A stretch of 64,000 nucleotides of DNA from Callorhinchus milii (GCF_018977255.1 NW_024704746.1:21762001-21826000); one strand, 5' to 3'. Shown: positions 1 to 64,000, numbered from the stretch's first letter. Translations and numbers: made by a program. The notes: a model not told the origin generated them from the letters alone.

Positions 1-132
1 GATGCAAGGTTGGTTCAGTTCCTAAAGGATTTGTATCAAGTCGAGCATAAAACGAGATTGGATCCCCAATGAAAAGCTGCTGCTTTAATCTTCAGGCCGT
101 ATCCTAAGGAAATCTTTTCTTTCACGATTTAG

Positions 133-263
133 ATTTTCGTGGAGTATTTTGGGGAACTGGAACAAGAAAGTGTACGGGACAATTTTGTTCTGATGTACGA
201 ACTCCTTGATGAGATTATGGACTTTGGCTACCCGCAGTTCACTGAGACTGCCATCCTCCAGGA
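133..263 (+). CDS. mu1-like exon ([44 protein letters not shown])
   Basis: tttag acceptor, GA|gtaggt donor, 131 bp; clathrin adaptor mu signature. Confidence 0.93.
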
Positions 264-3200
264 GTAGGTATACTCAGCTGAACCCTCTCTTTGTAAACAT
301 CGTGTTCCTACCTTGCATCCAATCCTCCCGATTCTCATGAGTTTTTCTTGAATAGTTTTTAAAATTGTCCCTCCATCGTGTTTGATTGCAGCTCTGTAGC
401 CTTCTGTAGTGGACTCTAATGAATGAGGCTTTCGACCTTTATTATCTTCCTTATCCTGTACTGTACGTCTATAAATCACATCTCAAGACACAGTTGGATG
501 TTGGAGGCTCTTTCACCCTTTGTCCCTCATCCTTCCAGAATATTAATCCTATCATCTTCCTATTTCAGCATCAAATGACTGTTTAAAGTAAGTCCAGTAA
601 ACCAGCCTTAACCATCTTTCCTGGTGAACCATTCCAGCTGTTACTTAACCTCTGTGTATATAAATACTTCCTGGAGTGAATCCTAAAATTGGGCTTCGCA
701 ATCCAAGCCTGTGTCCTCTTGACTTGCTGCCTTGAGTTATTTGAAAGTATGTCTGGGTTTACTTTCCCTGTCTGTTAACGACCTTAAATACCTTTATACG
801 GTACATTTTGAGATGTCGTTACGTGTCTGAAGATCCCCAGTTTGTTTGGTTCTCTCTGGTTCATAAAATGAGGATATTTAATTGTAGCAAAGGCGCAACT
901 TGACAGCAGAGCTGAGGCTCTGCAGCATCTGTGCAAAGCCACAGTTAATGAATAATAAAACACATTAGGTCCTCTATTCCCCTGCAGTTATGCATTGCAA
1001 GTAATAAATATATTCCGATCACGCCCCCTGTAGTTTGCAGGATACAATTATTCTGTCGCAATCAGATCACAATGGATTCTCAAACACTGAAGGTATTCAG
1101 CTTAGCTCACGTTAAGGTTTAAAACACTTTAGAAGGCATCACAGCTAAGGCTCGATCCTGTCCTCACTTAGTATTAACAGGTATCTCTGAGACACTATTC
1201 TGTATGAGGGGCGCTATATAAATGCAAATTGTTGTTGTTGCTTCTTTCAGCAGGGATCACAGGGCAATAACCAGAAACAAGAGCCTTGCAGATATTTGCC
1301 TTCATTAATCACAAGGATTATTTGGCCAATTGTAGCACACCCCCAAACCAGCTCAGCCCAGATCAGCTCACTATCCCAGTCCAGGGATCAAGGTTGGGAT
1401 CTCCCCATCCTATCTGTTTCAGCACCACTCCAGGCTATGCATTTACCCACTGAGCCATTGGGAAGATTCCTCCTGCCTTTATTTGAAGACCATCAATTCC
1501 TCTTCCTGGACTCGGGTTAAACAGGGAGACATATTCAGATGGTTTAAGATACAGTGTTAAGGGAAGATGGGGGTTACATATAAATAAATCGTCACAAAAC
1601 AAACAGTAGAAAAGCAAAGGTTTGATCAAAACTAAATAACTGACCAAATATTATAATGAGATACAGGAAAATTTATGTTTTTTTTAAAAAAACCTGTATT
1701 TGAGCAAGGTTGTGCATTTAATCAAACTGGGTTCACGAGCAGATGGAACTGAGCCAGACTGAGAATTGTAGAAGAAATGAGCCAACTGTAACCTTTCTTG
1801 CGACAATAAAATCTTCCCATCTTTTTTATTCTTGTGTCCTGCTTTCCCACAGATACATCACACAGGAAGGTTATAAACTCAAGCAGGGAGCACCCAAGCC
1901 TCCAGCTGCTGTCACCAACGCTGTGTCCTGGAGATCAGAGGGGATCAAGTATCGCAAGAACGAACTCTTCATCGACATTATCGAGTCAATCAACTTCCTG
2001 GTTAGTGAACGCTCTTCAAAGAGAACATCAGAGGTGTACAGGTATTGGCGGTTTCACCCTGTGCCCAGTGCCACCTGACGAATCCTCTCAGCGTTAGTCA
2101 CAGACTAACCCAAACACTCCTATTTTATTACCCCAAAATCTGGCTTTCATTGCCAAAGCAGTGGAAAAATCAGAGAGGAAAACAAAGAGAGAATATAATT
2201 ATCTATCATTCTGACCACACTGTGAATTTTCCACAGGTGAACGCTCAAGGCTGTGTGGTTCACAGTGAGATCCTGGGACACGTATTGATGAACAGTTTGC
2301 TCAGTGGCATGCCTGAAATCAATTTGTGCTTCAATGACAACGCACTTTTCAACCACAGCCAAAGTAAGTGCAAGACATACAAGGGAAAGAGACGGGATGA
2401 GATGCAAAGTTCAGTCAGTGGCCTAAAGAGGGAGGGTTTGCATCTGAATGAAGCTGTTGAGTTTATGTCAAATCGATAATGTTAATCTCGGTTGACTAGA
2501 TTCATTCTCAATGACAAACGGTGGACTTTTGAAGTGACGATGAGGCAACCTGATCTGAATATCCCCTTTAAAATTTTGTGGGCATTTTAAGGCGCTATAT
2601 CAAATGCAAGGATTATTATTATTAATAAATGGGAAGAAAACAACAGAATGTAAATACATATGGAAGTATTCTGACCAGGGTCATAGGTAAAGGAACCAGA
2701 CGTGGCCAATAAAATACGATTAACCTAAAGTAAAATGATTACCTGTGGCCAGTGGAATATCTTGAATTGTGAGTTTAATTTTTGATAATTTAAAAATAAA
2801 GCAAAACACCATCATTGACTCGAAATGTTTCTGAATAAAGTGAACCTGGAACTTCAAAGCCTTGAGTAACGTTGACAATCCTATTCCAAAGTGGGAGACG
2901 CAAACCCTGTGGACTTTGAGGACATCAAGTTCCATTCGTGTGTCCGTCTGTCTCGCTTTGAAAGCGAGCGTGCCATCACGTTCATCCCACCCGACAAGGA
3001 GTTTGAGCTCATGTCGTACCGAGTGACCAGTCGAGTAAGATACCTTTATTAAATCGGTTGCTGTTGTGCTGATCTTGCTGCACCAAAATCTTCCAACACG
3101 CAGTGAGACAGCAACTACTCTCAATGTGATGTTTTTAATCAGAAAGATTCCCCGGGCACGTCTCGCAAGGCACGTCTCAAGACCGTCCTCTTCGACCATG

Positions 3201-6200
3201 CCTTCGGCCACCCCTACCCTCCCTGCCCTCCAGCACTCCCGATCCCAGGCCAACAAAAAGAAATGTTTCTTGATTGAATATTTCTTGATTGATGGCACGA
3301 TTCTATGCTATTTTGTTATTTCTATGATTATTTTGTCGGTCACCAATGTCTTAGATAGAGCCTTCTTACGGGATCTAATGGTTGGATTTGCCTTGTTGGG
3401 ATGGGTTGGTTGGGACCAGGGCTCTTTCACTGGAGTATTCAAAGGAAGAAGCTCATTATTGTGGGTATGTGTTAAATTGACGACTTTACGTTTATCCATC
3501 GCTGCCCCTCCCCACCACCAAATTCTGTAACGCCTGAATTTGAAATCCTTTACTGCACAATATTCCTCGAGAGCAGAATCCGCAACCGAATGGATTAATG
3601 TTTTGAACGGTGAAAATCTCGAACTGTAAATGATCCTGCGATTTACCGTGTCCTCAGGTCAGACCATTTCTCGTGGTGGTTGCAGATGTCCAGAGATATA
3701 TGCACAGTAGAATGGAGATCACGGTCAAGGTAAGGCACGACACCACAATATCTTAAGATTTGGTGCAACATGCTTAGGTTGGAGGTTTCGTCCACAATAT
3801 ATACAGTCACTTTACTTTACAGCATATTCTGTGAAGCTCCATGAGACATCTAGAAGATGTGATAAGGCGCTATACTGAATTCAAAGATTATTATTATTAT
3901 TTATCGTAGGTACATTTGTACAACAGAACCGAAAAGTGAGTCTCAAAGCATTTCTTGCGATTTTTAAATCTGCTCAGAGTCAATAATATAATAAATCCTG
4001 CATTTGACATTCTGCAGCAATTTATTATGTCGTCAAACTGGTTTGCAGGATATACTGTAAAGGGATGTGTGTGACTGTATTTTGTGGGTGAGTTGCCACA
4101 CAACCAGCACTTAGGGATAGGAGGGGGGAGAAGAGAGGAAGAGAGTATAGCATTGTTTGAGGATTGTTGAGGGCTCCACCACTAATTTTTCTCTGCCTCC
4201 TCGTGGAAAAATGACGAGGCTTCCCGCTGGTTGATCTATTAATTGACACAGGATTTAAGAGTGCAGATTATCCCTTTCACTATCTGCCCTTGAAGTTGGT
4301 ACCTCAACGTGGCACAAGGTCGTTCATAATAAAATGAATATTATGAAAACCTTCTATCCTACTCCACGGACACGCTCTCTCCTCGTGCTCTCCAGGGACA
4401 ACAGTAACCACTTTCCTGTAACAATCGCACAAAACAGCCCGAATATTTGCGTTTGATCTCGTGCCCTGTCATGACTGAAGGTCCGGGAGACACTTCATAC
4501 GATGATTTATTTTGACGTGCGTATGACCACCTCATACAATAAAGGGAGATAGATGGCTGGTTGCTTGTATCTGCGCAGGTTAAAGGGCAGTTTAAAGAGC
4601 GCCTCTCCGCTACAAATGTTGTGATCATTGTCCCGGTTCCCAGCGACGCCTCATCTCCCAAATTCAATACCGCTAAAGGACATGTGCAATGGGCGCCAGA
4701 GGAGAGTGCCATCATCTGGTCTATAAACTCCATTCAGGTAAAGCCATGGAAAGATTACGTGTTNGTGTGTGTGTGTGTGTGTTGGTGCGTGTGTCTGTGC
4801 AGCTGTATGTACAGCAACAACAACTTGCTTTTATATTACGCCTCTCAATATACGATAAATGCCTGGAGGAACGTTCCAAAAATAAGATGGATTCAAATTA
4901 TAATAGCAGCAATAATCCTTGCATTTGACACGTCAATGACTAAGTCAATTCTCTTTATATCCCTGTGAAGCCCTTTGAGACGTCTTGAAGACGTGATATT
5001 AAATGCAAGGATTATTATTATTATTACAATATAGCTCTTTAATGAAAAACGTGCAGGAAACGTCCAGTTGTACAATGATCTGTTGAGATCTCCTGTTTTC
5101 CCTCAAGGGCGGAAAGCAATTTGCAATGAAGGCTCACCTGGGGCTGCCCAGTGTACAAGCCGAGGAGCCTGAGGGAAGGCCCCCCATCAGAGTGAAATTC
5201 CAAATCCAATACCTGGCCTCCTCAGGCCTGCAGGTAACAGAGCATCACAACCAACAATCTGCCAACCCCAACGAGTGGAAACCATGGCGCAGTGAGTGGC
5301 CGATAATCAACACAAGCCATTTACATTTAGTGGTTGATTCCCCCCCCCCCCCGCTGAAGCAGACCCTTCTTTTTTGAGGTCGGGGTCACACCCTACAAGA
5401 CAGCTTCTGGGGAGCGTTACATCTCGGCAGCACGTCAGACGCTTTGAACCACGTCAGACGCCCGATATATCACGGTGACACTTTAGAGCGCTTAACAACC
5501 ACAATAACTTACGTTTACATAGTGTCCCTCACGCAGGGCAGAGTCCCTGAGCGCTTAAACAAGTATTGTTCTAAGCTACAGGCCGAGAGTCAAATGTTTC
5601 TTGTTTCTTAGATCAAATATATCCGGATAATTGAAAAGAGCCTCTACAGTGCGGTCTCCTGGGTCAGATCTCTGACACAGAGCGGAGGTAAGAATTAAGT
5701 TTGAAATTCTGCCTGGGTCGAAATTACTCACTTTTCCGTAAAGCATTTTCGAATGTTATTGAGAGGCCCTAATAATAACGTGTGACATCTGGACATGTTA
5801 AATACAACCTCGATTTTTAGAATTTTTTTTAAAGAAAAGGTAAGACTTGCCACTCAATTTGCCCAATTCTGGACCCTGTAAAAGCTACATAAGTTAAGTC
5901 TAGACCCAGGTGGAATCTCTCCCCATCTGTGCCTTTCATTATATGGACTATACTCATCATTTAGAAAGGTTTCTCAGAGCAGCAATGAGCAACTGCAATG
6001 CCTTGTACCACAGAGTAGTGAGAGAAGCATTAAGTGGAACCCAGAGGGTCGAGGAGCACTGAACTGTCAGTCAAACCTTCCCAAGATCCTTCCATTAAAT
6101 CCTTGCATTTGATATAGCGCCTTATGGTGCAATGGCAACACTCGCAAAGCACTGGCTGTGCATCACCGGGGTGGGGGGGGGGGACTAACATTTCAGCACC

Positions 6201-6736
6201 AATTCACATGTCCATTTGTGCATTATTTCCATCAGGCCCAGAAGGGCGCAGCCACAATGACAGGCATGTGTTTTAAAAAATAAAGGTAGTATTGGAGCGG
6301 CGTGTTGATGGGCATTTGATGTTATTCGGTTGCTCAGTAGCTCGAGCCTTCCAGTGAATTGTTCTCAGGATCCCTGAGTTGCCCTTTGCTGGCTCCCGGG
6401 GCAAATCACCTATTGAACAATGGGAATGCTTCTGTTCATAAAAACACAAGAATTTGCTGGCGAAAGAAGACCAAGTTCCATCTAGTTGGCCTTCCACCAT
6501 CCTGGCAGTCGCTTGACACGTCTTGTCCCCAAACTTAATACTTAATACAATATCAGTAATACTGAACAGCTTCAGGAAAGGAGAAAGTAGCACAAGAAGG
6601 CTACCTGGTTAGTGCTGTGCTTTAATGCAGTGAGTACATTAATAATTATTATTATTATTATAATTAATAATTATTATTGAACATAAAATGTGCTATATGT
6701 CAATGTCCCTTTCCAGATTTTCAGATCCGGATTTAG
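133..6736 (+). CDS. AP-1 complex subunit mu1-family protein (AP1M1/AP1M2/ap1m3-like), 5'-partial, divergent paralogue; 9 coding exons in window
   Basis: Exons 133-263, 1853-2000, 2237-2363, 2892-3034, 3658-3729, 4579-4737, 5108-5233, 5612-5687, 6717-6736 have AG/GT borders and join in one open frame. Motifs: [105 protein letters not shown]. Exact orthology unresolved. Confidence 0.93.
1853..2000 (+). CDS. mu1-like exon ([49 protein letters not shown])
   Basis: cccacag acceptor, gttagt donor, 148 bp; linker Thr and FxD of the YxxPhi pocket. Confidence 0.95.
2237..2363 (+). CDS. mu1-like exon ([42 protein letters not shown])
   Basis: ccacag acceptor, gtaagt donor, 127 bp; LSGMPE motif. Confidence 0.93.
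2892..3034 (+). CDS. mu1-like exon ([47 protein letters not shown])
   Basis: aag acceptor, gtaaga donor, 143 bp; FHxCV and FIPPD motifs. Confidence 0.92.
3658..3729 (+). CDS. mu1-like exon ([24 protein letters not shown])
   Basis: cctcag acceptor, gtaagg donor, 72 bp, phase 0-0. Confidence 0.88.
4579..4737 (+). CDS. mu1-like exon ([29 protein letters not shown]...IIWSINSIQ)
   Basis: gcgcag acceptor, gtaaag donor, 159 bp. Confidence 0.93.
5108..5233 (+). CDS. mu1-like exon ([42 protein letters not shown])
   Basis: ctcaag acceptor, gtaaca donor, 126 bp. Confidence 0.93.
5612..5687 (+). CDS. mu1-like exon ([25 protein letters not shown])
   Basis: tcttag acceptor, gtaaga donor, 76 bp; WVR of the Tyr pocket. 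Confidence 0.92.
6380..6610 (-). mobile_element. CR1-like LINE 3' UTR relic
   Basis: aagaatttgctggcgaaagaagacc...catctag...ccttccaccatcctggcagt is shared with 18660-18830 and, inverted, with 7540-7680. Confidence 0.55.
6717..6736 (+). CDS. mu1-like terminal coding exon (DFQIRI*)
   Basis: ccctttccag acceptor; completes the G|AT codon; matches the mu1 C-terminus DYQLRT; TAG stop. Confidence 0.85.
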
Positions 6737-8438
6737 AACGCAGTGTCTCCCAGTTCCACTTCAGACAGAAGACGTGCGATTTCAGCTGGAGACTGACCAT
6801 CAGTCACAAGAACATGACTCACAGCGTCGCCTGCGCTCGTGTGACATGCAACAGTAAATACACCAGTTACACAACGGGTCATATCCCAGCTGTCGTGTAC
6901 TTGGCTTAAGCTGCTCTTTTTTGTTATGTCATCCTGGCTCAGTGTCCTGTCAGTCTGGGATGTCCGTCTTCTCGCTGTGAAAGGCACTGTACCAAATGCA
7001 AGGATTATTATTGTATTATTAAAGGCAGAATACGATGGACAAGGTGTCACCTTTCCCTAGGATTCGAAGCTTCTTTCACTCTCACTCCCTAAGTCGAAGC
7101 CTGTTACAACCAAAGAGGGATTTTTCCCACTCACTCTCCTCCAACGCAGGTCAGGTGGCAAGTAGCTGACAGTTTGCTGGTCAACTGTTTTGCAGGTATA
7201 TATAATGTCTTATCCTGCCAATTGTGATGCACTTTGATATCCACGAATGTGACGAGTGTTCTCCATTATCGCCACTCATTACGCTGCCTCAAAAGATTTC
7301 ATATGTGACGTTTAAACCCACTTCAACCACAGTGTTCGGAGGGACCTGCTGTTCGACGTGAGTGAAGCAGACAAGTATATTGCGATTGAAAGGGGGTGGG
7401 GGTGTAAATTCAGAACAAATCTGCAGAAAAACTACTTCAGCGGGCGAGTAGGAAAACCTATGGAACAGTCTCCCCCAGGAGACACATGGTGGAAGCAGAA
7501 AATGTTGTTTGTTTCAAGAACAAATTGGATTGATTTCTGCTAGAAAATAATATCTGGGGGTACAGTATATACTTTGGGGACATAACATGTCAAGCAACTG
7601 CCAGGCAGGATGGTGGAAGGCAAACTAGATTGGGCCTTGGTCTTCTTTCGCTACCAAATTTGTACGTTCTTGTGTATAAGGACCCATAAAAATCAATGGA
7701 AACCCTTCCATAAAAATCCACGCAACTGACAGAAACGATAGAAAAGGAATAGAACCAAATGTTCCTGTTTACCGTGCATTTTCCTTTTAATCATGGATCC
7801 CATTTATAATGATGTTCTTCTTACTCCAAAAAAAAAGAAAGACATTTTCAGAAGTGCATTTTAAAATATCAAGAGATGGGAATTCCTCACTTCCAGGAGC
7901 CGATGCTGTCAAAATAGTTACATAGAAAGAACGTAGATTTTTAAAATAAAAAAACCTGCAAGTATACCTTTCAGATAGCTCAGACACAGTATATGTAAAT
8001 ATTACTCCTTTTTTTTTTCTCTCTCTCTATACACAACATTAGAAGGCATTCTGATCCAATCCACACTCATATTTCCATGCAAACATCAACACACCATCCA
8101 AGTGCCATCCTGGGTACAATAAATAGCTTCTGTACACATTTGTACAATAGATACATATAAAGTGAACTTGCGCTCTGCTCTCTCTCTCTTTATCACCCTT
8201 AATTCCATACTTCTCAACAGCAGCTTTCTTCCACTAAGTGTGTCAGTCAGTGACATGAACAGCCTCCAGACGTCAGCAAATTAAAGGGTGCTGATCCGTC
8301 CGAGGAAAGATAATGGGCACGGCGAAGAAAAGGCGGTCATTGTTAATTCAGATCAATGTTGCTGCAGTTCTGGTGTGGGTTGGGTCGGGGTTTGGGGAAA
8401 TCAGTGTCTATGGAGCACACATTCTGTTCAGGAAAGCT

Positions 8439-8480
8439 TTACCGTATCCTAGTAAAAAGGTTAAGGACAGATTTGGATTC
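8439..8480 (-). CDS. FZR1: FZR1-like last coding exon ([13 protein letters not shown])
   Basis: ttttcag acceptor; IR tail and TAA. Confidence 0.93.
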   Translation of the reverse strand, partial: ESKSVLNLFTRIR

Positions 8481-11400
8481 CTGAAAAATAAAGAGTGGGG
8501 AAAAAGTTTGTTAGGAAATATTAACGACAATCAAACAGATAAGAGTTATAATAATAATATTAATCCTTGCATTTGATATCGCGCCTTATCACGTCTCTGA
8601 AACTTCAGAGCGCTTCACAGGATAGACTGTAAATACTATATAGCCTGTGGGCAAAACGCGGCAGCCAATTGCGCACAGCAGCGTCTCCGCAAACAGTCGT
8701 GCTTTGAAGTGACCAAATTGTCACTTTTTAATAAGTCAACGCTCGGAGTTAACCCTTCAGAGCGGTGACCGCCGCACGGTAGCGTGAAGTGTTTTGCAGT
8801 GCGGGTACCTTAGTCGACCGGGTTTTGCTGAAAACGTTCCAGAACCGCAATGTTTCGTCCCCCGCTCCTGTTACGATGGCCTCTCCGTCGGGTGATATGG
8901 CCTGAGGGGGCGAGAGGGAATTTTAAAATGTTACAACACGCTCGACCAGAAAAAGAGGTGTCTTTCTGGATGCCTCACCTCTCGTCTAAGCAAAATGGAT
9001 TTGAGTGAAAGGTTTTGAGTAAAAACAACACAACCAAAGCCCCAGTGTGGAGTTAACTCAACTGCCGGAGTGACACACCATCGGCCTTCAATGGCCCAGC
9101 TGTCCTCTACCACCCCCTGCCCCCCCCACCCCAAAAGGTGCAGCAGTGAGCAGGTTTCAGGCTCTACTGCCGACACCCATTCCTCTGTCGTCTCTCAAAA
9201 TCCAGAGTGATCAACAAGGACACCTGGAATACACACACACACACACACGCACACACAGGGTGACCAAAAAGTCGCAATACCATTACAATGTACAAGGTAT
9301 AATAAGTCTTAAAAATGATGATATTTGTTTTTTTAGGTAGGGGAGATATCATGACTTTTTGGTCTACACACACATATATACATACATATATTTATGCATA
9401 AACAATGGTTGTGTGTGCGCGTGAGAGAGAGAGAGAGAGACACAGACAGACAAGACGGGGTAGATGATAAAAACAGGAGTTTTTACAAAGTGCAAAGTGA
9501 GAGCCATCTGCTGGCTGATCAAAGGCAGCACCGACACACTTCACCTCCGGCCAGACACTCCGCAGAGTGTCCGAGGCTTAATCCTTTCACAGAGAGAATG
9601 GCTACTGGCCCCTTTAAAAGGCCGGTCCGTAGGTAGCCCCGTCTTTACACCCGACGCCACAGCCAAACCGCTCACCAGGTAGAGGACTCTGTATGAATGA
9701 CCTGTCAGTTTGGCAACTTGTGTTAACGATGGGTATTTCCACACCAGGATCTGATTCTGCGAGTAGCCGTGCGTGCTGACCTGGGGAGCAAAAGGAAATC
9801 CCGTCACAGAACAGCAAACTCCCAAGGATTATTCATCGTCCTTATTATAATAATAACAATCCTTGCATTTGCTACAGCGCCTTATCACGTCTTCGAGACG
9901 TCTCAAAGCGCTTCACAGGCTAGACTGTAAAGTGTAGTGACTGTATACATTGTGGGCGGCCAATCGCGCCCAGCGGCGTCCCCCCCCACAAACGGCCGTG
10001 GAGACTGAAGTGACCGAATTGTTATTACATTTTGTTTGAAGGGATGATGACAGGACGAATTGTGGGGCTCACCAGCTCGTTTGCGTGCTTGGACCAGGCC
10101 AGGTTGCAGACTTGTGAGCCGGTGTCCACACACTGTAAAGGCTGACACGTCAGGGTGTTGGAAAAGCGGATGCAGCGATCGGCCGTGCCCCCACCCGAGG
10201 CCAGCAGCCCGTGCTGGTGGGGGGACCAGGCAATGGCCTTGACAGCAGCTAAATGTTCTGTGTACTGCTGCACCGGGCTCAGGCTCGAGTTGTTCCACAC
10301 AAAGAGCTGCGGGAGGAAAGAAAGATGGCGTGAGAGGGAGGCTTTTCCTGTCTACGTGGGGAAGAGGAGTGGGGGCGAGGGTGCAGGTGGGGGGCTGTGG
10401 AAACAGACCATGGAGTTCTACATCATCACAAAGTGCTGACGGAGGCAAAATAAAATACCACGACTCACGAGGTGACCAAAAAGTTCCATAATTTCCCCCC
10501 CGCAAAAAAAATCATCATTTCTTTGATAAGACTTGTTAGAGATTGTAATGGTATCATAACTCCCTGGTTACCCTGTATGTGGCAACCCTCACTTGGTGGA
10601 AACGGATTCAATAACAACTCTCAAAAGGGAAGTGGGTAGGAGGACTTGAAGAGGAAACATTTGCAAAGATTTGGGGAAAGAGCAGGGGCAGTGGGACTGA
10701 TCAGGAAGCTCTTCCAAAGAGATGGCACTGGCACGATGGGCCGAATGGCCTCCTTTTGTGCTGCAATATTCTGTTGTTCCATGAAGATGGTTTGAGCTTC
10801 TTGAAGCGCCTCGCCTCTCTCTGCCCGAGCTCTGATGTCTGACCTGGCTGCTACACGTGGGTCCCTGGGGGTGGGTGGGGATGTGTGTGGAGTGTGGCGT
10901 GTGGAGGGGGTGGTGGGGGAGTGAGGATTGACCCCTGGGGGGAGGGTACCTTGTTGTCGTTGCCCCCGGACGCCAGATGCTGGTGGTCGGGTGACCACTT
11001 TAGACCACAGACTTCCTGCCTGTGACCCTGCAGTCTCCGCTCGCTCTGGAGTGGGGGAGTTCGCACGTCCCTCTGCAGGATGAGCCGGTCCCGACTTCCC
11101 GATGACAGCTGATCAGCGTTCCAGGCCAACGCACCTGTGGATCGCGATCACAGAGATTACAGCAATGGGAGGAGGCCTTCAGCCTCTACCCCCCCCACTC
11201 GCGCCCCCAGCCCCACCCCGAGCCCCTGCCCCTAACCCCCACCCCGAGCCCCAGCCCCTAACCCCCAGCCCCCGGTACGATTTGCCTTCAAACTCACCGA
11301 CTCGAGCCGAATGTCCATCGAGTGAGGTCAGCTTCTTGCCTGCAGCCGCATCCCAAATCTGCACGTAACCTTTGTGGGTTCCCACAGCCACGAAATTGCC

Positions 11401-14400
11401 CTGAACGGGGAAAATAACCCCCCGCTTGTTAAAAAAATGTCTCGCAGGACGGGACTGTTCAATCACTTTGCTCCCCCCAGCCCACCCTTAAAGGACACAT
11501 AACTTGTCCCCACCCACACACACACAGCCCCACCACCGCTGGCAGACAGACCGCAGGGGCCTTGGCTAAGAGAGCGAAGGGCAGGTGACCGTGAGCACAA
11601 TTCAAAAGGAAGGTTTTCAGGCGGGGAAGGGAGGAGGGAGTGGGTAGGGCGGGGGCAGAGCAGAGGGATTGAGTGACGTAGAGGATCTCGCTGAGTCTCG
11701 GCAAAGAAAACTCACTCGCTCGTTCCAGCAGACAGAAGTAACTGAGTCGCCATCTATGGACAAGTCGCACAGCCTCGTTACCTGGAAAACAAGCGCACAA
11801 ACAACCTCAAGGGAAAATATACATCGACATTTGACCTAAAGCCAACCTAAGGGAACTCAAGACCAAAGCGTATTTGTGAACTATTCGGCTCACACGCCAC
11901 GCAGTCAATTCACTTCACAGTATATTCTCTGAAGTGCTTTGAGACGTCTGAACGATGCAATAAGACGCTATATTAAATGAGAGAGAGAGAGAGATGGAAT
12001 AGAAAGGAGATCAGATAAAGCTGGATCAGCTCCTGGAATTGGATCTGGCACCAGATGAAGCTGCTTTGCTCTCTTCAATATTCTTAAGAGCTTTACAGGA
12101 ACACGTTGGAGCGACAAGCTTCGATCTTAAGTTTGATCTATCCCAGCACCTCGGGACTTACGCCCTCGAGACGTGAAAAGCGCTATACAAATATAGTTTG
12201 TTGTTGTTGTTTGTTGTCGCTGTGCAAAAATTAATGGGGCAGTTAAGGAGGAGTGCAGCAGGACTGAATGGGGGGAAAAAAGAAAGGAGAAAGAAACTGA
12301 ACGACGAGTGGTGAAGCGAAGGCGGAGGGTTTCGCTGCCAGCCAGAAGGTGGGCGTGAGGTCCTCTCTGCCCCTTACCTGACTGGTGCATGCGCTCCACA
12401 GGTAAACGCAGGCTCCGAGGCCCACGCTCAGGACGTTGGCTGCCGACCAGTCCACCAGGTTCAGGTAAAAGTCGTCCTGCAGCTCTGGGGCGTCCAGGAC
12501 TTTGAAGGGAATCTTGGAAATCTTCCTTGTGGGTTTGCGTGGCGATCGCAGCAACTTTTGACTGCCCGAGCGGAGAGAAAGCAAAGGCTTGGGTTATTGG
12601 TGGATCGGGGCGTAGCGGGTGAGGCCTAGTGTTAGTCGATTGGCGGATTGTTTCCGGGGGTAGGAATCCCTCACAACAAAATATATATATATATGTGTAT
12701 GTATTTGGTCACTCAAATCCACGACTGTTTGTGGGACGCTGCTGTGTGCAATTGGCTGCCGCGTTTTGCCCAGAAAATACAGTCAATTCACTTTACAGTA
12801 TATCCTGGGTTGAGCTCCGAGACATCTAAGGCGCTATATCAAATGCAAGGATTATTATTAATTTTACTATTATTATTAGTGCAGGTGGAGTGTAGGAATG
12901 TAGCAATGCACACAAAACAGCTAAATCACAGAGAAAGCGACACTTTAACCTAAGCCCTTTGTCTAGAGGACTTTCATTTTTTTATATAATATATATATCT
13001 TTTTGCATATATATACGTATATATATATGCATACATATATATACACACACACAAAAAGATAAAAATTAACAAAGGTTTTATCCTGAATATGGAATAACTG
13101 TTGAATTACCTTTTATTGCTGACTGGGGACAGTGAATATGGAGAGATTTCATTCCCACTTTCAATGGTAGATCTCTTTGTGCTCAAGGCATACTGCAGAC
13201 AAACCAAAACAGAGGTCTGTTAGTATTCACTGTTACAACATGACAGACTGCAAACCGGTGTTATTAGTGGCCACTTCGTTAGTTGACGTGAGAACTTACT
13301 CTGAACAGATTGCGTCTCTCCTGCATCGGCATCTGGAATCTCCGATCTTCTGTCTGAGGATCACTGACCTTTTCAATGCCCGCACCCAGGAGCTCGTTCT
13401 TTAGTAAAGCAGCGTAGGCCACTCCATCTGCCATTGGGAAGGAACACATTCCATCAGCATAGCGGAGAGTGGAGAGACCAGGGAATAAACAAGGTACGTA
13501 CTGTGGAGGGAGATGTGCTGGTGACTCCGGGACTGTGCAAATTGGCTTCCAGTAAAAGTCACTGCGCACACACACACACACACACAAGTCATCTCACAAA
13601 TGCTCCTGAGAAAGATGTACAGGTGCTTCACTAGATGGCAGGTCGTGCTCCACCACTGCCAAGCTATATAAATTCAACTTGTTGTTGCTGTTGACCTCGC
13701 CAGACTTCCAGTGCCACCCTGATACACAACCAAAGGGAGATGCCAATCACCTGTGAGAGAGAAAGCTTCACTAATGTGAAGCAACACACTTCGCTCTCCC
13801 GACCACACCAGGAGCACGCGACTGGCAGACAGCGCTGGGACTCTGCAATGTGACCTACTGCCATCATTAAGGCTTAGCTGTTTGGACGAGCTAACTATTT
13901 AAGCCACAGCTGAGACTTCGTGCTGCAGAGATAAAGACGACACTTAAACCACCGTCTTTTGGGAATGTTTGACCGTTCAGTGTTGGATGGGACAACCAAG
14001 TACCTTAACGTGATTATTAGAACGGTCAGCTTCAAACAAGAGAAGAATCACCAGCGCGGATTTGAGTCTGAACAGCCGGGTTGCTTTACTCTGTGACATT
14101 CTCTGGTTCAATGACAGGTGAGTCAGACAGTTACTGTACCTTTCCCATTGTCGGAATTGGCCTCTTTCACTTTGCGGTTCTGGTTGGGGGATTTTCCGTT
14201 CTCCTGCGAATGAGCAAAAACATACAGCAGGACGGAGATTCCTCCTTTAACGTTGCCACGTATCATGATAAATAATCCTTACATACAGCAAAAGTTTACA
14301 TTCGTAGAAGAGCCTCAAAGTGCTTCGCAGGATACGCTGTAAAGTGGATATATCTAACCCACTGAAAAGAATACATCCAGCCAGCGTTTGTCTGCAAAAT

Positions 14401-16193
14401 ATGCAGTCACTACACTTTACAATGTATCCTAGTATTCACTAGTATGAATAGTGGGCAGTCTGGAGATTGTCAGGTGCTTAACCGAGAGGCTCTTGTGCCA
14501 ATGTTTTTACGTTCCTTCTGATCTTGTACGAAGGCTATTGCTATATCTGGGATCCCGAGTCAAGCCCGCTCTGTAAATGCAAGTTGTCGTTGCTGTTAGA
14601 TGTGCACAACCATCAACGACAGCTGCACCATCTGTTGTACGGGTGGAGTAACGCTGGCATGCAAGTACACACAAGTCTCAGCCACCTGAGCAGGTGGAGA
14701 GAGCAGCAAGCGAAACGCCTGCAGCCACTGAAACCTCCGGTAAATAAGCCCTCCAGGTCGGACACAAAACTGCTGACATGGCCTCGATGCGCAGAGCTCC
14801 TCCCTTCCTCTGTAACCTGCTAACCTCATACCGGCCTGTCCCCCTCTCTCCCTCCCTCCTCTCCACGTCCCCCGCCCTGCCAGCCCGTCCGTCCCATCAG
14901 CGGTAGTCCTCGGCTATCCAGCGCTTTGGAGACGTCCTTCCGACCGTGAAAGCTATCAAACGAATGTAAGTTGTCCTCGTTATTTATTGTTGTTGCAATG
15001 CAGTGTCGGCTTACGTTAATGGTGTGAAAGTTGATGCTCCAGTTGGAACTTGCCCTGGTCGGAATAAACCTGTCGCCCGTCTTGCGAGGAATGGTTGCCG
15101 GTGAGGTGGAAGATACGGGCTGCGGGTTTAAGGCAGACTGCAACGCCACATGCGCAGAAAAATACAAGGTTCGGGTTAGAAACCGTTTGGAAAATAACAG
15201 TCGACAGTCAGTAATAAAAGGTAATAAATAACGATAACATGAATCGAACAGTCAGGCTATTTCAGTTAATGTTAGTATTTTGTGAAGTGCAGTGCAGAAA
15301 GCAAGTTTACAGATTGGTCTTTTTTTCTTACCCCCCAAACACCCCCCCACAAAGACATTACAAGCTCAGGTTGGTGGCATGAAAGGCTTTTTATTTAAAC
15401 TCAGATCGCAAGGCGAGTTTTTGAGAAGTGAAATCTATCCTATCACTCCAATAGTGTAAATGCTGTGTAAATGCAAGTTGTTGTTTGCAAGTGGACTGCA
15501 CCATCCGCACAGACACGAGCGCAGGTAAACCCACCTCTGCTTGCTCACCAATCGCCTCGTTTGGTCTAAAGCAATGGAAATCGGCTTAAAAAAAATACTT
15601 TCAACCTTGTATATTGGTAGACAACACATCGGTGCCTCAGACAGAAACATGCACTTCATCAAATGCACCTTTCTGCTCAGCTTTAAGCTGGTCCAGTGAG
15701 TTATTCCACCAGATACTGAATGCTGTCAATATGTTCCCAGTTCTACTGTCAATACGAACACTATTAGGATCAGTGCAAGAAGCGGTACACCGGAATCATC
15801 TTGCAAAAAACCCTTTTTGTAAAAAAAAATCTTAAAACAAAGTCTTAATTCAAAATAAAAATCGACGCAAGGGTTTGCACTGAGCCGAGAGGACAAAGCA
15901 CACTTGAACCGCTTTGATGAGCAGCCCAGGGAAATTGGAGGCTTATTCCACGCTATTCTGGTCTTGCTGTAGATGGGAACGCAGTTGATATGAAGCTCGT
16001 GTTATGCTTCACATCAGTCCCGGCCACCGTTGGAAGGTGAGCCCCTACAATCAAAACTGTCGCTGGTTCTGTGGCACGAGGGCACGAACCGGATGGAGAG
16101 TCTCGCAGCTTCACTTACCGGGGAAAGCATATTTTCAGAGACGTTTTGGAAGTGCGTTTGCCAAAGCAGCCTCCGTTCGTACTCTTGGTCCAT
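8439..16193 (-). CDS. FZR1: Fizzy-related protein (Cdh1/FZR1-like APC/C co-activator), complete, 13 coding exons, 494 aa
   Basis: Exons 16119-16193, 15015-15137, 14140-14203, 13300-13427, 13110-13192, 12378-12561, 11716-11781, 11298-11400, 10950-11134, 10073-10306, 9676-9780, 8809-8901, 8439-8480 total 1485 nt, open. [10 protein letters not shown] start, C-box DRFIPTR, KLLR motif, WD40 repeats, IR tail (FTRIR*). May be a paralogue rather than the 1:1 orthologue. Confidence 0.95.
8809..8901 (-). CDS. FZR1: FZR1-like exon ([31 protein letters not shown])
   Basis: AG/GT borders, 93 bp, last WD40 repeat. Confidence 0.95.
9676..9780 (-). CDS. FZR1: FZR1-like exon ([35 protein letters not shown])
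   Basis: AG/GT borders, 105 bp; includes the RVL cyclin-binding motif. Confidence 0.95.
10073..10306 (-). CDS. FZR1: FZR1-like exon ([51 protein letters not shown]...HANEL)
   Basis: AG/GT borders, 234 bp, WD40. Confidence 0.95.
10950..11134 (-). CDS. FZR1: FZR1-like exon ([16 protein letters not shown]...LASGGNDNK)
   Basis: AG/GT borders, 185 bp, WD40. Confidence 0.95.
11298..11400 (-). CDS. FZR1: FZR1-like exon ([34 protein letters not shown])
   Basis: AG/GT borders, 103 bp. Confidence 0.95.
11716..11781 (-). CDS. FZR1: FZR1-like exon ([22 protein letters not shown])
   Basis: AG/GT borders, 66 bp. Confidence 0.94.
12378..12561 (-). CDS. FZR1: FZR1-like exon ([39 protein letters not shown]...CTSQ)
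   Basis: AG/GT borders, 184 bp; KLLR motif and LDAP-DDFYLN signature. Confidence 0.96.
13110..13192 (-). CDS. FZR1: FZR1-like exon ([27 protein letters not shown])
   Basis: ctgcag acceptor, gtaatt donor, 83 bp. Confidence 0.92.
13300..13427 (-). CDS. FZR1: FZR1-like exon ([42 protein letters not shown])
   Basis: AG/GT borders, 128 bp. Confidence 0.94.
14140..14203 (-). CDS. FZR1: FZR1-like exon ([21 protein letters not shown])
   Basis: AG/GT borders, 64 bp. Confidence 0.92.
15015..15137 (-). CDS. FZR1: FZR1-like exon with C-box ([41 protein letters not shown])
   Basis: ttgcag acceptor, gtaagc donor, 123 bp. Confidence 0.9.
16119..16193 (-). CDS. FZR1: FZR1-like first coding exon ([25 protein letters not shown])
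   Basis: GCCATGG Kozak context; acceptor near 16211 implies upstream non-coding exon(s); gtaagt donor. Confidence 0.93.
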
Positions 16194-17277
16194 GGCTTCA
16201 CGGCCCTGTTCTAAGGACACCAATCGAGCGGGGAATAAGCAGCCCTGGAGCGTGAGCGACGTTGTCAGTCACTGAAGGTATCCAGGTCCCCGTCAGTGCT
16301 GCAGCCTCTCCTCACTCGCATTCCTGCAACAGCAAACCCAATTCAACAGTGTGTCCGATTGACATTGATCAGAAAACTGGGAACATCCAACTCCCTTCGT
16401 ACAAAACGTACGCTTATTGCAAAAAGAACACGTCGGGAGGATATCTCAAGGCCCGCAGGACTGATGCACATAGAGAGTTTCATTCATCCCAGTTCTTGAT
16501 TCAGGTGGAAATACCACTGCACACACCCCCCTCGCCATGTGAATAGGATCCTGGATAAGGCGGAAGGCCTTCTAAACTGTTGTGCAGTGCGAGAAATAAC
16601 AAGAATGATCATCCTTTGAATTTGCACCTCTCATCTGCCTCCTCCTCCCCACCACCACACACCCTCACACCCCCAAACCCCCACGACACACACCCTCACA
16701 CCCCCACCCACCCACACACCCTCACACTGATCCCTTGCAATAGTACAAGAGAGTTCTCAACTCCCAGTTCCGGCAATGGGAATTACATCATGCTCAAAGG
16801 GGTCCTGAGTGGTCTTGCGTTTCCAGCTTCTCTCACCAGTTATTGGCTGTGGTTTCAGGGCTCAAATGCCCTTTAATAGCCTTAGTTTAAGCTCTTAATG
16901 AATCCATTATGATTAACGGAGTGGGGGGGGGGGTTCCTCGTGTCTTTAATTTGAAGATTTGTCTGATCCGGTAATTAGCTCCCAGAGGAACAACCTTCCC
17001 CAAACCCAATTCCCCACAGCTCTGTGCTCTACTCCCCTGATCCCCCCCCCCCACTGCCCCCCCCACCTGAATGGGAAGCTGTGCAAGAACGCCTGGAGAA
17101 AACAAAGCAGAAAAAGAACGAACCTTGAGCTGCTCAGAAAACAAACAGTTGAACAATCTCGCTTTGTTCCTCACTGAATGTTCCGAAGTAAACTTTATCA
17201 TGAAGATAAGTGACCTGGAACCTGGCAGCGCCGGGTTACAGGGGCTTTTCTTTTTCTTCCTCCAGATTCTCTAAATC

Positions 17278-17312
<35 letters not shown>

Positions 17313-17670
17313 CAGTGGGTTCACTTTTACAGCGAAGCCTTTAAATGCTCAAATGCGCCAATGCACTCAAAGTTGCGACAGACGAGTAAGGAATGTTACG
17401 TTTTACCTGTCGAATAGCAATGATTCACAGTTAGAACAAGGTTCGTAACCAATTATTTTATTTGCAAAGATTATTATTATTATATTAGTGTTAATTTAAT
17501 TAATAAACAGAAGGGAAACAGAAGGGTCGGGTTGGATTAAAACCTTTTGGCGATAATCATAATCCCTGCGTTTGATTGACAATTTCATTTGATATAGCAC
17601 CTTGTAGCCGACAAAAACACAGTCACAGTACATCCTGTGAAGCAGTTTGGGACATCCTCCTGATGTGAAA

Positions 17671-17990
17671 GTGGAGTCCTGTAGCTCAGTGGTTAGAGCA
17701 CTCGCTTTGCAAGTGAGAGACCTGAGTTCAATTCCAGGCAGAGGGCGAAACCTTGGCAAGTTTCCTTACTCCACACAGAGCCTAATAATAATCCCTCCAA
17801 AACCAAAAACAATAATAAAATTAGTCATTTTCAATCTACGACTGTTTGTGGGACATTGCTGTGCGCAATTGGCCGCCGCGTTCGCCCACAAATATACAGT
17901 CAATTCACTTTACAGTGTGTTCTGTGAAGCGCTTTGGGACGTCCTCATGACGTGAAAAGCGCTATATCAAATGCAAGGATTATTATTATT
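17671..17990 (+). mobile_element. Young full-length tRNA-derived SINE, nested in an older SINE tail
   Basis: A-box TAGCTCAGTGG, B-box GAGTTCAATTCC, body and (ATT)n tail near-identical to copies at 26550 and 30544. Confidence 0.9.
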
Positions 17991-18039
17991 AAAGGTGCTA
18001 TACCAAATGTAAGGACTATCATTTATTCCCACCACATCA

Positions 18040-18420
18040 TCAAAATGCTTTACAGATATGACTGTAAAGTGGAATGAGTGTTTTTGTAGGCAAACCTGAC
18101 GGCCAATTTGCATCCAGCAATGTCCCACAAACAGCAATGAAGTGAATGACCAATTTTATCTGGGGGATTGCTGGCCTGGGCACTGGGAGAATCTCCCCAT
18201 TTCTTTTTGAATTGTGCCATGGGATCTTTAACGGCCACCTGAACAAGCAAACACGATTTCAATTTGCTTGTCACTTGAAGGTCGGCACCTCCGACAATGC
18301 AGCACTTCCCCAGGACTGTGTGGGAGGGTCAGTCTAGACTGCGAGTTCAGAGTCCTGATGTGAGGTGCGAACCCACAATCTTCTGACTCTCAGAGTTGAG
18401 AGAGTTTATCGGGCTGACAA
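18040..18420 (-). mobile_element. DeuSINE-superfamily element (SacSINE1/AmnSINE1-like Deu domain)
   Basis: Minus strand gtgctgcattgtcggaggtgccgacc...caggtggccgttaaagatcccatggcac plus a tRNA-like head. Related decayed copies near 19350-19520, 37500-37660, 45860-46160, 48080-48410, 53790-54060, 54650-55010, 58410-58800, 62240-62600, 63110-63240. Confidence 0.7.
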
Positions 18421-21209
18421 TAAGTTCAATAAATGGTCCGCAGCACTCTGCAAGGCATAAGACCAGACTACTTCGAAGCCAGTTACAGTACATAGCTTGA
18501 TAACAATTATAAAATATGGTGGGGCTTAATACACTTCAAGTTTACCCGCTCTTGTGAATAATCTGCAATGACACAACAGTGATCATCACAAAAATGTTGC
18601 TCAGCTACAAATTTAGAATTCATTCCCAACGTTATCTCCTTTCGTGGATTTTCTTAATAAGAACATAAGAATTTGCTGGCGAAAGAAGACCGAGGTCCAT
18701 CTAGACTGCCTTCCACCATCCTGGCAGTGGCTTGACATGTCGTGTCCCAAACTATATACTGTATCCCCAGGTATTATTTTCTGGCAGGAAAAAATATCTG
18801 ATTTGTTCTTGAAACAAATGACATTTTCCTGCTTCTTATTCGTATTTATTTTCTTATTTATAAGAAACATATTTGCCAGCTGCACATCAATGTTCCCACC
18901 TGCTGACTGTCTCTTGTCATATCACGACCCAACAGCTATTTAACAGACAGAAGAAGGCCCTCATAACAAATTTCCTACTTCCCTCACCACCTGCACCTTG
19001 AAAATCAGCTAAAACTTGTGAGACCCTGAGACTGAAATTCAAATGCTAATTGTGCTCCTTGAACTGCAAAAGTTACCAGTTACTCACAACGCATGATTCA
19101 TGTAAGCAATTTTCAGCTGCGTCCGCACAGCAAAGGCCCGGTTTGAACGGAAGGTTTCCAGGGTTCCAATCTATTTACTCGAGTCCACTTTACGTAAATA
19201 CACCCAGAGAAAATGATAGGTGACCAATACAATTCCGCTGTCACAAGAATCATTTCATCGACTGCTGAATAATGTTGTTTCGCAATCTGAATCTGAAGTT
19301 CCCACTGCCTGTCTCGTTGCTGCTGCCCTCTACGTCAATTCGCATTTTTATTAATTAAGAAGGATAATAATCCCTACATTTGAGATGGCATCTTTCACGT
19401 CAGGAGGACTCAAAGTCTCAAGTGCTTCGCAGGATTTACTGTAAAATGTCTTTTTGAACAGTGCCAGGGGATCTTTAACGTCCACCTGAAGCAGACCGGA
19501 CCTCGGTTTAACGTCTAAAAATAATTTAGACATTATGGACCTATTTTACAATAGGTTTGTACAGATAGAAACAGCTTTTTTTTCAAAAACAAACGAACAG
19601 TATTTTTTTAAATCCTCTAACCCAACTCTCAAGTGGCCATCGTCTCACTCTGCAGTACATGTTATTGTCTCACCTTGCACGACTTTGCCAGCTGTCAAAT
19701 GGAAGGACTCTTATTTGAAATTGCTGCTCCCACTATCCATTCATCTCCGACCTATTCCGATTCCAAGGAAGGTAACCAAACCCGGCCGAACCTAGAAGGA
19801 TATAGATCTGCGTTTTTTTAATATACACATATATATATATAAATAAAAAAGGGGGAAATGTATACCTTTACCAACAAGAACACTACAACGATCCATCCTA
19901 AAATAGACGCACATCAAGGCAGGGATGGCTAAATACATACAAAATAATAATCTATCATTTGCTTGCAGTGCTGAGTATGGTTCTGAGCTCTGTGTCTCTA
20001 TAAATAATCTACTGTTGCCCCTTTCTATATACCTACATCTCTCTCCTCTCTCTCTCTCTCACATACACAGAGGAGTACTGTATCTTCTTCCTCCCTGGCC
20101 CACGGCAAGTTTTAAATTATTCCACTGATAATTTCCTGCTTCCCGCAGGCCTCTCTGTACCAGCTTACCAAAAAGCTCATAATTGCTGGACATTATTGCT
20201 AAGACGTTTTGTGACACGTAGCTTCTATGTTCAGTCTTACTCTGACCGCATTTTTGTTTCTGGATTAACTAAACACCACGTCTGTGTCTGTGTGTGTGTG
20301 AGAGAGAGAGAGAGAATTCCCTGGTGCAAATTGAGTTCAATGCCCTGGTTTTATTTTATATAAATTTCTGTGTGTGGTGTGTGTGTGTGTGTGTGTGTGC
20401 GCGTGTGTGTATTTTACGGGGTAGTATGGAAAACAAACCATCCTACAAAAAGATATCCCACTAAATCTTGAAACGCACGTGACAAATGAAGTAAAATTCG
20501 AGGAGGAGTAAAGAACAGCCAAACGATGACAATTAAGACAATTAAGCGTCGGGTTTGAGAACAGACCACAGAATTAAGAGGCACATTGCGAAAGAAAACA
20601 CGCCCACAAAATGGAATTCACTGAGTCAACAGCTGACGGAAGGCCAGATGTACAGTTTTAACCATCTTACTTTCTCCGGTCTTAATAAACTTTTCTTTGA
20701 AACAAAACTACCCCCCCCCCCCCCCCGCACACACCCACCCACCCACCCACCCACACCGCCACAGGACACGCGAACATTTGCTCCCCCGGATTTCCCTCCC
20801 AAGTCAATCACAGGATTGTTAAGTCTTCAGCTCCTCAAACTAACTTAAAACATGTTCTCACTGGTTCGGTGCCTCCTGCGTTTCCTGAGAGAGAATAAAT
20901 GCAACTTCGAAAGCATTTACCGGTCACAAAAAGAAATGAAAACCTTAGCACCCCACCCACCACCACCCCCACACCGCCCCCCCCCCCCCCCCCGCCCCAC
21001 AAAAAAAAACACACAGAAAAATAGGTGAACAGATCTGGAAGAGAAATGGACCGACCTTGTGAGGTGGTTCCTTAATCAAATAGACATTGGATCTTCAAAA
21101 TATATATATAAATATACATACATTAAAACAACAACATTAAAGAGGAAATACATTGAGGTGTGAGTGAAGCTGTGGTGTTTGGGGGACGGCATAACAACAC
21201 ACCTGTGGT

Positions 21210-21612
21210 GATGGGGGGGAGGGGGGGTAACCTGGTTGTGGTGGGGTGATGGGGGGTTGGGGGTGATGGGGGGTTGGGGGTGATGGGGGGTGGGGGTGGT
21301 GATGGGGGGTGGGGGGAGGGGTTGGGGGGTGATGGGGGAGTGGGGGGGGTTGGGGGGTGATGGGGGTGTGGGGGTGGTGATGGGGGAGTGGGGGGAGGGG
21401 TTGGGGGGTGATGGGGGGGGGGATGGGGGAGTGGGGGGGGGGGGTGATGGGGGGTGGGGGGATGGGGGGGGGGGGGTGGGGGGAGGGGATGGGGGGGTGA
21501 TGGGGGAGTGGGGGGCGATGGGGGTGATGGGGGGTTGGGGGGTGATGGGGGGGTTGAGGGGTGGTTGGGGGGTGATGGGGGAGTGGTGATGGGGGAGTGG
21601 GGGGTTGAGGGG
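21210..21612. repeat. G-rich (GGGGGTGATG)-like minisatellite
   Basis: Repeated ggggtgatgggggg units; G-quadruplex-capable. Confidence 0.85.
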
Positions 21613-21624
21613 GTAACTCGTTAC

Positions 21625-21725
21625 CGGCGATTGTATCAGTTTCACACAACAACATTCGGGACCACATCCGGAGCCGCGACACTGACCAATAGCCGCGTCA
21701 CTCCGCACAGCGTCACAGAGCGACA
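21625..21725 (-). promoter_or_regulatory. Candidate promoter and non-coding first exon of the FZR1-like gene
   Basis: CpG-rich unique island between low-complexity tracts; donor CCG|GTAACG at 21625/21624; ETS site CCGGATGT (21664-21671, -); NF-Y box GACCAATAG (21684-21692); two CGTCA half-sites. Confidence 0.5.
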
Positions 21726-21774
21726 CCGCAACACTGTAACAATGTCACCGACAACAATGTATCAAACATCGCAA

Positions 21775-22252
21775 CACTCACTCACACTCTCACACACAGA
21801 CACACACACTCCCCCCACACTCTCACACATCCCCCCCCACACACTCCCCACACGCCCCCCCCCACCCCCCCCCCCACACACTCACAACTCCCCCCACCCC
21901 CCCCCCCACACACACCCCACACCCCCCCCACACACAACCCCCCCACACACACTCCCCACCCCCCACACACACTCACAACCCCCCCACACACACTCATCCC
22001 CACACCCCCCCCACACACATCCCCCCCCCACACACACACACACCACCACCCCCCCCCACACACACTCTCCACACACCACTCACACACATCCCCCCCCCAC
22101 ACACACACCCACACCCCCCCCACACACATATACTCACACTCTCCACACACTCACTCACACACACCCCACCCCCCCCCCCCACACACACACACCCCACACA
22201 GACACACACACAGCCTCAGCGCTACAGTGTAACACACACACACTCACACACA
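21775..22252. repeat. C/A-rich low-complexity tract
   Basis: Degenerate (CA)n and poly-C runs. Confidence 0.85.
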
Positions 22253-22294
22253 ATGGATCAACACTCGGCACAAATTGTATCTCAACCCATCTTT

Positions 22295-22565
22295 GAGAGG
22301 GGAGGAAGGGAAGGGGTGTTGGGGGGGGAAGAGAGAGGAGGGGGGGGGGAGGAGGGTAAGGGAAGAGGTAGGGAGGAGGGTAAGGGAAGAGGTGGGGAGG
22401 GGGGAGGGGGGGTAAGGGAAGAGGTGGGGAGGGGGGGGGGGTAAGGGAAGAGGTGGGGAGGGGGGAGGGGGGTAAGGGAAGAGGTGGGGAGGGGGGGGGG
22501 GTAAGGGAAGAGGTGGGGAGGGGGGGGGGGGGAGTGGGGGTAAGGGAAGAGGTGGGGTGGGGGGG
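22295..22565. repeat. ~30-bp purine-rich minisatellite (GGGGTAAGGGAAGAGGTGGGGAGGGGGGAG)
   Basis: About 6 copies of ggtaagggaagaggt with variable G runs. Confidence 0.85.
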
Positions 22566-25500
22566 TATATACATGTGGATCATTCAGAATTGGTACAAAG
22601 GTGGAAACAGATGCAAAATCGACCGCACAATACATATCACAATACATATCACACACCGTCTGTGGCGGTGGTGATGAGGACCACTCAGTGTGAGGTTTTA
22701 GTACCTTCTCGTCGAGCTCTTCAATCAGTTCAGGTTCTCTCGGTCTCTGTCCCCGAGTCCCCACTTTTTTCTCTCTCTCTCTCTCTCTCCGCACTTCTGG
22801 TGATTGAATTGCAATGTCCGGGGTGTGGGTGTGGAGTTGTGGGTGTGGGTGGGGGTGTGGGTGGGGATGTGGGTGGGGGTGGAGCTCAGCCCCGGGGTTG
22901 GGAGACTGGAACAAGGAATCCTTCCCTATTCGCCCGAGGAATCGCTCAATATGGCTCCGTGGCGACAGAGGGAGAGAGAGAGAGAGAGAGAGCAGCACTA
23001 TGGGAATGGAGGCCATAAAAGGCTGCATTACATGTCATCACCAGAGTGACTGACAGGGAGTAAGGGATGGGTTACATGTCACAGCCTCTCCCCCCCCCCT
23101 CTCCCCCCTCCTCCTCCTTGGGACCACCTGGATCCGTCTCCTTCACAACAAATCTTATGCATTCTGGCACCTCAGCCTCCGGGTTGGGTCTGGATCTCGG
23201 TCTGAGCCGAGCGGATAAAGGCTTCCTTTGAAGGTTGGGGCTGAGGCGCCGACCGCCACTTCAAAAGGTCTTCCAACGCCTGATTTTTTTCCCCCTCTTT
23301 CCCCCCCCCCACCCGCCCACATTCTCCCCGGTCCGTAACTGGAAGACGGGCGAACGCTACAGAAAATAAATGCCTCTTAGCGTAACTAACGATAGTCCTT
23401 GGATTTGATATCGCGCCTTTTAGCGCCTTCGAGACGTCTCAAAGCGCTTCACGGGATATACTGTAAAGTGTATTGACTGTATATATTGTTGTTGTTGTTG
23501 TTATATATTCTTACGGGGTGTTCTATGGATAATAATCATCCTTATCCTTATAATGATGTGGCGCCTTTCGACCTGGGAGGGTGTCTCAAAGCACGTCACT
23601 GGATTTACTGTCACTTCTGGACACTATCTTGCCGGCGAAATATCATGTATCATATGTATACCGCTTGGATTTTAACAGAATCACCCCCCCCCACCCCACC
23701 CAAAAGAAAAAGTTACACAAATTTCCAGTATATCTTGTAGCTCTTTGACTCGCTCAGCGATGTGATAAGGACTGTATCAAACGCAAGGATTATTATATTC
23801 TAATCGTTCAGCGTTCAACTCCGCAGCCTCCGTCGGTCGAGGCAATCCACACCAGGCAGTTTGCTGGAGCAAAGATAAAGTCAGTTCACTTTACAGTGTA
23901 TTGCGTGAAGCGCTTTGAGAGACGTCTTGATGACATGATATGGCCCTAACATTAAATGCGAGGATTATCATCATGATATTGGAAAATAAACTGTTCTTTC
24001 TATAAGCTTTTAATTCCTCACATTTATGAACTACTTAAAAATGCCTTCAATTCCTGCTTTACCTCGCTTTCACTGGCGCAAAAAATGTATGGGGGGGGGG
24101 GGGGGAGATCTACTGACTTTAACAAGCATCAACATTCAAATCCTTTTAAACTCTCGTCTGGAAATGTTCCTTCAAGTAACAAATGAAGCCATTGACCTTT
24201 CTCGCCATTGGTGGTTCTCAGAAGGTACAATCATGAGAAGTGAAATTTGCAACAGTCGATGCCTGAGCTTTGAAGTCTAATCTGCAACCGAAGAGGGAGC
24301 TGAAGGGAGGGGAGAAGAGGATAGATTGGCTGTTGCTAACATAGACTTTTGCCTCATTGTGAAATGCACTAAAACTCAGTCAAGGAATGGGACACAAACA
24401 ATGGAACTCTTGCTGTGGTGCAAATCTTCTAATCAGCGTGAAGCCGACGGATTGTTGGTGTTTGACTCCAGTCACTCACTACACACGACAGTAAATCCTG
24501 CAAAGCGCTTTTGAGACGTCCTCTCACTGCATCAAATGATTCTTTTAAAATTAAATCCACGTGAGGAAGCTGTGCTTCAAAATATGTTATGATTAAAAAC
24601 CCCAAAGAACAGCACACCTCACAGCAGACGGTTACTCCACCTGACGCAGAATGAACCCTACAAAATACAAGGTTGGCTGATTCACTCACTGACAGCTGCA
24701 CAGACAGCTGGAAATGTCAACCCTCTGCTCTTCAGAAGCTGCCATTTGAGGCTTATTGTTGGGATAAAGCAGTGAATTTTATCCTGAATCTAATCGGTTC
24801 TTACATTGGGTCCAAAGTACTCCAAAGGAACTTCAGCACCAAATTCTGGATGCTCAAAAATGCTGGATAAACAGAGTAAACTTTAAACTCAAGAATCACT
24901 CCCCATTGAGTGCTTACTATTTAGAATAATACTTGCATTTGATATAGCGCCTTATTATGTTCTCAAAGTGCTTCACAGAATATACAGTAAAGTGAATTGA
25001 CTGTATATCTTGTAGGTGAAACATGGCAGCCAATTGCGCACGGCAGTGTCCCACAAATAGTTGTGGATTGAGTGACCAAATTATTATAATTTTTTTGAAG
25101 GGATGATGACTCAAATTTAGTCATCTGATTTCCTTCTCTTTTCACATGCAGTTAAGTCACAGCCAGAACTGTTATCAGCCACACGGGAAAAATCAGTTGC
25201 AAATCTAAATTTAACACTAACATAAGCATATTCTGTTTAACTCTAAATAGAAGTTTGAATATCCTAGAACATCTGCCCTTCTCGCAAGATGCAGTTGTAA
25301 TTGATGTTGGATTAAGGCTGGGGTGAAACAGCTTACCAAGCAGTAACAGACTGAAAAATTCATATGATGTTAAAACTGCCAACAAACAAGCTGGAGGGCT
25401 GCTGTCAGCATCATTTGAATACTACACTGCTCGTCATTCAAACACACCCAACCTTGGCTTGCTTAGTTTTTAACAGTGAGGTTTTTTTTTTTAAAGTCAC

Positions 25501-25775
25501 ATCCAACAGCCAGGAATACGAAGTCCTGCAAATTGAAATGAAATGCAGTTTGAGCTCACTCCCTGGTGCGAGTGGGTCTAATTTAATAGAATATATGTTT
25601 ACTGATTCATTTTAATGCCTGAACTTTCTTCAAAACCTTTCTACATAATAATCCTTTGCCATTGAAGATAATGGGCTACCTCCAGCAGTAACGCAGGCCT
25701 GAATACATGGACTAAGCTACTTAAAAAGATGCTCTCAGGCTTTATTTCTACATTGTCTAACTGCAGCACTATTGT

Positions 25776-25950
25776 GAAAACAAAAACAGAAGTTGCTGGG
25801 AACACTCAGCAGGTCAGGCAGCATCTATAGAGAAAGGAAAGTGAGTCAACGTTTGGGTCCATGACCCTTCGTCAGAACTAGGGCACATTGAGAGGAAGCA
25901 AGTTCTGTTTTTGTTTTCAGATTTCCAACATCTGCAGTATTTTGTGTTTT
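25776..25950. mobile_element. Penelope-like retroelement terminal relic with inverted arrangement
   Basis: tgctgggaacactcagcaggtcaggcagcatct motif; inverted repeat gaaaacaaaaacagaa / ttctgtttttgttttc; homologous to 33995-34132. Confidence 0.65.
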
Positions 25951-26274
25951 GCGGCAATATTGTGTATGTTACTGCCAGACAATTAGATGGCAAGTAAGTC
26001 ACAGATCTTCAAACACATTCCAGCAAAGAGGGATTTAAACAAGTCAAGTTCTCTACTTGTTCTCTATTTGCTATTCATTGAAACCATCTAAACAGACAAA
26101 GAATGTCAAAGCTTTATAATTATTAAACAATTCGTGGTTGTTTTCTTCAGGCAATATTCGGCTTGAACCAGATAAAGAGGATGCAATTTTGTTCAGGTAC
26201 AAAATCCAATAGAGGCACCGGCAGGTCCATTAAACCCCACACTGTGGGAAACACAAGATTGCTATCTGTTCTCA

Positions 26275-26328
26275 TCACGATCGGCTTCGGTTTTTCATCT
26301 TCTGCCGATTCCTTTTACCAGGACGCTT
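26275..26328 (-). CDS. EBNA1BP2: EBNA1BP2 exon 9 ([17 protein letters not shown])
   Basis: ttttcag acceptor, TGA stop. Confidence 0.93.
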   Translation of the reverse strand, partial: KRPGKRNRQKMKNRSRS

Positions 26329-29300
26329 CTGAAAATTAAATAAAAGAGGTTACAGCCCAGGTCACACATTTTGACTAGAATGGACGATGATGCTTTAGTC
26401 CGACCACAATGGTATACAGGAGCTGTGGTTTGCACAGCACATCAAAAAAACACCTGCATTTACAGAACTCTGGCCTTCTCAACAATATTGAAGAGCAAAA
26501 CGGATTCAAAGAAACTGCTGTAATTTGAGTCTAGACATAACTTAAGGTTTTAATAATAATAATCCTTGCATTTGATATAGTGCTTTTCACGTCTTCTAGA
26601 CGTCCCAAAGCGTTTCACAGAATATACTGTAAAGTGAATTGACTGTATATTTGTGGGCGAACGCGGAAGCCAATTGCGCACAGCAATGTCCCACAAACAG
26701 TCGTAGATTGAAAATGACCAATTTATTATTGTTTTTGTTTTGGAGGGATTATTATTAGGCTCTGTGTGGAGTAAGGAAACTTGCCCAAGGTTTCGCCCTC
26801 TGCCTGGAATTGAACTCAGGTCTCTCACTTGCAAAGCGAGTGCTCTAACCACTGAGCTACAGGACTCCTGTACTGGTGCAATAAGTGCCTCTCGGCTACT
26901 TATAAACCTTTTAAAAAAGGAGATGGTGGAAAAAGTTTGGAACAGTGACTCAATCAATCCCAAAGAGAACTTTCTCCTGATGTACCTGTTCAAAAACATC
27001 TAACCAGACATCATATAGTACTTGTGAATGTTTTACACAATCTACAGTTGATGAAGCAAAAGAAAGTTAGGCTTTAGAAATCAAACTAAATTACAGAAAT
27101 TAAGGCCAATCAAATAAGAATTCGGTGAGTTTCTGTTATTTGGACAAGAGGGAAATGTTTTATACCATTGAGCTGAATACCATCAGCTGAAGCTATGTCA
27201 GGGGATCCTAAGTGCAACCGGAATCAGACAACATTCATCCCATACCTCAGTAAGATCAATGAATGAGGCAAGTCATTATTATTATTATTATATTATTATT
27301 ATCAAGGATTATTATTATTATTAGAAGTCATCTGACCAGAATTGGGAAGCCCTGATCTGTACCATTATTAACCTTTAACTCTCTTACTCTGAGGGAATTT
27401 TGNTTTTTAATCAATACTCACATTTGCATTAATCTTTCCCTTTCCCCCTTTTCCAAAATTCTTGTTTTTGGAATGAGCAACTTTGGACCTGAAGCTGGAG
27501 ACGTCATCGTAACTGTCTTTGGTGTTCCACTTTAAGCCTCGCTTCTTTCCGCCAAAGCCAAACTTTTCGTTTTTGTGTTTCCTCTTAGCGTTTATTCTGG
27601 AGAGAAAAAGAAAAAAAAGAAAACAAGAGGTTACAATGCGATGAGACCTCACTGTGCCCAGGGAACCACTCACACCTGCTTAACTGCTTATGCCAATCTG
27701 CCCGCTGCAAATACACAACACAAGAAAAAAGGACTTGAAATTGATTGGGAATATATACTTCTCACTGATCAGAATGATTTTCGGATGCCTTCCTACTAAA
27801 CAGTGCGTGAAGTGACTTCAAATGTGTTGCATCGTCTTTTCCAAGTTGCTACACAATACCCTTTTTAAAAAATCTTAAGGGGGTGCAGTTCTAGGTCATA
27901 AAGACCAGAAGTTGTAGGTCTGAATCTCAGTCTACGCGTTGCCAGCTAGTCTCAACCAAAGCAGCAGTTGGGCTGTTACAATTGGCCTCAGGGTCAGAGG
28001 GAGGGATGGAAAAGTATATATAAAAAAAATCGGCAAAGGTTTGCACTCTCAATCTGATCAAATACTTTGCACTCACTGTCAAGGCACAACTTGGGCGAGA
28101 CATTGGAAGACATCACCCCAGGAGAAGAAAAATTTAGAATACATTTCTGTGAAACAAGAACATGCTTTCAAGCACCCGCTCCCTCCCCCCCAGACACACT
28201 CCTCCTCCTTCTCGAGATAACGCTTCATCACTGTGGCCCAATACATCAGTGTTCCTGGTAATAACCCCTGTAGGGGATTATCCAACTGTAACAAGTTCCC
28301 AGCATGGAGTGAGTATAACATTGCTGTAGTAAACCAAATCGCTCACCCTTTCTTCTTGTGTTGCCCACCTCCACCTCCAGATCCTCCACCGCCAGCTTCT
28401 TTCTGCCCTTTGGAGGGAGCCCTGTCACCCTCCAGGAAATCCAATTTGTCAGAAAGCCCTGAAGAGAAGAAAGCAATTAGTCAAAATAAAAACCAGTGTC
28501 AGAGACCTTCTAGTCAGAGAGCAAGTAGCAAGTGAAAGCAATGGGATCAGGATACAATCTCGTCTTTGGAAATGCCAATAAAACATCGCAGACCTTTCTG
28601 GTACTTCTTTACAGCTGTCAGCATTGCTTTCTTTTCTTTCTGTCGCTTCTGAATAACTTCCACTTGCACCTAGAATCAAAAGTACATCGAGATTTCAAAA
28701 AAATACATACATTTGGAGTCAATTTCCCCCTGTGTAGCCAGCGGAGAAAAAAAAGTACACTGTAAACAAGTTGCTACACAAAAAATTATTGGTGTTGGAC
28801 AGAAAAGTCTTACCTTCTTGCCATATTTTCTCAATGCTCGGAGCTGTTTAGCCTTTTCAGATTTTTCCATGGCAATCTGCTTTACCATTAGCTTTTGTCT
28901 AACCTAATAAAAGCATAGACACATTTNAAAAAAAAGCAACACGAAGCAGCACTCTAAAGAATCCTTCCTTAAGAGTCCCCCACGGCCCACTTGAAGCTTT
29001 TACTTCAGACACAGAACAGAGAAATCGATCATGAAATCCTATCACGCAACCCATATTAGACTAGACAGACGAGAGGTTCTCCATTGGAAACCAAGTCACA
29101 AAAGTAATCCAGTCTGTAAGTGCAAATAAACACTTTATCTTTTGGGTCAATTAAATTAAGTAAGGCAACTAACTCTCTTTTGAGAGGAAAAACAAATAAC
29201 CACTTGCCTTGTGCATTTGCTGGTCGGATTTTGCCATCTCTGCAAAGTAGTCTTCTGGTCTTTGTGTTGCAACTTTCAGACTATGTAGTTTAGGCAATGC

Positions 29301-32300
29301 CTTCAACACAGTCGCTTGTGCCTGGCGGTAACTGAAGACGGAAAATAAAAATGCCAAGTTAAAAAAAAAACATTTTTTTGGGGGCAGTGCAGAGATTTCT
29401 TAATCTTCCCAAATAGCTACCCAACTTGAGAGGCTACAGTGCTGAAAGTGGAAGAAGACCACTAAGAAATCCGGGAAGTGGGGAAGAGGAGAACGAGAAA
29501 GGAAGAGAAAATAATATAATTGGAAGTCTTACATATCTAAAATATTAGGATCTCAGGTTTTGGTATTCGATTCTAAAGTGCAATCCAAAACAAGTGGCGC
29601 TAACTAATAACCATAGAAGACAAACAAAAGCCAGAAAAACAATAACTCCATCATGTATATTTAACTTTTTTGCAAAATTTCTTTGTGGAGTGTTTTGGAA
29701 AGGTGGATCAGGTGACTTTTTCTTAAAAGAGTCTCTTTCCATTTAGAATGTTTTATTCTGTGTGCATCTATTTTTTTTGTAATGCCGCAATGCATTTTAA
29801 ACTGTGGTAAAGTTTCATAAATATGATCAGACAGCACTCACTTGGGAAAGCAAATAAATAAACGGTTTCCTACGCAATTTGAAGGGGATACGTACAAATA
29901 CATCTCGCGCTGAAAGTCATCTTCTACGTTGATCTCTGAGTTTTCCGCTTCTGTGGACTTTCCTTCAGCTTTTGCTACAATGTCTGCAGCTGGGCCATTA
30001 GTCATGTCCAGCCTCTCCACCCACGGCAGGTCTTTCTTGAAGTTTGCTAAGCACCTCGCCATTCCCTCCTATAGATATAAAACCTACATTAATGACCCTG
30101 TTCTACGCAGCTCTTATTTTAATGACAGGAAATAAAGATCCTTGTGAGGAAAACATGAGATCCTGATAGTTACTCGACAGCATTCAACTCAGTTCAACCA
30201 CAACAAATTACATTTATATATAACAATCGTTGCATTTGATATGGTTACTTTTCAAGTCTTCGAGACGTCTCAAAGCTCTTCAAAGGATATACTGTAAAGT
30301 GAACTGACTGTATACTTAGTGGGCGAAAAGCACCTTTCACGTCAGAAGGATCTTGAACAATTGTGCTATTATTTGGGAACGAGGGGAACAATATTATTTG
30401 GGAATAATATCTTGTTAAGAAGAGCCTGGGAGAAACGTTTTATTTAACAACCTGGAAACCAAAACGTTTTAGTTTTATTTTTCAAACCAAGAAGAAATAT
30501 TTCCTGTTGATACTTGATCGCTGGCATTCTGTTTAAAAACATTGTGGAGTCCTGTAGCTCAGTGGTTAGAGCACTCGCTTTGCAAGTGAGAGACCTGAGT
30601 TCAATTCCAGGCAGAGGGCGAAACCTTGGGCAAGTTTCCTTACTCCACACAGAGCCTAATAATAATCCCTCCAAAACCACAAACAATAATAAATTGGTCA
30701 TTTTCAATCTACGACTGTTTGTGGGACATTGCTGTGCGCAATTGGCTGCCGCGTTCGCCCACAAATATACAGTCGATTCACTTTACAGTGTGTTCTGTGA
30801 AGCACTTTGGGACGTCCTCCCGACGTGAAAAGCGCTATATCAAATGCAAGGATTATTATTATTATTATTGTGATCGGGGGCAAAATAAACTGATCAGCTT
30901 CAGTAGCATAGGGAGCACATTATCAAGCAGATAATTACAGTGGAGATATGATGGACAGAACAGGGTCTGTACTAATTTGCTCCAAACAACTCCTCAGTTG
31001 AGAAAATCTAACATCATCTTTCCATAAAAGGAGAAGAAACTCACCACATCATTTGGACATTTTTTCTTTGCTTCCAGCACAACATTTAAACCAGGCTTGA
31101 GTAAACCCTTTGCGAATGCCTCTTGAAGCTGAAAATAAAATACAACATTAATATTTGAAAAGTGAAACACAGTCATCTTTGTACCAGAGGCGTGAAAACT
31201 GAAACATCACCAGACCATTTAGTCTTAAACTTCCTTTAGATTTTTAAACAAGGATGAACGACAGTCTTGATTGCCTAAAGAGCTTAACGCTATTAGTGTC
31301 TTATTTTGAATGAATGCTCCATGTTCACAAATGTCTCATTGAACAGTATCACGAGCAGTTTTCTCTCCCTCCGTCCCACCTCAAACTCCAGGGTGTTAAA
31401 TTCCTAATTCCAGCCATCCTGGCCCATCAGAAGCACTTGGAGGGGGCTGAACAGTCACTAGAGGGAAGGGGGTGGGAGGTCAGCGATCCTGTTAACCCTG
31501 TGATCAGGGTAGCAAAGTCCCAATTTTGTTGTAACGCACAGCACGGGGGGGGGGGGGGTCGACAAGCGAGTGGAATACGGTAGTTTTCAAGAGGGAACCA
31601 GACAGATATCTTAAAAAAGGAATACAGTAAAACTCGCATAAGTCTGACCTGCATAAACCGTATAATCGTCCAGTCGTTACATCTACTCAGGTGCCCTGGA
31701 ATTTCCTACTATTTGTACATTTCACATAAGGAATCCGGAATGGGGGCATAATCTTAAAATTATAGCTCAGCCATTCAGGAGTGGAATCACCCAAAAGGGA
31801 GTGGAAATTTGGAACTCTCTCCCCCCAAAAAAGGCTGTGGATTATGGCTGAATCCATTCACATCCTCAAGACTGAGGGGGAGAGGGATTTGTCAGGTCAG
31901 GGTGTCAAGGGACATGGGGCAAAGGCGGGTAATTCCTTGAAAAAAAAAGTAATAATAAATTGGTCGCTCAATCCACGACTGTTTGTGGGACGCTGCCGTG
32001 TGCAATTGGCGGCTGAGTTTTGCCCACAAAATACACAGTCACTACACTTTACAGGACATTCTGTTAAACGCTTTGAGACGTCTCGAAGATGTGATAAGGC
32101 GCGATGTCAAATGGAAGGATTATTAAGCATTATTATAAATTGGACTTGAGGTACAGATCAGACGTGATCTTATAGAATGGCGGAACAGGCTCGAGGGGCT
32201 GAATGGCCTCCTCCTGTTTCTATGTAACTCATACTTTACACATAAGTCAAATTAACGGTGCGGTCCCAACTGATATGACTTGTGTGAGAGGGAACGAGAC

Positions 32301-32896
32301 CGCGGTGAGGGGTGGGGAGAGGAGGTTCCCTGTTTCAGAGCGCTGGGGGAAGGGGGGGGGGGGGGGGGGGAGAGAGGGGGGGGAGTGGCAGAGAGTGGGT
32401 GAGGGGGAGAGAGTGGGGGAGAGAGAGTGGGAGAGAGTGGGGGAGAGAGAGGGGGAGAGAGAGTGGGAGAGAGTGGGGGAGAGAGTGGGGGAGAGAGGGG
32501 GAGGGGGAGAGAGTGGGGGAGGGGGAGAGAGTGGGTGGAGAGAGAGTGGGGGAGAGAGGGAGAGAGGAGGGAGTGGGGGAGAGAGGGGGAGAGAGAGGGG
32601 GGAGGGGGAGAGAGGAGGGAGTGGGAGAGAGTGGGGGGAGAGAGGGGGGGGAGGGGGAGAGAGGGGGGAGAGAGTGGGGAGAGAGGAGGGAGAGAGAGGA
32701 GGGGAGGGAGAGAGTGGGGGGAGAGAGGGGGAGAGAGAGGGGGGAGAGAGTGGGGGAGAGAGGGGGGAGAGAGGAGGGAGGGGGAGAGAGGAGGGAGGGG
32801 GAGAGAGGAGAGAGGGGGAGAGAGAGGGGGGAGAGTGGGGAGACTGACCTCGGTGTCTGACTGGCTGTCGGTGTCTGACATGGAGTCGGTGTCCAT
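26275..32896 (-). CDS. EBNA1BP2: Probable rRNA-processing protein EBP2, complete, 9 exons, 311 aa
   Basis: Exons 32849-32896, 31045-31128, 29896-30068, 29208-29331, 28814-28903, 28594-28669, 28347-28458, 27422-27596, 26275-26328 total 936 nt, open. Motifs [71 protein letters not shown]. Confidence 0.96.
26550..26868 (-). mobile_element. Young full-length tRNA-derived SINE in EBNA1BP2 intron 8
   Basis: Reverse complement of the 17671 and 30544 copies. Confidence 0.9.
27422..27596 (-). CDS. EBNA1BP2: EBNA1BP2 exon 8 ([36 protein letters not shown]...INAN)
   Basis: ctccag acceptor, gtgagt donor, 175 bp. Confidence 0.94.
28347..28458 (-). CDS. EBNA1BP2: EBNA1BP2 exon 7 ([36 protein letters not shown])
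   Basis: cttcag acceptor, gtgagc donor, 112 bp. Confidence 0.92.
28594..28669 (-). CDS. EBNA1BP2: EBNA1BP2 exon 6 ([25 protein letters not shown])
   Basis: ttctag acceptor, gtctgc donor, 76 bp. Confidence 0.92.
28814..28903 (-). CDS. EBNA1BP2: EBNA1BP2 exon 5 ([30 protein letters not shown])
   Basis: tattag acceptor, gtaaga donor, 90 bp. Confidence 0.94.
29208..29331 (-). CDS. EBNA1BP2: EBNA1BP2 exon 4 ([41 protein letters not shown])
   Basis: cttcag acceptor; non-canonical AAG|GCAAGT donor; 124 bp. Confidence 0.92.
29896..30068 (-). CDS. EBNA1BP2: EBNA1BP2 exon 3 ([23 protein letters not shown]...[10 protein letters not shown])
   Basis: ctatag acceptor, gtacgt donor, 173 bp. Confidence 0.92.
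30544..30869 (+). mobile_element. Young full-length tRNA-derived SINE in EBNA1BP2 intron 2
   Basis: Near-identical to the 17671 copy; (ATT)n tail. Confidence 0.9.
31045..31128 (-). CDS. EBNA1BP2: EBNA1BP2 exon 2 ([28 protein letters not shown])
   Basis: ttttcag acceptor, gtgagt donor, 84 bp. Confidence 0.94.
31640..32230 (+). mobile_element. CR1-type LINE 3' end fragment interrupted by a SINE tail
   Basis: Terminal gaatggcggaacaggctcgaggggctgaatggcctcctcctgtttctatgt tail, also at 55250-55380; related tails near 10720, 45640, 47560. Confidence 0.7.
32345..32842. repeat. Polypurine (GA/G-rich) tract in EBNA1BP2 intron 1
   Basis: Almost only G and A on the + strand. Confidence 0.9.
32849..32896 (-). 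CDS. EBNA1BP2: EBNA1BP2 exon 1 coding part ([16 protein letters not shown])
   Basis: AGTATGG start context; acidic Ser-rich N-terminus like other EBP2 proteins; GAG|gtcagt donor. Confidence 0.85.
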
Positions 32897-32989
32897 ACTG
32901 TAGCTGTGGCTATGGCTGTGGCTATGGCTGAGGCTGTAGCTATGGCTGTAGCTGCCGCTGTCGCCGCCGCGCGCTCTCGGCCGAGCGTG

Positions 32990-33150
32990 TGAGTGAGAGA
33001 GAGGCTGAGGGGCGGAAGCGGAAACCAGGCCGGTGGGGGGCGGGGCGGGTCCGCCACCAAATCCCGTCCGGACTCCACACCCCTCCCCCCCTCCCCCCAA
33101 CAGCGGAAAGAGCGTCACAAAGGTTCCGGGCGCAGTGACCCGCAGTCAAA
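32990..33150 (-). promoter_or_regulatory. EBNA1BP2 CpG-island housekeeping promoter
   Basis: Tandem ETS/GABP-type CGGAAGCGGAA (~33013-33023), GC box GGGGCGGGGCGGG (~33037-33049), further CGGAA/TTCCGG sites, CpG-rich. Confidence 0.6.
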
Positions 33151-33159
33151 AGGGAACAA

Positions 33160-33675
33160 GTGGGAGGGGGGGAAGGGAGAGAGAGAGGGGGGGAGGGGGG
33201 GGGGGANNNNNNNNNNNNNNNNNNNNNNNNNNNNNNNNNNNNNNNNNNNNNNNNNNNNNNNNNNNNNNNNNNNNNNNNNNNNNNNNNNNNNNNNNNNNNN
33301 NNNNNNNNNNNNNNNNNNNNNNNNNNNNNNNNNNNNNNNNNNNNNNNNNNNNNNNNNNNNNNNNNNNNNNAGGAGGGGAGACAGGGGGGGGAGGGGAGTG
33401 AGAGGGGGGGAGGGGAGAGAGGGGGGGGGAGGGGAGAGACGGGGAGGAGGGGAGAGAGGGGGGGAGGGAGAGAGGGGGGGAGGGGAGAGGGGGGGGAGGG
33501 GAGAGGAGAGAGGGGGGGAGGGGAGAGAGGGGGGGGGAGGGGAGAGAGGGGGGGGGAGGGGAGAGAGGGGGGGGGAGGGGAGAGAGAGGGGAGGGGGAGA
33601 GAGGGGGGAGGGGAGTGAGAGGGGGGAGGGGAGAGAGGGGGGAGGGGAGAGGGGGGAGGGGAGTGAGGGGGGGAA
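33160..33675. repeat. Polypurine tract upstream of EBNA1BP2, containing an assembly gap (33207-33370)
   Basis: (GGGGAGAGAGGGG)-like units either side of an N run. Confidence 0.9.
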
Positions 33676-33727
33676 ATGAAATGAATACGTCACCTCTCCA
33701 CTTCTCTTTGCTATTCAGCAGCGCCAC

Positions 33728-33802
33728 GTCGTCGTTGTTGCTGTCGTTGTTGTCGTTGTCGTCGTCGTTGTTGTCGTCGTTGTTGTCGTCGTCGTCGTCG
33801 TG
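33728..33802. repeat. Compound (GTC/GTT)n trinucleotide microsatellite
   Basis: Directly visible. Confidence 0.9.
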
Positions 33803-33994
33803 TTTTAAAAATATATTATTATATTAAAATAAAAAAAAACCAAAGTCCAGCCTTCGGGAAATCAACGCCTGTAGACTGCAAAGCGCAGTGACTGTGTATA
33901 TTTGTGGGCGAAACGCGGCAGCCAATTGCGCGCAGCGTTGTCCCCCACAAACAGCCGTGGGTTTGAGTGACCAAATTAGCATTATTAGTTTTGT

Positions 33995-34132
33995 CAGTTC
34001 TGACAAAAAGGTCATCGACCTGAAACACTGACTCATTTTCCGCTCTCCATAGATGCTGCCTGACCCGCTGCGTGTTCCCAGCCACTTCTGTGTCGATACC
34101 AGATTTCCAGCATCTGCAGTACTTTGCTTTTT
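33995..34132 (+). mobile_element. Penelope-like retroelement terminal relic
   Basis: agatgctgcctgacccgctg...agatttccagcatctgcagt, homologous to 25776-25950; hammerhead-like core at its 5' end. Confidence 0.65.
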
Positions 34133-35342
34133 GTTTATTATTATTATTATTATTATTATCATTTATTTTTATTAAGGGATTATTTCCCCCTCCCTCAATC
34201 CCAACCCTATAGCCCCCACATTTATACACGTAAATATAATTCCAGTCCACCACCAGGTGGGGGGAGGTTTCCTTTCTTTTCGAAACATCTGTAACAGTAA
34301 ATCAATTTGGGTAAAAGTGGTTATTGCACATTTTAGTCAGGAGGTGGCATGTAGCCTGGCTGTAAAGATGCCAAACTGGATGAAAATAAGTACTGGGCTT
34401 ACATAATGATATTGTAGTTAATATAATAATAAACCTTAACATTTGATATAGGGCTGTATCACGCCATCGAGACGCCTCAAAGTCCTTCACAGGCTATACT
34501 GTAAAGTAGATTGACACCTGTTTGTGGGACACTGCTGTGTGCAGTTCACTGCCACATCGCATCACCCACACAATACACAGTCAATCCACTTTATGCTCTG
34601 TGGAGCGCTTTGAGACGTCTCAATGACGTGATAAGGTGCAATTTCAAATGTAAGGATTATGATTATTATTATCACCATCTTCTGCATGAAGAAGTTCCTC
34701 CTGAACTACCTATTAAAATCTATCACTAACTATCGCATTTATATCCTCGTATTTATATCCTTTGGTTATGGACTGAAAAAACAAGTGGAAACAACATATC
34801 AACATCCCTTCCTATTCTTGAACACCTCTCCAGCAGGGCTTTGTAGCTGCAATTGTTAAGAGGAGAGATTATAATGGATATAGTTTAATGGATAATGCCT
34901 TTGTCACTTCCCTCCTTGATTTCTCAAATGCATTCCTCGTTACTCTTCCCAGTTCCATCATCCACAAGGTTCAGCTCATCCAAATCTCCGTTGCCTGCAT
35001 CTTCACTTGCACCAAACTCCGTGCCATCACCCCAATCCTCGCCAGGCTCCCCTGATTCCCTGTTTCCAGAAGAGATCGACGTACAAGATTCTCACCCTCA
35101 AATACAGTTCCCTTCACACCCTAGCACCTCCCTATCCTCTCTCACCTGCCTGGGCCACACTAGTTTGTTTGTTTGCCCCCTTCGCTCAGCTAACAGGCCT
35201 GCTGTGAGTTGTCTGGACCTTCTGTGCCATCATCACTGAGCCTTTAGCCTAACTAAGCCCCTAAACTCTGGAATCCCTCATTAAGACCTATCTCTTCAAC
35301 CACAGCTATGGTCACCTTCTCCCTTGATTGGTGTCCAACCAA

Positions 35343-35662
35343 TGATAATAATAATAATAATAATCCTTGCATTTGATATAGCGCTTTTCACGTCTTCTAG
35401 ATGTCCCAAAGCGCTTCACAGAATAATAATAATAATAATAATCCTTGCATTTGATATAGCGCTTTTCACGTCAGGAGGACGTCCCAAAGCGCTTCACAGA
35501 ACACACTGTAAAGTGAATTGACTGTATATTTGTGGGCGAATGCGGCAGCCAATTGCGCACAGCAATGTCCCACAAACACTCGTGGATTAAAAATGACCAA
35601 TTTATTATTGTTTTGTTTTTTTGGAGGGATTATTATTAGGCTCTGTGTGGAGTAAGGAAACT
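35343..35662 (-). mobile_element. 5'-truncated young SINE with tandemly duplicated 3' tail
   Basis: Two (AAT)n-ccttgcatttgatatagcgc blocks, at ~35343 and ~35422. Confidence 0.8.
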
Positions 35663-36139
35663 GTGCCGAGTGGCTATCCTGCATGAAGGATGCTGTATAA
35701 ATGCAAGTGTTGTTATTTTCCACATGAACAAATGACTCTTCTAAGGCAGGCTCAATTTGTATTTAACACCGTTCCTATCATTAAAGGAGAGATAAGTTAT
35801 GCATATCAAACTCCCCCAGGATGAAACACTCTTCATTTGTAACATGTGTCAAGGCTGCCACATTGCCAGTAAATTATTATTAATTTGTGTACAATCTATT
35901 TCGAATCTTAATTTTATAATATATATGCTACTCAGAGACACCGCAAAAAAAGGAGCCTTGGGCACTTTGGCTTGGCTCCCGTCTGATGAACGTCCAAAGA
36001 TGAAGCAAATAGAATATGCTGGAAAGGAATTGACATACAGCAGAAATCGCTCAGTGTTTTATTATTGAAAACATTTTTAACAATTATATTTTGAAACATT
36101 GGAGGTCTCATGATCTTAGACTAAATGGTTTAACAAGAA

Positions 36140-36945
36140 CAACAACTTGCACTTATATCGCGCCATCCACGCAGGGTAGCATCTCAGAGCGCTTAACAGT
36201 GGCAAAACCTGTCTCCGAGCCGGCGGTTGGGTGGGGGAGGGGGAGATGGTCGTAAACACGGTCAAAAAGGAAGTTTTTCAGGGGGGACTTGAAAAAGGGG
36301 AGAGAGGGGGCAAGGTGGAGGGATTGAGGGAGAGTGTTCCAGAGCTTCAAGGCGTAATGGCTGAAAGCGCGACCTCCGATGGTGGGGTGGAGGGTGCGAG
36401 GGACGAGCAGGAGGCCGGTGCCAGTCGAGTGGAGGCTTCGGGTGGTGGATTGGGGAGTGAGGAGGTCGTAGAGATCGGGAGGTGCCTTAGTGAAGGGATT
36501 TGAACACGAGTGTGAGGTTCTTGAAGTCAATGCATTCAGTGATGGGGAACCAACGGAGTCTGAGCCAGAACCGATAAGATGTGGCTACGGAGTTTGGTTC
36601 AGATCAGTATGTGGGCGGCAGAGTCTGAATGAGCTGATCTTGTGAATAGTGGAGCTGGGAAGACTGGCAAGGAGCGCGTTTGACTAATCCAGGCGGGAGG
36701 TGACAACCGCATGCACGAGGGTTTCGGCTGCATTTGGGGTAAGGTACGATCGTAGGCGGGCAATGTGGCGGAGGTAGAAGAAGGTGGTCCTGGTCAGGGA
36801 CCGGCTGTGGGCGAGGAAAGACAGCTGGGGGTCGAACCAGACGCCTAGATTGCGCACTGGTTCGGTGAGTCTGAGAGAGAGCCCAGGGAGTTGAGGGGTT
36901 TAGATCCGCAGGAGTGAAGACGTTGACAGGAGCCGAGGAGATCTT
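36140..36945 (-). mobile_element. L2-clade LINE ORF2 3' fragment
   Basis: Translation APPDLYDLL...RSLHS...LLLVPR...GGRAFSHYALKLWNTLPQSLHLAPSLPFFKSPLKNFLF is typical of an L2 ORF2 C-terminus; (GTT)n tail. Further L2 pieces at ~34860-35330, 38785-39080, 41335-41720, 46230-46420, 50030-50320, 58960-59100. Confidence 0.8.
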
Positions 36946-39900
36946 AGATTTAAGATTATTGTCTTAAAATTTAAGATGGTGCAGAATATTGGAAATTCAC
37001 TGTTAATTAAGAACTGCAGGGAAATAGCTTCCAAATTAAAACTTTGATTTTAATAGGAAAATAGGACACGGAGCAAGTATTAAGACATGGTGTTGGGGGG
37101 TTTATCTCTAGTATTTAACTATTTACTTCTTGTTCCAGTTTTGATACTATATATTCCATTACAACTTACATTCGAACATCTTCAATCACTTTACAAACAG
37201 CTAGTCTTTGTGAGAAGAAAAAATGTTCAAGAGCTGTATTGAACTATTAAAATCTGCACCAAACATCTCTTCTGTTTTGCTACTACTTTTTGAAACCCAG
37301 TTGACATCTCACAGCCTCAAGCCACTTTGCTGGCCACTTTATTCCGTTTATAATGAACACCGGAGCAATCAATGGGGATCAATTTAGCCGTTCATTTGAT
37401 ATTTATCACATGCAGCTCATGTAAATCATAGCGCTTTTAAGTAACAGTGGTGCCCCGAGGGATTGATTTGTTGGAGCCAGATAGCTGACGATTTATTTCA
37501 GGGCTGGTAACAGAAGACAAAGCCCTTCTCTTTCCAAGTAGTAGCATGGGATCTTTAACATCCGCCTTATTGTGCTGTCGGTTTAACGTCTCACTCGAAG
37601 GACGGCACCTTTGACAATGCGGCGTTCTCCCAGTATTGCACTGGAGTGACAGCTCGCCTTAGAGGAACTCTTTGGCAATCGCACTGCACCGTGGAGTGCC
37701 CAGAAGTAGCGTAGCAACAAATGTTCTACCAGCATCCAAAAATGTAATGCATTCTACCTGTGTTATGATTGGAACACAATTATATTTAACAAACCGTGTA
37801 ATGTGGTGTTATTTACTATAGCTAGAGGGAAATATTAATAGCTGTTCCAGTTGAATCAATTTTATTGCTTTCTTTAGTTTAAGGAATAACTAAATTCCCC
37901 CCTTCTCTACTCAAGGTGGTATGTAACGATAAACAGGTTGCTTTTTGTGAGTGAGGTGGCCGTGGTCGGTGAGTGTTTTGAGACTGCGCCGGTGGTCTTA
38001 TCAATGGGTCCGTGTGCATCCCAAATGGATTCATTTGTATCATGGGATCCAGACCAATTGAGGAACTGATCTGGAGCCACCCGTCCCTGGATACAATGAG
38101 CACAAGCGTCAATAATGTGTGTGCAAGTGTAAGCGCTCTGAGACGCTACCCTGTGCTAAATACGTGCAAGTTGTTGACGTTGTTGTTACAGCAATTCCTT
38201 CCTAGAATCTTCGATAAATACTTCAGCACTTTCTTTGCGATATTGTTTATGTGACAGCCGTGTTTTTATGTTATGTCCCACACAAAGTATTCCTGGCCCT
38301 TTGCATATACTGGGTAGAACTTACAAGGTATAGTATCACAATGAATCTGTGATCAGTAAATTGATTTCTTTTTAAACTTTACCTTCACTCCTAATACAAC
38401 ATACGACTGATTACAATTCCTCCCCAAGGCGTAGCTGGTGCTTATCTTCGAGTCTTAAAGTCACGTGTTTATTTGTTGCATAGGATAATTGAAATAAAGA
38501 TCTGGGAATAGAAAATAAATTAATATGGGACACACATAACAAAAAACTGATACAGACACATTGAAAATGCCTTTGTGCCAAACAATATGCGGAATTTATA
38601 TCCTCCGGGATATGAATCAGTTGTGTTCTTACAGTCCAGGCAATAATTAGACCGTTCACAATTATCTGCCTCATCTAAATGATATCAGAATCAGTCAGGG
38701 GCATGAAACAATTTAGGCGCATGTTTGCATTTAATTTGAAGGCAATGGTTGGATATAATGCTTCAGAAGATAACTTTTCTTTTTGACAACAACAACAACT
38801 TGCACTTATACAGCACCCTCCAACCAGGGTAGCGTCTCAGAGCGCTCAACAGTGGTGGAACCTGACTCCAAGCCGGGGGGAAAGGGAAGGTGGCCGTAAG
38901 CACGGTCGAACAGGAAAGTCTTTGGGGGGACTTGAAAGAGGAGAGAGAGAGAGAGGGCAAGGCGGAGGGATTGAGCCAGTCGAGGGGAGGCGCCAGGTGG
39001 TGGATTGGGGAGTGAGGAGGTCGGAGAGGTAGGGAGGTGCCAGGGAGTGAATGGATTTGAACACGAATCGTGTCGTTGTTTTCTCGTGAGATGTGAGAGG
39101 ACTTAATACAACGCCCCATCTGTTTGTGTACCTGCCTGAGTATAACTCTGATGGATGACAGCCATAATAGCCCAGCTGCACGGTAGAAATCTGGCAAAGT
39201 GCTTGATTGTCACAAAAGTGAAGGTGAAATGAAATACGGGGGTCACGTAGAGAAAGCAATTAAACTCAGGGCAATTTGGCAACCTGCAACTTTCTTGGTG
39301 AGATGTGGGCACAATTCTGTTTCTCTCACAACAGCCTACTTCCCCCCACCCCCCAAAAAAAAATCAAGGTTGGTCCAGGACATGTTATATAAATAACAGC
39401 TTGCTGTCTTGCAATCGAACTCATCTATTCCAGTCACCTCTTTGCAGAGGTTTGGAACCTATCACGTAGAGTTCAATATAGACAGTCAAATTAATACTTT
39501 TGTAGGGCATGAGGCACTACAGCTGGGATTCTGATTGAAAATGGATATTGTCCTGACTTCGCCTCACTGTCGGAGGGATTAAACAGGGGAAAAAAACAGT
39601 CCACTGCTCCTTGTCCGTGAGCTGAAAATAAATAGTGTGTGAACACTGGGTTGAGGGCAAGGTTGGTTTGGGTGTTTAGCCCTGGCTGTTCTCCTATTGC
39701 CCCCTCCTCACTTCAATTGTTGACACTCTCTTAAAGAAATAGGCAGGTGAAAGATGGCTCCTTTTTCTGCTTGCTGTATATACACAATAATAATCATGCT
39801 AATAATAATAATCCTCGCATTCGATGTAGCGCCTTATCACGTCTTTGAGACGTCTCAAAGCGCTTCACAGGATATACTGCAAAGTATCTACTGTAGAGAA

Positions 39901-42900
39901 TACAATACAGGTAAAGCATATACATAGAATATACAGGCCATTGTTTCATGTCACTATATCTGCACTGGATCCTTGAATCAATTTATAACAGGCTATTTGC
40001 AGACTGGTCAACAATGTTGATCGGTCCATGTATCACCAATTGGAATTTGCATAGGAAGCAACTGTGAGAATATTCGTACCAACTTTGTGCCTTTTGCTTC
40101 CCCTTTACAAAAGTCTTTTGGCTGCTCTCGTAGAAATCTGAACAACAAAGGACCTTTAAAGCATTGCTTTCAAATTTAGTGCTAATAGCGTAGCAGACTG
40201 CCTGGAACTGAGGATGGGGGGGTGGGGGTCAGACTGAAGGACGAGATCACAGTTTTAGTCCCTCATTCGAGCTGCTGCAATCAATTCCTTGGTGATTTTC
40301 TATGTCCTTTGCAACCATCAAGAAAATGGCTGCAGGAAATCTCCAGTAACAATGTGATCTTTTTCCTGTAGCTGAAAAGTTCTGTAATGTGACCAATATT
40401 TGCCTTTGTCCACAATAACAACAACAAATTACATTTGTATAGCGCCTTTCACGTCGGGAGGATGTCCCAAGGCGCTGGACAGTCAGGGATTTGGACCTTC
40501 TTGGCAACCCCATTCCGGTCATTAATTACCCTCTGGGTGAAGAACAACATACTGGTGTCTGTTCTGAAATATCTGCGAATGAATTAAATTATTGCATTAA
40601 AAAGAAAGCAACCAATCCGCGCTGTAAAACAAAACTGTACTGGGCAGGTGACTGGAACAATGAATGGGTTCATAGTAATGACTCGAGTTTTAGAAATGAA
40701 CCTTCCCATCCAGTAATCATTTATCATCCCTGGTCCCCATGATTGTCAACAGAAAGGAAGAAGTCATCGTGACTGTTCTCTCTGTTATTCGGCTACTTGC
40801 CACCTTTTAATAATAACACTTATGTCTGCAATGAATAACAATGAGTCGTGAAGAGACCTTGGCTGTGTAATAAACTGGCATCCATTTCAGGCTGGTATGA
40901 TTAACATAAGGTATGAGTATGGGAATCTGGGACAGGTCTTGTGTCTAGGGAAATATAATGAAGGACCAGAAATGTGGTACCGACGTTAATGTTCTTTGGC
41001 CTGTTTTGAAACTCTCTAAGACTGTAGAGAAGATAGTTTAAGCCTCGTCTGGGCTGAACACGTTAGAAAATAGGGGAAAAAAAGTCGACTTTGTACCTCA
41101 GAGTGTGGCTCAATTAGGATGGGTTTGGACGGTTGAGAGATTACTTGAACCAATCGTTCCTATTGCTCTGATCGTTATTTTGCATGAGAGAGAAGCTGGT
41201 TGAATCCTACAAAGTAAATGAAATGTGATTATGTTTGTTAACCATTGAGCCAAATCAAGTGATATTCATTGAAACTAAATTCCCAGCCGCTCGTGCAGTG
41301 GTTCAGTTGGTACGCAGGCTTGCCAGACTAGAAAAACAACAACAAATTATATTTGTGCAGTGCCTTTCCCGTTGGGAGGACATCCCAATGCGCTGGATGA
41401 TGAAGCGCTTGGGGGGGAGTTAGGATCAGGAGGGTAGGAGGGTGACCGAAGGTAGGGTTGAAGAAGAGGGTCGAAGAAGATGAGCCTTGAAGGAGGCAAG
41501 GGAAGTGAGCGAGGCAAAGGGACTATGGGATGGTTCCAAAGGGTGGGGACAGGAAGGATGAAGGCCTGACCACCTATGATGGGACAGGCAGGTGGGGAAC
41601 ATGGAGCAGGCCAGAGCCCGCTGAGCGGAAGGAGTGGACAGGTCAGTATGGAGTTAACAGATCACAGAGGTAGAGAGGAGTAAGGTCGTGGAGGGCATTG
41701 AAAGCAAGGACGAGGATTCTGGCCAACAATCCCCCGGATACAATCGATCATTCACTTCCTCATTGTTTGTGGGACATTGTTAGGTTCAAATTAGCTTCCG
41801 CATTCGCCTACAAATAACACAGTCACTACACTTTACAGGAGAGTGCTTTGAGATCTCCTCCTGGCATGAAAGGTGTTACATCAAATGCAAGGATTATTAT
41901 TATTTTATTATTGTTATGTAACATTCAATCCATTGTGCCTTGTGTCTGCAGAAGCCAAAGCCGATCATACGGCAACAAAATCCGTCTCCTCTTCTGTAAA
42001 AATAATGTATTTTATGTAAAATAGATATCATAAGACTCTATAAATCGTCAACCTGCTGCGATTGGTGTGGGCTGTAACTGCAAAAACTATTGTGCTAAAC
42101 AATCTTCACAAAGGCCCCGTCTTAAAAATGCAAATTGGTTTTTTGTGACCTTCTCTGACAGGTGAAAAGCTGGAGTTGTTCAAAATGACCTCTGCCGAGC
42201 ACAAACTTGCCAGGAAATTTCAATCGCTCGTTGCTGTTCTCAAGCTGTATCCATCAGAGCAATGCATTCTCTAAAGCGTTAAAGCCGATCTTAGATTGAC
42301 ATATGTTGCCACTCTAACAGCCTTCCCAGCTTCATCTCTCAATCTCTTCACCGGCAGATGTTCGAAGAAGAAGAAGAACAACAACCGCAACTTGCATTTA
42401 TATAGCGTCTATAGGGTAGCGTCTCAGAGCGCTTTGGTACCAAATGTTGGTAACATAGTGTACTGTTAAAGAAGCTCCCATTTAATTCACCTGTGTGCTG
42501 TGCAAGGGGCGTCCAAATAGCTAATCCCTCTACAACATTTCATTGTATAGACTGTACTACGCTACAATACAATATTACATTTGTATAGCGCCTTTCACAT
42601 CGGGAGGACGTTTGGCCCAATGTTTCGCCTGGGAATCGAACCCAGGTCCTCTCCCTTGCGAGGCGGGTGCTCTAACCACTAAGCTACGGGATTCCGCAAT
42701 ACAATTGCTGTGGCCTTGTCAAAGCACTTTCTTAACTCACCTTAAATGTTGAACGTGCCTGAGGTTTCTTCATCTCCTTTCTCTGCGGGTTTTCTTCTAC
42801 CTCTTTCCCTCTTGCCAAGATAAAGTGTTCCACCACCACCTGCGTGTCGGTGTTTATACTCCAGAAGACTCCCTCTCCCCCCCACCCCCATCCCTCCTAT

Positions 42901-44019
42901 TCACCTATCGTATATCACTCTATTCCCTTCTCCCTCATTCGGGCCATCTCACAATCCGTGTGTGCGTTCTGGCCTGTAAAACATTGGTTACCAGCAAACA
43001 CATCGCGAGCATCTTTTCAAAAAAAAAGTCAGGGTCAGCCCCCACCAGATAGAGACCCCCCCAATCTCACCTGGGATTGCAACTCACTGTCTCTCTGCTG
43101 GACAAAGTTTTGAACGGCCCTTAGTTGAAGCGAGTGTCTGGTAAAGTCCACTAGTGTGAGGGTGATATCCACTAATAATAAACCTTGCATTCGATACAGC
43201 GCCTTATCACGTCTTCAAGACGTCTCAAAGCCCTTCACAGGATAGACTGTAAAGTGAATTGACTGTATATTTTGTGGGCGAAACGCAGCATCACGCATTT
43301 CCTGGCTTGACCTTTGTACGAGGCATTAATAGTCCTTGTATTAGTGTTGCCAAGGCTTATGGCAGTGGAGCTGATCAGAGCTTGTGTATTACAATGTTTG
43401 AATTCTACACTCATAACTCTGTCGTTGATATTCAGTCAGATTGTTGTATAACATGGGACATCAAGCAACCAGATGGTTATCGTCATATTTCACGGGGGAT
43501 AAAAACTTAAGCTAGAGTGTGTTACATATTCCAGAGAGTACATTTTGTGCTCCTGCCTCCACTTTTCCCTGCAGCTTTTAGTTAATTCGTTAATGCTCTT
43601 TCCAATAGATTTCAGTACATTAGCCAATTTACCTTTCAGCTCCTCCATTTGCTCTTGCTCATCCAGTTCATTGGATAAATTCTTCATTTTACGTAGGAAT
43701 GGCAGAATGACAGCTGTGTGTATGTGTGTAGGAGGGTGGGTGGGTGTAAATATAAGTAGCTAGGAATAGATCTAAAAGGGTGTTTAGGAGGAACCTCTTT
43801 GGGAAGTGAGGATGTGACTGTGGTTAAAGATGTTAAAGATTCTGTGGCGTTTTTCGAAAAGAGAAAGGGAATTTCTCCCAATAATCCCTCAACTAAAATT
43901 GTTCATTCACTTCATGGCCGTTTGTGGGACATTACTGTAGGCAAATTGATTGATGTGTTTGCCTACACATACACCATCATTGCATTTTACAACAAATCCT
44001 TTAAGACGTGAAAGGCACT

Positions 44020-44337
44020 ATATCAAATGTCTCAAAGCACTTCACAGAATTACTGTAAAGGGAATAGATGGTATATTTTGTGGGCGAAATGTGGCAGCCG
44101 ATTGCACACAGCAGCATCCCCATAAACAGTCGTGGATTGAGTCATCAAATTTTTTTTTGATGGATTATTGCTCCCAGAAAGTGATCTGCCGCTTGACTAA
44201 CAACCAGGTTCCTACTAGGTAAACAGAGGCGTGTAGAGTAAGGAAACATGCCAAAGTTTTCGCTCTGCCTGGGAATCGAACCTGGGTCCTCTTGCCTGCG
44301 AGGTGAGTGCTCTAACTAATATGCTACAGGACTCCAC
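44020..44337 (-). mobile_element. Older full-length tRNA-SINE with central domain
   Basis: tRNA head at 44270-44337, central cctctgtttacc...taggaacc segment, shared 3' body. Confidence 0.8.
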
Positions 44338-47300
44338 AGAATAAAATCTCGAAGTAAGCTTTTTTATTATTGGTTTCAAAAGAAGCGACAATCAGCCCCT
44401 GTGCAGTGCCTGATGTTATTTTCTATTTGTGCATTTGAATTAATCCTCTTTGATCCAGGAATGGCTAAAGCTGGAAACATTCTGCAAAAAGGCAATCCGG
44501 AAGCGGTAACAGATGTCTCTATACATTACAGTTTTATTTCCCTGCTGTTAAAACTGATGATATTAATTTGATGTCCTTGTCTCTCCCGAGTGAGCGAAAT
44601 CTCAGCCTTTCTGACATTTCTAAAAGAAAGTTTGAACAGTTCGGGCAGTCAAGATTGGAGACATCGATCCGTCGAACGCCAAGTTTATTTATAATGAGTC
44701 TTGCAGCTGTGGTGAAAGGCGCTGTGTAAAATACAAGGATTTTTATTATCAAAGTGATCTGCCCTTGCCAGTCAGGTTAGCAATGTGCATATGCGACCTG
44801 TTTTCATCTCACTGGCCACAGCAGGCCATTGAGCATAGTTCGCAACTCATTACCGCTGAGACTGCTGATTCCTAATCACAGCTCAACACCACAATCCACC
44901 CGGGAGACGGTGAAGGATGATCAAAGTGTATTGATTCAATTAGTCAGATTTGCCATCGGGTTCCTTCTGGTACCAACTTGTCCAAATCTTAAGTAAGGCT
45001 AAATATACCACTATACCATTGATCAGATCTTGTGCTTTGAACCTCGTTGTTACTTAAACCATAAGGTAGACAGGCCACACAGTGACAGGTGAATTATACA
45101 GTATCAAAATTTTACACTGATCTCATTGTCTCCTCCCTATCTTGTTCCTTTCCAAGACCTTAAGCCTGGTACTCCTCGCCACCCTCAGGCTTCTCTCCTT
45201 TCTTCAACCTCTATTGTAATCGACCACCCCTTCTTCATGAACGCTGTCAAAAAAAGTGCTTTTAGCCCATTTTTACAGATGAGGAAAATGCCAGTTCCCG
45301 AGACTGTTAAATGACATGATTGGTGCACTCAGCATTCTATTGAAGAACCGATTTCAGTTGGAAAATGGGAACAATCTGCTGCAAATATCATCCCCAGGAA
45401 GCTCTTTATCCTCAGTATAAATCACTTTGCCTTTGAAAAGATTGATTGGTATATAAAAAAAGCCACTCTGAACCTTGTACTGGGGCTCAGTAGATTAAGT
45501 GATATACCTCTAACCACCAAAGTTATTAAAAGTCTAGTCTCGTTTGGACCAAAGTGAAGTAAAGCGTTACAAAATGTTTGTCACAAACTCAGATGAAATT
45601 TGGGGGAGTAGGGCTAGTTGGTAACTCTTTCAAAGAGCCAGCACAGGCACGATGGGCCGAATGGCCTCCTTTTGCCCTGTAAGATTTTTCTGAGATTCTG
45701 CGCATTATAGAGCACACGTTATTCATATCAGCCACCTCATATCGACTCCCTCTATGGAGCACAGATCCCAGTATAAACTCCTAGCAGAGCACAGACATCT
45801 CACACAGATTTGCTGTACTGATCAAAGATTCTCAGCTATAAACTCTTCACGCAGATATCACACGATCACAAGCGAGAGATGTTAAGCTGAGGTCCCGTCT
45901 ACCTGTTTGGGTGGATGTTTAAGATCCCATGGGGATTACTGGAAAAGAGAAAGGAGTTTCTCTCTCCCGGTGTCCTGGCCTACAATCCCCCAGATAAAAT
46001 TGATCATTGACATCTTGGCTTTTTTTTGTAAAACCTCTTGGCTTTGTGCAAATTAGCTGCTGGGTTTTTCCTGCAAAAGACAACGTCACTACACTTTCCA
46101 GTAAATCCTGTGAAGCACTATGGGAATGGCCATCCAATATCTAAGGATTGATTATTATTTTTCAATCTGCGAGACCTGCAATCTGCAACCTGTGACCACA
46201 TCTTGTTCCGTGCCTCAGATTTTCAGTCAGCAACAACAACAACTTGCATTTACACAGCGCCTCTCACGCAGGGTTGCTTCCTAGAATGCCTGACAGTGGC
46301 AGAGCACGACACCGAGCCGGGAAAGTGACCGTAGGAAGAGGAAGGTCATCAGGCACGATCTGAAAATGGAGAAGGAGGGGGCGAGGCGGAGGGATAGGGG
46401 AAGATTGTTCGAGAGTTTGGGTCGTTTGAATCTGATTTGAACCAAGTCCTCTCCTGATAGTCTAGAAAAACGTGGTTGAAAAAAAAATCGGAAACAAAAT
46501 GAACTTCATCTGTTATTTTGCGTTACTTAATTAATGGCCCTTCATACAGATCATTAGCGACTGCCTGCTCCTTCAAAATAATTAGGTGAAGTCTTGCACG
46601 CTCCTGAAATATTTAGGTGATTTGAAGTTTGATAGCAGGGCTGAGCTGTGCGGTGAGAGCAACTTTTAACACTCAGAGGAGCTGTCGGATACTGGTGACC
46701 TAGAAAAAGTAATTGCCTTGTGCTCTATACCAGAAATTAGCATTTCTCCTCTATTGTGTCTTCTCGGTTTTCTTGCAGCTGATGAAAACAATTAAACTCA
46801 CTGATGCCTTAATTTGTATCGCCCAAGCACCATTTTCAGATGTTGCATCGAAGTTGATGTCCATTTGTTTTGAAGATAATTTATTTATTATTTATTTAAT
46901 CTCCAAAGGTTAGAGAAAATAATCCACTTATCGACTTCATCCAGCCTGGCACCCTGACCATTACATCCTGCTTCCATTTGTGAAAATGCCAAAGTCAGTC
47001 TGTGTGTTCCTGGTCTCTGATGGTATTAAATAACGAGGAAGGTGAATTAATTGACTTAAAAACTGCCTATTTTAATAAATAAAATTGATCATTCACTCCA
47101 TGGCTGTTTGTGGGATATTGCTGTGTGCAAAACTGGCTGCCACGTTTCGCCCACAAAATATACAGTCAAATCCATTCTGTAGTATATCCCACGAAGCACT
47201 TTGAGACGTCTTGACAACATGACAGTGACTGTACTTGCAGCCAATTTTGCGCGCAGCAACATCCCAGCCATGAAGTAAATGGCCGGTTTTAACTGGAGCA

Positions 47301-49002
47301 CTGTTGGCAAATTACATTCGCCTTAAATGTGAAGTAATGTGTATACCAGAGGAAGCGGGAGGAGGTATATCAAGTGCAAGGATTATCATAACTTGCCGTA
47401 CCAGTTTTCAGAGTTGTGAAGGTGTGGAATGCGCTGCTGATATGGTGCTGATGTGGAGATGTTTAAGAGAGGTGTGAGTAGTCAGAGGCATTAAGGGGTA
47501 TGGTGACAGGGAAGAGGGGCATTGGAATTAAAAGAGCTGCCTAATACACTGGTGGGACAGGCTTGATGGGCTGAATGGCCTCCTTCTGTTCATGTTTTCC
47601 AATGCTCCTATGAAATGCACTACATTTTGCAATTTGCACAATCTGCTCATCAATTTCTACAGCAGTTCCAGCTTTGCTTGTCTGCGATGGAATCAAGCGA
47701 TCTGATTAAAAGCAGTGACTATCTTCAATCCTACAGTCTAATGCCAGAGACATCTTAATTTTATATAACTCTGGCAACACAGAGCAGCAGGAAACCTATT
47801 ACACTAAGCACTGAACAGTCCCACAGGGTCATCCTGGTCCTTATTGATGAAACGCCACTCAGAAAATTAAATTGATTGGACCCAAACATCATCATTTTTA
47901 AAAATATGGAAAATAATCCTTGTTCCTGTTGCCCTCTCATGATACTGGCAGCCCAACTGCAACACGTTTTATATATTCGATGGCTATTTTCTTACTCTTC
48001 ATAATCCGTTGGTAAGAAATGTGTCAGCCTAGCTTGGTCTGTAGTTCTCTCTCTCAAAGTCCCTGCAATGGGACTTTGAAGTCACAAAGTCAAGGCTGAA
48101 GGGTCTGGGGGGTGTGCTGCGTTGTTGAAAGTATCTTCCTTCATATGAGATGTTATTCCAAGGTCCCATCTTCCTGTTCAGGTGGACGTTAAAGTTCTCG
48201 TGGGACTATTTGAAAAGAGAAGGGATTTTCTCCTGGTGTCCTGGTCAACAATCCCCCAAATAAAGTTGATCATTCACTTCATGGCTGTGGGACATTGCTG
48301 TGTGGAAAGTAACTGCATTGTTTGCCTCCATTATGAAGTACTTCGAGATGTCCTCCTGATGTGAAAGGCTCTGTGACCTATATCAGGATTAGTATTAATA
48401 TTATCCTCCTGAAGTGAATGATTCAATTGCAAACCTTGGGTCCTCAATTGAAAACAGTGAGTATCAACTGCAAAGGTTTTCCCTCAGAATTGGACATCAA
48501 TCAATCAGTCAATTAGCTACTCTTTCCAACCTGCAGTGAGGCTTCAAATGCTCTTCACACCGCGATTGTTAAACCGCAACAACTCTTCCTTCCCCGTGCA
48601 ATTGGAAAACACTCTTTGTTGTTCTCAGAAGTGCAGATGACTAGGTCAAAAGGTTTTCAGATCCCGGCATCTCTTCCATTCCAAAATAAAACCCTACGAG
48701 GTGAAGCATCACCAATGCGTTCAGCCAAAGTAAAAATGGGTTGGTCTCATTTTACTTCGCATTATACAGTATTTCACACTTGACCCACATGGTGTCGGTG
48801 TCAGCCGTCAGCCTGGCTCAGTTGCTAACACTCACGCCTCTGAGTCAGAAGGCTGTCGGCTCACAGCCCCACATCAAGACTTTGAACCCTGCAAACGACT
48901 GCAGGAATAAACTCAACCTGGGAAATGCTTAAGTCTTTTCATCAGCAGCGTCTATATGAAGATTGCATGTAGGGACTACTACCCTCAGATTAACATTGTT
49001 AA

Positions 49003-49533
49003 CACTGTTTGTGGGACATTGCTGTGCGCAATTGGCTGCCGCGTTCGCCTACAAATATACAATCAATTCACTTTACAGTGTGTTCTGTGAAGCGCTTTGG
49101 GACGTCCTCCCGACGTGAAAAGCGCTATATCAAATGCAAGGATTATTATTATTATTATTATTATTATTATTGTGGAGTCCTGTAGTTTAGTGGTTAGAGC
49201 ACTCGCCTCGCCAGCGAGAGGACTTGGGTTCGATTCCCGGGCAGGGCGAAATGCTGGGCAAGTTTCCTCACTTCACACGCTTCTGTTTACCCAACAGTAA
49301 GAAGGAACTCGGTTGTTAGTCAATAGGTGGATCACTTTTCCGGAGGTAATAATCCCTTCAAAAAAATATTTTAAAACATTTGGTCACCCAATCTGTGACT
49401 ATTTGTGGGCCGCTGCTGTGCACAATTGGCTGCTGCGTTTAACCCACAGTCAATTCACTTTACAGTATATTCTGTGAGGCGCTTTGAAGACGTGATAAGG
49501 CGCTATTATCAAATGCAAGGATTATTATTATTA
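49003..49533 (+). mobile_element. Head-to-tail SINE pair: truncated copy (49003-49170) followed by a full-length copy (49172-49533)
   Basis: Second tRNA head (TAGTTTAGTGG ... GGTTCGATTCC) begins directly in the (ATT)n tail of the first. Confidence 0.85.
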
Positions 49534-50643
49534 AGGATTATATAGTCCTAACTGTTCTAATAATCATTCCGCCAGTAAGTCGACAGCTCATTTCAGGAAA
49601 TCCTTCAGGCTTTTCTGTCAAGATGTATCCATAGCAGAGGATTTGCGAATTGCCAGTGAAAACAGATTCTTTCACTATATGCAAATCAGAACAAATTCAC
49701 ACAGAAGGCTGTAGAATTAATGCCCCAGCCACGTTCTGGTAGCTGCTTGAAGGCATCTTCCCTTCGCTGTCAGGTAGAAATCTTCTCCATCGCTGCAGCA
49801 ATGTGAAACACGGAAGAAATCAGCACAAGATTAATCCTTGCCTTCAGTATAGTCCTTTCAAGCAGGGAAAGTGTCTGTCGTAAAGAGTTTCACAGGGTTT
49901 GCTGTAAAGTGTAGTAACTGTTATTTTATTTGTAGGCAAACGCAACAGCCAATTTGCACACAGCAATGTCCCACAGTCAGACGGGAAGTGAACGATCAAT
50001 TTTATTTGGGGGGGGGGTTTGTTGGCCAACAGCTTTACTAACCTTGGCCCTGTACCAACCTGTCCGCTCCCTCTGCTCGGCGGGCACTGGCTTGCTCCAC
50101 ATTCCCCCGCCCTGTCTGCTCCACCATCAGCGGTCAGGCCTTCAGCTTTTCTGCCCCCACCTTAGACCATGCATCTTCCCACTCCCACCCTTCCTTGCCA
50201 CCCAAAGCTCTTGATTCCAACCCCCAGCTTGGGGGCAAACTTTTTACTCCAGCGCCTGGGGACATCCTCCCAACATGAAAAGCGTTATATAAATGCAATT
50301 TGTTGTTGTTGTTGTTGTGGCAGGACACAGGGAGAAACTTCCTCCACAGCACAGATAAACCCAGATCATGCACTGAAGCCCGAACGTACACCTCGGCACG
50401 ACGTAAATAGAAACGGTTTGGTGTAAACTTCTATGTTTCTCGCTAAAAAACGGTGACGTATTCTGCAGGAATCACACTTGTGTTTATTTTGTAAACGATT
50501 CATTTGCAGTGACGTCCACAGGGGAAAGATCAACAATCGGGCCGTGACGCAATCTATTTATGCTGAGTTGATTCCCGAGATGAACAGCAGTGTGACGGAA
50601 AACTACAGACGGAAAACACATTTGCCTCTAGTTATTTATCACC

Positions 50644-50777
50644 NNNNNNNNNNNNNNNNNNNNNNNNNNNNNNNNNNNNNNNNNNNNNNNNNNNNNNNNN
50701 NNNNNNNNNNNNNNNNNNNNNNNNNNNNNNNNNNNNNNNNNNNNNNNNNNNNNNNNNNNNNNNNNNNNNNNNNNNNN
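50644..50777. other. Assembly gap
   Basis: Run of N. Confidence 1.
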
Positions 50778-51355
50778 CTGACAGCTTTTATTTTTACATT
50801 TTGCACGTCCTGGCTGCGATGACGGTGTTCCACTCGCAACTAGTCTGCGTGCAAAACACAATAACACCTGCAGACACACACTATCAGGAGGTCTCGGTCG
50901 CTCCTTCGAGCAGCAGTTAAACTTCCTGCCGGCTGTGATCTGCTTCATCTGGAATACATTAGCGCGCCCTGTCTAATGCCCTGCCAATTGCGTTGGCGTT
51001 GTGTTCTGCATCCTGATTGATGTGGTTCATGCAGCGTGATTGTAGGGTGAATTAACATGTCTGGGTAGACAGTGAGTGTGCTATGTGGATCAGACTCCTC
51101 CACTGTCAAGCGCTCCGGGACTCTACCCCACGTGAAGGGCACGATATAAACGCAAGTTGCTTTTGTTAAGAAGACAAGTTGCCCATACTCACTGATGGCT
51201 ACAGCCCATTACCAACTAACTTTGGGAACCCGCCGAGGATGACGATAGATTCCAAACCTGCTCAAATCCTTTCGATGGATGTGAGCATAATAAATAATTA
51301 TCAAAAAAAAATGTTAAAAAGTAATAATGTTCAATTTACAGAAGATGCTTTAAAA

Positions 51356-51413
51356 TAAATTGACTGTATATTTTGTGAATTGACTGTATATTTTGTGAAT
51401 TGACTGTATATTT
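51356..51413. repeat. 20-bp unit tandem triplication derived from the SINE body (aattgactgtatattttgtg)
   Basis: Three consecutive copies; the unit matches the SINE consensus segment. Confidence 0.85.
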
Positions 51414-54400
51414 CTTCCTGATTTGCTGAGTGACTGCAGCACTGATGGTCAAGTAATGTATCTGGGTGCAGATGAGTTTTTCCTTGAAGTGACAATCTCT
51501 CAGCCACTGTTCAAAGCCGATCAACAAACCTGTTGTGCTCCTCACCAGCCAGGAGGCCTCTGTCTGGCCTAAGAGGACACAGTAGGTGGCAGGAATTAAC
51601 CTCAGGTCAGTCCCAATGCGACAAAATAAAGTTTGGATCAATTAAGTTAAAGAATAAAGAGAGACTAAGTGATTTAATTGCAGAACTTTAGCCTCATCAT
51701 TCTGGAGAACGAAAGGGACTCTCACAGAGAGGTAGTCTCCAGGGACAATAGTTTGGTGTCTCCATGTGCCATTTAAGCTCGTAGCAAGAGAGTTGATTGA
51801 TTATTGATTTTGTACCCACTTGGTTGCTGTGACTCCATAGCTACTGCACATGGAGCAACACCCTTTGCTGCTACTGGATTTAATGACTCGCTCGCCATGA
51901 TTTCCATGGCAATGATGAGAAGACCGACTGAGATTCATTATCGCCGAGAGATCTTTCCCTAAACCCTATTTGAGACGCTCAGATAATAAATAAAATCTCG
52001 GCAGGCCCCGGATAGAAACATAGAAATTTACAGCACAGACGAAGGCCATTTGGACCATCGTGTCTATTAAGAGCAATCCTTTCAGTCCCCTTTACCTGCC
52101 CTTTTCCCCATACCCTGTGTCAAAGGAAGTAACAAAGCTTGGCTTTCTTGCGATACCATACTTATTACTTGCGGTTAAATCGAAGACTAGATGAGGCATT
52201 TTTTTAAAGAAAATTCTTGGATGGCTTCCAGGCTTTTACAAGTACATTTCTATATAATAACTGTGCTCTGGTAGGTGTTACCCTTCACTGTAGCATAACG
52301 AGAGGAAACTCAATGTGCCAACTCCACGTACCTGTGGGGCTTTCTGCTTCTCTTGTCAGCTCAACTCTCGGCAGCTCTCTGGCTGGATATTTATCGTATC
52401 CACGGGCTATCATTTAGAATGCACCTGCCCTCCTGAAAGGAACACACCGTGGAAAAGCTCTATTACTTTCAACACTCTCTGTCTTGTGTGCAGTTGCGTC
52501 TCTCTCTTCAAAAGGCCAGTATAGTAACAATAATAAATAATAATCCTTGCATTTGATCACATAGCCCCTGATCACATGCCTGAGACGTCTCAAAGCGCTT
52601 CACAGAATACACTGTAAAGTGAATTGATGGTGTATTTTTGTGGGCGAAACGATAGGACTGGAGAGACGTCACAATGTGCAAGAAGCGAGACAATCTGATG
52701 GTGGAACCGGTTGACCACACTGGTGCTTCACCAACGCAAGCTGGGTTTCACTGGAGCGTGACTAACGGATTAAAAGTCTCTTTTAGCTGTAACTTTCCTG
52801 TGACAAGAATGTTTGCTCTGTCACTTCAAAGTGTGTGTAATATGTGTGTGTGTGTGTGTGGGGGTGGGGGGTGGGGGGGTGGGGGGCTCACAATACAAAC
52901 TGTCAAATCAATGCAAAGCTGTTGTCAACAAAACTATTCACCTAAGTCACAGAGACAACTGAAGGCAAGTCAAAACAGGCTGTATCAACCCTGTGCCGCT
53001 GAATGCTAAGATAACTTTTAGAACACACCGAGAAATCTCAGACGCTTCTATTTCTATTTCAAGAGGACTTTGACCCACTTTGGAGAGGGTTCAGGGGGCA
53101 ACTGGGATGATTGCGTTAAGTAATGCGTTGACTCACTCAGGACTGAACCTGTTTTCAATGGAGAAAGGAAGATTGATAAGGGGACACGATTCAGCTTTAG
53201 AAACGTGTGCGGCAAGGATAATGTGGATGTAAGCAGATATTTAACTTAGCCCCGTCACTGCAGAAGTAGAGGAAATAAGTATAAAATTAACCAGCCTTCA
53301 AGTGAGATTAGAATTTCTCCCCCCTCCACAGAAAGGTGGATTGACGAATCAGCCCCCAGGAAAAGTACTTAATACTGGGCCAATTAATCTGCTTTTAAAA
53401 GGAGCTGGATAAATATCCATTTCGGAATGAGATTGAACGCTGTAAGGATGAGCCTAGTCACAGATGGTTAAGTACTCTATGCAACATAAAGGTTTATGCA
53501 CTGCAGGAATCATGCACAAGTAATTATAGACTGAAGCTGATCAGAGTTGTAGCCTGATGTAGAATATTCTGTAGTTTTCCTTTAACACCTACTGAGACTT
53601 GGGGAGAAATTGACCAGAGCTATACATTTTCTGGACTCTTATTCTGCTCTGCTATATGTTATTCTATGCATTATGTCTGGCACACCAACCTCTTTTTGCT
53701 AAGGTTTAGGGAAAGCTCTCACACAATTTTGAAAATAGAATTTCACACTTTACAGTTTACAGGGAATGTAATTCCAACTGGGAACAGATTGGATGAGATG
53801 TTACACCGAGATCCCTGTTCAGGTGAACGTTAAAATTAGCTTCTATTTTGAAAAGAGAGTTTCTCCTTGTGTTTTGGCCAACAATAAAGAAAATTGGTCA
53901 TTCATTTCATGGCTGTTTGTGGGACATTGTCATGTGCAAAATGGCTGCTGCATTTGCCTTACAAAATACACAGCCAGTGCATATTTTACAGTGTATCCTG
54001 AGAAGTGTATTCTCCTGAGGTGAAAGGCATTATATCACTGTCAGGATTATTATTATATTTACTATTTTCTTAGCATTCCAGAGTTCAACTAAATATACAA
54101 TCAATTCAACTTGACAGTATATTCTGTGAAGCGCTTTCAGACGTCTCGAAGAAGCGATAAAGCGCTATGTCAAATGCCAGGATTATTATATTATAACTTC
54201 CCTTGTACTGTTCTGTACAGATGTTATGTCTGCTGGAGTTGCATCTCTTCTAATTTACATTTTAAGTGAAGCAGTCAATGATCTAACTCATTCTCCAGTG
54301 ATCAGGCGTTCTCTATAGTTGTTAATGAGGTTATTAACCTTCCAGCATGTCTTTGATCTGCCGTTCCTGTCAATTTTAAGCGGCTGTAGGATTCGCCCAG

Positions 54401-57400
54401 GGATTTATTAATGGCTTGTCACTCTCCACCTGTGCACTGAACACCTACAGCCAAAGTTTCAGGGAGCCGTTGTTCCCATTCCAGAGCACAGGCCACTTGT
54501 TCAAAATCATGAGATTGTTTAAAAAATATAATCCTTGCATCTGATATATGCCCACAAGATATACAGTATATTCCATGAAGCGCTTTCAGACGTCTCGAAG
54601 ACGTGATAAGGCGCTATATCAAATGCAAGTATTATTATTATTATATAGCGCCTTTCGCATCAGGAGGACATTTCAAAGTGCTTCACAGGATTTTACCATA
54701 AAGTGTAGTGATTGTGAGTTTTTACAGTGAATGTATCAGCTATGAAGTGAATCATCAATTTTATCTTGGTGGTTTGATGGTCAGGACACCAGAGGAAAGG
54801 GAGCTTCTCTTTCCAAACAGTGGCCAGCTGTCTTTAACGTCCATCTGGACAAGCAGGAGAGACTTCAGTCTCATATTCCATCCAAAGGACGGCATCTCCA
54901 AACATACCCCCAGCACTCTAACGAACTGTCAGAGTAGGAGTCCAATGTGGGGCTGGAACCCACAACCTTCCGACTCAGAGATGATAGTGATCCCAACTCT
55001 GCCAGGCTGAACAAAGCCAATTTAATTTCCCCGTTTCCAGAAAGCCCACACATTGCTGTCCCCATTACAGCACTGTGCTATTTCTTAAATGAATCCAGTA
55101 TCCTGGCCCCAACCAACCTTTCCTCGTAACCCATTTCCAATTGTTAATTACCCTTTGTGTAAAGGAATACTTCCTGGCGTCTGCCCTGAAATTGCCCATC
55201 CTATCCCCGAAGATATGCTGTGATTGCAGTACAACTACAATAGGGGGAATATTTGTTAGATCAGCATATCGAGGGATACGGGGCAAGGGCAGGTAATTGG
55301 ACTTGAGGTACGATCAGCCATGATCTTATAGAATGGCGGAACAGGCTCGAGGGGCTGAATGGCCTGTTTCTATGTATCTATCCTGCTGTCTTGCAATGTA
55401 TTATTGCGGGTTTACTTTCTCAATCCCATTTAATATTTCAATTTTCTGCAGACATTTCGCGGGATAGACAGACAGCTGGTGACAGGACCCCCCCCCTGAG
55501 AACCCACGCAATAATGCTTCTGAACTTCAATCAGAATTCAACATTGTGACTTTACCGCAGGTCTGCGGTTAATGGCCACTCATTAATCAACCAGACACTT
55601 AAGTACTGCGGCACAACTACAATAGGGGGGGATGTTATACAAGGAATGAGAAGGTTAATGGCTTGTTTTGTGATTGTGCAACACAGTAATCACCGAACAA
55701 TGATTTTCCGCTGTTCTGTTAAACGTGGATTGTTGTGTAGTTGACATTGCTGTCATTCAGTTCAGCAATTGTCTGCATTTACTGACGTGCTTTTGAGCAA
55801 TAGTCTGGTTTCCTTCTGTGGCTTCTGTGTTTACAGTCCAATGGAATGGTGCGTCACGAGAACCCAATTACACCTACGACTCACTCACAACCACACAGTC
55901 ACTACACTTCACAGTAAGTCCTGTGAAGCCCTTGAAGACAAGTCCTGTAATGTATAGGTGAGAGCACTCACCTTGCCAGGAGAGGACCCGGGTTTGATTT
56001 CCGGTCAGAGCGAAACCTTAGTCAGGTTTTCTTACTCCACGCACCTCTGTTTACTCAGCAGTAAGTAGGAACCCGGTTGCTTGTCGATTGCCGGATCGCT
56101 TTATGTTTTGTGAGCGAAACACGGCAGCCAATTGCACACAGTTGGGCACTGGTCAAACAAACAGTCGTGGATTAACTGACCAAATTATTATTTTTATTTT
56201 ATTATTAAGATAGTGAAGTCCATTTCCCAGCTGCTTGTGATGAAACCTGGGCATTGACCTCCTGGCACGCAACACACTGCATCACCAACACGGAGACTCT
56301 GCCCACATTCAACTCAGAAACCCTTCACTCACACAAAGAGCTGTTCCTCTCTGTCGTGCACCTCCTCGGTCAGTTCCATTTGCTTGAGCTGCATTAACTT
56401 CAAACAACAATAACTTTAAGGGACGCTAGGTATAATTCAAAGCCCTCCTGACCTAACTGACAAATGTGAGCAGGCAGCTGAAAATAAAGGGATTAGCACG
56501 GATGACGTTGGAAGAGGTGCATTTTGACTTGCAAACATGTGCTCAAAGTGAAAAATTGGACAGAGTTAGACTGCCATAAAAATGAATGGGGGGTGTATTG
56601 TCTTCTGTGCACAGTTAGCTTGAGAGTGATGTAATAGTGAGTAAGTATTAATGGGTGGAGAGAGGGATTAAGGCATTTTTACATGATGTAAATTTCCCAC
56701 TGGACGATGCAGTTTTGGAACTAACCCTCTAATCTCATAGGAATGGTTTGGCAGACAAGCTCAATTTCTTGCCCCTCGACTCTGTATTCAGTGACTCTCT
56801 GGGTATAAAGAGGTTAAAAATCCTTGTAGATTAAAATATTGGATGAAACAGGCTTCAGCGCACGCAAGCGCTTGTTTCATTCATGAGCCTCAAACAACAA
56901 GTTGTATTGCAACGTCTGCTGACCTCCCGGATGCTATGGTAACAGATAATTACCGTTCAAACCAAGTGGTGGGTTTATTGTCACTGATGGTTTCAGGATT
57001 CACAAGATCACAGGATTGTTTCAGATGAAGAAAGCCCTTCAGCTCATCTTGATCTCATCCTTCCAGAATACCCACTCTCCTGTCCTCCCATCACAACATC
57101 GAACTGTTTTTTTATATAACTTTAAAGAGGATGTCTGCCGTGATTGTATGCTTAGCAGACTGAACTGAGATCTTTCCCCGAATGTGTAGGAGCATTTTGA
57201 AAGCTGCTTAACAGTTTGAGATAGTTAAAATAGCTCCCGAGGCAAAATCAATAAGGGGCAGGCCAAATAATATGCAAGCTCCCCTTCCCAACACTGGAGC
57301 ACATCGGAAAGAATAAGTCTCCTCAAATATAGACGGTCCTCCAAGGAGTTCTGCTTATAAAATGCTGCTTCTCTCTCCCAAATGGTACCCGAATGCTGGT

Positions 57401-60400
57401 TTGCCAGAACAAACGCTAAGAATTGAAACTAATAAGAATGAAACTATTCATGAATTGAGACTCTTTTCCAGCAGAACGTGCCAGGGAAAAGGTTTCAAGC
57501 GCATCAAGGGGGTAGTTCATCTGGCAGGTTTAATGTGTTAGCTTTGAAGAGATGCTGCATCAGTCAAGGGAGCTGCTATGAACACAACTGATTCTCCGTG
57601 GCAGGCAGAAACAAGTCAGTTGAGGCGATTTGACCATTTCAGCATCTAAGACGTAAATCTGTTAGGATGTGACGGTCAGGGGTTGAATCCAATGAATTGC
57701 TGGCCATCGTTTGAAATGTTAGGACAGACACACGCAGAGCTCCAATTGTGCCCGAATATCTTCCTTTTTGAAGTGGCGATGCGCCAATTCTCTCTCTTCA
57801 CCACTATGTAACAAACGCCTAATCGTTTGCACCCAATGGCAGAGAGAGGCAGTAACGCAGTTCAAGAATATCAGTTAGTTTCGCCCACAAAATATACGGT
57901 CAATTCCACCTTACAGCATATTCTGTGAAGCGCTTTGAGACTCTCAAAGCCGCTACAAGGTGCTATATCAAATGGAAGGATTATTATTACTATTATTATT
58001 ATTATTAGGACTTGGCACTGATTTATTAGGTTTTGCTCATCCTCTGACCATTAGTTCTGTAAGAAATGCGACACATGTTTCTTAAACATCACAGGATAAA
58101 GTGGCCCGATCTAGAATTGTCTTGTGGTTTCTTTTTCTCGTTTGTTTTAAATGTCAATTCTCTTTCTGCAAAGTGCCATTTTATTGAGGTTTAAATATTC
58201 AGTTCATAAATTAAAGGCTGCTCCGTCTTATTATTTGAATAATCAGCTGGGATATGATTGTGGCAGAGCGAGGGGCGGCAATCTGTGGGCTGTGAATCGA
58301 GTTGATTGTCTTTAATTAGAAGTTCAGCTCTTTGGTAATTGGCATCTTGTTCTGAACATGATTTTCCGAGTAGAAAAGGTAAGATCTCGCTCTCCGCTTT
58401 GTTGTCAAGGTGACAGCTCAGCCGGCCTCAGTCGGTAGCACTCTCGCCCCTGAATCAGAAGGTTGTGGGTTCAAGCCCTGTGTCGTGAACGTTCTAGACT
58501 GACACTCCAACACAGCGCTGGGAGAGCACTGTCATGTCAGAGGTGCCGACCTTTAATGACCCACAAACAGCCATGAAGTAAAGGATCAATTTGATCTGAA
58601 GGATTTGTCGGCCAAAGACAGTTCAAGAGAGAAACGGGAGAAACTCCTTTCTCATTTTGAATCGTGCCACGGGATTTTTAACAGGAACAGGACAGGCAGA
58701 TGGGACTTTGGTTCAATTACTCATCCGAAGGACAGCACTTCCGACAATTCAACGCACACTTGGAGTGTCAGCTTAGACTGTGAGTACTCTCAGGAGTGAA
58801 CGTACATAGTCTGTTCAATATATTTCCATTAGGATCTTTTTAATATGCGCTTTATTCCACAAAACACTTATTTCAACTCACAAATTTCCTAGCCTTAGCT
58901 CTTCCTAACAGTATTTCTTGAAAACCAATTGATACGCCCCATTGAAAAGATTGTGGTATGTGGACTGAAGGAGGTTGATGACTGTTGGGTCCTGAGCGGA
59001 GGAGGTTTTTGAAGGAGGAATGAAGTAGGAGAGAGGACAAAGCTTCAGGGAACCTGCAGGTTGATGGAGCCAGGGCAAAGCTTCGACTACAACACAGAAG
59101 GCAACTATAATAATAAAAATAATCCTTGCATTTGACATAACACCTTATCATGTCGTTGAGACATCTCAAAGCGCTTCACAGAATGTTTGTAAAGAGAGGA
59201 AAGCCAGCAGCCATAAACATACATTCAGTAAAAACTGAGAAGATAACAACTTGTGCAAGAAGTGAATGACACTAGACTATCAGAGGCTTTAGATATGTCC
59301 CAGGCAATGACAACTGAATTACCAAAGTATCCAAGAGTAGAATTCCACAGGTGTAAATCACAAAAGCGACTGACATAGAGCACCGTACTGCAAACCATCC
59401 TAGTGATCAGGAATCTGGTTGGAATTTTGGAGGTAATGGATTAAGGACCTGGTGTAAGGGAATGTGAGACAAGAGTTTGAAGGCCAGAGGGATTTCTAAA
59501 GGCCAGGATGAACATAAGCAAATTGTCAAGAAGGTGGGTTATAGCAGAAGTGGACTAGAAGGCACAGGACAGGTACGAGTTCAGAGGCACATTCCTCAAA
59601 GACAAATTGAGCCCAGGGGATACAAGACCTGCCACACTGTGGTGGCAACACTCAACCAGGGACCCAGTGGTAATACAGAATGCAGCCAAGCAGGAAGTTC
59701 TTTGACAAAGTCATCACAGTTGGAGTCAAAGGAGCGAAAGAGGTCAAGTTTTTTCTTTAACAGAGCAGACAGCTGGCATTGTCACAACAGATGCTCGTAG
59801 GAAGGAGAATTCACAGACATATTGCAGTCACGGCTTTGGCAAAGAACCAGAGAGAAGAAATGCTGGAGAGGCTATCAAGATAAGGCCAATGTCCTTGTAT
59901 CCTTGTACTTGTATTGCACACACTCTGCATTTCAACTCAACCAAATGATTGTTGTAAAGACAGGTGTCGATGCTCAAATAGTTCATGCATAGTTTGCTCC
60001 GGCCCAGAAAGCGGGAGATATTTGGGCAGGAGACATGTTAAGGGGTAAAAGATCAGGGCAGTGGGTTTCAAAGATCTGCCAAGATCTAATTACCTTGTGG
60101 AACATGCTTGGTGAGTTGAATGTCCTCTTCCTCCTAGCTTCCCGTGCTTGTGCCGAGACCACCGATGACCACCGGTCTCTATTCAATGAGTAATCTTTTT
60201 GTTAAAACAATATTAGGTTACAAAACACAAAGTCGCTGCACTTCACAGTAAATCATGTGAAACACTTTGAGACGTCCCCCTGACGTGAAAGACCCTAAAT
60301 CAAACGCAAGGATTACTCTTTTTATTATTTGTGTTAATATTATTAGTAATATTATTAATAAATAATTCTTATCATTATTGCGTTCATTTTATTGCAGATT

Positions 60401-63400
60401 AGATCGCTCCATAGAGGTAGTTTCTATGTGTTTTTCAGTGGTAGATCAGCCTGACCAATAACACTGCCACGTTCTATTTTAATGGATGTTACTTTTCTTA
60501 TTATATTTGAACCTTGGAATAATGTCAGTTTCGCATGAATGTTGGGGTCACTTGATTTTCTTTACATTACTTCTGAAATTGGGTTTTGCAAAAAACAATT
60601 GACGTGTAATATATATATAATATATACAATATGAAAATCTGGATATTTTAAATAACAATGCAACAGTCACTTACAGACTTAAGTGATTCTGGAATGCAGT
60701 GGCTGGTTTTTTTTTGCTCCTGAATGATTTGCCCTGCTGTGCATGTCAGCTTTACAACACCCACCCCCGCTGGTATTGGGACTGAGATGAATGGTGGGTT
60801 TGTGTGCCAATCCTGCCATTATAACTTAATTTGATTATTAATGAGCACGATGCTAATGCCTGCAAGAAATAAATTCAAGGACATTGAAAATCTTTCTTTC
60901 TTAACAGCAGCACGATAGAAACAGACCTAAGACCCACTTACTTTTTTTTGGGGTGGTTCGTTTCCGAATCGGTTAGCAAATATTATATTCATTTATTATC
61001 AAAGTGAAGTTGACTTGGGCTCACGTTTATAATTCGTATAATACATGACGACCAAACACAAGGGATAGTGTGAGGCAGAAATCTTAAAGCCCAACAAAAG
61101 CAAACCAAAGATTACAAAGAAACAGCAGCTCTTTATTTGAAAGTTAATGAATTATTAAATATCTTTTGAATACTGAAGTAGATTTAGTTTTGAGAGAATC
61201 TAATCCCTTACTGGGCTCATGGCTATAGAATGGACGTTTTTGGTTTGCGGTTTGGAGGATGGAAGACTTTACTGACTTTAATACTTCCCAGATGCTTGCC
61301 AAAATAAATACTATCACATCCATGTGAGAAAATCAACAGCATGAATGTGGTGTACTAAAGCCACTTTATTCTACGAATGGCACAACGATAATAATATTAA
61401 TCCTCGCATTTGTTATAGCTCCTTTCCATATTGGTGAAACGTCTCAACGTCCTTCACAGGATTTACTGCAACGTGTAGTGACTGTGTACTTTGTAGGCGT
61501 ACAAAACTTTAGCTCATCTTTTTATTGGGTTCTTCCTCCTTCTCTCTGCAGTTCAACCCCACAGGCGATGGACTCACTCACTCACTAAATGGCATTTCTT
61601 CACAAAATAGTCCGTGTCAGCAGCTTACATGATTCTCGAGTTCATCGATACAGCTTCAATACCTTTTGCTGGGAATCTGAGCCACTGACTTGATACAAAC
61701 CTCTCAAAGTGCTTCACAGGATTCACTGTGAAGTGTAGTGACTGTTGGCAAACACCGACTGCTTCGATGGGGGAGAAATTTTTTAGATCTGCTCAAGGCT
61801 TGATCAATGTTTGGGTTTTGTATTCTATCTTTTGGTGGTCCTATGCCACGTCATCCTTTCGTATCCTTGTCTGTTTAGACAACTTTGAACAAGTGTTATT
61901 TGTTCGTGTAAGGATGGATTTCTCCCCCCACCCCCCCCGTCACCAGTATAGATAAAGCAGCAGAAGGATGACAAACAGAGCTTGTGGAGACAAGTGATGT
62001 ACAGTGAACCTGTCCAACATTGCCCAGATCTTTAGCTCAAGGAGACAGCTGTAAAGGGGCTGCAGTACAGGCTGATTAATGAAATGCCAGAAAATCCTAT
62101 TGAACACTCGGCCTGGCTGTCCCTTGACATGTCTGTTTCCCGGCCCTGAATTAAGTATTACACAATTATACTCTTCAATGCAACGGGTCATTCCATCTTA
62201 TTACCACAAACTTTTCGCAACCCTTAGGACCAAATGTGAGGAATCCCACCCTAGGATTTCACTGTTAAGTGTAATGACTGTATACTTGTAGGCAAACACA
62301 GCAGCTAAATTGTACTCAGTGGGATGAACAAACAACCACTGAGTGACCAATGAATCTGGCTAGGGTAACAGGAAAAAATCACCCTTCCCTTTTTGAATAG
62401 TGTCGAGGGATCTTTAACATTCATCTCCATCTGGCAGAAGTGAGCTTAGTCTATTAATGTGCCATTAGCGCTACTCTCATGACTGTGGGGCTGGAGTGTC
62501 AGCCTAGAGTGTGAGCTCAACATCTCGATGTGGGGGTGGAATCCAACATCCTTCCAACGCACCCGCTGAGAAAATCTACTGACTGAGTCAAGCTCAGACT
62601 TGCTGCATCACAATGTCATACAATCAACCCCATGGTGATTTCCATCAGCAATCTGCACGGCACTACAGTGGGTGACATTATTGCCCACCTGCGAAAAACA
62701 AGACATCGATCTCGGCTTATTTTCACAGATATTACTTTAGTCCTGACCAACAGAAGGGGCTTTAAACACAGCACTGAACACAAAAGATGCCTTTAGCTAC
62801 AGAAGGGGAACGAATATCGGGCTCCAAATAATAATTAATAAGTATAGACGAGAGCCCTGCTAATTCCAAATCTATGGTTCTTTTTTAATGCCTTAATACA
62901 GAAGCTAATTGATACGAGTGAGTGTGTAATTATTTCATGATCTGGAGGCTTTTTTAAATTACCCTTGATTACTTTAAATTTTAAAGTATTGTTTCTGACT
63001 TAAAGAACTGGTCGCAGTTTTAATCTTTGCAATTTATATCTTTACTCCCCCTCCTGTTCGCTAAAGCTCCACCTATGGTTGAAGGACTGAACACTTCACT
63101 TAAAGGGATACCCTAATTTATCATTTCATCTGAAGGCAGCACTCCTCCACAACGGTATGAAAGTGTCCGCCTAGACTGTGAAATAGGGCATGAACTCCCA
63201 CATTTTTGCCCCAGGGGAGAGAGACAGCCTGACATCTAATAATAATAATAATACTAATAACACTAATAATCCTTGCATTTGATATGGCGCCTTATCACAT
63301 CGTTGATACGCCTCAAAGCGCTTCACAGAATACACTGTAAAGTGTAGTGTCTGTCTACTTTACACAATGTTTGATATTTGGGTTCGTTTGTGAAGGGGTA

Positions 63401-64000
63401 GTACAGAGTAAGGTTAAAGGAGAGATTATCAATGTTCAGTAAGTCTTTACCGGCCTCTATTGATCTTGAATGGGTTAAAACATATATAATAAACGAGTCT
63501 TAGCTTTATTTGTATGTTGAGAGCCAAAGCCAGCCCTATCCATGTACCCTATGAGTTCTTATTTGTGAATTTTCCCCCCAGTGAAATATGGTATATGTTA
63601 TGTGCATAACTTTGTAAAAGTCGTACATGTTTGTGGGAATGTTTGCAAGGAGTTATAGGAAAGACACAGGATCATTTTGCTGAAATAAGGTGTGATTAAC
63701 ACGGACACTATGGTGTCAGAATCCTACTGTTGTGTTCTTAGATTCAAGCGTTAATCTCTACTCAGTCAGTCAATACACTGCATTTGACTCTTCTTTTAAA
63801 TGGTGAGAAATAGGAATGAACGACTTGAATGGGTCAAAAAATATAATAAGCGCTCTGGGACACTACCCGTGTGAAGGGCACTATATAAATGCAAGTTATT
63901 GTTGTTGTCTCAGTACTGTAGCACATCGTGGCACTAATATGCTTTGATTCACAGAGAATACTGGAGCCTAAACAGTCCTGATTGCAGGTTCTTGTCTCTT

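What the first reader, a model, noticed from the sequence alone, without database searches (positions are those of the whole stretch)
133..6736. Intact but fast-evolving extra AP-1 mu1 subunit with a remodelled cargo-binding domain
Seen: nine exons, all in frame with canonical splice sites, so the gene looks functional. Knowledge: vertebrate mu1A and mu1B are highly conserved. Against recalled human mu1A, exon 3658-3729 matches only about 7 of 24 residues. Normally conserved positions are changed: SGMPELRLGLND becomes [12 protein letters not shown] (loses the basic residue equivalent to mu2 K203, which contacts the YxxPhi tyrosine); PPDGEF becomes PPDKEF; KFEIPYF becomes KFQIQYL; GYQALPWVRY becomes [10 protein letters not shown]. 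The FxD and WxR core of the pocket and the linker Thr (VTNAVSWR) are kept. Inference: a tissue-specific AP-1 variant with altered sorting-signal specificity, possibly undescribed.
Basis: partly seen in the sequence, partly recalled or inferred. Interest (0 to 1): 0.72.

Follow-up and report, generated by a model that had tools for sequence, protein, structure and literature searches.

The report
Shark-only fourth AP-1 mu1 subunit
Chimaeras, sharks and rays carry an intact, spliced fourth copy of the AP-1 protein-sorting subunit mu1, found here in no bony vertebrate, whose cargo-gripping half has been rewritten while its assembly half has not, so it likely sorts a different set of membrane proteins.

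Summary
The nine exons are exons 4-12 of an intact 12-exon, 421-aa gene; the model equals the database protein 'AP-1 mu-1-like' NP_001279627.1, and all 8 joins are spliced in one run. It is not AP1M1, AP1M2 or ap1m3, which are separate genes. Orthologues occur in 22 named cartilaginous fishes (78-83% identical); canonical mu1 proteins are only 57-61% identical. Change is concentrated in the cargo domain: 42 of 175 invariant sites are lost there against 6 of 62 in the N-domain (p=0.017), and the cargo domain evolves 2.6-3.7 times faster than in paralogues. F172, D174, W408, R410 and T154 are kept in 17 of 17. Changed are the K203-equivalent, the Y-2 pocket (N308, E381, P383) and several basic residues. 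One correction: the K203-equivalent is R201 (here N), not the R in ELRLG. AU tests mostly reject an origin from a chondrichthyan paralogue, so it is likely an older duplicate lost in bony vertebrates. Binding, AP-1 assembly and tissue are untested. No paper found in my searches. New variant of a known kind.

The parts
133..263 (+). coding exon 4 (end of the N-terminal longin-like domain); exons 1-3 lie 1.9-4.3 kb upstream of the window
   Evidence: join 263-1853 spliced in X4
1853..2000 (+). exon 5: linker with T154-equivalent (1914-1916), F172 (1968-1970) and D174 (1974-1976), all kept in 17 of 17 orthologues
2237..2363 (+). exon 6: K199, R201 (mu2 K203 equivalent; N at 2291-2293), R211 and K217 all non-basic
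2892..3034 (+). exon 7: K227/K229 loop mostly non-basic; G260K (2996-2998) in 17 of 17
3658..3729 (+). exon 8: most divergent exon, 7 of 24 identical to AP1M1 but 71% to the white shark orthologue
4579..4737 (+). exon 9: R303 to E (4597-4599) in the acidic-cluster basic patch; N308T (4612-4614) in the Y-2 pocket; K333 and K346 lost
5108..5233 (+). exon 10: E381 to Q/K, P383Q, F385L, T386A (5201-5218), the Y-2 pocket strand
5612..5687 (+). exon 11: W408 (5660-5662) and R410 (5666-5668) kept; V392I, L395V/I, P407S, Y411C/S changed
6717..6736 (+). exon 12 coding part and stop; a spliced contig continues to 7022 (3' UTR)

Best explanation
This is an intact fourth vertebrate mu1 adaptin gene found across cartilaginous fishes; it likely arose by duplication before the shark/bony-fish split, likely still builds into the AP-1 complex through its conserved N-domain, and likely sorts a changed set of tyrosine-signal cargo through its remodelled C-domain. 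Shown: intact gene, splicing, a chondrichthyan-wide clade, a long stem followed by slower change, and domain-biased divergence. Inferred mechanism: the N-domain binds beta1 as in AP-1; the T154 phospho-switch is kept; F172/D174/W408/R410 still take a Tyr, probably more weakly because one H-bond donor (R201) is gone. The Phi pocket is re-lined (V171L, L173M/I, V392I, L395V/I, P407S), the YxYxxPhi side pocket is rewritten (N308T, E381K/Q, P383Q), and 5 fewer basic residues lower acidic-cluster or lipid binding. Restricted expression, perhaps in the germ line, is a guess.
For: Gene model equals P0004. All 8 GT..AG joins of the window are in contigs of run X4. Orthologues in 22 named chondrichthyan species, 78-83% identical to P0004 (17-row subset), with the next hits at 57-61%. 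Of 428 retrieved proteins, 49 carry 18-24 of 24 diagnostic residues (all named chondrichthyan except unnamed P0002) and the other 379 carry at most 7. Invariant sites lost in all 17 orthologues: C-domain 42 of 175, N-domain 6 of 62, Fisher p=0.017; 20 C-domain sites are fixed at a new residue. Chimaera-elasmobranch distance: N-domain 0.25 against 0.21 and 0.20 for ap1m3 and ap1m2; C-domain 0.385 against 0.105 and 0.148; stem 0.5 (N) and 0.9 (C). pN 0.25 against pS 0.85 versus AP1M1. Pocket residues come from PMC2133128, PMC4018625 and PMC5584140, passages read. AU tests reject nesting in chondrichthyan AP1M1 (p 0.005-0.04) and AP1M2 (0.002-0.014) and give 0.028-0.051 for ap1m3 on the whole protein. 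It lies on the same chromosome as ap1m3 in 13 of 13 informative species (equal contig lengths). Its neighbour EBNA1BP2 and ap1m3's neighbours CFAP57/TMEM125/C1orf210 are adjacent in pig, which points to a local duplication. The fold model's best hit is AP-1 mu1, 4p6z_M.
Against: No binding or assembly test was run. Keeping all four core pocket residues is only weakly informative: 98 of 175 invariant C-domain sites are kept anyway, so p is about 0.10. The C-domain still evolves fast within sharks, which also fits relaxed constraint. [quoted passage not shown] The tree cannot name the sister group: 11 of 16 placements are not rejected under C20; single-domain tests do not reject M3chond (C-domain, p=0.12) or M1chond (N-domain, p=0.10); long branches drift rootward. 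The model is poor at residues 400-421 (pLDDT under 50), so pocket geometry is not modelled. Absence from bony vertebrates rests on two top-120 hit lists and one top-150 list, not on genome searches.
Confidence: 0.55

Rival explanations
1. Relaxed, scaffold-only mu1: it stabilises AP-1 so that gamma/sigma dileucine sorting and coat assembly work in some cell type, while its cargo domain drifts under weak constraint with no new specificity.
For: C-domain crown rate 2.6-3.7 times that of paralogues; basic residues lost to varied neutral residues; pocket-dead mu1A rescues knockout cells; core-pocket retention not significant (p about 0.10).
Against: 20 C-domain sites are fixed at a new residue across chimaera, sharks and rays, including G260K, N308T, P383Q and P407S; R303E is in 15 of 17; surface D174 and R410 are invariant in 17 of 17; the stem is more than twice the chimaera-elasmobranch distance.
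Confidence: 0.27
2. Same function as in the best explanation, but a younger origin: a tandem copy of ap1m3 (or a transposed AP1M1) made in the chondrichthyan stem, with the signal erased by a burst of change; nothing was lost in bony fishes.
For: Restricted to Chondrichthyes; linked to ap1m3 in 13 of 13 species; the M3chond placement is borderline (p=0.051 under C20).
Against: It keeps the invertebrate state at 24-25 of 66-68 sites where ap1m3 is derived and shares only 9; AU p is 0.03-0.04 in three of four whole-protein tests.
Confidence: 0.3
3. Stand-alone or dominant-negative mu protein acting outside AP-1, as stonins and muniscins use a mu homology domain.
For: RefSeq models lacking exons 2-3 (the longin core) exist in chimaera, two skates and a stingray.
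Against: The N-domain is as constrained as in ap1m2 and ap1m3; the same skip is annotated for ap1m3; T154 is kept.
Confidence: 0.08
4. Pseudogene, mis-annotation or ordinary orthologue.
For: One orthologue (Scyliorhinus torazame XP_072366957.1) is flagged LOW QUALITY.
Against: Open frame in 22 species, spliced contigs, pN far below pS, and separate AP1M1, AP1M2 and ap1m3.
Confidence: 0.02

Closest known systems
mu1A / AP1M1 (PDB 4hmy_M, 4p6z_M)
   Same: Best sequence and fold match (E 2e-179); same 12-exon plan; T154, F172, D174, W408, R410 kept.
   Different: 60% identical (C-domain 57%), whereas chimaera AP1M1 is 98% identical to opossum AP1M1. R201, R211, K199, K217, K333, K346, N308, E381, P383, G260, P407 and Y411 changed. 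Different chromosome (AP1M1 is beside FAM32A on C21).
mu1C / ap1m3 (zebrafish; named in PMC10138411, passage read)
   Same: A fish-retained extra mu1; same chromosome, 1.8 Mb away in this genome.
   Different: A separate gene between TMEM125 and C1orf210, 57% identical; ap1m3 keeps a canonical cargo domain and occurs in bony fishes.
mu1B / AP1M2
   Same: Precedent for a cell-type-specific mu1 that makes an AP-1 variant (PMC10138411).
   Different: mu1B keeps the whole Tyr pocket; chondrichthyan AP1M2 is a separate clade, 58% identical.
mu3A/B (AP3M1/2)
   Same: Also lacks a basic residue at the K203 and R211 positions; matches this protein at L214F, P383Q, F385L and T386A, has a basic residue at 381, and L at 390.
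   Different: Far more distant overall (E 6e-50). Overall matching to mu3 (12 of 38) is not significantly above mu2 (7 of 33), p=0.42.

Membership tests
AP-complex medium (mu) subunits | N-terminal longin-like domain plus C-terminal mu homology domain | tested here: met
   PF00928 E 1e-79 at 156-421; weak longin/PF01217 hits below the cut-off; Foldseek to AP-1 and AP-2 mu chains
AP-1 mu1 subfamily | Closer to mu1 than to mu2, mu3 or mu4; mu1 exon plan | tested here: met
   600 bits against 330 (mu2), 174 (mu3), 145 (mu4); 12 exons matching AP1M1 and ap1m3
AP-1 mu1 subfamily | Linker Thr (T154) phospho-switch | tested here: met
   17 of 17 orthologues; phosphorylation itself not tested
AP-1 mu1 subfamily | Complete Tyr pocket (mu2 F174, D176, K203, W421, R423) | tested here: not met
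   4 of 5 kept; the K203-equivalent is N in 16 and T in 1 of 17. mu3 also lacks it, so this lowers 'canonical mu1', not 'binds tyrosine signals'
AP-1 mu1 subfamily | YxYxxPhi side pocket N308/E381/P383/Y384 | tested here: not met
   N308T and P383Q fixed, E381 never kept, Y384 in 15 of 17
AP-1 mu1 subfamily | Acidic-cluster patch K274/K298/K302/R303/R304 | tested here: inconclusive
   K298 and K302 kept in 17 of 17; 303 is E in 15 of 17; 274 and 304 mostly basic; 303 and 304 also vary in mu1B and mu1C
AP-1 mu1 subfamily | Assembles with beta1/gamma1/sigma1 and binds YxxPhi cargo | not testable with these tools
   No full-length beta1 was in hand and peptides are too short for the complex tool
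AP1M1, AP1M2 or ap1m3 orthologue | Groups inside that clade and is the species' only copy | tested here: not met
   Own clade with support 100; this species has all three others

The most novel reading that the evidence does not exclude
An ancient jawed-vertebrate fourth mu1 gene, lost in all bony vertebrates, that puts an AP-3-like cargo face on an AP-1 chassis: a tissue-restricted hybrid adaptor recruiting lysosome-related-organelle-type or non-canonical tyrosine signals into clathrin/AP-1 carriers in cartilaginous fishes.
Probability: 0.15. Interest if true: 0.68.

Novelty: new variant of a known kind. Interest (0 to 1): 0.44.

Why it matters
mu1 is among the most conserved trafficking proteins: 175 C-domain sites are invariant from coral to mammals in my 42-row set. 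A natural version that kept the assembly domain but rewrote 42 of those sites, and has been kept across chimaeras, sharks and rays, is a ready-made test of which mu1 surfaces set cargo choice and why they are otherwise frozen. That question is open, since pocket mutants rescue mu1A knockout cells. It also revises the vertebrate mu1 count from three to four. The impact is limited to membrane-traffic evolution and shark biology, and databases already hold the protein under a generic name.

Tried and rejected
Expression breadth: no RNA holder was listed on record. I laid 4 of the 14 listed runs (X4, X6, X7, X8; one study; RNA status is a guess). AP1M1 joins appeared in 4 of 4 runs; this gene's full set of joins appeared in 1 of 4, one join in X7 and none in X6 or X8. 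Contigs show presence, not absence or level, and the runs were picked with this gene, so this is a hint of restriction and is not counted as evidence. Tissue of the named cDNA record AFK11264.1 was not found: the supplements of PMC3466250 are unreadable .rtf files and the main-text passages do not name it; those supplements may bear on tissue. My first idea, a simple derived copy of ap1m3, was weakened by site patterns and AU tests. A lamprey orthologue (P0037 shares 7 of 37 lamprey-only states) was neither favoured nor rejected (p 0.11-0.27). Convergence on mu3 was noticed after the fact and is not significant overall (p=0.42). The first fold, on 12 rows, failed (pLDDT 48.7); the second reached 67.7. 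A look for a dedicated extra large subunit (8 of the Adaptin_N loci read by eye) showed none, but was not thorough. Orthologue dN/dS could not be computed, as no orthologue DNA was available. Rows dropped before counts: P0063 (pig, an AP1M1/AP1M2 chimera), P0238 (aberrant C-terminus), and P0123, P0124, P0274 (partial AP1M2 named mu-1). No elasmobranch AP1M1 was in the tree. The cross-flank BLAST was swamped by repeats and not used. Two structure papers were not held, so roles for R211/R225 and mu3 pocket details are not cited. No complex prediction was run.

Full report
Observation. The nine exons are real, bounded by AG/GT and in frame. Three further exons lie 1.9-4.3 kb upstream of the window. 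The 12-exon model translates to 421 aa and equals P0004, which the sources name 'AP-1 complex subunit mu-1-like [Callorhinchus milii]', NP_001279627.1 / AFK11264.1. Contigs of run X4 cross all 8 introns of the window at GT..AG. The Pfam scan of the genome showed no second copy that could explain the joins as a retrocopy (lower-bound search). Correction: in the PDB alignment mu2 K203 pairs with mu1A R201 and with N200 here; the R of ELRLG is R211 (mu2 K213). Both are lost.

It is an extra gene. The genome holds AP1M1 (C21:4.44 Mb, beside FAM32A), ap1m3 (C5:19.95 Mb, between TMEM125 and C1orf210) and this gene (C5:21.76 Mb). AP1M2 exists for the species as protein P0205 but has no matching locus in this assembly (best identity 87%). 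Identity of this protein to the three is 60.5, 57.2 and 57.6%.

Distribution. Orthologues were retrieved for 22 named chondrichthyan species, covering chimaera, sharks, skates and rays. In the 17 used for counts, identity to P0004 is 78-83%. With a profile of 12 orthologues, the list drops from 788 bits (last clade member) to 671, and everything below is canonical mu1 at 61% or less (best 120 of 3602 listed). Scoring all 428 retrieved proteins on 24 diagnostic residues: 49 have 18-24 and 379 have 7 or fewer. The 49 are named chondrichthyan except unnamed P0002, which clusters with skates. This is no proof of absence in bony vertebrates, whose genomes I could not search.

Rate. The clade has support 100 and a stem of 0.94 substitutions per site in the free tree, 0.70-0.73 on fixed trees. 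Between chimaera and elasmobranchs the N-domain distance is 0.25 (ap1m3 0.21, ap1m2 0.20) and the C-domain distance is 0.385 (0.105, 0.148). Of sites at least 95% invariant in 42 canonical mu1 proteins, 42 of 175 in the C-domain and 6 of 62 in the N-domain are lost in all 17 orthologues (p=0.017), and 20 C-domain sites are fixed at a new residue. Against AP1M1, pN is 0.25 and pS 0.85, saturated. The pattern is a burst on the stem, normal constraint on the assembly domain, and looser but real constraint on the cargo domain.

Cargo surface. PMC2133128 (passages) lists the mu2 Tyr pocket as F174, W421, R423, D176, K203 and the Phi pocket as L173, L175, V401, L404, V422, K420. Here the equivalents of F174, D176, W421 and R423 are kept in 17 of 17 and K203 in 0 of 17; the Phi pocket reads V171L, L173M/I, V392I, L395V/I, P407S, with V409 kept in 16 of 17. 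PMC4018625 (passages) shows BST2 Y6 held by mu1 N308, E381, P383 and Y384; three of these four are changed in every orthologue. PMC5584140 (abstract and passages) defines the acidic-cluster patch; R303 is E in 15 of 17, while K298 and K302 are kept. C-domain K+R averages 32.8 against 35.8-38 in other groups. T154 is kept. Against over-reading: 98 of 175 invariant sites are kept anyway, so keeping four pocket residues has p about 0.10, and the same paper reports full knockout rescue by pocket mutants. The strand 381-390 and position 214 match mu3, a lead noticed after the fact and not significant overall (12 of 38 against 7 of 33 for mu2, p=0.42). The AlphaFold model (pLDDT 67.7, pTM 0.40) matches AP-1 mu1 best (C-domain TM 0.82 to 4emz_A) but is unreliable at 400-421.

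Origin. Placing the clade on 16 branches (LG, C20-PMSF) and on 10 branches without invertebrates rejects nesting in chondrichthyan AP1M1 (p 0.005, 0.029, 0.032, 0.041) and AP1M2 (0.002, 0.014, 0.002, 0.014), and is borderline for ap1m3 (0.030, 0.051, 0.028, 0.039). Deeper positions cannot be told apart, single-domain tests are weaker, and long branches drift rootward. It keeps the invertebrate state at 24-25 of 66-68 ap1m3-derived sites and shares 9. It shares a chromosome with ap1m3 in 13 of 13 informative species (equal contig lengths). Its flank has IPO13-like, TMEM53-like, ZYG11-like, FZR1-like, EBNA1BP2, LURAP1 and POMGNT1-like genes (Pfam; gene symbols recalled). In pig the order is TIE1, C1orf210, TMEM125, CFAP57, EBNA1BP2 (PMC12189728 table; the same cluster in human, PMC7756535). 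Here EBNA1BP2 is two genes from this gene and CFAP57 (identified by recall from translation) is two from ap1m3. If the mammalian adjacency is ancestral, the two mu1 genes once lay four genes apart. Best reading: a local duplication near the genome doublings, lost in bony vertebrates (about 0.6-0.65); otherwise a chondrichthyan-stem duplication (about 0.3). An AP1M1 ohnologue is not excluded, since FZR1 and EPS15-family pairs link C5 and C21.

Mechanism. Most likely (0.55) a specialised mu1 that enters AP-1 and reads an altered set of tyrosine signals. The main rival (0.27) is a scaffold subunit under relaxed cargo constraint. Assembly, binding and tissue are inferred, not shown.

Novelty. Paper searches (listings only) found no description; one search returned 0 papers and one unrelated. 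PMC10138411 (passages) names three zebrafish mu1 genes. The library lacks most subscription papers, including the zebrafish mu1 study, which I did not see. Earlier scan notes: none. Verdict: real, intact, database-annotated under a generic name but apparently undescribed; new variant of a known kind; interest 0.44.

Noticed in passing
window 9544-16268 (-): FZR1/Cdh1-like gene (CDC20/Fizzy WD40); one exon is 95% identical to a second copy on C21:6.30 Mb, so this genome keeps two FZR1 paralogues.
   Followed up: partly
window about 27400-33100 (-): EBNA1BP2 (Ebp2 hits at 28550-30068); here not adjacent to CFAP57 as in mammals, implying a rearrangement breakpoint.
   Followed up: partly
L026:2715-3515 and L027:7619-8416: Two TMEM53-like (DUF829) copies about 5 kb apart, 97% identical over 1.26 kb: recent tandem duplication or assembly artefact.
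   Followed up: partly
G000 whole assembly: No locus matches this species' AP1M2 protein P0205 above 87%; the gene is probably missing from the assembly.
   Followed up: partly
P0005, P0006, P0011-P0013, P0015, P0244, P0255: RefSeq isoforms skipping exons 2-3 or exon 10 (the E381/P383 strand) recur in chimaera, skates, a shark and a stingray; the exon 2-3 skip is also annotated for ap1m3. Not seen among the joins listed.
   Followed up: partly
P0037 (Lampetra planeri): This lamprey mu1 shares ap1m3-type states (D226, Y270, H303) that ap1m2 lacks, although it branches outside ap1m2+ap1m3.
   Followed up: no
P0063: The pig 'mu-1 isoform 2' record is an AP1M1 N-half joined to an AP1M2 C-half; several shark AP1M2 records are misnamed mu-1.
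   Followed up: partly
window 4659: The only coding difference listed in X4 is a synonymous C>T in a Pro codon.
   Followed up: no
L049:2118-2348 and L049:6791-L050:3138: A PQ-loop (cystinosin-like) gene and a RING-B-box-PRY/SPRY TRIM gene sit between paralemmin and FAM32A-AP1M1 on C21.
   Followed up: no
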